This document shows, piece by piece, positions 1 through 64,000 of a DNA stretch of 64,000 nucleotides (position 1 is the stretch's first letter; every line of letters begins with the position of its first letter). Made by a program: the position numbers and the translations under genes. The notes under the pieces are model-generated. The model worked only from the letters and a program-made list of their open reading frames with translations. It was not told the origin of the DNA and made no database searches. Origin of the DNA: Vermamoeba vermiformis (lineage: Eukaryota); assembly GCA_045837725.1 (NCBI GenBank), contig JBEWZL010000243.1, forward strand, positions 248,001 to 312,000, in the 5' to 3' direction.

Positions 1-1161
<1,161 letters not shown>

Positions 1162-1252
1162 GAATTCTGGATGTATCATAGCGACATTTAACTAAACCGA
1201 TTTATTATGTACAAATACGCGAGTTGATAAGCAATATGCACAGCCCCTATTA

Positions 1253-1810
1253 TTAGTTCATCGCATCTGCTTGACGACGCAGGGGAGGGCCATTGTCTAC
1301 TTTGATGCCTTGGGACTCAAAATCACCGTACGGCTTCTGTTCGAGCTTCTTAACACTAGCAATGGTAATATTAATACGATATACGTATGATATAACTATG
1401 TAATAGTGAGCCAAAAACGAATTGAATATTTACCGTCGTTTGTGTGTCTTTTCTTGAAGATGTGCTTCCTCTGCTTTTTGACTGATAAAATATCGACTAT
1501 AATATGGGTTCATTAATAATTGTCCTTGATAATTGCTAAACTAATGCAGGAAAATTATGCGATCTGACAGATCCAAACATACTCGCAAGCTTGGCAATAA
1601 AACTTTCCGAAGCCCGGCAAATCAGGATCAAACTTCTTCTTAGCTTTTTTCATATTGGGCTTGGGGTTATTAATCTCGTCGTAAATCTGATCCAAATCTA
1701 CAAAACAGATCGTGTCAATGGCGTAGTTTGGTTGATGGATTGATGTTACCTTTCTTTCGTCGAGCTGTTACATGTCGCTTGGACACCTTTTGAGGTTTGA
1801 ACTTGCCCAT
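1253..1810 (-). CDS. ZNF593: Zinc finger protein 593 / Bud20 (pre-60S factor), 4 exons; missed by the ORF track
   Basis: Spliced translation MGKFKPQKVSKRHVTARRKK-DLDQIYDEI...DPDLPGFGKFYCQACDRYFISQKAEEAHLQEKTHKRRVKKLEQKPY. C2H2 finger with the family DLDQI and DLPG-G-FYC motifs; GT-AG introns. Confidence 0.9.
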
Positions 1811-1906
1811 CTGTGTTCGTCAGTTGTAGTGTGCGTGAATTCTGATCAGATCGCAGCGAACGGTTTTTTTATTCAAACAGTCACTGATGTGCAATGAGTG
1901 GTTAAT

Positions 1907-4900
1907 TTACATGGATTCATTGGCAAGCTTCTCTTGACCAGCTGCGCCTCCTTGCTGCCAATACTGTCGTCCGAGTTCGGTACATCCAAATCGTTTGAGG
2001 TGATAGCCGTATTCGACGTAAATCATCTCTTTAAGTTGCGCGAATGGCACCGTTCGTTCAGGATTGCTATTAGAAGATGTAGTGCTCGGTGCTGGTGCAG
2101 TGCTGGGCTCAATCTGCGTGGTGTCGTGGAGCGAGATCTGCGCCACCGAGTGCTGCAGTGCCGCGACTGATGCAGCACCTTCGCTCTCCTCACTGCGCGC
2201 AACAGTACTCTCAGCGAGCAGCTTGTCGAGGCCAGTCTCCTCGCAGGCCCGTACCAGCAGTGCCGCCAAGTCGTGCAGCTCAGCCTTGTGCAGCACTTGC
2301 AGCGCGTGCGTGAACATGCCCAGCGAGAGGTAGAGTTCGAGTGCGAGTTGATGTTGCTGCACCGTGAACAGGTAGTGCGCCCATCGCACGAGTACTTCGC
2401 GACACTGCGGGGCATGCGAGGGGTAGTGCAGCTTGACGAGCCAGGCAGCGTCAGTCCAGCGATCGTAGCTCTGCAAGTACCGCGCGGCATCGCGCACTCC
2501 CTTCGAGGCCTGCAGCTGCGGCGAGGGCACGGGCACGAGGGGATCTGCGGGCATGAGTGAGAGCAGCTGCACGCCCTCATCGATCATGCCCTCGGCGATG
2601 AGTTGACTGCTGACGAGCTTGACCGTGTTCTTGAGGTGTTCGGCGCTCTGACTGGCCGCGATCAGACACGACTTGAGCAGGTTCTGATAGTAGTGCGGGT
2701 GCTGCGGATTGGTCTCGAGCAGCAGTTCGATCGCTTTGTCTTTCTCGCCCAGCAGCAGCAAGTGATCGCCCATCTTCTTCGTCATCTCGTACGGTGCACT
2801 CACATTGCGCTTTTTGGTGTGCAAGTGTGCTAAAAATAGATGCGTGCGCTTCAGATCTTCGTTGTCGCGCAGCAGATCGTAGCACTCGGGCAGTGACCAG
2901 TGCGGATGTTGCATGGCTGGACCCTCTGCATCGTCGCGCGATCGATCCAGTGTGCTGTAATACTCCTTATTTAGCAACACCTTCTCCATGAAGTACAGCA
3001 CCAGGGTCCAAAAGCGAATTTCATCGAGATTTCCAAAGTACTTGGCCACGAGCAGTGCCCGCGCTGCAGTGTCGCTGATGAGTGGCTGACTGGGTGCGTG
3101 CAGTGCATCGAGTGCGAGGACGAGTTCAGCATCGACCAGGGCGCGCAGTTCCGTGCTGAGATGTGTCGCGCCGTGCAGCAGTGCGGTCTTGAGCTGCATG
3201 GCCTGATCGGGACTGAGCAACAGCGGCGAGGGACGGGTGGGCAGCGGCTGATTGACACGTGCGATCAGTGGACTGTGCGCACGAGCACGTGACAGCTGAT
3301 CACGTGACGAGGCCGCGAGTCTGTCACGCGTGCCGTGCCAAGTGAGTGCGCTGTTGGTGGTGGTCATGTTCTTGTCCATCACGCGCATGCAGCCGTCACT
3401 CGTCGCTGCGGTCAGAGGGGTGAGTCAGAGGTCTGAGTACGCGTGTTGATCACGTGATCACTTACCAATCACGAGCTGATGTTCAGAGAGCCAGTCCACA
3501 TCCACAGCGCGGAGATTTCGCTGTCTGAGTGCGGTGCTGAGCGAGACACGCGTGTTGCGATCAATGTCCCACACACCGAACTCGCCGTCGTTGAACAGCA
3601 CCACGATCTGATGCTGCGTGCTCGGCGAGAACTTGATGCGACGAATCACGCCCTTGTTGGTCTGGTACGTGCTCGACTTGCCCGGTGTGTCCAAGTTGTG
3701 CACGTGAATGGTGCCGAGTGTATCTCCCGTGACGAGATAGCGCTCCTTCATCGCGAGGGCGGAGGAGACATTGCTGGGCCCAGTCTCGACAGGGAGCGGT
3801 GCTGCTGTCACCACACTGCTGTCCACTTTGAATGACTTGAGCGAGCCGTCAGGGGATGCAAACACGAACTGTTCGAGCACGTGACTGTCGAATGCGGTCA
3901 CTGGTGGCGTGCTGTACGCGGTCAGCGAGTGCGCAGCGAGCAAGTCCAGCGAGGCACTCTTGTCCGCTGGTGAGGGTGTGGCCGTGCTGGGTGCCCATTC
4001 AATAGCAGTGATCTGCACGTAGGGCTTGAGCGTGCGGAGCAGCGTGTAGGTCTTGAGCGACCAGATCTGGAACGGCTGATCTTTGAGCAGCACAATCAGA
4101 TAGCTCTTCGCAGGACTGGGTCTGATGCCGCGGATGTACGTGTTCTCGGGATCTGTCTTCTTGCGTATGTCCGTGTGCTGGCCCGTGCGAATGTCACTCA
4201 TCACAATGCGATTCACGTACAGGCCCTTGTCCACGCAGGTCGAAGAGAACGAGATCACGTGATGTTCGTCCAACCACCGCACACCGCGCACACTCACATT
4301 GTTCGCGAGGGCATCGCTGGCCCCCGCAGCAGTCACCGTGCTGGGCGTGAACAGTTGAAAAGTGTGGCGCGGCACAAAGTCACTGGGCCCGTAGATGAGC
4401 AGCAGTCCATTGTCGAGTCCTGCAGCCAGCATGCCAGTGTTGAGGTGCACGCCAATGGTGTTGATGCGACAGTGGTGCGAGGGCTGTTGCGCGACACTGA
4501 GCTGTGTGAGTGCCGTCATGCCGCTGTCCAGCACACTCACCACGCGCAGTTCACACTTGCCGCGCTTGACACTCACACTCTGCGCGCTGAACTGCGGTGC
4601 GTAGAGGTCAAATGGCGCACTCAACACACTGGTGCGCATCGCTCCTTCGTCCTCATCGCGCCACTCCACGGCCATGCTGTCAAACACGCGTGTCAGTGGT
4701 GACATGTTGACAGGTGTCAATCGAATACTTACACCGAGCCATCGCTAGAGGTGACGTACAAGTAGCGATCAGAGAGAGGACTGAGTGCCATGGAGTAGAT
4801 GAGACTGCTCTTCTTCTTGGCAGACTTGTTGTGGCGCGTCAGATCCAAGCACGCGCACAGTTCAAACTGGTAGTGGTCGCTGCTCTCTCTGCGCTTCCAC

Positions 4901-6054
4901 GCCGTGATGACATTCTCCTCGTGCAGACAGAACAGCAGATTGGGACTCTGCTGCGAGAGACAGAGCTGTTTGAGCGGTGGCTTGGTCCTGTCGAGCAGCA
5001 TCACCGCGACACTCTGATTCAGCGAGAGATCGAACACCAAGATGCGCTTCTCCAGCAAGAAGAACACAATGTGGCGGTGGTGCGGTGAGAAGCACATCTG
5101 CACGTAGTCGCTCTTCAGTGTCGCATCGCTGCCCTGCGAGTTGATCTTGTACTTGAGCTCCACGAGTCGCGGTGCAGCCTCGAGCTTGAAGTCCTTCACC
5201 ACAAATATGCCCCCGTGCGGTGTTGCGAGACATGCCTGCTGCGTGTCAAAGGGATTCACGTGCAGCGAGATGATCGGATCTGGCAGTTCAATGCGCCACA
5301 CCACCGTGCCAGTGAGCGTGTTGTACATGACGAGGTGATTCGGATAGTGCACAGCGGCCAGCAAGTGGCGTGCGTGTCGTGCGCGCATCCACTGCACATC
5401 GAGCACCGCGCCGAGTTTGAGCTCCGTGCCGCTGAATCGTGTCAGCTGCGTATGTGGCTGCGCGACATTCCACACCACAATGTTGCCCTGCAGATCACCT
5501 GACGCGAGCTGCAGCAGTGAGCTGCGATCTGATTCGAGATTGAGCACGTGATGCGACCAGGCCAGGGCGGTGATCAGTGTCACGTGCTCGTCCAGGGTCG
5601 TGATCACGCGCACTGGTGGCACTGCTGTCGTCACCACCACCACCGAGTGCAGGGCGAGTGCTGTCAGTCCTGCGGAAGACACTTCCATAATAGGCAATGG
5701 TTGACAGCTCTGCGCACCGACCTGCGAGGCGAGCGAGGACAGATTTGACTGCGAGGCGGTGTTGCTACTGCCACCAAGCAGTGCAGCGAGTGGTCCAGCA
5801 GCAGCGAGTGGGGAGGTACTGCCGCTAGGTGAGTTCATGTACGCTTGTGGACTCTCGAGCGGATTCAGCGGTGAGTTGAGACCTGATGCGTACAATGCGA
5901 GCAAGTCTCGCTGCGCTGGGGACTGAGCAGCGGTAGATAGCAACGCAGATACGATCGAGGAGGGACCTGGATATGGTTGTGGTCCTAATATCACTCGGTG
6001 AGGGTTGGGCTGGGCCAGAGGATGATTTAGATGTGGATCTGTGTTGTTGGCCAT
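1907..6054 (-). CDS. WDR11: WD repeat-containing protein 11 (3 exons)
   Basis: ORFs 4729-6054, 3458-4720 and 1907-3388 join through short GT-AG introns. Motifs LASGDLQGNIVVWNV, LLAAVHYPNHLVMYNT, FGNLDEIRFW, KAIELLLET, GVQLLSL, AARYLQSYDRWTDAAWL match WDR11. Confidence 0.88.
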
Positions 6055-6431
6055 TGTATATTCACTTGTATGTGCGCGTATATTCGTATGATTAATTGTG
6101 CAGTGATCTATTGTAATAATATTAATTAGAGGTCAATGCGAAACTTATCGATAAAATTCGGATGTGTCTCACTACGCACTACAAGTGATACATGTGCTCG
6201 TCTCAGTGAAGAAGTGACTAGATCAACAATGTAATATATATAACAGGTCACTACTGCTCAGTTGTGGCAGTCAGTGATGGTAAAATGATCAATAATAATC
6301 AATTGAATATGTGTTCGCTGTCCACCAACACAGTGGCACTCATCATGTAATGACTAAGAGTGGCGCACATTATATACGATATATCTAATACAATAACGCA
6401 TTGAATTATAGTCTGTTAACTCGCCTTTGCA

Positions 6432-8947
6432 ATGGGCAATGAGATCGGGTACGCAAAAAAATCTACAAAAAACTTCAGATAATTTAAATTAAATCCTTAT
6501 GCAAGCCCATTATTCAAATGTATCATTAATATGGTTTTTGATGGACAGCAAATCACTGAAAAATGTTGTAATGTCAAACCCGGATGTGGGCTTTGCCGAG
6601 CTACCTCAGAGCACAGAACCAGAGCCAGTACGCAAGAGCAGTGGTGCCGCGCATGACAACAAGGTAATTGATGGCAGCACTCAACTCGCAGCTCACTAGT
6701 CAGCAGACAGCAGATCCGACTGAAGTGCCCTGGGACGAAGTGCTCAAAAGTATACGCGCCGCGGACTACGAGCAGGCAGTGCACTTGCTGTCGCGCGACA
6801 CCGAGTTGACAGCACAGCTCCGCAAGCACGAGATTGCACAGCTCTCCACGCGCGAGAGACTGCTGCACGTGATTCGCTTCAAATTCTTCGACAGCGTCAA
6901 GCAGCAACAGCGCGAACTCTCTGCCAAGTACGTAGCGCATCATGTCGTATAGATATATATGTATATGATATATATGTACATGTGTATATGTATGTGTAGC
7001 TCAGGGACACTACTCACCTCCGCGCAGATTTGCAGTCCTGTTCGACAACTGTGGTGGCAACAAGCGCGAGGCCCTGGAATATTTGCAGCATCACGTGGAG
7101 CAGATGTTGGCAGCACGCCCGACACCGAATCACGTGACCACGACTGTTTCACTGAACGATCTCGAGCACGTGCTCAAGGGCTACACGACACTGCTGCGCG
7201 TGCTGGAAGACTACGCGTACATTGAACAGATCTTTGGCCTGCCGACCTGGCTCGTGTTCGTGTCACGTGGTCTGCAAGTGAACGAGCACGTGATTCAGGG
7301 CACACTCAAGCACTGGCAGCTTGAACATCGGGGCCTGTTGGCAGATATTGAGAGTGCGCGACGTGGTGATGGCACTGTGCCAGCTGAGCGCATGGAGCAC
7401 GTGACCCGCACGCTGGATCAACTGGCACTGCTGGCAAACAGATCTGAGCACTACAAAGCAGCTGTCAAGCTGTTCTACGAGGTATGCGAAGACTTTGCAC
7501 TTATTCGTTGACACGTGTCACATGTCACTGACAGTGTTTGACAGCGTGCAGCGACACGACTCGGACTGCAGGGCTACAGCTTCATCAGCAAGAGTTCAGC
7601 AGTTGCGTCACGTGACTCCAAACAGCTCGTGATTGAAGATCACGTTCATGAATCACTCGCGCTATTCAGTGCGGTCTCAGAATTGTTGCAAACATTCTAC
7701 CTGCCCCTCGAACAATTCTTCTTGCAGCACAGCATCACCACGGTAAGTACCGCGCTGCTCACTCCTCGAATCACGTGCTGATCACATTGCTATATTTGGC
7801 AATCAGATGTTTGCAGACAGTGATCGCGAGCTGCGTGCCGAGGACACGACGAATGACACGCGCGGCAGTGTGCTGGACGTGGTGTTTGTGATGCTCGAAC
7901 AGGCCATGACACGCGTGCTGATCACTGCCAATCACGCGATCATTGCCACCATGATTGAACACCTCGCGCATCAGACGATAGTGCATCATCTGGTGACGCG
8001 TGAGCTGGCAGGACGTGTGCGTGCCCTGGTGACTGATCTGCAAACACAGCTCTCAGGCGTGCTCAAGAAGATTGCCACCACCAGTGCGGCACCCGCCAGT
8101 GAGCTCACCCTCGCCTGGCTCCTCGTAAGTACTGTCCCTCGTACACCGATTAGTCTGTCTCACTTGGCTGCAGTACTGGCTGAACGAGCTGAGTGCCGTG
8201 CCGAGTGATCTCGATCGATTGCGCGATCAGCTGCTCGTGATTGCCAAACAGAGTAGTCGCGTGCCACTCGACCAGGGCCAGCTGTCACTCGAACAACTCG
8301 TCACGGAGCACATGACACGTGCTAAGACGAGCTGTCAACAACTCATCTCCACTGTGACACGTGATCTCGTGGCCGCGGTGATTTATCCGCAGTGCTGTCG
8401 CAGTCACGTGACACGCTTTGAACGACTGGACTACGACATTGACGCGAGCAAGTACAAGGACTACGAGCTGAATGACCCGTGGATCAAAGCACTCATCGAT
8501 GATCTGCGCGCACTGCTCGTGGTGTCGTGGCAGCACAAGCACGTGATTCACCGTGACGCGTGGTGGCACCTGATGGTGGCAGTGCTGGAGCTGCTGCTGA
8601 GTGACATGGAGCGCGTCATCACCACCAAGCTCGTCTTCTCGCCACTCGGAGCCATACAGCTCGACAACGACGTGCGGCACCTGTTCGAGTTCAGTGCAGC
8701 ACTGGTGGCTCCTGATCACTCGGTGCGCAATCAGTTCACGCGCATGTTGCAGATCTGCTCGCTGCTCAGCTTGGAGCGCGTGACTGAAGTGTACGAGTAC
8801 TGGACCCCTGCACACACGCACACCCCTGCGCGCGAGGGCGAGGTGGCAGACACGATCAAGTGGTCGCTCACGGCTGATCAGGTCAAAGCGGTGCTCAAAC
8901 GACGCCGCGACTTCAAAGCAGATCTGGTCGACAGACTCAAGCTCTGA
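6432..8947 (+). CDS. COG4: COG4-like CATCHR protein, N-terminally truncated, multi-exon
   Basis: IRAADYEQAVHLL near the N-terminus, VLDVVFVMLEQAMTR, and C-terminal FSPLGAIQLDNDVR...RNQFTRMLQICSLLSLERVTEVYEYW...WSLTADQVKAVLKRRRDF match COG4. First exon 6432-6448 inferred from splice sites. Confidence 0.8.
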
Positions 8948-9053
8948 TCGCGCTGCACTATAATAATGTCCCTCGTCGTGTCTTGTAAATAGTGAATTCT
9001 TATGCATTTATTACTACTACGACTATATATACCTATACAACACAGGGGGGCGC

Positions 9054-9836
9054 TTATTTCTCGACGACAGCATTGCGACGCTCCTTCTTGACAGCCTCAG
9101 CGCGCACATCTTGCTTGAGGGTGCGGCGATAGATGTCCTTCATCCAGTCCTTCTCCAGTCGATTCAGATCGCTCGTCGCTGCCACGCGCCATGCTCGTCG
9201 CGTCGCTTTGTTCTCCTCGCGCTTGCCAGCGTGGTAGTCGATCCAAGCGCGCAGTCGTTCTTTGCGCGCAGCTTTCTCAGCAGCGGAGAGCTCCGTCTTG
9301 CGCTGGGGGGCCTCGCGATAGGGCGGCAGCGGTGCCACTTGATCGAGCCACTGCGGATCTACTTTGTACTGCTTGGCTACGGGGGCTGTGGGGTCCTTCA
9401 ATCGAGCCTCACGCACTGCACGCAACTCTTTCTGCGACAACTGGTGTGTAACGAGAAGTGGTTAGATCGAGAAGTGGATCTGTGGCGTAATTTGTACCGA
9501 GTGACTCAATTAATTTAATAATAGTTGAATACACTCGTATTTGATACGAATTGTGCACTCGTGTCTTGTACTATTAATTTAACGTGATTTTTAATATTAT
9601 TACGATTATTTTTTTTTATAGCTTGCCAGTCCATCAAATAACACTATAATATGAGCTAATTAATATATAATTACCTTTTGTTTTTTTCTGGTCTTGGTAG
9701 CATTGGTATTGAGTTCAATTGCAGTGGTGGTTGTGGCTGGATGTATCAACACTGAAGAGCATCGAACACTCGCGTGCTTGCGAGCACTGCACACTACATT
9801 GCGTGTAGTGCGCTGTATAATATGCAGCGGCAACAT
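9054..9836 (-). CDS. Mitochondrion-targeted protein, probable mitoribosomal mL40-like
   Basis: Arg/Ser-rich acid-poor N-terminus (MLPLHIIQRTTRNVVCSARKHASVRCSS), one AT-rich intron. ELSAAEKAARKERLRAWIDYH...DLNRLEKDWMKDIYRRTLKQD resembles the mL40 helix pattern. Confidence 0.45.
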
Positions 9837-9997
9837 ACTCTGATTGTGTTGTGCAGATCTGCGTTGCCAATAAATGACACTTATCTCCGTTCGGTGCAGT
9901 CTTATTGACGCAGTGCACTAGAACGCCACTACAAGTACTAGTTGCAGCATATATATACACACCACTTCGACTATCAATGCACGTCTAGTGGCCACAC

Positions 9998-11586
9998 ATG
10001 AGCACATCAGCACTACGACTCACAGCCATCATTGTCTTAGGTGTAGCAGTGCGTGTCTTGCTGCACTTGGCTGGCTTTCAAGAGATATTTGCCACCTCGT
10101 ACGAGATCAGCACGCCCGTCAGCAGTCACAAGCGCAGTACGTACTGGTCGTGATTGCCCTGTTGGCTGACGTCAGATCTGCTTTGGAAAATTATTTTAAA
10201 TTATTAGCTTGTCAGAGCTATCAAGGATATTACATCGTGACGTCGTATTTCACTGCATACATATTTCTAGATTTCTAATGCCGCATCTTAGTTCTGGAAG
10301 GTTTGTACTTGCAATCAGTTGGCCAATCACCCTATCAAGGCTCAGTCTACAATCAACCCCCCTTAATATTATCTCTCATCGGTTATCTACTGCAATTCAA
10401 GCAATACTACGCCGTACAACTGTTCTACATCTGCTTGGATGTGCTCAACGCGGTGTTGCTGTACAAGATCTTGCAGCTGCACCGTCCACAACAAGTGCGC
10501 GAGTTGGAGGAAGAGAAAGTGCTGCGCGAGATGAGTGCCACTGAGAGCACTGCGCTGCAACAACAAGCCAGCAAGTACACCACGCTGCATCTGCTTCCCA
10601 CCTTGCCCGAGCTGAGTGCCGCGCTGTACCTGCTCAATCCCTACACGTGGATGTCTACCGTCGCACTCTCACCCACCCTGCTCTTCAACACGGCGGTGAT
10701 TGTGCTGCTCTACGCCGCACTCGCACACCGCGCACTGCTGGCACTCTGCGCCCTGGCCCTCGCGACCTATCTCGTGCCACATGCCATCGTGTTGGTGGCA
10801 CCTGTCATCGTGCTGCTGCAGCTGCGGGTAAGCGACCTTTGTGTGCTCGTGACACGTGTCATACTCACCTCTCACGTGACAGCTGTCAACACGTGTCATG
10901 TTCGTGGTGTCAACATTGCTCGCGGTGACAGCACTGCTCTACGTGACTGACACGTGGAGTGTGGAGCGCGTGCTGCAGAGCTACGGCACGACACTGCTGG
11001 CGAGTGACTTGCAGCCGAACATTGGCCTGTTCTGGTACTACTTCACGGAGATATTCACGCACTTCCGCGCCTTCTTCTTGTTCGTGTTCCAGTACCACCT
11101 GTTCATCTACTTCATTCCCCTCACGTGGCGACTCAGGTACGTAGCTGCTGTGGTACTGAGGACCAGGGCTCATTGCATTGATTGCGCAGAGATCACCCCG
11201 AGCTGGTCTATTGGGCCCTCGTTGCAGCCATGGCGATATTCAAAGCCTATCCCAGTGTCGCTGACATCTCGCTGCACTTGTCCATGCTGCCACTCTTCGT
11301 GCACAAATTGCGTGGTGCGTAACTCACTGATTCATGATTGCTCGATTGATATTAACTGGCCACAGAATTGCATTATGGCTTTGTCATCGGCTGTGGATTT
11401 GTTTACATCACGGTACTCGCACCAATCATCTGGCGCATGTGGATATTCACTGGAACAGGCAATGCCAACTTCTATTACGGACTTAACCTTGCGCTTGCTG
11501 TATTGCAGATCTTGTTAGTGACTGACTCGCTATCTGCCGTTCTAAAGCGTGATTTCTTACTCCGCTATGTACAGAAACAAAAATAA
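9998..11586 (+). CDS. PIGU: GPI transamidase subunit PIG-U / Gab1
   Basis: EISTPVSSHKRILEGLYL, SPYQGSVYNQPPL, YLLNPYT, DLQPNIGLFWYYFTEIFTHFRAFF, FKAYPSVAD, WIFTGTGNANFYYG. Multiple TM segments; 4 introns. Confidence 0.93.
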
Positions 11587-11864
11587 TGTAATAAACTGTA
11601 ATGCATTTTGTTTATTCACACGGTGTCGTGACTTTTAACCATTTGTACTCCCTATTTGACTCATGCTGATGCCACAAATTGATTACAAGTCCTCAACACA
11701 GCAGAGTCTCCAAAATTGGTAACTCAACCCAAAGTGGCAGGACAACCTCCCATGGGGAAACTGCACTGGATGACATAGCCAACCAAGGTGAGACGTCCAG
11801 CCCAGCTAAGTTATCTGGCCCAGACAAGTTGCATGTCCTGGGTGAGAGTTATCCCTTGACAAGT

Positions 11865-12600
11865 TGCAAAGAACTTCTTTTTGTGTTGGGTGACCATAAT
11901 GCACTGAGTAACCATTGACAGGACGCGCCATTAGATACAGCTAATTTGAGATCTAGATTTTAACGTCAACACATCAAATCTGATTTATTTCTTGATAGGA
12001 TGCTGAGCCATTAGTGAAGAAGCCTCTGAAAGGAGTTCAAATCTAAATCTGCCAACTGAAGATTCTACAAGAACTTTTTTTGCAAAACCAAACAGTTTGT
12101 TGTGAAATAACCACCAACATAGTGCGTGTGGTCTCTTCTCAAGGCAGAACTCAAATTCAAGCTCATGACATCGCCCATGGTGCTGTTTCTCTTCACAAAG
12201 CGATTAGGTGCAGAGGTTTTTGGCCATGTCACCCATAAGTGTGGAGGTTGCAAAGCTTGTGGAAGATGGCCAGTCCAGCTTGGCTCGGCTATCCGGAACG
12301 CTTTGGCTAGCTGGAGGCAGGTAGTGGAAACTTGGGTTGGCAACCATGCAGAAGTCCCAGGTTCAAATCCCAGCCAGCATACCTGATTTTTATTTATTTG
12401 TATGGCTTGGTACATGCTCAAGGTGGACTGAAACTGTCAACCACACTGACGTCATGGGTTCAAATCCCATGGGTAGCATTAATTATTATCCACATAGTTG
12501 CATGATCTTTGTTGCTTTTTCAGCTAGTAGGTTCATAATTGAAGGAACAATGGTTACTTAGTGCATTATGGTTACCCAACACAAAAAGAAGTTCTTTGCA
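11865..12600. mobile_element. Non-autonomous TIR (MITE-like) element, 736 bp, with 53-bp terminal inverted repeats
   Basis: 11865-11917 and the reverse complement of 12548-12600 match at 51/53 nt (TGCAAAGAACTTCTTTTTGTGTTGGGT...CCATTG). No coding capacity and no clear target-site duplication. Confidence 0.7.
12306..12478 (+). pseudogene. Two tandem degenerate tRNA-like units (T-arm / Pol III B-box) inside the MITE
   Basis: CCCAGGTTCAAATCCCAGCCAGCA (~12356-12379) and CATGGGTTCAAATCCCATGGGTAGCA (~12453-12478, perfect 6-bp stem). D and anticodon arms do not fold canonically. Confidence 0.5.
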
Positions 12601-12672
12601 CACCCTCCATATACTTATCCAGAAGTTTTTACTTGGTGGACGTCCTGTCTGGCAAAAATTGGATGTCTGCCA

Positions 12673-13967
12673 CGGACCGTCCGCCGACCATACATCATAG
12701 AGTATGAAGATTTTAACAAGATTTCTATATGCCATGTATATGATTAAGCATATCCCTTCATTATAACAAGGTTTGCCACCATACTGGACAAAGTTACAAC
12801 ATAAAAAAGTATAGATGATTCAAAATTTTTTTCATAGCTAGGTGACAATGCATTGTAGCCAAAGTTCAGGTTTGCATAAAATACATATAGATGTGTTGTA
12901 CCAAACATGTGCTGGTGGGTGGGTTTATACTTAACGCTTAAAATTTACAAATTGCTGCCACTACAATATCTTTGATGATTACTTATATTTTCATGTTAGA
13001 TAGTGATACATCTAGGTGTTCCCAAAGTTTCAATGGTATTGCAGCCAATAGAACAAAGTTCTAGTACATAAGTTCTTTGAAGAACATTGCCATTTTCAGC
13101 CTCTGGCGTTTAGTCCAAAGCCTCCTGATGCCAACAGTAGGCTTCTTGGGTCCACTGATGCTAATGGCCGAGTTTGGTATAAGTTGGTCAATTACTAACA
13201 TCAGCAGATGCAGCGACCACGGACGGACGAAAAATTTTGGCGGACAGGACGTCTGCCCTTGTCCAGGACATGAGACTTGTCTGGGCCAGATAACTTAGCT
13301 GGGCTGGACATCTCACCCTGGCTGGCTATGTCATCCATGCTGGATCCTCCTCACGAACTAAGGGTGGCAAAGTTTCGTATACAGCCTCCGCCAATGACAT
13401 TGTATGCTCCATGGACTGCATGTCTGCCAACCACATCATAGTACAAAGTTTACAATAAGATTTCTATATGCCATGTATGTGGTTAAGCATATCCCTTCAG
13501 TATAAAAAGGTTTGCCACCACTGACGTTCAACTGATCTCGCAGATTTTGATTGAAAATTTTTGGACAGTTAGGTGACAATGAATTGTAGCCAAAGTTCAG
13601 TGGTGCATAAAATACGTATCGTTGTGCTGTGCAAAGTATGTGCTGATGGATGGGTTCATATTAATGCGAAAATTTACAAATTGCTGTCACTACAATATCT
13701 ATGACGATTACCCATATTTTCTTGTTACATAGTGATAGTTCTAGGTATTTCCAAAGCTTAAATGGTATTGCAGTGCGTAGAACAAAGTTCTAGTACTTAA
13801 GTTCTTTGCAGAACAATGACATTTTCACCCTCCAGCGCTTAGCCCAAAGCCTCCTGATGCCAATAGTAGCCCTTCTTGGGTCCTCTGGTACTAATGGCAA
13901 AGTTTGGTGTAAGTTGGTCAATTACTAACATCAGCGGACGCAGTGACCCCGGACAAAAAACTTTTGG
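12673..13967. repeat. Diverged direct repeat, two copies of ~560 bp (~12673-13240 and ~13412-13967), probably a second non-autonomous element family
   Basis: Colinear shared blocks include AGATTTCTATATGCCATGTAT, GTAGCCAAAGTTCAG, AAAATTTACAAATTGCTG, AGAACAAAGTTCTAGTAC and TAAGTTGGTCAATTACTAACATCAGC. Short imperfect inverted ends: GACGTCCTGTC at ~12639 and GACAGGACGTC at ~13243. Confidence 0.85.
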
Positions 13968-14573
13968 ATGAGATGTCCACCATGAAGTAAATTCTGTTTG
14001 CTCCAGTAGGTAGAGCACAAGTTATGCAGGCCAGCCAATATGGCCAGGCCTGGTTGACCCAATTGAATCTTCCAGTTGGGTGGGAGGAGTTTTTCTAAAG
14101 CAGGATCTTCACTGCTAATCCTTGAGACATGCTTAGACGATAAGGTAAACGCATTACATGGTTAGTGGTACACCAATAATGTAATTCAAGGTTGCAATCG
14201 GACTCAAACTAGGAATTAGGATTCCCCCAAGCTTGGGAAATTCTATTCTCTGCGGACACAAGTTTGACAAATAGGTTGGGTTGACCTCCATCTTCAGAAG
14301 CATAGGGACGGAATCATGTCAGTTCATAAATTCCCATTACATCAGAAATGGAAGTTTAATACAAGGACCTGGGAGTGGTCCTCATGTGGAACATGAATCC
14401 TTGCTCAGATACCCAAAAGTGTCAGTAATCATAGCACATGCTCCACCCTACTACTAGCAGCCCAATATGGCTCTAGTACGGTACACTCGTATTAGCTATC
14501 CCAGCCAATCCTTCAATTTATAAATATACCCGCTAAGATTCATTTACTTGTGTATGTACAACTGTTGCATCAA

Positions 14574-15239
14574 TTACTTTTTGACCAACTCCTCGCCCAT
14601 TCGTTGCTGCATATGACACGTTAAATCGCATTCAACAGCGGCAGTCCAGTACGTACCAGCTTGTCTTGTTCGCGCAGCACATAAGCGCGGTACACCTCCG
14701 GCGAAGAGAGTTGACGCGTGCAAATCATTTGCGGAATTAAATTGCCCACAAAGCTGCCTGCAAGAGCCGTGCCTGTGATCGCGGTGAGTTACACGTACTG
14801 GATTGTTATTGGCATGATTGGCATGATTGGCTTACCTGTCAAGAAGAAAAATCGTGCCAACCCTCCCCTGTCTGTACGCGTGTTAAAACAAGGAAATATG
14901 CGTGTAATGCACTTACATATCCATGCATTTGAATTGTCGATGTACTTCTTTCCTCCGTAGCCAGCAAGGATTGCACCTCCAACTAAATAATTTCAATGTC
15001 AGATCCAAAATAATAAAATAATTTCAAAAATAATAAATGTGCAAAAAATACGCACAAAATCCAGCCATAGAATAGTTGAAGCACTTCTTTAAAACAATTT
15101 CATCCTGTGGAGTGATCACTACACGTCTGTACGCGTCTTCACGCGCGGTGATCTCATTGCGCGCTTGTTTGGCTTGTTCCAGTGCGCGCGAGAAGTAGCT
15201 GTCCTTATCAACCGTATTCTTATTGTCTGTGGTGCTCAT
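14574..15239 (-). CDS. Small hypothetical membrane protein, ~5 exons
   Basis: Spliced ORF MSTTDNKNTVDK...KCFNYSMAGF-LVGGAILAGYGG...ARFFFLT-AITGTALAGSFVGNL...QRMGEELVKK. Two hydrophobic Gly-rich stretches; GT-AG introns; no family recognised. Confidence 0.65.
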
Positions 15240-15420
15240 GATGGGTGTGGTGAGGCTATGCAGCTCTCGCGCCGCGCTGACTTCATTGCCAGCACGTGAC
15301 TTGAAATCTCCCTCGCAGCCCTGGTGGGATCTGCTTCACGCGTGGACGGCAATAAATAACATGGCTACTAGTAGATTAGATTATCGATCAGTTCTGCAGT
15401 GAGCACCACGGCTAACAAAC

Positions 15421-16646
15421 ATGGTAAGCCCACACAGCGCATCCGATACCACATGCCCCCCTAATGCCAGTCCCTAGCGTGCCTTTCAAAAGTTCGCGAC
15501 GCAGCACGACGACTTCATCCACGATCTGTCGTACGACTTCTACGGCAAGCGACTAGCGACCTGCTCCTCCGATCAGAAGATCAAGGTGTGGGACTTGAAT
15601 GACCGCAACGAGTGGGTGCTCAGCGCGGAGTGGAAGGCGCATGCAGGGTCTATATGGAAAGTAGAATGGGCCCATCCAGAATTCGGTCAGATCCTCGCTT
15701 CGTGTTCTTTCGATCGTACCGTGTGCATCTGGGAGGAGCAAGAAGGTGCGTATTATAGTTACTCTCTATTAGATATTACGCAATTTTAGGCACATTTATG
15801 AGGGATAATTGAACAGTTCAAAGCGAGTTCACAGCGGATCTCTATATTATTCAATATTTTTCAAACTTGTTCAAGTCAAAGCACCAACTCCAGCTCTAAT
15901 CGCATGCTATATATTCAGATATTGATGGCAGTGCTAAGTGGCAGTTGAAAGCAACACTATTGGACAGCAAAGGATCGGTGCAAGACGTCAAATTCGCGCC
16001 GCGTCACTTGGGCTTGAAACTCGCTACGTGCAGCACCGATGGCATTGTGCGCATATACGAAGCGATTGACGTGACGAATCTGTCGCACTGGTCCCTCATG
16101 GAGGAGTTCGAGGCACAGAAAGGCACATCCGTGTGCGCCATCAATGCCGTGGCGTGGAACCCCTCGCCGTTCGAGAAGCCGATGCTGGTGGTGGGCACTG
16201 ACGACAGCAGCGTGAAGATCTGGGAGTACAACGAGCTGCAACGCCGCTGGGTCACGATTGAGACGCTGCAGGGCCACAAAGGTCCGATCCACGACGTCGA
16301 TTGGGCGCCGAATGTGGGACGCAGCTACTATCTGCTCGCCACGGCCTCCAAGGACTGCACGGTGCGCATCTGGCAGCTGGAGAGCAAGACGAGTGACGCG
16401 AAGAGCAGCGGTGAAGTCAAAGCGCAACAGACCGCGAGCAGCAGCGTGTTGAGTGTGGTGAATGTGTGGCCCCTGGACGCGCACAAGAGCGAGGTGTGGC
16501 GCGTGGAGTGGAACATGACTGGCACCGTGCTGGCCTCGAGCGGGGACGATGGCACTGTCCATTTATGGAAGTCACTCACCGTGCCCTCGGGCAATCAACT
16601 CACGCAGCAGTGGGTCACACTGGCTGCCATCAACACCAACAGCTAA
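15421..16646 (+). CDS. SEH1: Nucleoporin SEH1 (WD40; Nup107-160 complex and GATOR2/SEACAT)
   Basis: [101 protein letters not shown]. First coding exon is ATG only. Confidence 0.93.
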
Positions 16647-16737
16647 ATATAGACTCGGCTAAATATAGCACATGTACAGTTATGAACACCAGTAAATCAC
16701 GCCTATTCCTATGTACAAGCATTTATTGTCAGACGGA

Positions 16738-18045
16738 TCACGGATAATAGGGCGGATCTGCACTGAACTCTGTCGCTGCGCCACTGCTGTTGTAAGTAGT
16801 GCCCGTGCCAGGTGCCAGCATGTCTTCATAGCCCGTGTAGGACTCGTATGAATAGAGGGGCAGCGGATTGGGGGCAGCGTCGTCACTCGGATTGGGATTG
16901 AAATAAATGTCGAACGGATCTGTCTTGTTAGTATTGCCGTTATTCATCGCGAGCTCATCCTCGAGATTGGTCACGTGACTGGCGCTGAGATCACTCGCAG
17001 TCTGCATCACAATTGCTTTCACTGCGCGCTCTGAGTCTGCACCACTCGGCAGTGTCGTGTACATCTGCTGCATCTTCAGTTTGACACGTGTCAACATGTC
17101 ACTGCGGTGTTTGCACTCGTTCAACTGTCGCTCCAACAGCTGTCTGTGCTCTTCTTGTCGCTGCAGTGCCTCGCGCAACAAGCCCATCAGTCTGTGCTGC
17201 ACTTCCATCGCGCGCTCAGTGCTCGCCGTGCACTCGTCGCACACCTTCATGCTGCTGTCCACGTCACGTGCTGCTGTCTCCAGCTCTTCTCTGGTGCGCA
17301 GTTGTGCCATCACCGCGCCGTTCAGTAATTCCGCACGCACTGTAGCACGTGACTCGGTACTCAGTGCCGCACGACGCAATTGTTCCGCTTGTTGCCACGT
17401 GTCATTCAGCCGTTCCCGCTCAGTGGTGACAGGTGTCACAGCTGTGTCCGTGCTGGTGAGTCGCAGTTTGAGGTCGTCAATCACACTGCTGTCAAATATC
17501 TTGCGCTCACTCCAAATCGACAGCAGGCGTTGAATGGACTGCAAGATCTTGTTGCTCGCTTCGGTGTTGGCGCGGCGTGCGAGGCGTGAGGTGCTTTGAA
17601 AGGCCTCGGGCAGTACACGCACGAACTCTTGCACGAATTCCGCGCCTTTCTTGCGACTGCTTTGAATCACGTGATTTGCCAAATATAGAAACACTAACCT
17701 CCGATCCAATTGTACTGCAAGAAGTTGAATTATAATGTGCTTTTATTCGCTTGATATTTAAAGGCCATAGCAATTATAATACCAAGTGCGCAACAAATCA
17801 CGCGAGCAAATAAATAATTAATTAAAATAATAATTACCTAAATTTTTAAATTCATTTGCCCACACTTCTACGCACTGCTTAGCTCTTTTGCGATGAAACA
17901 TCATCCACATAGACAATCCTAAGCATTAATAATTAATTAATCAGCAGATCAGCACGGTACTGATTAGAATCGCACCTTCAATACTCTGCTGCGTCTCATT
18001 GAGCTTAGTCAACTTGTCTACGAGATCTTTGTTTGAAAAGGCCAT
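16738..18045 (-). CDS. CID-domain RNA polymerase II CTD-binding protein (RPRD1/Rtt103 family)
   Basis: MAFSNKDLVDKLTKLNETQQSIEGLSMWMMFHRKRA...RRLVFLYLANHVIQSSRKKG...RLLSIWSERKIF is a CID domain, followed by a coiled coil. Confidence 0.85.
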
Positions 18046-18413
18046 TGCGATATCTGTGCCGCTCAGTGCGTCACTGGAGAACGAATGAACACTGCGGCTG
18101 AGGAATTGCTTGGGAGTGGTTATAAATATATTTTAGGGCCGCTAAGGAAGCCCTCTAATATAATCACTACAGTACACCGAAGCCACCAGTGCTCTGTCGG
18201 TCATGCAACAACAATGCAACAGCCATGCAGAGTTTACTGTCCCAATTCTCAGAAAACGCTGTTTATTATTGTTGGGCACTGTCTCTAACAAGGCTTCATA
18301 ATCAACTGAACTTAAAAGCGCAATACGAGTGCTCTGGCTAGTGTTTTCAGCCCTTCCTGACTCGCTGCGTGACATCATCCCATCCTTATACCAAATTAGG
18401 CAATGTGAGTTGT

Positions 18414-21400
18414 TCAGAGTCCAGCGATCACGTGCTCGAGCAGTTCAGCGGTGAGTGCTGATTGGTCCGTTGTAACGCGTTCAATGCCATCGAACAGTGC
18501 CATCAACTTGCCCACAATTGGTGCCGCGAGTGTGGCGTAGTTGCCGTTGGTGCTATTAATAGACCAGGTCAGCAGACCCGTCGCGTCCCACACGATGAAC
18601 AGTGCGCCAGAGCGGTGCACGAGTCGGTCGCGCGAGGTCTGATAGGCCACAAAGTCGAGTCGTGCCAGTGCGTGCAGGACCAGCGCGGAGAATTCGCCGT
18701 TCTGTGGTGGCACAGTGACACGTCGTCGGTGCGTGGCGGTGAGTGGTGCCGCGCTCTTGCTGACCGTGGAACAGAACTCCGAGGGCACTTGGTGGCACAG
18801 CAGATTGTTGCTCTTGGCGCGTCGTGTGAGCTGCGTGATCCAATCCGCGACCAGACTGCCCGTGCTGACCAGCCACTGCAGCTGCAGCTCGTACACGCGC
18901 TCGGCATCGAACACCGTGTCGTACACCAAGTGCATCCACTCGTAGCGATCTGTCTTCGCGCGGTCCAGTTCAATGCGCACGGTGCGCTTCTGCACTGGCG
19001 GATCACGTGACACCGGTGAGGTGGCTGGCACATTGCCACTCGTGTAATCGGAGATGATTGTCGGCTGCTGACGTGTCAAAATTGGAATTTCATCCTGGTC
19101 ACGTGATTGGCGCTTGTCGTTGGACTTGGCACCCACCAATTTCTTTAAATGGAAGTTAGTGCGTGATTACCATACTAGGCAAGTACATACCGCAATCAGA
19201 TCGTAGTTCAGACTGTACACAAAAGGACCGTCTTGAAACGTGTCAGAGCCAGTGATGGGCACGAAGATCGATCGATCGACCAGGGCTTGACAGTACTGAA
19301 TGGCCTCGAGTCGAGTCATGCGTTCACTGAACTGCACGGGGGCGGTGACAGTGGGAGACTTGTCGTCAGGTGTCATACTCTGACCTCCGCTGCCTGTCAC
19401 TTGATAGGTGCGTGACACGAGCCAGTCAACGGCCTCGCTCGCTGTCGGAGTACAGTGAGTGACACGTGTCATTCGGAGACTAGTCGCGCACTACGTACCC
19501 ACAAAGCCCATGGTCTTATTGCCATTTATGGTGCGCTCTTTCACTGCCAGTCCCTGCGCATTGGTGCTGCTCATCACTGCCAACATCTCAGCCTCCTGCA
19601 AATGACACGTGTCAGCGGTCGAGTGGCACAAGCGAGCACGTGACTTACATTGTTGATGTCCAGGGGCAGCGGCTCTTTATTCGCCCTGTCGCTGAGAGGA
19701 CTCTGTGCCGCACTGCCAGTGCCAGGTGCCACCAAGGGCTCGCGCACCGTGACGAGCAAGTGCTTGACATCGTCGTCGAGCATCTTGTTGTTCACCGCCA
19801 CGCGCGCAGCAATCAGCTCTTTGATCTTCACGAAGCCGTTGATGGCCTCGCGCGCAGACTTGCAGCTGTCCGCAGGCACGAGAATGAGATTGATGGACCA
19901 GTACTTGATGGACTCGATCAGTGCGCTGTAGTAGCCGCACACCAGCTGATCGGCGTAGTTCCAGTTGTAGGCAGCGCTGCTCTGGTGATAAATGTCGAGA
20001 TCTTTCTGCACGTAGCGCTGTTCAAACTCGTGCCAGAGACAGTACTTGTAGGGGAACACTTTGCTGGTCTGTTGGTGCTGCTTCTGCTGGTAGCGCTTGA
20101 CTTCAATGTTGTGCGAGCCCGTCGGATCGTAGGTCAGTTTGTGGAAGTACTGGCCGCGACTCAGATAGCAGGTGACAATCGTCTTGCTGCTCGATGTCGT
20201 CACATTCATGCCTGAAGTCCACGGTGCCAGGCCCGCACTGGTGCTCGCTGCTGCACCCTCTGCAGGGGGGAGGGCGAGCTGATAGCCACGCGAGAGACGC
20301 TGCGAGATGAGCTCTTTGAGCAGTTCATCGGTGTTGTTCTGATACACATTGTCGTCGGGCAGCAGTGCCAAGGTGTGCGGGTACTCGACAAACTGTTTGT
20401 TGCTGTGCGGTGAGTTAAGGAGTTATATGAACAAGTGAGTGCTAAATATAGCTACACAATAGCGTGCAAAGGATACAGTTCTGCAGTGCTCGGGAAGTAG
20501 TCGCTGGTGAGGGGCAGCGAGGCAGGCTCGGTGAGGGACTTCCAGTGCGGTCCATTCGGATCTGTTTCAATGAACTCATTGGCAGCGGAGGTGCGTGTGA
20601 ACAGATGTGCCCAGCGACGACGTGTGCTCGAGGGCTTGGGCGGCACATATTCGTAGTTGAACGGATTCATCGGTCTGCGCGCTGCACTGGTCGCGAGGGG
20701 TGGCAGCACGAGTCCCGCATTCGTGTTGAGACTCTTCTTGCTGAGCGAGTTCGAACTCGGTCCCACCGATGCAGGCCCTGGTGTGTTGACGGACATCTCG
20801 CTCGTCACGCTGTTCGCCACACTGTTCACCTCGCTGCTCGTCACATTCACGGCGGGTGTGCTCGGCATGGCACGACGGCGCGAGGGCTGTGCAATGGGTT
20901 GACTGGCACGCGCGGCCTTGCTGACACCAGCACTCGGTGTGCGCGGGGGCCAATCACTGCCACCCTGCGAAGGTGTGCGTCGTCTGGCACGCAACAACTG
21001 CGCGCTGTGTCGTGACTGCAAGCCCTGTGCTGAAGAGGTGACACCCACATTGACGAATGTCTGCAGCTTGTTGTCCCACTTCTCGCTGCTGTTCGAGGCT
21101 GCAGTGGGCGTGAATGAGCCGAGCAGTGTCATGTCGTTGGGGCCTGACACAAACACCGTGTCGTCGTACTCCTCGAACTGCGACAAGCGACGCAAGTCAA
21201 ACGGATTGTCGTGTCGCATGCTCTTGGGCAGTGTCCAGTGCGTGGCCTCGCTGTGCTGATCTGCGACTGGAGAGATGTTAGTCGTGTAGCGCATATTCAC
21301 GTGTGACGTACTCGTGCGGTACTGCAGTTCAGGCATGCGCGCACAGGCCACAAACGAGTGCGCAGTGCTGTGCGGGGCCGTGTGATGCGCGTCACGGTGT

Positions 21401-22925
21401 ATCTTCCAGTCAAAGAAGAACAAGTAGATCCAATGCGCCAAGCTGTACTCGCCGTGCTGCAGCTTAGTGAGGTGATTGGGTCGCGGTGAGACAGCATCGA
21501 GCATGTGTGCGGGGGGTGTGATCAGACGGAACAGCGGCACCATGTGCAGCGGGGGCTTCTGTTGCAGCGAGACCATGTCACAGCCAATGCCGTGATCGAC
21601 CATGCGCTGCTTGATCTGCTTGGCGAAGGAGAGATTCTGCACGTCAATCACACCCGAGCCTGCCGTCACAATCACGAGCGACTGACCGGTGCGCGTGAGA
21701 TCGCGATCTTGGTATTGCTGTCCGCAGTGCCAGTGTCAGTACGCGAGTGACTTTACAACAGTGATGCAGTGACGTACCTTGTCAAATGCTGCGAGTGCGA
21801 GACTGATGGACTCGAGGATGTTGCCCTCGCTGCTCGACGAGTTCTGTCCGCCCACTGCACGGCTGTGTTCACCGCTCTGATACGGAGCTCGCCAGTGCAC
21901 GTGCTCGGGGTACTCGATGAACTTCTTCTTGAGGGCAGCAATCGACTTGTCCCAGTCCCCGCGCATGTCATCGTACACCACCGTGAAGAAGTCCTGGTAC
22001 TTGCGTCCATCGGGATAGCTCTGCAGCTGCTCGCTCGGTATGCCCAACTGTTCGCAGCTCTTCTCACTCGCGTAGAATGTGCGCGAGAAGAGCACCAGCG
22101 AGACTGAGTGCGTGGCTTCCATGGCCTGCCACTTGCGATAGAGCACGGGCAAGAAGTGATTGGCTGCCTTCTCAAAGTACAGTTCACCGTCCTCGGCAAA
22201 GTCCCACATCTCCCTGCTCATCTGTATGAACACCACAATGCGTGCTGAGCGCGAGCGGAAGATGAATTTGCTCGACTCGGCAATGTAGCCCGAGTGCTGC
22301 GACTGACCGCTCGTTTGCAGATCTTTCACCACCGCCTGTGTGCGTGAGTGAGACTAGTCGCGCAGTGTATATATGCAATGTCTTACTCGCATGCCAGCAA
22401 ATGTGATGGTCTTGTTGAGATAGACGCAGCTGTTGACCAAGTGCTGCTTCAAGCGCCACATGTCACTGCGACTGATGAACTGGTCCTTGAACGACAGCTC
22501 CACGAACTCCACCGTCACACTCTCGCGCTTCACCACCGACACCATCACATTGTTCCACGAGGAGTGCTCGAGGATGCCTGCTATGTTCTCGCGCACACTG
22601 ATTTGTAAATTGGCTGGAAAAGGATTAGCGGATCTGGATCCGAATTTTAAATAGTTCAATAACCCACGGAAAAATTAATAATTCCTCAATGTTGAATGGT
22701 TCGAAAATAATTACCTTTGACTGACGTGATAGATCCCACTTGTAAAATAAGTTTCTTGTCTGGGTTTTCCGGACGATATATCTCCAATATGTCGCCAATT
22801 TTGAGACCAGGAAAATAGTCGGGATTAATTACCAACTCCTCCTGGCTGAAGTTGAGTGGATGGAACCAGAGCTTGAATGACTTGCGGTCCTTCTTCTGAG
22901 TAGGGACCTCTGATGATTTATTCAT
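18414..22925 (-). CDS. DEPDC5: GATOR1 subunit DEPDC5 / Iml1, multi-exon
   Basis: FIFRSRSARIVVFIQMSREMWDFAEDGELYFEKA, GNILESISLA, RRRWAHLF, WKSLTEPASLPLTSDYFP, ELISQRLSRGYQL, YNWNYADQLVCG, DEP domain (EAVDWL), DRYEWMHLVYD. Confidence 0.93.
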
Positions 22926-23150
22926 TCGTCTCTATAGCTATATTGGGATTTTTAAATATGCATCTGATGTTCAATTGAGACAATAATTCGAAATGGTCCG
23001 TCATTGTACTCGTGCGTGACATGCTCAATGATCAAGCCTGATAAATATAAAACACACGCGCAGTATTCGCAACTATTGTTTATTCGCACGTCAGCTCCAC
23101 TTGGAGCAGACATTAATGCATACATACAAAATTTTATGAGCACATCCACA

Positions 23151-24367
23151 CTACTCGTCCAGTATTTCAGCATATTTGCCCTTTGATTGCTTGGCCTTGC
23201 GACTATTAACACGTTTCATCTCCAACTCTTCCAGGCCCAGCGTTGTAAAGTGTTGAGTGACATCCGGTTGCCACTCGGAGTGTCCAAAAGCGAGTCCCTT
23301 AGGAGCGAGATTGAACTGCAACATGAGGTCGTGACAATTGACCCCTGCGCGGCCCTCGAGATCTGTGCTGCTGATGCGCGGCAGAGCTGAGAAGTCAGTC
23401 TGTTGATTGAGCTGTTCGAACAGCACCATCACGTAGCGGTGCGCACCTGACTTCTTGGGGGGCAGAGGCGGCACGTAGTCGATCAATGTCTCACCGTTGT
23501 GCACTGCATTGCCGGGGATGTTGGCGCTGATCAATGTCCGTTAATTGTGGTGCACATCGCGCTGTTACAAGGAGTGAGCTACGTACACGAACCAATGCAC
23601 CCAACTGCGCGCGACAGGCTGAGTACGTGACGGGAAATCTGCGCAGAACAGTGAGCTAGCGACACATCTATAGGACTACCACATCATACGCACCAGGATC
23701 GACCATGACTAAAGTGTACCATCGATTGCCGCGCGCGTGATACTGCACTGAAGGCTTGGTGCTGGCCTGGATGCGTGTCAGATATTACACTAGTACGCGA
23801 ACAGCTCTTACTTGTGAAGGCTTGAATGTGTTTCCGCGAGATAATAACGTTCCTTCTGATAGTTCTACGATAAGATTGATGCGGGGTTTGAACGGTGGTA
23901 CCACATCTGGAAATACTTCGTGATAATTGGCCATTAATTCAGCCTATTGCGAATAAATATTAATTCAGGTAATAGATTGGGATTATTAAATATTTTTAGG
24001 ATTGGTTTTGACGTAGAATTTATAGTAATAAATTGTATTATTATTATTGGATCTGACGATTAAATTACTAGCTGTCACTAGTTTTGCGAACAGTATCGTC
24101 GCAAATGTATATCACCTTTTTATTAAATGAGCATGCTCGCCATTGTTCATTAGTGAGTTTCCTCTCATCGAGACGAACAACGGGTTTGGGTTCGAATCCA
24201 GGAATAATTCTCTCGACTGCTGTTTTAGTCTTCGCATTGACTGGTGTGGAGGGTGCGGGAGCAGAGCTCTTCTTCTCCTTGGCACTCGTTTGAACTGCAC
24301 GAGTCAAGGTAAATCCGCTGCGACTCGTCAAGCGCGAGGCAGAGCGACGACACAATAGTGCAAACAT
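23151..24367 (-). CDS. MRPL38: PEBP-domain mitoribosomal protein mL38
   Basis: Mitochondrial presequence MFALLCRRSASRLTSRSGF. PEBP motifs WYTLVMVDPDFP, HWFVANIPG, DYVPPLPPKKSGAHRYVMVLFEQ, PKGLAF..SEW. Confidence 0.75.
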
Positions 24368-24660
24368 GACTGGTCTCCTCTGACTGCAAGCATACAACAC
24401 TAATGCCTCACAGCTCCCACTCAACCCCATCGCTCTACCAGGGCCATCGATCACGTGCGCGCTGATTTTCATGTTTTGTGGCTCGATTTGCGCAATCACC
24501 CTTTGATAGAGCGAGCAGTAAACAACATATCGTTGATTCTATTTTCATTTCGGTCATTTGACCTTCGCCCACCACCTACTATCTTGGATCCTTAGCATCT
24601 TTCCCCGCGCCCTCCACGGCCCCTTCCAATAAAAACAAAAACAAAATCTAGAACCGAAGA

Positions 24661-25158
24661 ATGACTCAACTTTATTACCCACAATACCCCGTCAATTACC
24701 CGGCACCCAGCATCAAGTCCTCCTCTGAAATGGAAGAACTACTCATGCAGCTCCACCTCTCTTCGATGAAATTAGATTCAAATCAAAAACCTATTGTAAA
24801 TACCCAATCTGCCGTACAACCCAGCACAAGCCCTCGCTCACCAAGCAATGAATTTACTCGTTATGCCGGTGGGGCATTCGAGCAATCCCCAGACCCCGAA
24901 AACCTACCTCTGCCCTCGTTCATCAAGAAAAGACCGATGGAATTGTCCAAATCAGCCGATGCAGTTTCTGGCCCAACCTCGTTCTCGTCAGAAAGCTTGT
25001 CAGCTAGCGATGAAGAGCTCTCCGAGATTCCTCTCTCGCACAGCCAAACTCGTTCCCCCAGCCGCAGCAATCGTCGATCAAAGCGCGCTCAAAGTCCTTA
25101 CAAAGGGTACAACAGCCACAGCCCTGCACGATCCAACAAAAGTCAGCAACAGCATTGA
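24661..25158 (+). CDS. PNRC/Edc1-type mRNA decapping activator-like protein (intronless, disordered)
   Basis: RYAGGAFEQSPDPENLPLPSF matches the YAGxxF...SPxPxxLPxP motif; otherwise Ser/Pro-rich low complexity. Confidence 0.7.
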   Translation: MTQLYYPQYPVNYPAPSIKSSSEMEELLMQLHLSSMKLDSNQKPIVNTQSAVQPSTSPRSPSNEFTRYAGGAFEQSPDPENLPLPSFIKKRPMELSKSADAVSGPTSFSSESLSASDEELSEIPLSHSQTRSPSRSNRRSKRAQSPYKGYNSHSPARSNKSQQQH

Positions 25159-25742
25159 CTTTGACCCCCTAGCTAGCTATAGGATCGTTGCATTTAGATA
25201 TTCATTAACCGATTTTTATTCACGGAACAATGGCACGCGAGTCTGAAGACAGGTTGTATGACGTGCGGTCTGCAGTGCAGTTACTCCCCACCACATTGTA
25301 TTTGCGCCAATATCACACGCCACAGTGCGCGGACACAGCGACAAAAGCCACAAACACAAGCTCTGTACAGTAGTGCTACAACTCGTTCTCTGCGCTGCTT
25401 TATTTATTAAAACGCGGCCTCAGAACAGTAATCTCAATTCTAATTGTAAATACCACGCACAGCAGCCTCGCATCAGTATTGTATATATATCCCGCTGTGT
25501 TCGAGACACGTGACGTGTGACTGCAGACCTCACCGACCTGTTGCCTATCTTCAGCTGAAATGTAATTGTTGCGATTAATAAAGCTAGTATAATTGATCCC
25601 ATCCACTCGCTATTCATCTATATATATTATTAGTGTTGCATGTTAGCCCCTGATTGCTGGCCAGTGCGGGTAATTTCAAACCGACTTATTTTCACATAAA
25701 ATACTGCTCATATTTCAGCCTATTGATTAAACAAGCAACAAC

Positions 25743-26930
25743 ATGGCAGTGCGATCAAGAACACGATTATATAAAGAGTATAGAGAGAGCTTGGGAAAGT
25801 CAGCACGCAAGGAGGTTACGATCGACATCGGGTCAGACAGAAAGATCATTAAACAGGAACTCCTTGGCGCCAATGGCTCTAGTCATTTAGACACTTCTAA
25901 AATGCCACCTGAGTGGCTGACGAGTGTTAATCAAATTAACGACGAAATTGATAGAATCCGCATAAAAAGTAAATAGAAATAGAAAATACGAAAATATTCA
26001 AATTAATTATGGCGCATTATTTATTGAAATATATTTGCTAAACGTGCATATTATGAGATATTCACAAATTATATTTACAGTGGACGAATTATCCGATATT
26101 CATAAAAGACATCTGCTGCAGGCTGGCATGGACGACAGAAATGATGAAAGAGCAATTGAAATATTGACTAGCGAAGTGACGAGGGTATGTAGGAGCTTGA
26201 TTGCAGTGCAACATAGACTGGCGGTGGACTGACCTTAACAGATGTTTCATCGCTGTCAAGACAAAGTGAAGCGCATTGGTACAGGCGAGGACCTCAATTC
26301 GCAAGAGGAGCTCATTAAGAAGAATGTGCAGGGCACTCTCGCTCAACGACTGCAAGACCTGTCAATTGTCTTCCGCAAGCACCAAAAGGACTATTTAAAC
26401 AGTACGTGTTCGAGAGCACATTACCATATTAGTACATGTCTCGTATCTGACACGCGTCACAGAGATACGTGGTCGACAAGAGCGCGGCAGTCGATTCGTG
26501 TCCACCGCACTGGACGAGACAGATGACGACGACACATCGTTCTTTGACCGCGGCTTTGACGACCATCAAATGCAGATGATGAACATGACACAGGCGCAGA
26601 TTGCTCAGCGCGAAAAGGACATCAAACAGATTGCCAAGTCCATTCAAGAGATTGCAGTGCTGTTCAATGACCTCGCCACGCTCGTGCAAGAACAGGGCAC
26701 CATTCTCGATCGCATCGATTACAACATTGAACAGGCCAGTTATCACACCAAAGAGGCGGTGGTGCAGCTGCGAGGGGTGAGTTAGCGGCTATATATATTG
26801 ACGTCTCCTCTAATCGTTGTGTTAGGCACAAGAAGAGTCCAAGAAGTACGGCAGTAAATTGTGCATATTGTTGTTGATTGTGTTGATATTTGGTGTCATT
26901 GTAGCGATTATAGTCAAGGTGAGCAAGTAA
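25743..26930 (+). CDS. STX16: Syntaxin-16 / Tlg2 (Qa-SNARE)
   Basis: N-peptide MAVRSRTRLYKEYR, PPEW motif, LQDLSIVFRKHQKDYL, SNARE motif LVQEQGTILDRIDYNIE, C-terminal TM helix. Confidence 0.92.
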
Positions 26931-27050
26931 TGCTCGTGTAAACTCTTATTTATTCTACGCGCACTCTGCTTATTATCGCACTGCTATCAAGTCCATGGGT
27001 ACAGCTAATTCTATCGGGTTTATTATTTACAATTGAGCATGCACGCTCGT

Positions 27051-28070
<1,020 letters not shown>

Positions 28071-28203
28071 GAGTGTGTGAGAATACTCTTTACTTACGCG
28101 CGCAACCCATTTGTTCCGCGAGCACGTGATCGATCCAAAAAAAAAAAGAATGTTCGCGAATTCTTAGAAGTACTCAAGGATAGGTCAAATCACCAAACAA
28201 GCC

Positions 28204-29143
28204 ATGCCACCAAAAGCGAAGGAGGGTAAAGAAAAAACATTAACTGAGGCCGAAGGTAAGCCTGTAATCGTGGACTCAAAGCGAGATCTAACACCGAAAC
28301 CAATTTTTAGCGAAGAAAATGGTCCTAGAATATGTAGATAGGGTAAATATATTTTAAAATTAATTGGAGTGAGTTAATTTATGCTCATTTGATTTTTTAA
28401 AATTCAGGAAAATAGGCCTTTCAATGAGAAATTGATTTTCGAGAATCTGCAGTTAAAAGATCGCGTAAAGCCAGCGACTTACAAAAAGATCATCGAAGAT
28501 TTAATTAGTTCAGGCGACATAACGGAGAAGACCGTCAAAAAGGCGAAGATCCTGTTCGCCGATCAGTCAAAGAAGCCCGAGGTAGACAAAGTAGGTCTGC
28601 AGAAGATGGAAGGAGAGATTGCACAGCTCCGAGACGAGTACGACGGACTGCAAACACGACTGCGCGAGTTGGAACAAGAGCGCAATCAGCTGAAACAACA
28701 GCTGACGAACGAAGAGCTCGAAGCAGAGCTCAAAAAGTACACTAAGGAGGTGCGTTCAAAACATTAGCGAGGGGCTATAACTAGTGCTTACATGTTGATT
28801 ACTAGAACGAAGAGCTGTCTGCTAGGTTAGAAGGGTTCCGATCTGGCACTCAAAAGCCAATTACCGCAGAAGAGAAGAAGAAGATCGAGAACGCCTACAA
28901 GACTACTAAAACGGCGTGGAAATCTCGCAAGAGAATGGTTGGTATAAACCACTCACTACCTCGGTTGTACTAATGCCGGTTGTGTAGTTCAGCGAAATCA
29001 GCTCGACATTTCAAGAGAACATGGATCCCAAGCAATTCAAGAAGATGCGAGTGGATTTGGGCATATCTACTGACGAAGAGAACAAAGTACATCCCGACAA
29101 CGACAATACCAGCAAGTTCTTGAAGTCTGCCACTGGCAAGTAA
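28204..29143 (+). CDS. HOP2: Homologous-pairing protein HOP2 (TBPIP/PSMC3IP)
   Basis: Winged helix VLEYVDRENRPFNEKLIFENL...LISSGDITEKTVKKAKILFADQ, then coiled coil LTNEELEAE and C-terminal AWKSRKRMF...LGISTDEE. Confidence 0.85.
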
Positions 29144-29242
29144 TACACACTGTTGTATCTATCTTATGTACATAGTTTTATTTTTGAGCCCAATTAGCAT
29201 TGTACAGCGGGCTCCCTTGTGTTCTAACAGTAAAATACAATC

Positions 29243-32200
29243 TTACACCTTTGTTCGCTCGCGCAAGAATGAGATGACATCGTCCAAGTCCTCTTCATCT
29301 TCCTCTTCATCGCCTGAATCGTCCCTCGCTACTTTGCTCGGTGTGACGGGGATGGGTGGGGGTTGTGGCGGGGGTGTTGGTTTGACGGTGGGTGGTGACT
29401 TGGACAGCTTGTCACTGGATTTGACACTCGACACCGAGCTGAACAACTGATCGCGTGACAGCGAGGCTTGTGAAGAGGTGAGTGAGCTGAGTCGCGTGGA
29501 CGAAGTGTCATCCGAGTGCGTGCTCTCATCCTCGTCTTGGAAAAAGATGTGGGACAGTAGTTCTGAGGCTGAGGGACGCAATTTGACGTCGCGTTGAAAG
29601 CACAGCGTCAAGAAGTCTTTGGCTTTGTCGGACAAATTGGCTGGCATGGCCGGTATTTGACCTGACGAGCCGATTTTGAACAGTGCGGTGACCGGTGCCA
29701 GTTCTGCGAAGGGCGGTCGACCAGTGGCCATCTCAATCACCACTGCACCCACACTCCAAATATCTGCTTTGCGACCATAGCTGCTGGCACTCACTCCTTC
29801 ATTGCCGTAACCTTGTTGAATCACTTCAGGGGCCATCCAATAGGGGGAGCCCAGCACTGTCTTGCAGCCCTCAGAGAAAGACACAATGTCTGCGAGCTTC
29901 TTGCTGGCACCAAAGTCTGCCAGCTTGACAGTGCCGTTGCTGTCCACGAGTATATTGCCGCCCTTGATGTCTGTGCGCGCGTGAGTACAATTGCATGGTA
30001 TCAATCACGTGCTTACCTCTGTGCGCGATGCCATTGTCGTGCAAGTACTTGAGACCTTGCAAGATCTGTTTGGTGAATGAGCGAATGATCTTTTCATTGA
30101 ACTGTTTGAACTTAGAGAGCAGTGTAGCAATAGAGCCGCCAGACTGATATTCCAAGAAAATATTCAGCTTGTCTTCCACGCGCTCTGAGCCCAAGTACCG
30201 CACAATATTCTCGTGATCGAGATCTTGCATCAATTCAATCTCTTTCTGCAGCGCTGTCACTTTGGCTGAAGCATCGGCGTTCTCGCGCGGAATAGTGACT
30301 TGTTTGACGGCAATCAACTCGCCCGTGTCCGTGTGCATGCCCAAGAACACTTTGCCGAAGCCACCCTCGCCCAACAGCTCGCCTTTCTGCCAGCGAATCA
30401 CACGCTTGGCCTTGCTCTTGATGGCATTGGGTGAAGTGACTTCAGCGGAGCGACGATTGCTGCCGTGACTGCTCGTCATCTCCGCTGAACGACGCGTGTT
30501 CATGTTGAGTGCTGACGAGGTAGATGTGATGCTGTTGGACGAGGAGAGCGAGGTGTCGTTGTTGTTGAACGAGCCGAGCGAGGGATAGGGCGACTGATCG
30601 GAGGACAAGTAGAGCTTGAGCGAGGTCTGCTGCGTGGTCTCGAGGGTGTGCGTGATGGCCTCGTCGAGATCTGATTGGTTGCGCACTGTGATGTAATCGC
30701 CCTCTTCATCTGTCGATCAAGGGCTGGTCAGAGTCTGACTCATAGATGACACGTGTCAAACACCTACCTTCGTATTGAATGCGCAGTGTCGTCGTGTTGT
30801 ACTCGTGTGACAGGCGCGTGGACAGCTCGGTGTAGTTGACATCTGTCGTCACTGACAGCACACGAATCTCGTCGTTGTAGTGACACTTGAGACGAATCTG
30901 TCACGTGATTGGTCAGTCACCTGTCAACTATGTCACGTGCTCGCATTACCTTTTTTGTATTTTTCTTGTGTGACTTGCCGTTGCTTGACGAGGCAGTGTT
31001 TGACACGCTGGTCTGTTTCTGTTCGGACACCTGTTTGACATCGATCTTCTCCTCTGTTTGACACGTGATCAGAACCCGTCACGTGATCGCTTTCACTGAA
31101 TACTTACCGCTGACCAGTGTGAAGATGTCTTTGAAACAAAAATCGTATGCATTCTTGCCAAACACGACGTACTATAAATAGAACCGCGGTCAGTGGTGGT
31201 GAATTACCAAATAAGGCAGTGCAGATGCACGTACAGGTTTGTCTTGCACCAACACCGCGCTGTGAAAATATCGTGCTGTGAGTGCGTGCATCGCTGTGGT
31301 GCCTGTCACGTGACTGTCCGTGCTGATCTTGGTCCAGCGCGCAGTGATTGGTGCATCGGAGTTATTGCCTTCTTTGGTCAGTGTCACACGCCACGTGTCA
31401 CCAAAGTGCGCCACTTTGTCGCGTCCTCCGAACAGCCAGCCCACGCCGTGTTTGGTGAGCAGCAGCGAGTGCCCCCAGCGCGGGGTCGGTCTGTCAGGGC
31501 CCTGCACCGTGATCGCGCGACACACCTCCGTGGCGAGATCCAGGGCCCACAAGTCGTTGAAGGGCTCGTCTGAGCCACTCTTGCCGCCAAACAAGACGAG
31601 CTGTCCCGCCCACTGCGCGCAGTCGTGGTGATAGCGCTCGAGCGAGGGATTGGGCACCGTGCCACTGCCGTTCAGTGAACTAGCGCTGAACACGTGACTC
31701 GAGTCCAGGCGGTACTTGACGCGCTCCCAGTGATTGGCGTCAAAGTTGTACTTGTGCAGCGTGTCGCAGGTGAAGCCGTGCTGATCGTAGCCGCCGAACA
31801 CGAACAGACACGTGTCATGCACCACGGCTCGGTGACCAAAGCGCGCGAGTGGACCTTTGTTGTGCGGTGTGACGAGTTGCCAGCGCCGCTTGCTGAACTG
31901 ATAGCGGTACATGTCTGCGTGATAGCCATTGCTCTTGCCACCGTGGATCCACATCTCATTGCGATAGGTCACAGCGACGTGTAAATTGCGTGGACAAGGC
32001 ACCTCTTTGTTCTCTCTGTTGCCAGCATGTTCTTGTTGCCACTCCTTAGTCTCTGTAGTCACCAATTGAGAGTAAATGGACGGTGTTGGATCAAATTAAT
32101 TATTTAGGCCATTCAATTTCAGTATTAAAGGCTCATTTGAACGCCAAAAAATCATAATAAAATTGAAACAATATAATCAATATTAATACAGGCTATAACT

Positions 32201-32410
32201 GGCTTGTGAGACCAAATTTCTAGATTTAACCACAGACTTACGTGTGTTGAATGAATACACAGCATTTGAAAAAATTCCATTGCGATCAGAACCGCCGAAT
32301 ACATATATAATATTATTGTAGACTACTGACGAATGCCCGCTCAGGCCCGGAGCGAAAGGACATTCGGGCAGTTCGATCCACGACTCTTTTGTTTGACTGT
32401 TGTTGGCCAT
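29243..32410 (-). CDS. Kelch-repeat + PB1 + STE11/MAP3K kinase
   Basis: Kelch repeats (GHSSVVYNNIIYVFGG, RFGHRAVVHDTCLFVFGG, RWGHSL). PB1 domain (IRLKCHYNDEIR...IQYEDEEGDYITVRNQSDL). Kinase domain (WQKGELLGEGGFGKV, HRDIKGGNILV, DFGASK, GSPYWMAPEV). Joined in frame by GT-AG introns. Confidence 0.88.
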
Positions 32411-32689
32411 TAGTGTGACATTAATATGTATCCTCTGTTATATTAGTCTCCATGTGTTCATTGCCAATCGAGTTGTGTTTGTGTTCTCGCTCGCAGTGAA
32501 ATTTGCTAGTGCAATTCTCATTCGCTGAACAGAACAGCTCTGGTTCAAACTAGACTCAGTTATAGTTTTACTATATTAACACTAGTGGCCACATTAAAAA
32601 TTAGTCAGGTGCTTGTATAGTACACTCAGCCAGTACCACTCGGTTACGAACAAAGTTTATTATTTTAGGTACATCCACATTCACCGCTC

Positions 32690-34174
32690 TTAAGCATAAT
32701 AGAGCTGCGAGGTCTTCTTCTTGGCCTGCACTTGCGCCACAGCCTCCATAAAGTCCTCGTGCGTCAGTTCGTGTCCTCCGCGGCGCAGTGCGTTCATGCC
32801 CGCCTCCACGCAGGTCGCTTTGAGCATGGCGCCGTTGAAGTCGGTGGTGCTGCGCGCAATTTCATCGAGATTGACGCCCGGACTGCAGGTCATCTTGCGC
32901 GAGTGAATCTCCAAGATGTGTTTGCGACCCTGCTCGTTGGGCAAGGGGAACTCAATCTTGCGGTCAAATCGTCCCGAGCGCAGCAGTGCCGCATCGAGCA
33001 CGTCAATTCTGTTGGTGGCCGCGATCACTTTGATGTCGTCGTCGGAGCTGAAGCCGTCGAGTTGATTCAGCAGCTCCAACATGGTGCGCTGGACCTCTCT
33101 GTCACCCGCGAGATCGCTGTCAAATCGCTTGGTGCCAATCGCGTCCAGTTCGTCGATGAAGATGATCGCTGGCTTCTTCTCCTTGGCCAGGGCAAAGGCA
33201 TCGCGCACGAGCTTGGCGCCGTCACCGATGAACATCTGCACCAGCTGCGGACCAGCGAGCTTGAGGAAGGTGCTGTTGGTCTGTGCCGCACACGCGCGTG
33301 CCATGAGAGTCTTGCCCGTGCCAGGGGGGCCGTACATGAGCACGCCTTTGGGTGGCTTGATGCCCACTGCTTCGAAGTGCGCCTTGTGCTTGATGGGCAA
33401 CACCACTGCGTCCATCAGCTCCTCCATCTGCTTCTCGAGACCGCCCACATCACCCCACTTCTCTTTGGGACGCTCATCGACCTCCATGGCCTTGACGCGC
33501 GAATCATATTCCGAGGGCAGTGTGTCCAGCACCAAATAGCTGTCTTTGTTCACGCCGACCAAGTCACCGGGTCTCAGCTTGTCTGAGTCTACCAGACCAA
33601 TCACTGGCAAGAATATAGTCTGTGCAAGTGGTGCGTGTCAGCATCGGTATTGTTTGGAAATTAATAAAAAAAAAATAATAAAACAAAATTGAAAATAATT
33701 TGAAAAACTTTTCACTCACTTGACGTGTAGAGGTTTTAATAACTGAGCATTTTCCTTTGCGTTGTGAGTCCAAATCAATGTTAGCGCCTTCTTCTTCTTC
33801 CTCTTCGTTGGGCGGCAAATCTAGAATCTTCAAAAAAACAATAATTTAATTTCAGTGACCATTGTAGGCGTAAATTCATATATAAAAATTACCTCTACAA
33901 TATTTCCAACCAAGTAAGGCAATTGCTTGTTCAATTTAATCTTCTCGTGGTTGTCTTTAATTTTCTCCTTCATCTGCTTTATTTCTTGTTGCAATATTAA
34001 ACTCTCATTCTTAAGCACTTTAATTTCATTTTCAATCAATCGTGCTCTGCTGGTAATGTCCAATGACGAGGCATTGAGCAGATCTGCTGGAATCTCAATT
34101 TCTTTCAAGCTCTCCTCCAGGGACTTGGCAGGAGTCGCGGCTGTGGTAGGCTTCTCTTCTTTTTTATCAGCCAT
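32690..34174 (-). CDS. PSMC3: 26S proteasome ATPase Rpt5 (regulatory subunit 6A)
   Basis: [74 protein letters not shown]-terminal HbYX motif (YYA). Confidence 0.97.
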
Positions 34175-34370
34175 ATTCACGAATATAAGTGCACGACTGT
34201 TGTGTTTGACTGCGCGGCTAGTTGAAATTGATTAATTTTGAGTCAACACTCGGACGACGAAAAACTTTTGTTTAAATTTCACGTGCCCTGATTGATGAGG
34301 TTGTGGTGCTAAGGCAGATAATTTCTACACTCTAATAGTCAGCATCACTACACACCACATTATCCGCACC

Positions 34371-35247
34371 ATGGACGAGGGATTTGCTTTCAAACTTGGC
34401 ACGGGCCTATCACTGCTCTCGGGCTTGTTCTTTTATTTTGCAAAGAAAGAATATAATCAAGGGGACGCTATTAAAAATGCACCGGAAATTAAGGTAATAT
34501 TGCCGCATTTATAAGCGAGTTTGCCTGACCTTGAAGCCAGGTGTCAGATCTGCAGAAAGTAATTGCTACAAATAACAAATTATTTGCTAAAATTAGTGGC
34601 TATGTCACAACAAAACAGCCGATCAAATTAGAAAGTGGAGAAGAGGTAATTATTTAATTATTAAATGAAGTGTCGTAACAGCCACATCCAGGTCGTCATT
34701 CACCAACAACTCATCTTGGGCCGTTCAGTCAATCTTCGATGGCCCTCAAATTCGCTCTACCCAGTGCATCGCACGGAGAACAGAGCTGATTGGGGTCTGG
34801 CCAGTAGTCCTTCGCAGACCAATGACGGTACGGGTCAGATCTCACCTTACAACCCTCTAATACGGCTGATAATTAGATCTGCGCGTTACATACATTGCAC
34901 AGCCAGAGCTCGACACTATTTCTGAGCGCGAAGAGCCAGTGGGATCGAGTTTCATCTCCGCAGCATTCTCGTTGCTCGGCATCCGCTATCCGACCTCCTA
35001 TGTGCACCAAGTGAATGTACTGCGCCCTCATGTCAAGCTATTCGCAGTCGGTGAGGTCACAGCGAGCAGTGCTGGTCGCGAAGCTATTCTCGCACCAGGC
35101 GCAGGTCCCTTCATCGTGACGCGACTGAGCGAGCATGAAGTTGTGCAACAATTCGAGTCGAGAGCGCGCACGTGGCAGCAGTACAGCACTGGCACCGCAC
35201 TGGCTGGTCTGTCGCTGCTCGTGTATTCCTTGTACAAAAGCAAGTAA
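34371..35247 (+). CDS. GIDE-domain (MUL1/SP1-like) two-TM protein lacking the RING finger
   Basis: N-terminal TM, FAKISGYV, LRPHVKLFAVGEV...PGAGPFIVTRLSEHEVVQQFESRARTW, second TM, then a stop with no Cys/His RING. Confidence 0.65.
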
Positions 35248-35430
35248 ATACTGGGTGGGGTTGTACGCACTGGTGCAGTGAGGCAGTGGCATTGCCATAA
35301 TGATTTTAACGAAGAGACGTCTTACAACGCATTTTTCAATGAAATTGAATGCGTGGTCAGATCTGACTCCGAATCATTTCCAATTTACGCACCATTAACA
35401 CGAACACATATTCATTGATAACCACGCACC

Positions 35431-36924
35431 ATGGCAGATAAGATGAGAGCTAAGAAAGAGGCTGAGGCCGATGCGAAGATGAAAGAAGGCGACAAATAGT
35501 ATGAGTTATCGTAACAAACGCATTGCAGATCCGATTAATTAATTATTATTAATATTAGTGCATCTAGCGGATTTTTTAAGAAAGCAGATTGGAATAGTGC
35601 CGCTGGTGCTTATGAAAGTGCAGGTAAAATAATTTCCGTAATTGAAAAATTATTTGAAAATGTTTCTAATGCACTGCACTTCTGATTATTACACGCCAAA
35701 TAATATTATTATAATTACTAAATTACGTGCAGGTAATTCCTACAAAAATGCCAAGTCCAATGAGAAGGCCATCCAAGCCTTCACCAAAGCAGCACAGGCC
35801 TACATGAAGGACAAGCTGCCCAACAGTGCTGCCAAGTAGGCTATATTTAGCACTCATGAGCACGTGATTGACAGGCTATTTTAGGAACTACGAAGCAGCT
35901 GCGAGCTGTGCGACGGGCGAGGCAGCAGTGGAGCTGTTGGTGAGGTAAGTCTGACCTGCTGCTGCGTCACGTGACTGACTCGTTGATTGAACAGCTCGGC
36001 TAATTCACTGAAAGAAGGTGTAAGTGACACGTGTCAAATGGGAGCTCTGACCAATCACGTGCTGACTTGATTTGCAGGGACTCGGTGAGCGCGCAGGACA
36101 AGTGCTGGCCAAGGCTGCAAAGTAAGTGACAGGTGTCAAACAGTGACTCGCACCGACCAGTGACTGACAGGCAGTGGCAGGTTGTTGGAGGCCGATGCTC
36201 CCACACGCGCGAATGAGCTGTACAAAGAGGCCGTGGAGCTGTACGAGATTGAGAACAAGGAGCACATGGCCTCGGAGTTGTTCCGCAATGTCACTTCCTT
36301 CTACATTCGCGCGCAGATGTGAGTGTGACAGGTGTCAAGTGGTGACAGGCGACACTGACCTCGTTGTGACAGGTGGAATGAGCTGTTGGAGCTGTGGACG
36401 CGTGTCATGAAACAGCTGCAAAAAGATCAGCTGTTCGTCGAGCTGTACCGCGTCTATCTGAGCGTCATCATCGTGCACTTGTTCCGCAATGATTACGTCG
36501 CCGCTGATCGTGCTTACTCGCAGTTTGCTGGGTACGCATTGCCTAATTAGGAAATGTCGTAACTAACTCTCGCACAGCACGGAGGGATTTGTCGTGTCTG
36601 ATGAGGCAGTGCTCGCCAACACCTTGTTGAATGCCTATCAACGTATGTACAGCCTAATGTAGTAATTGCCTTATATAGTAATATTGATCGGTGCCTCTAG
36701 TCAACAGCCCTGAAGACTTGAAAAAAGCGCAGTCGAACATTCTCATCACATTCTTGGACCACGAGGTACGTCCTCAATACTAATATATAGCGATGCACAC
36801 ACACAATATATCTCTATATTCACCTCTCCTATAAATATTCCCTGAGCTCATCACTCGCATTTAGATCGCAAAGCTGGCCAAGAAATTGACGATTGCTGAA
36901 AGTGACAAGGACAGCCTGTTGTAA
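35431..36924 (+). CDS. NAPG: Gamma-SNAP (gamma-soluble NSF attachment protein), many small exons
   Basis: FFKKADWNSAAGAYESAGNSYKNAK, AAKNYEAAA, LAKAAKLLE, ELYKEAVELYE, LSVIIVHLFRNDYVAAD, FLDHEIAKLAKKL; spliced by hand. Confidence 0.88.
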
Positions 36925-37145
36925 CACTGCTTGTGCACTCGTGATTGTAAATAATAGCAGTAGCAGTATTTACTATGAGCATGTCCCTATATATTGCTGG
37001 TGCATTGTAGTGGCAGATCTGCTCGTTGAACTCAGTTAATTTCGACTTTATACATATTTGTACAGGGTAATTGCAATTCATCAGTGCACATGTGGACTTT
37101 GATGCAGTCATATTAATATCTGCTGTAGTCAAATGACATCTGCTG

Positions 37146-37515
37146 TTAATTTTTTGCCTCGTTGTCGCCGCTCGGTTCGGATGTGGTTTGTCCAGGGAAA
37201 GGTCGTTCTTTTTTCATATGTTCATATTTAGCGCGTTGCTTACGAGCTTCTTCCAAATTCTTTTGCTTGCTTTGTAAATACTGAGAATAATAACAATAAT
37301 TATTAAAATATTTGGATCCGGAGTTAATCGTGACGTCACATTACCTCTTCGTACAAACACTTGTCGAGTTCAGTGCGCAATTCATTGCACGCGCCAAAGA
37401 ACTTGCCGACTTGATTCTCTTGATGACACTGCTGGAACCGTTCAATAACGTCCTTGCACAGTGGATGCAGATGCAGCGCGAGGGGCGGGTGCACGAGGAA
37501 GGTGAGATTGTTCAT
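37146..37515 (-). CDS. CMC2: Twin CX9C mitochondrial IMS protein CMC2
   Basis: HPPLALHLHPLCKDVIERFQQCHQENQVGKFFGACNELRTELDKCLYEE (two CX9C motifs and KFFGxCN); one intron. Confidence 0.88.
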
Positions 37516-37708
37516 GGCAAGGCGCTTGTGTTATATATACGCACTTGTTGTCAATGTACGTGTGACTGGAGGACAAATCACTTTGTTCAGGCCTCTTTTT
37601 TGGCCAGAAAAATTTCGATCAGATCGCCAGCCAAAATTTTGTGCGAAGACTAAGAACAATTGTTATATAGTGCTTGATCGAGTGGCCACATATACAATAC
37701 AAATAATA

Positions 37709-38874
37709 ATGGAGACTCAAAAGCCGTTGTCATTGCCCGGTTCAGCCCCGTACGAGAACGTGTTGATCAGCCCAGTGGTGGTGTTTAATATTCTCGATCA
37801 CTTTGTGCGCCGCGGTGAAAATCAAGCGCGCGTGATTGGCACGCTGTTGGGCACGATCAACGAAGAGGATGGCACTGTGGTTATTTCAAACTCTTATCCT
37901 GTCCCTCACACTGAAACCGAGCAGGTAATAATTATTATACGATATTATTAGTATTATAATTAATTTTCAGTTAATTATTAAGCTGATATTTTTTTCAGAA
38001 TCCGATCTCCCATTATATTTTAATTATTTTATCGTCTAATAATTCGAATATGCATTAATACTCTTATTTTCTAAAAAGGTCGTTGTTAATATGGAATTCC
38101 ATCGTAATATGATGGCTTTATACAAAAAAATCGCCCCAGATGAGGTGATCGTTGGCTGGTAAGTCGTCTTATTTCTGATGATCGCACTGCTTATTCTCGA
38201 TACTACCATGCACTACGACATATGCACGATGCTGACCAATCACCAGGTACGCAACAGGCTCGCGCTTGTACGACACGAGTCAGCTGATCCACAACTTTTA
38301 CTGGCGCGAGATGAATGCCCCGCCAGTGCACTTGTTAGTCACGGTGCCAGAGGGCGAGTCTACTGCCAAGCCCACGATGGGCAAGCGCGCAGCAGTGACC
38401 GATCAACTGACCGTGCTGCCGCTGTACAGTCAACAGCTGGCCCTGAGTGAGCGCGGCACACTGCAAGAACAATTTCACCCGCTCAATTACCAGCTCTTGA
38501 CGGGCCCTGCTGACCGCGTGGCCTTCGACGCACTGACCAGCGAACTGACTGCCGAGACGGTCGATGCCAATGCACCGCTCAAGCTCAGCGACCTCGCCAC
38601 ACTCGAACACGCAGTCACGCGCGTGCTGCAGTACATTGAACAGGTGCACGACTACTTGTCGCGCGTGGTGGACGGCAAGGAACAGACGCCGAGTGCGGAG
38701 GTGGGTCGATTGATCAGCGACACTCTCGCGCTGTTGCCGCACTCCGAGCCCAATTTTGAAAAGATATTCACGCACGGACTGCAAGATGTGCTCATGCTCG
38801 TCTACTTGGCCAACTTGACGCGCACGCACTTGTTGCTCGCGGAGAAATTGCGCGATCAGACCAGCACCCTCTAA
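37709..38874 (+). CDS. EIF3F: Translation initiation factor eIF3 subunit F (MPN domain)
   Basis: PVVVFNILDHFVRR...RVIGTLLG, NSYPVPHTE, EVIVGWYATG, LIHNFY, LQDVLMLVYLANLTRTHLLLAEKL. Confidence 0.92.
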
Positions 38875-39015
38875 CAGTATAATATAGTCGTCATCATCAT
38901 ACCCCTGCTCGCACTCGCGTTTTTGTACAACTTTTGCGAAATTAAAAAAACACCTTAAACAGCACTGCACAGAGCTATCACGATATATATATATATTATT
39001 ATAGTACAACAGGCC

Positions 39016-40405
39016 TCACACTGGTCGAATGCCGGCCAGTCGTCGCAGCTGTTCGAACACAATGAATGTCACCACGGTGTGCGGACCAATGCGCAGCCAG
39101 TTGGGCACGAATCCCTTGTAGAGGCCGAGCGGTCCTTCAGTGCGCAGTGTTTTGAGCGCGCAGTCGAGGGTGGAGGAGTAGCGCTGCTGGCCCTGCTGAT
39201 TCATGATGCGCGTCTTGATCACATCGACGGGCGAGGTCACCACTGCTGCGATGAAGCCTGCGAGCATTGAGGCCCTGGTGAGTGGTCAGCATCAAAGTGG
39301 TTCACTGAACGGCAAGTGACCGCTACTCACGTGAAGTGCGTGACAATGCCCTCGTGGAAGTGCAGCCAGTGCGCACTGAGCAGCGAGTGTTTGATGTGGT
39401 CGTAGCTGGCCAATTGACTCGCAGTCAGCAGGGTCGCGCGTTGAGTGGTCGGTCCCACGCCTAGAGAGAGAGACGGTCAGTGGTTTGATGGCACTGCATA
39501 TATTTATATCGGAACCTTTAGCTACCTTTGTACAGTCCGCGCAGTCCTTCCGTGCGATAGATGTGTGCGAATGCGTGCCACATGTTGGGGTACTGGTGCA
39601 CCGACGGACCTGTGCCCTGTGCTTGCATGCGCACTTTGACGAGGTCAGTAGGATTGGCAATGCCACTGCCCAGTGCACCGGATGTAGCTCCTGCGAGGAT
39701 CTTCTTCCACAGTGGCGTGGTGCCTGGGGAGGGTGAGTAATTGCGTCTATAGAGATCAATATGTAACGTACGAGGGTTCTCAGCGTGCAGCACGTCCTTC
39801 AAGACATCGTATAGGCCCATCCGCAGTGTGCTGTAAGTGCCCTCGCGCAGCAGTGAAGCAGTCAAGCTTAATGTGAGGAGATTAGGCCTAGTGTACATAT
39901 AAATATATATATGACTTACCCTTTGTATAGTCCGCGCACGCCCTCTTCGCGGAGTATCGTGTAACAGCCGTGGAACATGCCCTAGAAACAGATCGCGATC
40001 AGATCCACCTTAACGAGTCCAATGAATAGTACCCTATAGTGCTTGGACGAGCCATATATACTCGATAGACCATGTCTCTTTTCTGTGGACAGCTCGCCTT
40101 GAATTTGCAAGCGAATTTTGATGACATCGATCGGGTTGGTCTGTGCAAGCCGTCAGTGCCAGGCTAGGGGTCATTATGTAATCGTGTCATATATATAGGT
40201 GAGAGGTAATAAATTCATTGATTTTCGTAATTAAAAAACGGCTGCTGACTGGATCGGCACTGAAACAAATATCTCAAGTACCGATTTAACGCCACTCATA
40301 TTTATAAGTGATCACATATAGCACCATATTAATACGTACCACGCACGCAGCGAGCATGCACGAGATGCCGCCGAACAAGAACTTTTGTGTCGTACTCTCC
40401 GTCAT
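39016..40405 (-). CDS. Mitochondrial carrier family protein, UCP/oxoglutarate-carrier-like
   Basis: Three PxDxxKxR repeats (NPIDVIKIRLQ, NPTDLVKVRMQ, SPVDVIKTRIMNQ), LLREGTYSTLRMGLYD, YKGFVPNWLRIGPHT. Confidence 0.9.
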
Positions 40406-40699
40406 TGGGGCGTGCAACAGCGACTAGCAATGAATATATATGATATTGATCTTATTTACAAACAACTAGTCGGTGTTGTGTTCTAGATCTGAATCAACAA
40501 ATTCGATTAGATCCGGCAATCATTCGGGTACGGAACTGCTCCGAAGACAAGCCGAATGAAGAGTGCGGCATCGATGATGTATTCACGATAACACTCGCTT
40601 AGTATACTCGCTGCCGGACTGTCAATCAACGTTAATGAAAAATGGTGTAAGTTCAGTCCGCTCTGATCACTGAACACAGCTACACTAAAGTGCTCGAAA

Positions 40700-41892
40700 A
40701 TGTCTTTTTGGGGTCCCACTGCGACTGCTAAAAAGAATAAGAACAGAAAGCTGCGTAACAGAGCTCGTGTTTATGCAGATGTGAATCAGCACCGCCCTCG
40801 CGAATATTGGAACTACGAGAATTTAACGGTTCAATGGGGGTAAATATTTAATTATAAATTATTGGTATTCGCTTACATTACGAGTATTGTGCATACTACA
40901 GCCTTATTGGAGTAATTTTAATTTAATTAATTTTTTTTAACATTTTCTGTAATTACTGCTCGTGGTATTATTACAATCATATAATTAATAATAATATCAG
41001 CGGCCAAGATGATTATGAAATTATTCGCAAAGTCGGTCGTGGCAAGTACAGCGAGGTGTTCGAGGGGATCAACAGCGTGAACAACGAGCGCTGCATTATT
41101 AAGATACTCAAGCCAGTCAAGAAGAAGAAGATCAAGCGAGAAATCAAAATCTTGCAGAACTTGTGTGGCGGCACGAACATCATCAAGCTGCTGGATGTGG
41201 TGCGCGATCCGCAGACCAAAACACCCTCGCTCATCTTCGAGTTTGTGGACAATGTGGACTTCAAGATGTTGTACCCGCAGCTGACAGACTACGACGTGCG
41301 CTACTACATGTTCGAGCTGTTGAAGGCACTCGACTACGCGCACAGCAACGGCATCATGCACCGCGACGTCAAGCCGCACAACGTGATGATCGATCACAAG
41401 CTGCGCACACTGCGACTGATTGACTGGGGCTTGGCGGAGTTCTATCACAAGGACCAGGACTACAACGTGCGTGTGGCGAGTCGGTACTTCAAGGGCCCCG
41501 AGCTGTTGGTGGACATGCAGGACTACGACTACAGCCTCGACTTGTGGTCCTTTGGCTGCATGTTCGCGGGCCTCATCTTCAGAAAGGAGCCCTTCTTCCG
41601 CGGCAACGACAACAAGGACCAGCTCGTCAAGATCGCCAAGGTACTCGGCACTGATGAGCTCGATGCGTGGCTGGACAAGTACGGCATCAACATTGACAAC
41701 CAGTTCAAAGCGATGATTGGTCGACACACCAAGAAGCCCTGGAAGAAGTTCATCACCCCTGAGAACGCGCATCTGGCTGGTGTACCCGAGGCCATTGACC
41801 TCGTCGATCGTCTGTTGCGCTACGACCCTGCTGAACGATTGACAGCGCGCGAGGCCATGGAACACAACTACTTCTCCGTGTTGAAGAAGTAA
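40700..41892 (+). CDS. CSNK2A1: Casein kinase II catalytic alpha subunit
   Basis: [74 protein letters not shown]; one intron. Confidence 0.97.
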
Positions 41893-42120
41893 CGCGGATG
41901 TACCTCTCAGTGCTCGCTAATTCGTCTTTGTAAATGTTATTTAATTCGTAGTAATGTAAAATCACGTTAGAACTATGCAGTAGTATAGTAGTCACAGTAT
42001 TGTATATTACATTATGGGCAGTACGGCCAGTCACTGTGGCAGGGAAATGTTTTTTGAAAACAACAGATGTCAAAACTCAGTTCAAACTCAAATTGTACAA
42101 TAGCACACCATATATCACAC

Positions 42121-42728
42121 ATGAGCTCAGCAAAGAAGAGCGATTCATCCACAAGCAAGAGCAATGGATCTGATTTGAAAGTTCAAGGCGGCAAAGTCGA
42201 TAAAAAAACTAAGGATTGGAACGATTTAATTCCTGGTATGATATATCGCTTATAGACACATTAGACACTCGCGTGATCATGAAGATCATTTTTAAATATT
42301 TATTTCGCATTTTAATCAATTATTAAATTTCTGGGATCTAGGTTACGACAAGTTGTCTCCGCTCGACAAAATGAAGGCGAGGTCACAACATCAATTGAAA
42401 AAAGTTGGTGAGTCTCACAGTCGATCGATGCCTTACTAACAGATCCACAGCCTCACGGGACGATGCGTTAAAATCAGGCGCCAAGAACTGGGAGCGCTTT
42501 ACATTCAATCAAAATGCACCGCTGAACAAGCGCGACAAGCCCGATCTGAGTGATTTGGAGGACGATGAAGACAGGCGCGACAGAGCGGACAGATCTGCAC
42601 CTCCCAAGACCGCTGAAGACAACAAGCACGACGATGCTATATTTGGCAATGCGGGTGTGGAGCTCGATGACGAAGCAGTGCCTAATAAGGCTAACGATGC
42701 GCACGACGATGGTGCACAAGAGAAGTGA
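42121..42728 (+). CDS. Small hydrophilic hypothetical protein, 3 exons
   Basis: Spliced ORF contains IPGYDKLSPLDKMKARSQHQL, WERFTFNQNAPL and HDDAIFG; canonical introns. Confidence 0.7.
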
Positions 42729-42768
42729 AATCATGTACATAAAGCAGATTATTATTACACGTACACCA

Positions 42769-45108
42769 CTACTGCCTCGGGTACCACAAGCTCACGGTGT
42801 AGACTGCAGTGCCAATGCCGATCAGCACGCCAAGGGTCAGCCACATCAGCGCTGCACCCAGTGACATCTTGTCGCGGCGATGACGCACCTCCAGCCGATC
42901 ATCTTCGCGCCACAGTCCTGCGCGCGGTGCTGCATTGTAGAACCGTTCTAAGCGGCGTCGTCGCTCTGATTCTGGCAGTTGGGGCTTGAACACGCGATCG
43001 ACTTTCCTAATTTGGTAATTGAGATCAGTTTCAGTGCACCGCATCCAATCCTCGCGTACCTGAGTGCAGCAATCTCGTTGATATCTTTGTACACACCCGC
43101 ACTCAGTCCTGCAAGTGCTGCAGCGCCCCACGCAGTCATGTCCACGGCAGTGCGCGGTCTCTCCACTACGGCCCCGGTCAAGTCCGCGAGTGCTTGACAC
43201 ACGAAATCTCCGCGCGACACTCCGCCATCGAGTCGAATGGTTTGCACGCGCAGTGACGTGTCTTGTGCGATGACATCTGCAATGCGTGCCACACTAGTGA
43301 GAGGTGTTAGTGGCCATAATTGACGCTACTAAGAGCAGCTACCTGTAGCCAATTGACTCCAATATCGCGCGCACAATGTGTTCGCGCTTGGTCTCTTGAT
43401 TGAGGCCGATCAACAGCCCACGTGCGCGTGCATCCCAGAGTGGCACTTGATGTCCTAGTGCAGTGCGAGTGAGTTCAATGCGCCTACAGTGCGGGCCATC
43501 ACTTACCGCTGAAGCTCGGCACAAAGTACGTGTCGCCTGAGTCTTCCACTTGTTGCGCGAGTTGTGCTGCGTCGTTGAGTGAGCTGAGGTCGACTGATTC
43601 CATCCAATCGAGCACCGAGCCTGCAATGTGATTGGTCAGCGAGTGACACGTGTCAAATCAGTGTTGACATGACTTGCCTGCACATTGAAAGTTGCCTTCA
43701 AAGTTGTAGGTCAATTTGTCACCGATCTTCCACGAGGCAATGGGATACAGGCCTAATTCGATGTGAGTACTAATATAGTATTGTAGCATGCAACGTTACT
43801 GATTACCTTGCGGAGAATAGCCGCACTTGCTGCCGAGGACAATCGACAGAAATCCACCCGTGCCCAGCGTGCACTTGACGTCACCGCGCGTGAAGCAACC
43901 TTGACCGAAGAGTGCTGCTGATTGGTCGGCCACCACCGCTGTGCGAGTGTGAGTGATTGGTCAGTAGTCACGTGATATTGCCCTTACCTCCAATGGCAAT
44001 GGGGGCACCAAATATAGAGGCGTCAGTGTGTCCAAACTTGTCACTCGTTGCCATCAATTTGGGGAAGATGTGACGTGGTGGCAGTGGCGCTAAGAACCAC
44101 AACATCCAACTGCGTGGGAATTAGTTACCAAATTAGGAAAGTGCAGTCACTGACCTCCACGTCTGATCGAACGGGTCGTAAAAGCCAGTTGCCACTGCAT
44201 TGCTGTGATCGGTTGCGTAGATTTTGCCTGGCAGATGATGTCAATTACCAAATAAGGCAAAGTCCGCGCCTACCTGCCGACAACTTCCACAACAGCCACG
44301 TGTCCAGCGTGCCAATGCGCAATCGATTTTGTTTTTGCAACTCTTTCAACACGGGCAAGTTGTTCCACACCCACGCGACTTTGAGAATGGCCTGCAGCGT
44401 GGAGAAGCGGTAGTTGGACGCAGCTTGATAGTGCGGATCACGTGTCACCCAGTACAGCAGCGTCGTCACCACGCGAAGGGCCTTCACAATCGGCGCTTTG
44501 TTCCGCTCAATGGTGTCGTGTGCTGCGCGCAGATCCATCCACGTGATGAGCGGGTGACACGGTCTGCTGGTCTCTGCGTCCCACGAGATGAAAGTGCTGC
44601 GCTGCGTGGTGATGCCGAGCGAGAGAATGTCTGCGAACAATAGGGAGTGGTGAATATGGAGCTGTCAAGTCAGGGGGTAACAGACCTGCGGCAGTGATCT
44701 TCGCGTCTTTCATGGCCTGTTTGAGCACTGTAACTACTGCTTGAAAGATCTGTAGTCGCTATTAATAGCTGTACTTGAATGCTGAAAGGAAATTTCATTG
44801 GGTACCTCTTCGGGATCTTCTTCGACCTCGCCGTTGGGTCCATATCGATTGATAACCTTTGCGTAGCTCTTTGATACAACTTCACCTTTAGTGGACCATA
44901 TATAGCCCTATTTAACGGTTATTGATTTGAATTGCGCAAATTCGATAAAAAATAAATTTGAAATTATTTACGAGCAAGGTATTTAATTACAGATATTCTA
45001 ATTAATAACACCATCGCTTGTTATTTGTTTATTAAAATTTTACACCAACTGACATCTCACCTTAATGCCGGTACTGCCGCAATCAACACTCGCCAAGTAC
45101 TTAGCCAT
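42769..45108 (-). CDS. GK5: FGGY-family glycerol kinase (GK5-like) with a C-terminal TM segment
   Basis: MAKYLASVDCGSTGIK, LGITTQRSTFISWD, LITWMDLRA, GTLDTWLLWKL, ADQSAALFGQGC, KCTLGTGGF, RAILESIGYR, IRLDGGVS, TAWGAAALAGL. Confidence 0.85.
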
Positions 45109-45224
45109 CGCTGAGAGTGAATATATTGATAATTAAAGTGTTCTTAGTCTTTGTGATTACCAGCACTCGTGTTCAGTGCGTGAAATTAATAATTATACTA
45201 TTTCATCGCAGAGACACAACAGCA

Positions 45225-46324
45225 ATGCTTTTACGATCGATTAGCAACATATTTAACGTTAATAAGCGGCACATATGCAAGACTGCCAACAAAGCACTGT
45301 TTGACTCAGGACGACAGCAAATCCGCCAGCTGTCAAGCGCAGATCCCAAAGAAACAGCGGCTATTGACCCCTTAAATTACAAAATTGAAACATATCAAGG
45401 CTTGTTCGAAGATCATGGTGGAAAGAGTAAGGATGGGGATAAGATCCGGTGAAATCACTCGCATTAATTTTAAAAATTGTGCAGAGCGAGCAGAGATTGA
45501 ATTGACCAAAGACCAAGTCAAAATATTTCAAGTCAATCACGTTAATATTATTGGCAACACTTTTACAACTCTGCTGCCGAGTGGGTACGTGGATGGCGGT
45601 CTAGATCCAATTGCACCACAACAGTCTTAACAGTTATCCATATAGGCCTCTATCAGAGGTGTTATCCAAGTCCTTTGCGCTACACAACGGCGCTGTTGAC
45701 AAGTACACTCTCAACTTCACGATCCGGATCCCGATCTCGACCAACACTGAAACAGGTTCGTATTCACGTGTTATCTAGCTGTCTTATTAATGTCTGACTA
45801 GGCACTAGTCACGAGGAAGGCAAGTTGCATGTCAAAGTCGCGGTGGATCAAGCAGAACAACCTCGCCAAGTGTTTCAACTGACGCTGAAGCACGGTGATC
45901 ACGTGATCGCTTCAGAGCCCGCTGCTAAATTCGGCGACGCACTGCTCGACATACAGCTGCAACTGCCCATCAAGACGTACATCCGCTCGTGTTTCATGTG
46001 CACGTACTCAGAGTACTACCCGCTCTCCAACGGTGAGCTACAAACAATAGCCATGCGTTAATTAAGCATCTTATAGGTGAATTCGGCTCTATGGGCTGTT
46101 TCAAACGCTGGCCGGGCATTCAATCGGTCAAATCAGCGCAAGAACTGATGTTCAACTGGATGCAGTGCTCCGATCAGGTCCAAGAGACTTATCGCTGCGC
46201 TTCATTTCGACGACGCACTCGTCCTCATATAACACCGAGTGAGGGCGAGCAGATAGTGACGGACAGTCACGAGGGCTCACTGACGACTGGTCCTATTCAA
46301 GAGGAGAAGGAGTGGAGCAAGTGA
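45225..46324 (+). CDS. DUF6304-like Cys-motif protein with a mitochondrial presequence, 5 exons
   Basis: N-terminus MLLRSISNIFNVNKRHICKTANK...RQLSS. C-terminal FGDALLDIQLQLP...RSCFMCTYSEYYPLSNGEFGSMGCF...VQETYRCASFRRR matches my recollection of the bacterial DUF6304 pattern. Confidence 0.6.
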
Positions 46325-46389
46325 TTCTTCAGAATGTCAATAAGAAGCATGATGTGAATATGAACAATGTATAGTACAATAGGATGTAT

Positions 46390-48778
46390 TTATTTCTTAG
46401 AACTCTTCTTTTTGAGTGTTTTTGTCTTGCTCGGAGATTTCACTTTAGATCCGACACTGCTCTTCGTCTTCTTCACTTTAACAGCGCTCGACTTGACGCT
46501 CTTGCTCTTGACCACTTTCTTGCGCTTAACAGGCTCAGCTGGCTCCTCACCTTCATCTTCGTCTTCATCCTCAGGGTCGAGTTGTTTGTTGTCGGCACTG
46601 AACTGAATCTGCGCACTCATCACAGGACCCAACTTGTCCACGCGCTGCTTGTTCAACAGGTCCATTATTCGCTGCTCTAACTTGCCGGCAATCATGTTCT
46701 CTTTCTTCTTGGCTCGCTTGTCAGTTTTGGGTGTCAAATTGAAGTCTTCAATGTCCTGTTGAATGTCTTTTGTCGCGTCGTTAAAGTCCTGCAAGCTGGT
46801 GACATCGAATGAACTCAAATCAAACACTTGCAGTTTGTCCATGTGTTTGAAGGCCTCGCGATTCAAATCTGCTTTGCTTTTTTGTCTTTCAACGTGCATT
46901 GAGTTCGTCAATTCTTCTATTTTCTGTACAAGTTGTGCTTCAATGGCATCTAATTTTGCAGCCGTTTCATCGAGCTGTGATTTTGGTGGTGTGGCGCGTG
47001 TTGAGAATGGATCGTCTATGATCTCCCAGTCTTTTGGATTGAATTTTTGATTGCGAAGTTCTTCGGGCAGTGCTTCATCGGTCTCTAAGCTTTCAATGCG
47101 CATCTTGGTCCACGGACTCATCTTGAGGTGTCTGCAACATGTATATTAGTACTAGTCATGAGGTTATTGAGAGTACGTACCCTTCTTTTTCCAATGATTC
47201 GAGGCTGACATTGCCCGGCACTTTTTCAAATCGTTTGAGATAGTCTTCAACGCGCTGTTTTTTCTTCGAATAACTCCACAACAGATTTCTGACACGCGAC
47301 TCGAGGTTGATTTTCTTCTCCAAGCATTCGTCAACGAGGGCAAATGCCTGATCAATGTTTTTGAGCTTGATGTACATCTCTATGCCGCGCCCCCACACGC
47401 GGTTGTTGATTGAAGTGTCGTGACGAATGCCATTGAAATATGCTTCAGCACGTGTCAGCTGATCAGTTCTGAGCAGTCCTGTCAAGTACTCTGCGTGTGC
47501 TGCATTGCTGGGTGCTAATCCTTGAGCGCGCATTGCTTTCAGGGCGCGATCTGCCTCGTCTAATTGTTCCGCGTGACAGTAGATCTTGATCATTTCATTC
47601 CACAGCTCTGCATCGGGCTGCACGTTGAACTGTTGCAGTGATGCGAACAGGGTCTTAGCGAGTGACACGTCATTCAGACGAGCACACGCGCTCATCAATG
47701 TCTTCACTAGCAGGGGACTCGGCTTGAGATTGTAGGTCTTCATGCTGCGAATTGCTTTGGTCGCTTGATCGAGTGTGTTGAGCTGTGCGTAGCCCTGCAC
47801 TAGCAATCTAATGGCCTGGTTAATAGGTTGATGCGTTAAACAACGTGCACGTACTCAAATGTGCGCACAGAGGGAGTGACCTCTAACTGTTTCATCGCCT
47901 CGAACAACTTCTCTACCGTCTCCATGTCACGCAGCGCAACGTACGCAGCGATGAGAGCGGTGTAAATAGGCTCTTCTTGCGGTATGTCACCTGCAGACAC
48001 GCGCTGCAAGTACTGAGCCAGCTCGCTCTCGTTGTTCTGTCAAATGTGTCATTAAAGTCAGGCTGCGGATGCATTCACTTACAGTCTTGCCATGCGCCAA
48101 TATCAATCCTGCGTGCGTGTTGGCATCAATTGGGATGTTGTTGCGAGTCATTAACGAGAATAGTTCCTGTTAGTACAAGTTAGTCCTGTTCGATCGCGAT
48201 CTGTTAGGTACCTCAGCTTCATCGACTGCACCATCATTTGCATATGCACGAATCATAGCATTGTAGACTGATGTATCTTTGGAATTCTTGCCCAGTTCGA
48301 AGGCCTGTAACAAATCGTACGGTGAGTTTAGCACGGTAGTAATTAATTTCGATTTTAATTCGGCAGTGAAAGATTATTGAATGCTAATTTAGCTTCTTAC
48401 ATTGTAAATAGATTAAATATAATTTTTTCAAAATAGTTTTACCTTGAAAGCTAGATCTATCCTCTGTAACTTGCTTGCTCTTTTAATAAACTCTACTAAA
48501 GCACTGACATTATTATTTCCCGGGTTGTTTTGTAATTGAATGAGCTCTTCTTCTAAATTGGCGTCTGATCTTCCGTGATCCCTTTCTCCTTGCTGTTTGG
48601 TTGATAGATACATACATCTTGTCGTAGGGTATATATTACCAGTAATTGTGTGATTAATTCTTCGATTGCTAGAAGTAAGCTTGCGCTGCAGACAAGGCTG
48701 GATCCGATCGCGTGTCAGTGCAGTCACGCCGCGACGAGCACTTATTCTGAGTGCAGGGCCTATAATTCGCGACAACAT
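46390..48778 (-). CDS. Mitochondrion-targeted pentatricopeptide-repeat protein with acidic/Lys-rich tail
   Basis: Presequence MLSRIIGPALRISARR. ~35-aa repeats such as VYNAMIRAYANDG, IYTALIAAY and PDAELWNEMIKIYCHAEQLDEADRALKAMRAQGLAPS. Confidence 0.85.
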
Positions 48779-48893
48779 TGACGTGTTGCTGTACTAACAA
48801 GGCAGCTGTAATAATACAATTTATTCGCAAGTCGCCGAACAAAAAGCAGGCGACGTTAGTGTACAACAAAACAAACAAGAGTGCGCAATCAGC

Positions 48894-51800
48894 TTAAAAT
48901 AGGCCAGTGGCTCGCTTCTTCTGCACGCGCTTCCACTGCGGCATTGCGGTGTACTCAGCACGCGAGCAGCCAAACACCTTCAAGAAGTCTTCTTCGCTCA
49001 GGTAGTTCTCGCGACAGGACTTGTCCACACCAGGAGGCGGGACTGGCTGCATCAACTCTTCGTAGGTGTAGGTCTTGTGGAATTCTTTCAGGGCCTCTGT
49101 GACATCCATAATTACATTGCCGGACTGCGTCAGGGCCGCGTGTCCTGATCGATCCTCTTCGTGCTCCATCACATTCACCTTGGGCGGGGCAGTGCTGGGG
49201 GCTTTAACAACACCTGCTGCTTGCACGTGAGTCACTGGCTTGTCGAGCCAGCCATGGAAGTGTGCTTTGAATACTAATGGCTCAAATCCGTCTTGCACGA
49301 TGTAAGTTTGAACCTGCTCTCGGCCTTGATTTTGTTTGGCCAAGTTGAGGTACTCGACTGAGATCTCAATGGCTTTCTTCTTCTTGGTTTCGTTGGACTT
49401 GGAACCGATCCACACGAACAGTTCAGCACCTGCATCCAAGATCATTGCATCGCGCGTGACTAGATCGTCTTGGTAAAAGTCTAGCACTTCTTTTGCCGCA
49501 AATGTCGCAGTGGCAGTGGCTTGTGTAACGTGGAACAAACGAACTTTGTTGTCCTGTTAAGGTGGTCAGAATTGTAAGCAGTGTCTCAGACTCGTGCCTC
49601 GCTTACCCATTGAGACAAATACGAAGCAGCAGCGTAGTCTTGCTTGCCGCCAATCAGGTCCCAGAATTCATTGCTTTCTTCGCCTTCATTGCATCGACGT
49701 AGATCTTTGCCGTGACTCCACGAGTGCAAGCCATTGGCCAGTTGATCACTCTGAGCCAAGTGCTCTGCGCTGCTGACAGTACCGCGTCCGTGCCAGACCC
49801 AGTTGCCTTTGTCCGATATCACTACAAATGAGTCTCGGCTGTTCAGCTTGGAGGCTTGAGCAGCTTCGAGTTCAATCGCGTGCATGGGTAGTTGAGTAGT
49901 ACCGCGCAAGTGGAACATGCGTGCAGCGGAGCAGCTAACAGAGTCTTCGTAATGACCTTGATGCACAAAGTACTTGCCATTGAAGGCCCACAAGAACTGT
50001 ACGGGCTCTTTGTTCTCAAACACGGTCTGCTGCTTTAAGAACGGATGTCGAGACATCTTCTTGTATTCTTCTTTGCTCAACAACGCCGCTGATCCAGCAT
50101 CAACCTTGCTGCAGTGTTTGCCTTCCCATGTCCAAATCATGTGTCGCAGCGTGTTCTTACGCAAGTAGACGTAGATGACAATGTAGCAATTGCCCGAAGA
50201 GAAGTGGCCGTGTAAGTGTGCTGGAACTTCGACTTTCTGTTGGTCTTTGATCAGCCAGATCGTGTATTCTTCATTGCCATCAGCACGGTCCAATTCATCG
50301 AAGTCTGAGCGAACAACTTCGACGAACATATCGCTAACTGTAAACGCGCGGTGCTTCGGCTTATCGTCGTTAAATTTGGGAATGCCTCTGAACATCTTCT
50401 TCACAGCATTGGGGTGCGAGAGATCGGGCCAGTCCGCAAATCTTTCACGGAACAAGTAAGGCTCACCACCCTGAGGAACTCGCTCGACCTTACTCCAGGG
50501 CTTGCGGTCTTTGTCGCGGAAGATTTTCTGTAGTTATGTTAGTTCTGAATATATGCAAAGTTGGATACTTACATCGGCTTCAAGCATCACTTGGGCTCTG
50601 TCTTCTTCCGAACTGTCTCGTCCTTGCCATGCGTACAATTCATTGCCGCAATCAAGTACGAAGCACTTGTTCTGATCCAACATGTCCATCAACAACTTGC
50701 TCTCTTTCTGTTCAATTTCTGTCATTTTGATCACAGATTTGTCCTCTTCAGTTCGCTCCATGCAGAACAGTTTGACCCGCTCTGCTTCAATCTTCTCGGC
50801 CTCAGTGTCATCGCCGCCTTCAGACTCGGGCTTGATTGGCCCTTTGCCACCAAGGGCTTGCCAGAATTGTTCCATTTCAGCCTCTGTTGAGTTCTTGTCC
50901 AATTTGACTACTTCAGCGTTGCCACCGCGTTCATGGCTCTTAATAATTTCAGCAATGCCCGCAGCTTTAGCTTTTTCCATCTGGTTAGCCTTTGCGCCGT
51001 TCCACACGTAGATGATACGATCGCAATCGAGCACGAATGCATCGCCTTGGTTCATCGAGGTGTATGACACATCGACCGCTCGAATCCACACTCGCCTCTT
51101 GCCTTTGCAGTGAATGAATTTGATGTCGTGGCGTCTTTCGGGTGCTTTCTTGATGGCAGTTTTGTACCTAAAAAGACGTAAGATTACATGCCTCTATGTG
51201 CTTATAAGTTGTACGTACAATTGTGAGTTTAATAGTCTGTTTTGCTCCTTTTGCGAGTTGATTTTCTCCTCTCTCATGCGCTCTTCTTCTTCGAGTTGTC
51301 GTCGTTCATAGTCCTGCATGCACAATTAGTGGTGGACTTAACACTTGCATCAATACTCACCATAGCAGTCTCGTGCTTCTTCTGTTCGGCGCTGTGACTG
51401 GCTCGTTGATCAAGAATGCTTGTCACTGATTGGTCAGAGTGCTCGGGCACTGTTTCATTGATAACATGTTGTGCGGGATCTACAGCCTGTCCGTCCCCAT
51501 CAAATTTCGAGGGTAATCTTCTTTTAGGTCCCTTTGCTCTGCTAGCACTACGCAGTCTCGTAGTTGTGCCGAGGACAGGTTCACGCATTTCTACAAGCCG
51601 GGGTGTTGGCAGTTTAGCGGCTGAATCGCTGCGCGGTGTCGCTTCCCCGGGCAACGGCACTCGAGGTGACATTAATTCTAAGTGCTTGAAGGAGCCAAGA
51701 GCGTTCTGAATCGATGTTAATTCACTGAAATAAACTAGCTCAGATCTGACAACGCGTACCGTAAAAATGTCTGTTGTCTTAACACCCTCTAGATCACCAA

Positions 51801-52420
51801 GTTTCAATACAGGTGGTGGAACTTTTTCTTCTTTCTTCTCGTCCTGTAATGGATTAGTGCGCCGAATTTATCCGAATGTCACGATCCAAATTCAATTTCA
51901 ATTCTAAACGAGTTCACACGTGTTCAATCAAATGCAAACTTACAGGTTCATCTTTAACAAACTTGGAAGCAATGGAGAGCAAGCGAACGCTCATTTTCTT
52001 GCTCATCTGTTTTCGGAGTTGCTTTTGATCCGATTTGTCAGTTGTTTCTCTGCAATTTGGACAGCGAATGTTAGCATTCGAGCTCAGAAAAATTAAAATG
52101 GAGATTTAACTTATCGATTAATTAACGTACTTGGCCGAATCTGCCTCGGGCACTTGTATTTCAATTTTCACTTCTTTCGGCTTATCTTGGACTACTTCTG
52201 CCTTGCTGGGAGTCTCAGTTGGTTTTTCAGCATTTTTATCCACATTTCCATTTGTGTACTCATCCAGACCGGAGCTCGCGGTCAGATGCACTGTCTTGCG
52301 CTTGTCTTTTTTGCTCTTGTCCTTGTCCTTATTTTTATCTTTGTCCTTGTCCTTCGATTTGGAGCTTCCGGAGCTCAATGTCAAGCTTTTTCGTTTATCT
52401 TTCTTGTCCTTGTCCGACAT
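48894..52420 (-). CDS. Villin/supervillin-like protein: charged N-terminal extension, five gelsolin repeats (G2-G6-like) and headpiece
   Basis: SMNQGDAFVLD, LDQNKCFVLDCGNELYAWQG, GHFSSGNCYIV, LNSRDSFVV, FYQDDL. Headpiece PPGVDKSCRENYLSEEDFLKVFG...PQWKRVQKKRATGLF. Confidence 0.92.
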
Positions 52421-53012
52421 CTGAAATATAATTGTGAATACCTGTATTACAACGTGATGTGTACATATTTTAAATCGATTTCTAAGATTTATAATTTTGA
52501 AATTTAAAACGGCTCGGGATCTAGTTTCAGTTCGATTGTTTTACGCGCTGCTCGCTTGCAATAAGCAAATTTCGCGTCAAAACTCGCCAATAATAAGATG
52601 TTTTGTAGTTACCTTATTACGGTGATAATGAATATTGACCGCTAAATTATCTCAGCGCGAGATTAATCGTTGTACAAAAATGTGCAACAGTAGACAACAT
52701 TTGAACTTCCTTTTTTGTGGAATCGCCACGCAAACATTGTGACCATGCCCTCGTTAACTTACTAAAAAGATAGCCTTCGTTAATAATATCACGCTACAGT
52801 AACCGCGAGAAAAATGATCTGAGGCGGTCCGTCCGGCATTTCTGTTTAAGTACTCGGTGAGAATATCACCACTACCACAGGATAGAATTGTCAGTTTAGC
52901 ATACCTTAGGAGTATTATACTTTTCTATTTTCACGAGGCATAGGTATTCTTTGTTTCTTTGCGAACATTTAATCTCTCTGTACAGACCAAATCACCACCA
53001 ACACATTGCACG

Positions 53013-53945
53013 ATGGCACAACAAACTACTGCTGATAAATTAGTATATGCCGCTGGCAAGGGATATATTGACGATGTCGCTGCACTACTGAATCAAAAAG
53101 CAGATGTCAACGCCAAAGATCAACTAGGAAATGTTGCAATTAGTATGCATCTGCATTATTAAATTTTAATTATTAATATCGACAAGTTGGAAATTTGTTG
53201 CGATTCGAAGAGAAATTCAATTTGAAATATTCACAAAAAATCTTTACTTGCTACGCGTGTAATCTTAAAAAAAAATATCAAATTTACCGTTATATTATTG
53301 TAATAATGGAAGGAAATTAATGATATAATGAATATCTTGAATATCTTACAGGCCAAAACAAATCATCTTTACGCGTCATTTGATGCCCTACTCACTTTTA
53401 ATATCATTCTAGTTGCAGCAGCGGGTGCCGGACACGTAGAGGTCGTCAAGTTGTTGCTGTCAAAGGGCGCGAATGTCAATGCTCAAAACACGCAGGGCAA
53501 CACTGCCCTTCACCAAGCTGTTTGGCGCAATCACCTCGTAAGAATACGACATCATATAAATACATCAATAACGCGAGTACTTGTGGCTTTACTAACGAAT
53601 GACTCGGCTACAGGACGCAGTTAAAGTATTGGTAACATCAGGAGCCAAACAAGACATTCGCAATGGTGAAGTATGTCACTAATGATACCGATGGGACTAA
53701 ATTTTGCATGCCCATAACTCAGTATTAATGTTGCTGTTGCTAGGGAAAACTTGCCGCGGATTGGGCCTCAACACCAGAACTCAAGGCACTGCTGGGTGTT
53801 AAATCTAATAACATACCCGAAGAGGACTTGAGCAAGGTCGATGGTATGTATTCGGGACGGGACGTTAATCAAATAAGAAGTACGTTAACAAATTTTAACC
53901 TTAAAACACGCAGATCTTGAATTTGGAGACTCAGATGAAGAATAA
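53013..53945 (+). CDS. Small ankyrin-repeat protein with acidic tail
   Basis: [59 protein letters not shown]; ends [10 protein letters not shown]. Confidence 0.88.
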
Positions 53946-54141
53946 TCGCAATACTGCAATCCAGAGCGTGTACTTGTAGCATAAATGCAATTATATTAAT
54001 ACTAATCGTGCAATGTTGAGTACTTTTTTTTCATTTTTACGGACCAATCACAGCGGACCTAAGATTTTTGTCACGTGCGTGGGTAAAGATTCGCACGATG
54101 GTCCAACACATAATATTGATCTTGTTTAGAGTATAACCACA

Positions 54142-57100
54142 ATGGTAATCCTTTATTTAATACAATGAAAGCGAATCTGCTAACTTTGATACAATTTTAG
54201 GCGCAACCGAGAGGAGTGGACGATTTGGTTCTGCTTGAAGATATTTCGCAAGAAGGAATTTTAAAGACTTTAAAGCAGCGATACGACAATGATTTGATTT
54301 ATGTAAGATTCAATTCGGCGGATCAAGATATTGAATTAAAAAATCTTTTTGGCAGACTTATATTGGCCATGTACTCGTTGCAGTCAATCCTTACAGAATA
54401 ATTCCGAATTTATACGGCAAGAATGTCGTAAAAAATTACCAAGGAAGATACATTTACGAAGGTCAGTTCGATCAACAGTTTCAAATCCGATATTAACCTG
54501 TCAAATTCATTCAGAGGCTCCTCACGTGTACGCTATTGCTGAAGATGCTTACCGCTCACTCCTTAACGAGGGTCAGAATCAATGTATTATCATTACGTAA
54601 GCCGATCGTTACAGAAAATCTTTCATTGATTTGTAGTTCTAATGTAATTTTAAGAGGTGAATCTGGTTCAGGAAAGACTGAGACGAGCAAGTTAATTATG
54701 GTAAGTTTAAGAACTGTTTCTTGGACGGCACTGACAGATCCACTAGCAATACATTGCCGCTGTCACTGGCAAGGCGACTAACGTCCAGAAAGTCAAAGAA
54801 CAAATTTTGGAATCTAATCCTGTATTGGAAGCGTTCGGCAATGCGAAGACAGTGCAAAACAATAACTCGAGCAGATTCGTAAGTACCGACCGGGAAACAT
54901 TTCGAGTGAGCTAACTAGCATTTAGGGTAAATACTTTGAAATTCAATTTGATTACTCTGGAGATCCAGTTGGCGGAAGAATTACGAACTGTAAGTCTATT
55001 TGATATCACCCGTTTGTTTTGAGCTAATTTTGTTTTGACAGATCTGTTGGAGAAGGTACGCACGCAGCGAAATTGCGACATACACGTGAGCGTATTATTA
55101 ATAATTGCATATAGTCCCGTGTTGTCTCTCAAGCGCAAGGAGAGCGAAACTTTCACATTTTCTATCAACTGATTGCCGGAGCCAATGCGAATGAGAAGCG
55201 AGAATTTCAGTTGGGCAGTGTGGAGTCATACTACTACCTCAATCAGAGCGGCAGCTTCACTGTCGATGGTGTCAATGACGCAGCTGAGCTCGAAACTACT
55301 CGCGTAAGTATTCGCTGACTGAACGCTCGATGACAAGTACTGATGCGTGTACAGCGTGCGATGACAGTCGTGGGCATCACTGAGGCCGAACAACATTCAA
55401 TCTTCAAACTCGTTGCTGCAGTGCTGCACTTGGGTCAGTTGAAGTTTGAAAAGAAGGGTGAGGGTAGCACAGTGGCCAACAAAGACGAGTTGCGAATCAC
55501 TTCAGATCTGCTCGGCATCACCACTGAAGAGCTCGAGAAGACACTCTGCTCGAAGACTGTCACTCGGTAAGTCGTCATGTGACATCTACGTGTCAAGATC
55601 TCGGCGTTAATGCTCTCTTAGTGGTACTTCTGGTGCTGCTTCGCGTAACGTGTCCATGTACTTCTCGCCTTTGAAGCCCGAACAGGTAATCAATAAGGAT
55701 TGCACTCTATCATATTTACTGACACCTGCCCCAGGCTGCATACACTCGTGACGCGCTGTCCAAGCACGTGTACAGTCGTTTGTTCGACTACATTGTTGTG
55801 CGCATCAATGAGAACATCTTTGACCCAAGCTCAGAGTACAACATTGGTGTGTTGGACATTTACGGCTTTGAAATTTTCCAAAAGAACAGCTTTGAACAGC
55901 TCTGCATCAACTACGTGAACGAGAAGCTGCAACAAATCTTCATTGAACTGACGCTCAAGTCCGAGCAAGAGGAGTACGTCAAAGAAGGTATTCCTTGGGA
56001 GCCCATCAAGTACTTCAACAACAAGCCGTGCGTCGAGTTGATCGAGCGCGTAAGTACCTGAAAAGTATGCTTGATCCGATGCTGACCATTTTATTAGCGC
56101 GGTGGTATCTTCTCGCTGTTGGACGAAGAAAGCATTTTCCCCAATGCCAGCGACAAGACACTGCTCGACAAGTTGAACAAGAACTGTGCCAATGACAAGC
56201 ACTTCCAAGTCGCGGATGTCAAGCAAGGTCAGAACGGCTTTACTGTCGTGCATTATGCCGGCAATGTCAACTACGACGTCACTGGCTTTCTCGACAAGAA
56301 CACCGACACGTTGTTCATTGACTTGAAGATGATGTTGCAGCAGAGCAAGGACCAATTCATTGCCAAGCTCTTCCCGTCAGAGACTCAATCGAAACAACGC
56401 CCGCCCACAGCAGCCATTCAATTCAAGGTGAGTCGTGTCCGAGCTGTTCTTAGACCCTATCTAACTTCTTGCACAGGAACAAGTCGCTTCACTCGTGAAC
56501 ACACTGATGGCCTGCCACCCTCACTACATTCGTTGCATTAGACCCAACGGACTCAAGAAGCCTAAGACATTTGATGACGCACTCAGTCGCAATCAAATTC
56601 AATACTTGGGTCTGCTCGAGAACGTTCGTGTGCGTCGTGCAGGTTATGCCTACAGACAGACTTACGAGAAGTTCTTGCACCGCTTCAAGCTGCTCACTAA
56701 CGAGACGTGGCCGAAGTGGACTGGCTCACCCAAGGACGGGTCAGTGAAGATTGTGCATCACATGAAGATCCCTGCTGCTTCATTTGCAACTGGTACCACT
56801 AAGATCTTCATTCGTGAACCTCGCTCGGTAAGCACATATAACAATTCAATGTTCCTAACTGACACCCTCGCAGTTGTTCACTCTCGAAGAAGCTCGCTCG
56901 CAGAAGCTCGATGACATCTTGCGCGTCATTCAAAATACTTGGCGCACATGCCGCGGTGGTGCTTTCATGAAAAAGTGCGAGGGCATGAGTGCTGCGATTT
57001 TCCACGGCAAGAAAGAACGTCAACGCATGAGTGTGTATCGACCATTCAAGGGCGACTATTTGAACTTGGGCAAGTCCTCCATGGCCTTGTCGATCAAGAA

Positions 57101-57942
57101 GAAGTTCAATGTAAGTACCTGTTGCTGTTAATGTCGTTGCACAATCCTTACTTTGACCTCAGGACACGCGCGTCTATTTCTCGGACAAGGTCTCAAAGCT
57201 CGACGACAAGGGCAAGAAGTTGAGTGCCAAAACGGTGTTAGTCACTAATCTGGCTATCTATGTGGTCGGAGGTCTCTTTAAGAAAGTGAATGCGCGCATT
57301 CCATTCAGTGAAATCAAATCAATTTCGCTCAGCACATTGCCCGACGGTGTTTTCGTTGTGCACACCAGCAATGGCGATCACGTGTTTGAAGGTGAAAAGA
57401 AGACTGAAATGGGTATGTAGAGATGAAATCACTTCGAGTGCTACGAAACTCATTTGCATATTATAGTGACCATGATCTCCGAGCTAATGCGCGACAACCG
57501 TGATGACGACCACTTGTTGCAAGTCAACTTCTCGAACACCATCGACTACTCTACCAAGAGCGGTGCTAAGAAGCTCGAGTTCCAATACGACGAGGCTGCG
57601 CAGGGCAAGTGCAAGATCAGAACTGCGGGCAACATCACCTATGTGTCCATCGCCAAGGCACTGGACAAGAGTGCTGGTGGTGTTCGCTATCAACGCTTCA
57701 AAGACCCCGATGCTGGCAAACAACGACAAATCAACCGCAGCAATCCGAATGTCAACAAGGTGCAGGGCAAACATCAAGCTGAAGCCACTCAGAACTACGT
57801 GGCCAAGAACGCACGTGAGCTCTCTTTTAATACTGGCGACATCATCAACGTATTGCAAAAGGGTACTGGCCCTATGTGGCAAGGTGAGTGCAAGGGACGT
57901 ACTGGCACATTCCCTGCTTCACACGTCAAGTTGCTGAACTAG
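54142..57942 (+). CDS. Class I myosin (motor, IQ, TH1, SH3)
   Basis: [66 protein letters not shown]1 ([18 protein letters not shown]), SH3 ([10 protein letters not shown]...WQGE...FPASHV). Confidence 0.95.
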
Positions 57943-58071
57943 ATCTGCCCCAATTTTGAATGCGGCTGAATTCATCAACTTTTTTGTACTTTTTACGATA
58001 ACTGCTCGAAATAAAATAGACAGTACTTTTATTTAAAACACAGAATAGCATATATACGACATGAGTAAGCT

Positions 58072-61000
58072 CTAATCAATCACGTGAGAGCCAGAGAACG
58101 GTGCGGATCTGTCGAGCACAACTTCCAGATTGAAATTCTGTTTGGAAATAGCAGTCAACTCGGCGTGATAAGGCTGCAACAGCTCTTTGATTTCACCGAC
58201 AAGCGACTTCTTCTTGCCCTTGTCAATAGCGGCCACATTAGGTCCGTTCCATTCAATGAATACGTCGCGCGTGCTGACAGCTCCACCCTTCATTTCGGGC
58301 AGTGTCAGACGAATGAGAATAAACTGCATTTCATCGTCTTTCAAGTGTTCAATCATTTCTGTAATTGTGCCACGGCCTTTGTTCTGTAACTCGATTTCTG
58401 TTGACTTGCCAGGAGCAAAACCCATAATTAACCAGCCACTAGTCAAGCAAGATAAGTACGTGACTTCAATATCAAAACATAATACTTACTCATAAGAGTT
58501 CTTATTAAAGAGCTCTTCAATGACTTGTGTAAACTCCTCTTCTTTGTTCAACTTCAAATTAATCAGAGCCGAAGCACGAGGCTTGGGCTTCTTAGAGACA
58601 GCAGGCTTGGACCAGATAGTGCGTCGCTTGGGCTGGTCACCTTCATTGGGCGTGCTGAAAGTCTTCTTAATCTCACCAATCTTGCTGCCACCTGTCTCAG
58701 TGCCGCTCGGTGTCGTTGGTTGGTCGTGAGCAGGAGGGCTCGTCGAATGGTCATGTGGCGTTGCAACATTGTTCTGTGAGTTGGGCTCGCTGTTGCTGGC
58801 TGACTTGTCAGACTCAGAGACATCAACGCCACTCGACACGGGTGTGAGTGTTGGTGTGTTGAATGCGCTGTCCACTTGTTCGACGACAACTGGCTTGCGT
58901 GTGTACTGCTTCTTCTTGTCGTATTTGACCTAGATTCACACGCGTTATTATAAAGCCTTATCATACGCAGCACACTACTCACATTTTCGAATAGCTTCTC
59001 GTAGTGTTCCATGAGCAGTTCTACAACGAGATTGGCGTAATTGATATCTTCAAGCAAGGTAACGGGATTGGGGTCTTTGCGGTACAAAATATTTGGTGCA
59101 ATCAAACTGGCCAAGTTCTTGACGCTCATCATGTTCTTGTCTGAATGATCGGCCACACGTCTGCAGCGTATTAGCATCATAGTTGCGACTACAACACTGT
59201 CGTATTGCTTACACGCAGAATGAAATCAAGTAGTCCAACAAGTGTGCATTGGGTGCGGGCAGTGATTCGATCAGCTCTTTAAGCTGTGAGAATTTCTTAG
59301 ACTCAATAACTTGCTCTGTGCAATGTGTCAGTGAGAAGGTTCGCAAAGCTATTGTCAAGACACGACGTACTGTTGACATCGATAAATTGATCGAAGCGCT
59401 CAAAGGTCATTAACGGATCGGGCAAGGCACGCAAATACAACTTCAGCAGACCACAGGCCATGTGCACGTACTTGGGGTCGTTGGGCAGATCAATTGACTT
59501 GCCTGCATCGACGTCATCGCGGTACGATTGAATTTGCACGTTAAATCCAGATATTCTGAAGATACCCACAATGCCGAGCGCTACAAAATTGTCATCATTA
59601 AATCCACCAACGCTAGCACTGTAGTTACACACGTACCATTGCTGTCCAAGTAATCAACGATCTTCTCCACCACCACAGGAATGGTGCTGTTCTCACGCTT
59701 CACCAGCACTGCGAGCTCTTCACCAAACACTTTCTCTTTGGGCTTCTCGTCAACTAGTGGCACTGGCTCAGTGTAGGTCACACTCTGCACGTCATCTTGT
59801 GTCAGTAAATGACAATAATATCTGCTGTGCAATGTACCTTGACTCTCTCGCGCTTATCTTTCTTCTTGTCCTTGCGCTCCTGTTTAAATTCATCAGTACG
59901 TTGCCAATTGTTTGTTGCAAAAATAACTCAACACATACACCTGCAGGACTGCGAGACTTTTCAGGATCAGTCTGTTGCACAATTAGTTAGTCACACGTGT
60001 CAAAGTGTCATTTGCAAGTACCTTCAAGAAGTCATTGAGGGACACGTCGCCGTTCTTGTCCTCGCCGTCCTCTTCGACTGAATCACCGTCACTCTCCACT
60101 CGACTTTTCTCGTCGAAGAATTCTTTGATTTTGTTTCTATATCTGGCAATCACGGGCATCAACTCCGACAACTTGTCGCGGCCCTTTGTGAAAAATGCGT
60201 GATATTCTTCTAAATAATCGCACAACTGTACATGTATACTCAATGAGTCCTTAATGTTTCATATCAAATCTCGTCTAATATCTCCGTCATACCCGCGACA
60301 CATTGTCGTATTTGCCGTTCTCCATTCGTTCTAAAATCTGTTTGCTGTGTTGACGTTTTGAAACCTAAAAATCACGTGTTATTATCACCATGATGAAATA
60401 GACACCTAATTCTAGCACGTACTTCTTTGATGTCTGTAATGTGCTGCCTCAATGGAATGCTGAACTTTTCTAAAATTAAACTGCACTGTAGCAAAGTAAT
60501 GTGAGTGTGACGCGTCTAAGCGGAATTATTCAGTTCGTACCAATCGCAATTTCATGTCTTCGAGTGTGTAATGGAAATTAGCAACAGTATTCAAACTATC
60601 GCCTATAATCAATGATTAGAGTCTTGAATTTTGAACAGAAAACTTACTTAGCAATGAATTTTCGCATGTTTTGCTGTAATCGGTGAGGGATTGCGCCAAT
60701 TGACGGCCATCCGTTACGTTGACTAATAATATATTAGTATTTTCGTATTTTTATCAGCTGTAAGCGAAGAATTAAAAACAAAATCACGCAAGAATCTCGA
60801 GGGAAATATCGTGTAAATCGAGCTGAGTAAATTAAATTGTAGCAATAATGCACGTACCTGTTAAACTGTCCAAGTCTTGCGTTAATTTCGCTTGAATATC
60901 TTTCAACGTTTTTTGATCTTCGTCCACTCGCTAAATATTTACATGTAAATTAATTCATAAGTCATCAAATTAAAAAAGTCGGTAATTAATTTAATATTAA

Positions 61001-61153
61001 GTTCTAATTCGAATAATGAGCGAAATAACTCCGCTTTTTTAAAATTAAAAGACATCTCCCCTAGGCACGAAAGAAGACGCATTATTTGCTTACCTTAGCA
61101 TCGTTAGCTGATAAATTCTTGCGGATTTTCCGCTTTTGGAGTTTTTTCATCAT
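58072..61153 (-). CDS. RhoGAP with N-terminal helical (BAR-like) region and C-terminal coactosin-type ADF-H domain
   Basis: VFGEEL...IPVVVEKIVDYL..GIFRISG (Arg finger), LLKLYLRALPDPL, NMMSVKNLA..IAPNIL. Spliced in frame to GWLIMGF...LKDDEMQFILIRL...VFIEWNGPNV...SGSHVID. Confidence 0.85.
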
Positions 61154-61719
61154 CTTGCGGGCGGGTCAAGTTGATAATTATAATTATTTATGCACTAAAC
61201 CGTTCAGCACCGTGACTGATTTAAATAAATAATCTTGATCCTGCCTCGTGCTGGAATGCTGGACTTACGATGGGTACTAACTTTCGAATAACAGCAATTC
61301 TATCAGGGTTAAAAATGCCAAAATTGGGATGCCAAAAAAATCAGCGTTATCCCTATTTATTTTGATATGCAAGACCTCAATTCATTGTTAATATAGCGGT
61401 CTTGTCGAGAAGTTGTACATACCAATAATATTGAGCATTAAAAGTAAGCACTCTCAACGGCTCAAGTAGATTGGCTTTCATAATACTCGCAATGTCTACG
61501 AGAACAATATTTGCATTAAATTAATTTATGTTTTGATTATATTGGCAAGTAAATAATCGCTAAAGCGATTGTTTGCAAAAACGAAAGATCGATCCAAACG
61601 AAATTAATTCGGAATGTTCTCTTAATTATCAATCGCACTAATTAATCACTAAATCTCATTAAATATGTATTTTGAACGAGTTCTATGATATAATTATTGA
61701 CATTATTTGTTTGGATCAG

Positions 61720-62598
61720 ATGGTTGAATCCGAAAGTAAACTCCACAAATGCTTCTGCGATTGGGGCTTTGGTCTATTACTGCTATTATTCCACGGTGCA
61801 CTGATATTGACTGTCATAATTATGGTCGAGAAATCCCCTCGCACGGATTCGTTTTACATTGGCAGCTATTCATTCAGCATTAAACCGAAGATGAACGAAT
61901 TGCCGCTCGTTGAAGTGACCGAGACTATTCAATTTCAAGTGATTGGCACCTTTTCGACATTTACGAGGGTGATCCGATTCTCAAACAACACGATCGAGAC
62001 TGGTTTGCCTTCTTCAGTGGACCACTTTACGTACTCGAGTCCTAATGTGACAAACAAAGAATTGAATGTCAAAACCAACACGATTGAAGGGGAGAGCACG
62101 ACTTGGGTCTTCACCTTCCCTCCTCGCAGCGCAGCTATTATCATCACCTACACGTACGAGGCAGATCTGCTGTTCAACGCCACCAAGGATAACACGTGGA
62201 AGTTCAATTATCACTTGATCGACGACTCTTGGAGCAAGATGAACGGCAGTGTGTGGGGATTCAGCAAGATCGACGTGGATGTGTTGCTGCCGTTCGCTGA
62301 ACTGTCCAATCTCACGATGAGCCAAGATCTCTACGGCCAATCAGCGAATGGAAATCAGACCACGCTGTACTTCAAGCAGGACTACTTGGGACTCGGTCGT
62401 GATTACTCCATTGCGCTCGATTTCATCCCTGGCTCCGATGAAAATAAGGAACACGAGACTAAGAAGATCTTTGGCATTGATTGGTGGATCTTCGTTATTG
62501 CTGGCGGTGTTGTGGTCATCATTGTGGCTGCGATCTTGATTAGCCACATTGTCAAAACGCGACGCCAAAAGAAAATTTTAATTCTCGAAAAGCAATAA
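61720..62598 (+). CDS. Two-TM membrane protein with a DUF2207-like extracytoplasmic beta domain; no introns in the ORF
   Basis: N-terminal hydrophobic helix, VEVTETIQF..GTFSTFTRVI, IIITYTY, FNYHLIDDSW...IDVDVLLP, C-terminal TM and basic tail; several NxS/T sites. Confidence 0.55.
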   Translation: MVESESKLHKCFCDWGFGLLLLLFHGALILTVIIMVEKSPRTDSFYIGSYSFSIKPKMNELPLVEVTETIQFQVIGTFSTFTRVIRFSNNTIETGLPSSVDHFTYSSPNVTNKELNVKTNTIEGESTTWVFTFPPRSAAIIITYTYEADLLFNATKDNTWKFNYHLIDDSWSKMNGSVWGFSKIDVDVLLPFAELSNLTMSQDLYGQSANGNQTTLYFKQDYLGLGRDYSIALDFIPGSDENKEHETKKIFGIDWWIFVIAGGVVVIIVAAILISHIVKTRRQKKILILEKQ

Positions 62599-63359
62599 AT
62601 GATGTAATTATTAGGCAAGCGTTGTGATTGTTTTTTCAAGCGTAAATCCGACGGTACATTTATGACACAACTGAGAATCTTTTTCCGTTATAATTACGTA
62701 GTATCCCAAAAAATCTTATAATAATTATAGGACTTTTTAATCAACTGAATTATGTTCAAGATTTTGTGGATCAATTTTGGAGCGCGAGATGTGACACAAT
62801 CCTTTTTGTAACGACTCACGCCCTTGTACTCCATTCCTGTGGAGTTACGTTACTCTAATTGCCATTTGATTCAGTTTGTATTGGAAACGTGCAGTAATCA
62901 CGAAGCAAATACAGCGGGGAGATTGTAATCTTGCTGTTTTTGTTTTGATTTCTGCCCAGGGCCAGCAAATCTTTTTTTGTTAGTCGCGAATCATTGGGCA
63001 GTTAGAACTTATTTTTTTCGTGTGACTACCATACGAGGTAAGTGTTTTGAAATTGTTTTAATAATATTCAGTCTGGAGTCAAATCCACTGCGGTCTTCTA
63101 TTTGGAATAGATCCTGTTGCGCTTATTGAAAAATACAGCGAGCCTATTAAATTTGCAATAGTTAATTATAGTACATGATTAATATTGCTGATTTTAAATA
63201 TTGAAATCGAAAGTTTTAATTGCTGAAATTGTTTTTGGTTGCAAGTTGACCAACGGATTTCTTCTTCTCTCGCGAATTATCGACTAAAATATTTTCTATA
63301 GCGGCCTAATACGTGCTAATATCTGAAGACCATCGAATTAGTCACAAAAGCACTGAACA

Positions 63360-64000
63360 ATGTCGATTCAGCTCAAGATTCTAGTCAGCGCAACCGGAGC
63401 AGCAAAAGTTCTCCGCTTTGCTCCTGATATGACCATTGCGGAAGTGCTCAAGGAAATCAAGGAGAAGACCGAAATTGGTGGCGCTGACCATGGTTTATAC
63501 CAAGCCGCATTCAAGGGAAAGAAGCCCAGATGGCTCCAGAAAAACAGAACTCTTAAATACTACGATATCACAAATAACGTAAGTTCCTTAACGGTCGTTT
63601 TTTTGTGCGATTAACTAGCATATTTAAAATTGATTGATTTTATATAATCTTTAAGCGCAAAGGTAATGCAGCCTGACTAATCGTTTGCTCTTCTTAGATG
63701 GAGCTCGAATATAAGAAGAAGTCTCGTAGACTTAAGATTAAACTTCCCGACGATACAGTTAAGACTGTTATGATTGATGATTCTGGTCTTGTTGCCCAGA
63801 TCGTCAAATCCGTTGTGGAGAAACTCGACATTAAAACAAACCCTGAAGAGTGGGGTCTCAGACGTGAAACTGCCTCTGACAGTAAGTCAATTATTCGTAC
63901 GGCTCTTGCATTTTTCTCACGATTTACGTTTAGATCAATTTTTGGTTGACGGTCAAACTTTGCAAGAACAAGACGTCGTCGACGAAGAAGAGCAACTTCT
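63360..64000 (+). CDS. TLN: Talin, N-terminal FERM F0-F1 part (continues beyond the window)
   Basis: MSIQLKIL...KVLRFAPDMTIAEVLKEIKEK...DHGLY...RWL..NRTLKYYDI...LEYKKKSRRLKIKLPDDTVKTVMIDDS...EEWGL...TLQEQDV. Confidence 0.85.

Follow-up and report, generated by a model that had tools for sequence, protein, structure and literature searches.

The window analysed here, the whole 64-kb stretch of DNA, belongs to the nuclear genome of an intron-rich microbial eukaryote, and the palindromic hexamer CACGTG recurs throughout its genes. The sites discussed first lie in the following features:

1911..5838, minus strand: WDR11-like gene (Pfam WDR11 propellers and TPR), with nine exonic sites and one intronic site (3451, in the intron 3406-3465)
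6671..8947, plus strand: COG4-like gene of five exons (our own gene model; Pfam COG4_C, E=1.2e-24), with the densest CACGTG in the window (6.2/kb)
6866..8545, within the COG4-like gene: 14 CACGTG, of which eight encode His-Val, four x-Arg (SR, SR, TR, TR) and two are intronic
7482..7544, plus strand: COG4 intron 2, with TGACACGTGTCA at 7509-7520; its 3' half is one of three copies of an element of ~45 nt
7743..7806, plus strand: COG4 intron 3, with CACGTG at 7772
16738..18045, minus strand: CID-domain gene (Pfam), with open reading frame 16738-17693 and six exonic sites (4.6/kb)

The exons of the COG4 model (6671-6927, 7028-7481, 7545-7742, 7807-8124 and 8174-8947) splice to a protein of 667 amino acids that has no internal stop and is 84.5% identical to the transcript-derived protein P0002. 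All 24 coordinates that the first-pass annotation had given for the word, 14 in 6866-8545 and ten in the WDR11-like gene, are indeed CACGTG, and the dipeptides it had named are correct in the spliced COG4 model. It had also placed sites in all three reading frames and in introns, which is so for the window, where exonic sites divide 25/16/11 among the frames and introns carry the word as well, whereas the COG4-like gene by itself has no frame-2 site. Its expectation that the HV and TR residues arise at unconserved positions agrees with the COG4_C exon, where the residues at the four sites match 4-15% of distant orthologs and lie at percentiles 8-41 among the columns, that is, in variable columns; scanning metagenomes with this exon turned up no relative. 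In the two motif-bearing COG4 introns the word is not kept between close relatives, and therefore individual sites turn over. The 85%-identical proteins P0001 and P0002 let conservation of the motif be followed at the peptide level; P0001 reads through the orthologous intron 3, which cannot encode CACGTG at that place. This turnover fits drift under a weak force and does not fit strongly selected sites.

Gene models contain 79 of the 87 CACGTG sites of the window, counting exons, introns, model gaps and one site on an exon-intron boundary. The gene finder was exact on seven of 14 transcript-confirmed introns and three genes were corrected by hand; 4.3 kb remain as model gaps, so that exon and intron counts are approximate. 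Raw RNA reads (X21 and X23) are 95-99% alike, thin (165 and 262 reads) and hold almost no splice joints. A transcript joint that goes back (17100->10872), with loose ends at 10891 and 17079, was rejected as a rearrangement, as these are 20-nt matches of other transcripts to a palindrome-bearing stretch. A Pfam scan of 51 ORFs found no bHLH or bZIP gene in the window.

An excess beyond composition and codon usage

The 87 sites of the window stand against 24.58 ± 4.96 (largest 37) in 100 dinucleotide-preserving shuffles and against a total of 27-31 expected from local composition in 2-kb tiles, a 3-4x excess of the hexamer. The commonest 8-mer of the window is TCACGTGA, with 19 sites where ~2 are expected (9-11x), and none of the nine one-mismatch classes of CACGTG is in more than 1.6-1.9x excess. 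Part of the raw excess is composition, because CA/TG (1.28) and GC (1.27) are high and CC/GG (0.70) is low; CACTGC and other CA/TG/GC-rich words match the score of CACGTG when the null does not retain dinucleotides. An origin in CpG decay is ruled out by a CpG observed/expected ratio of 1.02, and a general taste for palindromes or alternating purine-pyrimidine words by the depletion of many such hexamers (CATATG 0.41, GTATAC 0.37, CGGCCG 0.16). Distances between sites fall 40/36/40 into the classes modulo 3, which indicates frame independence, and no period was found in the spacing, a small sample of 177 neighbour gaps and all pairs up to 400 bp.

The size of the excess needs care. The ~0.4 sites set by the first-pass annotation against the 14 of 6866-8545 is correct for uniform composition but inflated as an effect size (~30x); the composition of the stretch itself predicts 0.47 (order 0), 1.8 (order 1), 3.6 (order 2) or 9.0 (order 3) sites, and the fair excess is 4- to 8-fold. 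Likewise, the reported lack of sites in the repeat island at 11.6-14.5 kb is true (0) but uninformative, with 0.33-0.40 expected, and the reported sparseness of 46-64 kb stands as a density (13 sites) but not as a fold, which at 2.7x is near that of 1-46 kb (74 sites against 20-24 expected, 3.1-3.7x). Both the empty island and the sparser region are due to composition.

The excess is not an artefact of one window. In 18 metagenome loci (64.2 kb), counted with the ascertained 18-mers masked, there are 98 CACGTG against 21-25 expected, again rank 1, and the flank classes and dinucleotide signature are the same as in the window. The richest locus (L012) has 26 sites against 3.65 ± 2.0, and its large ORFs match no Pfam family. 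Near-identical metagenome contigs show 34 differences in 9.2 kb, one of them within a site where 0.5 is expected, which is uninformative.

In each compartment, be it exon, intron or spacer, CACGTG is over-used more than any other word. Its density is 3.86/kb in introns, 1.36/kb in exons and 0.46/kb in intergenic DNA (8 of the 87 sites), and the fold over own composition is 5-10x in introns and ~2.4-2.5x in each of the other two. Exact words number 0.19 per one-mismatch word in exons, 0.53 in introns and 0.16 in intergenic DNA (0.05-0.08 expected), the intergenic ratio being raised ~3-fold, like that of exons. Non-ORF DNA has 25 sites against 5.3-6.9 expected, and there too the word ranks first of 4096 hexamers. 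The earlier proposal of a motif drive in gene bodies is thus right in that the excess is real, frame-independent and also intronic, but too narrow, as intergenic DNA is enriched as well. Roughly 5-6 of the eight intergenic sites lie some 50-210 bp upstream of predicted starts, themselves guesses of the models, in divergent spacers. A full-text literature search found no earlier description of such an iterated palindrome in a nuclear genome.

Genes differ in site number when judged against their length (p=0.0002); against gene-specific composition the heterogeneity is not significant in the window (p=0.16) and is significant in the metagenome loci (p=0.006). The 14 genes of the window that have no site were considered as a separate class, which this omnibus test does not uphold. 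As a side observation, the deepest transcript contigs belong to genes among these 14, and across nine genes in 1-20 kb the word depth of the X5 and X6 contigs drops as site density climbs (hand-computed Spearman ~-0.8), contig word depth being a poor expression measure that we use only as a hint.

Could ordinary composition be the full cause? Preferred codons (CAC, GTG, ACG, CGT) together with the CA/TG-rich, CC/GG-poor signature would then make CACGTG by chance, and there is something to be said for this: 76% of His codons are CAC and 55% of Val codons are GTG, shuffles that keep each codon within its synonymous set yield 30 of the 62 ORF sites, or 41 when dinucleotides are also kept, an order-4 model predicts 70 of the window's 87 sites, and density per gene follows the CA/TG excess (rho 0.65). 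However, the enrichment, whose disappearance under a null of codon usage plus dinucleotides had been named beforehand as refuting it, survives that null, with 62 ORF sites against 40.7 ± 3.9 when protein, codon usage and dinucleotides are all kept. None of 500 shuffles reaches the observed count under any of three codon-aware nulls, and CACGTG ranks 1 of 4096 hexamers in ORFs under the strictest null and 2 under the two looser ones. Moreover, codons are irrelevant to the 5-10x excess in introns, and the result repeats in independent contigs. Composition as the full cause was therefore not upheld by these nulls, and we consider it highly improbable.

The bias is also seen at the level of single codon choices. 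For peptides compatible with the word, the exact word is spelled as follows:

His-Val: window, 25 of 35 against 17.2 expected; metagenome loci, 35 of 47 against 17.9
[T/S/A/P]-Arg-(G..): window, 17 of 65 against 3.3; metagenome loci, 28 of 69 against 5.6
(..C)-Thr-[Cys/Trp]: window, 10 of 22 against 2.9; metagenome loci, 9 of 13 against 1.4

Codon choice is thus bent toward CACGTG at peptide-compatible sites of both window and metagenome loci. Over-use at synonymous-compatible sites is 1.5x, 5x and 3.4x in frames 0, 1 and 2, and is repeated in the metagenome loci; where synonymous choice alone can spell the word, it is 3-6x above the codon-usage prediction (frames 1 and 2), an excess that composition leaves unexplained. 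The His-Val dipeptide itself occurs 46 times against 28 expected, with the CATGTG spelling in none of the 46, and His-Val codon pairs one step from the word are fewer than expected, with 7 in the window (15.3 expected) and 9 in the metagenome loci (23.5 expected). Where spelling the word takes two synonymous choices, its odds are implied to be roughly 6-8x higher; the implied strength at synonymous sites is small, comparable with that of codon-usage selection or biased gene conversion.

A neutral drive that involves no binding could also enrich the word. A sequence-specific methyltransferase and/or a mismatch repair of the very-short-patch type would correct heteroduplexes toward CACGTG, and repair drive of this sort has been discussed for the iterated palindrome HIP1 and for CCWGG in E. 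coli. It would be consistent with the similar fold-excess in every compartment, with the greatest strength in the least constrained DNA (intron interiors), with the turnover of sites between relatives and with the depletion of synonymous one-step neighbours, CATGTG included, among His-Val pairs; HIP1 has been linked with orphan methyltransferases (PMC4390886). Against it, one-mismatch words are not depleted overall (exons 275, with 260 expected; introns 30, with 25 expected), CATGTG/CACATG, the deamination neighbour, is only as low as the general CATG deficit (0.81 against order 2), CpG is not depleted, the preference reaches -2/+2, past a 6-bp recognition site, and the fold is lower in intergenic than in intronic DNA. 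We regard such a drive as possible but rather unlikely.

Introns carrying the word and a 12-bp palindrome

The word is found in 13 of the 72 model introns and in two further introns read by hand; inside 69 introns there are 13 CACGTG against 1.3 expected, and it is the top-ranked hexamer. Introns also hold a 12-bp palindrome, TGACA-SS-TGTCA, with 13 copies in the window, 10-11 of them intronic, where our own arithmetic gives an expectation of ~0.03 for the four 12-mers. Its centre is CG in eight of the 13 copies, which then overlap CACGTG. The intronic copies lie in introns of ~50 nt, often immediately downstream of the 5' splice site or in the branch region, and the branch-site word CTGAC has TGAC in common with the 12-mer. 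In the literature, a search for the 12-mer and its sub-words met only with incidental matches to primers or plant promoters. The introns concerned, and one related copy in an exon, are:

4677..4732, minus strand: WDR11 intron with TGACACCTGTCA; second copy of the ~45-nt element
10827..10881, plus strand: PIG-U intron with two CACGTG (10853, within TGACACGTGTCA, and 10873), confirmed by transcript contigs (joint 10826->10882); a third site, 10890, lies just within the following exon
17072..17123, plus strand: third copy of the ~45-nt element, with TGACACGTGTCA, antisense in the CID-domain ORF (nhmmer E=4e-13)
19442..19498, minus strand: DEPDC5-like intron with TGACACGTGTCA at 19460-19471, confirmed by transcript contigs (joint 19441->19499)
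19596..19648, minus strand: DEPDC5-like intron with two copies, opening with GTAAGT-CACGTG and holding TGACACGTGTCA in its branch-site region
30710..30767, minus strand: intron with TGACACGTGTCA ten bases past the 5' splice site
30898..30949, minus strand: putative 52-nt GT..AG intron, read by hand, with CACGTG at 30934 and 30902
31054..31107, minus strand: putative 54-nt GT..AG intron, read by hand, with CACGTG at 31080 and 31062
35836..36372, plus strand: five short introns in a run, three with CACGTG (four sites, two of them in 36020-36077); two introns of the run open with GTAAG-TGACAGGTGTCA or GTGAGTG-TGACAGGTGTCA

This concentration raises the question of an element acting in RNA, in which CACGUG in the pre-mRNA would be bound during splicing or RNA handling, or would work there through pairing of copies, for example pairing that bridges the intron ends. 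The peak of density in introns agrees with this, as does the higher fold over composition in transcribed than in intergenic DNA, and five introns have two CACGTG each, one toward each end, with the minimum-energy folds of two of them pairing the copies. The fold in introns, about 2- to 3-fold above intergenic, is not explained by a uniform force at the DNA level and hints at a link with transcription or RNA. However, among 15 motif introns (12 with CACGTG, three with TGACA-SS-TGTCA variants) and five controls none folds better than its shuffles (z -0.6 to +2.1; -0.6 to +1.2 for the 15 motif-bearing introns alone), and exonic sites are not clustered at splice junctions, their density being 0.5-0.9/kb in the nearest 50 nt and 1.4-1.8/kb beyond. 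The flanks of the word are dyad-symmetric, while true RNA signals are strand-specific (CTGAC 29 against 3, CTCAC 19 against 0), and intergenic DNA, too, has more exact words per one-mismatch word than expected. An RNA role as the cause of the excess is therefore in our judgement quite unlikely.

Another source could be the remains of a mobile element, an introner or MITE, whose palindromic core TGACACGTGTCA would have been scattered by transposition, creating or colonising introns. The number of 12-mers and their preference for introns point this way; three introns of one gene start with GTAAG(T) or GTGAGTG followed by TGACA(C/G)GTGTCAA, the ~45-nt element has two intronic copies and one antisense in an exon, and many contigs of the same metagenomes carry the 18-mer GTAAGTGACASGTGTCAA. 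On the other side, apart from the three copies, matches have just the 12-mer in common (nhmmer E>=0.036 for each of them), no target-site duplications or full-length families were seen, and spliced junctions never rebuild the word (0 of 72). A mobile element would cover at most eight of the 87 CACGTG sites and would leave the synonymous-codon bias in three frames unexplained, and we hold it to be a very unlikely origin.

Flank symmetry, a proposed reader and known systems

The preference extends beyond the hexamer as the dyad-symmetric pattern R-[T/A/G]-CACGTG-[A/T/C]-Y: position -1 is T, A or G (C in 7%), position -2 is a purine in 78% of sites, and both are mirrored at +1 and +2. In introns read in transcript orientation, the two flanks of a mirrored pair are found about equally, GCACGTGA:TCACGTGC being 12:9 and ACACGTGA:TCACGTGT 4:4. 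Our best reading is that CACGTG may be recognised as a word in double-stranded DNA, with a weak and pervasive force sustaining its abundance. From this symmetry we infer a protein reader: a dimeric protein of two-fold symmetry would read CACGTG and its symmetric flanks on double-stranded DNA, with a sequence specificity resembling that of the bHLH-ZIP or bZIP proteins that bind E-boxes or G-boxes. The flank pattern presumably matches that of bHLH-ZIP factors, T being preferred and C avoided at -1, as with TCACGTGA binders.

A weak, pervasive directional force would then keep the word dense throughout the genome. Acting at the nucleotide level, it would select the synonymous codons that spell CACGTG, would fix His-Val and (Thr/Ser/Ala)-Arg at residues under little constraint and would reach its highest density in the interiors of ~50-nt introns, the least constrained transcribed DNA. 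Binding may itself be the cause of the abundance, either because occupancy is selected for or because protection or repair is linked to binding. To the full explanation, a word read by a dimeric protein and held dense genome-wide by a weak directional force, we give a probability of about 0.4, and we offer it tentatively.

A bolder version, which we think unlikely, is that CACGTG is a eukaryotic 'self' or licensing word read by an abundant dimeric factor, or else the product of a bacterial-type repair drive in the nucleus. In the licensing version, a factor along transcription units would keep weakly expressed genes open or mark them as belonging to the cell. This would explain why long, poorly conserved and apparently weakly expressed genes are full of sites, as are their introns, and it would also explain the site-less genes, including those of the deepest transcript contigs, and the reshaped protein sequence. 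If true, it would give HIP1, Chi or DUS a first counterpart in the nucleus, and under either version the lineage would be a tractable model for a short DNA word spreading despite coding constraint.

In cyanobacteria, coding sequence is invaded by iterated palindromes for which three decades have brought no explanation. A nuclear genome in which CACGTG is the top word in all compartments, and in which 26-41% of compatible Thr/Ser/Ala/Pro-Arg sites are spelled with it, means that the phenomenon is not confined to bacteria, and a system that bears introns allows coding constraint to be told apart from forces at the DNA level. In practice, gene finding, the analysis of codon usage and motif-based promoter prediction will go astray in this lineage as long as the word is left out of the models. 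Sites in gene bodies would also form a large pool of potential E-box sites for any bHLH/bZIP factor.

Among known systems, the E-box/G-box CACGTG is bound by bHLH-ZIP proteins (USF, TFE/MITF, Cbf1, Pho4) and by plant bZIP proteins. The word studied here has the same palindromic core, dyad-symmetric flanks and a few sites in divergent spacers upstream of predicted starts; unlike the E-box/G-box it is not concentrated in promoters and reaches up to 6 per kb within genes, and we know of no transcription factor with 79 of 87 sites inside gene models. Very-short-patch repair raises CCWGG in E. coli at the expense of its deamination neighbour, whereas here the neighbour CATGTG/CACATG is not specifically depleted. 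Introners and MITEs are brought to mind by a sequence that recurs in introns of unrelated genes, with one ~45-nt element in three places, but here there are no full-length intron families and no terminal repeats with target duplications, and most CACGTG is exonic. The DNA uptake sequences of Neisseria and Haemophilus, to which the first-pass annotation likened the word, are non-palindromic and serve natural transformation; they too are frame-independent over-used words in genes, but the analogy is poor for a palindrome with no strand bias and no sign of uptake in an intron-bearing eukaryote. Palindromic TALE-homeodomain sites, of which there are MEIS/PKNOX versions, have the half-sites and spacing of TGACA-SS-TGTCA when the sequences are laid side by side, but the centre of our 12-mer is CG in most copies and overlaps CACGTG. 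One such site is TGACAGCTGTCA, given for TGIF1 (PMC6158717).

The nearest likeness is to HIP1 (GCGATCGC), which is described as a short palindrome over-used more than any other word of its genome, found inside genes in any frame, that shapes codons and residues and has no settled function (PMC4390886, PMC5861425). CACGTG is likewise a short palindrome and the top-ranked hexamer, lies in genes in all frames and bends the choice of codons and residues. It differs from HIP1 in four respects: 1) it sits in a eukaryotic nuclear genome with spliceosomal introns; 2) it consists of a 6-bp core with graded flanks, whereas HIP1 is a fixed 8-mer; 3) its enrichment as a hexamer (3-4x) is far below the 15- to 300-fold stated for HIP1 (PMC5861425), and as TCACGTGA it is 9-11x; and 4) no period was found in its spacing, whereas that of HIP1 is described as quasi-periodic (PMC13756078). 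In its behaviour as a sequence, and by analogy, CACGTG resembles HIP1.

CACGTG as a favoured word

The window is gene-dense eukaryotic DNA, in which a Pfam scan of 51 ORFs named MCM4, WDR11, COG4, PIG-U, a CID-domain protein, DEPDC5/Iml1, a Kelch/PB1/kinase protein, a proteasome AAA ATPase, a villin with headpiece, a myosin-I with TH1 and SH3 domains, cofilin and further families. Its short GT..AG introns are borne out by transcript contigs (two runs). Database homologues of COG4 comprise one close relative at 85–87% identity, all others reaching at most 38%, and the lineage is therefore thinly sampled in databases. The Kelch-repeat ORF, PB1 domain and protein kinase domain at 29243–32410 (minus strand) are apparently exons of one gene, with a predicted linkage via a 104-nt exon that is flanked by two hand-read introns. 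Transcript contigs near-identical to the window stretch occur in runs under several different organism labels (four runs aligned), and parts of it are found in soil, aquifer, water, root and biofilm metagenomes; a common free-living organism accompanying other cultures is suggested as the source of these contigs.

Each coordinate listed in the first-pass annotation is CACGTG, and the window holds 87 sites against 24.6 ± 5.0 (maximum 37) in 100 dinucleotide-preserving shuffles, or 27–31 when expectations from 2-kb tiles are added up. For the stretch of the COG4-like gene singled out there (6866–8545) the count of 14 stands, but the 30-fold excess is a uniform-composition number; order-0, -1 and -2 models of that stretch give 0.47, 1.8 and 3.6, which makes 4- to 8-fold a more realistic excess. 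The most frequent 8-mer of the window is TCACGTGA (19 sites, ~2 expected), its most frequent 10- and 12-mers all include CACGTG, and TGACACGTGTCA has 8 copies against ~0.01 expected.

The dinucleotide signature is unusual overall (CA/TG 1.28, GC 1.27, CC/GG 0.70, TA 0.69), yet CpG is not depleted (1.02). Among tetramers, CCGG (0.44), CATG (0.53) and CTAG (0.56) are scarce, and GTAC (1.63) and GATC (1.40) are common. A signature rich in CA/TG and GC by itself raises CACGTG; despite this, CACGTG is picked out as a word, and its nine one-mismatch classes all stay at or below 1.6–1.9-fold enrichment. Codon-aware nulls were applied to an ORF set obtained by self-training (88 ORFs, 40.4 kb; 500 shuffles per null) with 62 sites, in frames 29/22/11.

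CACGTG expected in the 88 ORFs (62 observed)
Codons in random order: 17.8 ± 4.0
Synonymous codons exchanged, same protein: 30.2 ± 4.2
Same protein, same codon usage, same dinucleotides: 40.7 ± 3.9 (maximum 53)

No shuffle in 500 attained 62 under any null, so that the enrichment, which the first-pass annotation had allowed might vanish with codon usage and dinucleotides preserved, persists. Under this strictest null CACGTG ranks first of 4096 hexamers. It comes second, behind CACTGC, under the two looser ones, and thus the raw excess is partly composition, common to other CA/TG/GC-rich words, with a word-specific part left over. We also scored use of the word in all peptides able to carry it by synonymous changes only.

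Exact CACGTG used, by peptide (expected in brackets)
His-Val, frame 0: window 25/35 (17.2); metagenome loci 35/47 (17.9)
[Thr/Ser/Ala/Pro]-Arg-(G..), frame 1: window 17/65 (3.3); metagenome loci 28/69 (5.6)
(..C)-Thr-[Cys/Trp], frame 2: window 10/22 (2.9); metagenome loci 9/13 (1.4)

The His-Val dipeptide is itself in excess in ORFs (46 against 28 expected), its codon pair being CACGTG in 29/46 and CATGTG in 0/46, and inter-site distances are even across mod 3 (40/36/40). The force on CACGTG works at the nucleotide level in all frames, in agreement with the frame-independent motif first proposed. That composition alone yields CACGTG is highly improbable; this explanation was rejected on the codon-aware nulls, hexamer rank, synonymous choice and the intron excess described below.

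Exons, introns and spacers

Gene models came from our own exon-chaining gene finder, which got 7 of the 14 introns known from transcripts exactly right; three genes were hand-corrected from transcripts, and 4.3 kb was left as unresolved 'model gaps'.

CACGTG by compartment (order-1/2 expectation in brackets)
Exons: 38.1 kb, 52 sites, 1.36/kb (19.6–21.8)
Short introns: 4.1 kb, 16 sites, 3.86/kb (2–3)
Model gaps: 4.3 kb, 10 sites, 2.3/kb (0.9–1.7)
Intergenic: 17.4 kb, 8 sites, 0.46/kb (3.2–3.4)
Straddling an exon-intron boundary: 1 site

The fold over composition is ~2.5 in exons, ~2.5 in intergenic DNA and 5–10 in introns, and exact words relative to one-mismatch words (ratios 0.19, 0.16 and 0.53, respectively, against 0.05–0.08 expected) are above expectation in all three. 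Within 69 introns CACGTG outranks every other hexamer, the branch-site words included (13 against 1.3), and 13 of 72 model introns carry it. Five introns hold two copies, one towards either end, and 4 of the 10 gap sites fall in two hand-read introns (54 and 52 nt) with two copies apiece; RNA folding of two-copy introns was no better than in shuffles. Two contrasts drawn in the first-pass annotation dissolve against composition: the 11.6–14.5 kb island is indeed empty, but only 0.33–0.40 sites are expected, and 46–64 kb, thought sparser, has 2.7-fold enrichment against 3.1–3.7-fold elsewhere. The island has no transcript contigs over 12.0–14.0 kb, a ~730-bp tandem duplication (12670–13224 and 13409–13954, 78–88% alike), three pairs of inverted repeats and, at 12338–12469, two remnants that look like tRNA T-arms (GGTTCAAATCCCA); ARAGORN found no tRNA gene in it, and it is possibly what is left of a tRNA-derived repeat after decay.

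The model introns are very short, mostly 44–65 nt, with donors GTAAGT or GTACGT (GTACGTAC is an over-used 8-mer there) and branch words CTGAC/CTCAC/CTAAC 15–25 nt from a (C/T)AG acceptor. A 12-bp palindrome, TGACA-SS-TGTCA, has 13 copies in the window (CG centre in 8), of which 10–11 are intronic, often directly after GTAAG(T) or in the branch region. By sequence it resembles in form a palindromic TALE-homeodomain site, such as TGACAGCTGTCA, used for TGIF1 in PMC6158717. A ~45-nt element, TTGACAC-S-TGTCA-ACATGTCAC...GTGTTTGACAG, has three copies (nhmmer E 1e-11 to 1e-13), other matches in the window being limited to the palindrome.

Copies of the ~45-nt element
4677–4732, minus, 3' part of WDR11 intron
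7499–7550, plus, 3' part of COG4 intron
17072–17123, plus, antisense within CID gene reading frame

A mobile element as the source of CACGTG would cover the 12-mer at most and is improbable. A further 12-mer, CTGACCAATCAC, resembles a CCAAT box but is placed at the branch point position; its five copies, two of them abutting CACGTG, are found mainly where introns have their branch site.

Copies of CTGACCAATCAC (approximate)
30902–30913
36046–36061
38230–38243
43625–43640
43955–43970

A second iterated palindrome, CAGATCTG, often seen as GCAGATCTGC, has 16 copies against ~1.5 expected (positions include 4062, 8750, 9854, 34545, 35358, 37014 and 62162), eight in exons and four in spacers adjoining predicted gene starts.

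Turnover, gene-to-gene differences and independent loci

Among 150 distant COG4 homologues (208 columns scored), the residues at four last-exon sites lie, as the first-pass annotation had supposed, at variable columns (4–15% identity to the query, percentile 8–41). In the closely related COG4 protein P0002 (84.5% identical), 11 of 12 exonic sites are peptide-compatible with CACGTG: His-Val is retained at 7/8 sites, and at four x-Arg sites Arg and the next G-initial residue are retained while x shifts between Thr, Ser and Ala, which ACA, TCA and GCA encode. Such peptide-level retention is only suggestive. Both motif-bearing COG4 introns are read through in P0001, an 85%-identical protein, where the aligned place is unable to encode CACGTG, and single sites thus turn over.

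Of the 52 exonic sites, 45 belong to nine genes, whose introns have 5.9 sites/kb against 1.5/kb in the introns of other genes (exon versus intron density per gene, rho 0.63). Fourteen genes (11.5 kb) have none, among them the WD40 gene that RNA covers most deeply, the proteasome ATPase and a kinase. Heterogeneity among genes is significant against length (p=0.0002); when gene-specific composition is taken into account, it loses significance in the window (p=0.16) and keeps it in the metagenome loci (p=0.006). Density follows a gene's CA/TG excess (rho 0.65), and there is a hint only of a tie to weak constraint or to a low level of expression.

Searching metagenome contigs for GTAAGTGACASGTGTCAA gave 34 loci, many from three sample groups and mutually overlapping at 99–100% identity. 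After removal of 9 near-duplicates and setting apart of 7 as 'other', 18 'organism-like' loci were retained by recurring sample group and composition, a post hoc selection in which one overlap remains (L029/L031, 759 bp, 3 sites). With the ascertained 18-mers masked, these 64.2 kb hold 98 CACGTG against 21–25 expected; the word ranks first, and flank classes and dinucleotide signature are as in the window. Their exons carry 2.5 sites/kb and their intergenic DNA 0.6/kb, against 0.2–0.5/kb in the 7 other loci. One locus of 5.7 kb, L012, reaches 26 sites (shuffles 3.65 ± 2.0), situated in large ORFs without Pfam families. As in the window, AGATCT is among the top hexamers of the metagenome loci. 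Since the excess is repeated in independent loci, the feature belongs to the organism or close kin, beyond one window or assembly.

A putative dimeric reader and known systems

At position -1 of CACGTG we find T, A or G (C in 7%) and at -2 a purine in 78% of sites, with mirror images at +1 and +2. This mirror persists when sites are set in transcript orientation, in both exons and introns, the sole asymmetry being, in exons, G at +1 without C at -1. Half-symmetric forms are balanced by orientation (GCACGTGA:TCACGTGC 12:9; ACACGTGA:TCACGTGT 4:4), whereas intron RNA signals are strand-specific (CTGAC 29 against 3, CTCAC 19 against 0). This difference points to CACGTG being read on double-stranded DNA by a two-fold symmetric reader, rather than as a single-stranded RNA motif. 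A role at the RNA level would agree with the intron maximum; however, it is at odds with the flank symmetry and the intergenic signal, and we consider it unlikely.

CACGTG is a specific DNA word with dyad symmetry, on which a weak directional force acts at the nucleotide level, everywhere, and most clearly where constraint is lowest. The likeliest reader, to which we give a probability of roughly 40%, would be a dimeric E-box/G-box-type DNA-binding protein; the specificity spans ten base pairs, it matches the bHLH-ZIP preference for RTCACGTGAY, and a few sites lie upstream of predicted start codons. Nearly as good, although somewhat doubtful, is a HIP1-like drive via methylation-linked or very-short-patch repair, which accounts for the ubiquity and turnover of the word, but whose expected depletion of neighbouring words is absent overall.

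The statement that no such feature is described in a protist held in full-text literature with few subscription journals covered, where we found no description of CACGTG over-representation with introns, coding sequence, protists or amoebae, nor of the 12-mer and its sub-words. As far as the consulted parts of the literature go, the closest described system is HIP1, which CACGTG resembles in being frame-independent and reshaping codons. CACGTG departs from HIP1 in its host, its strength, its degenerate flanks and its lack of periodicity; the trait that defines HIP1 is a methyltransferase link.
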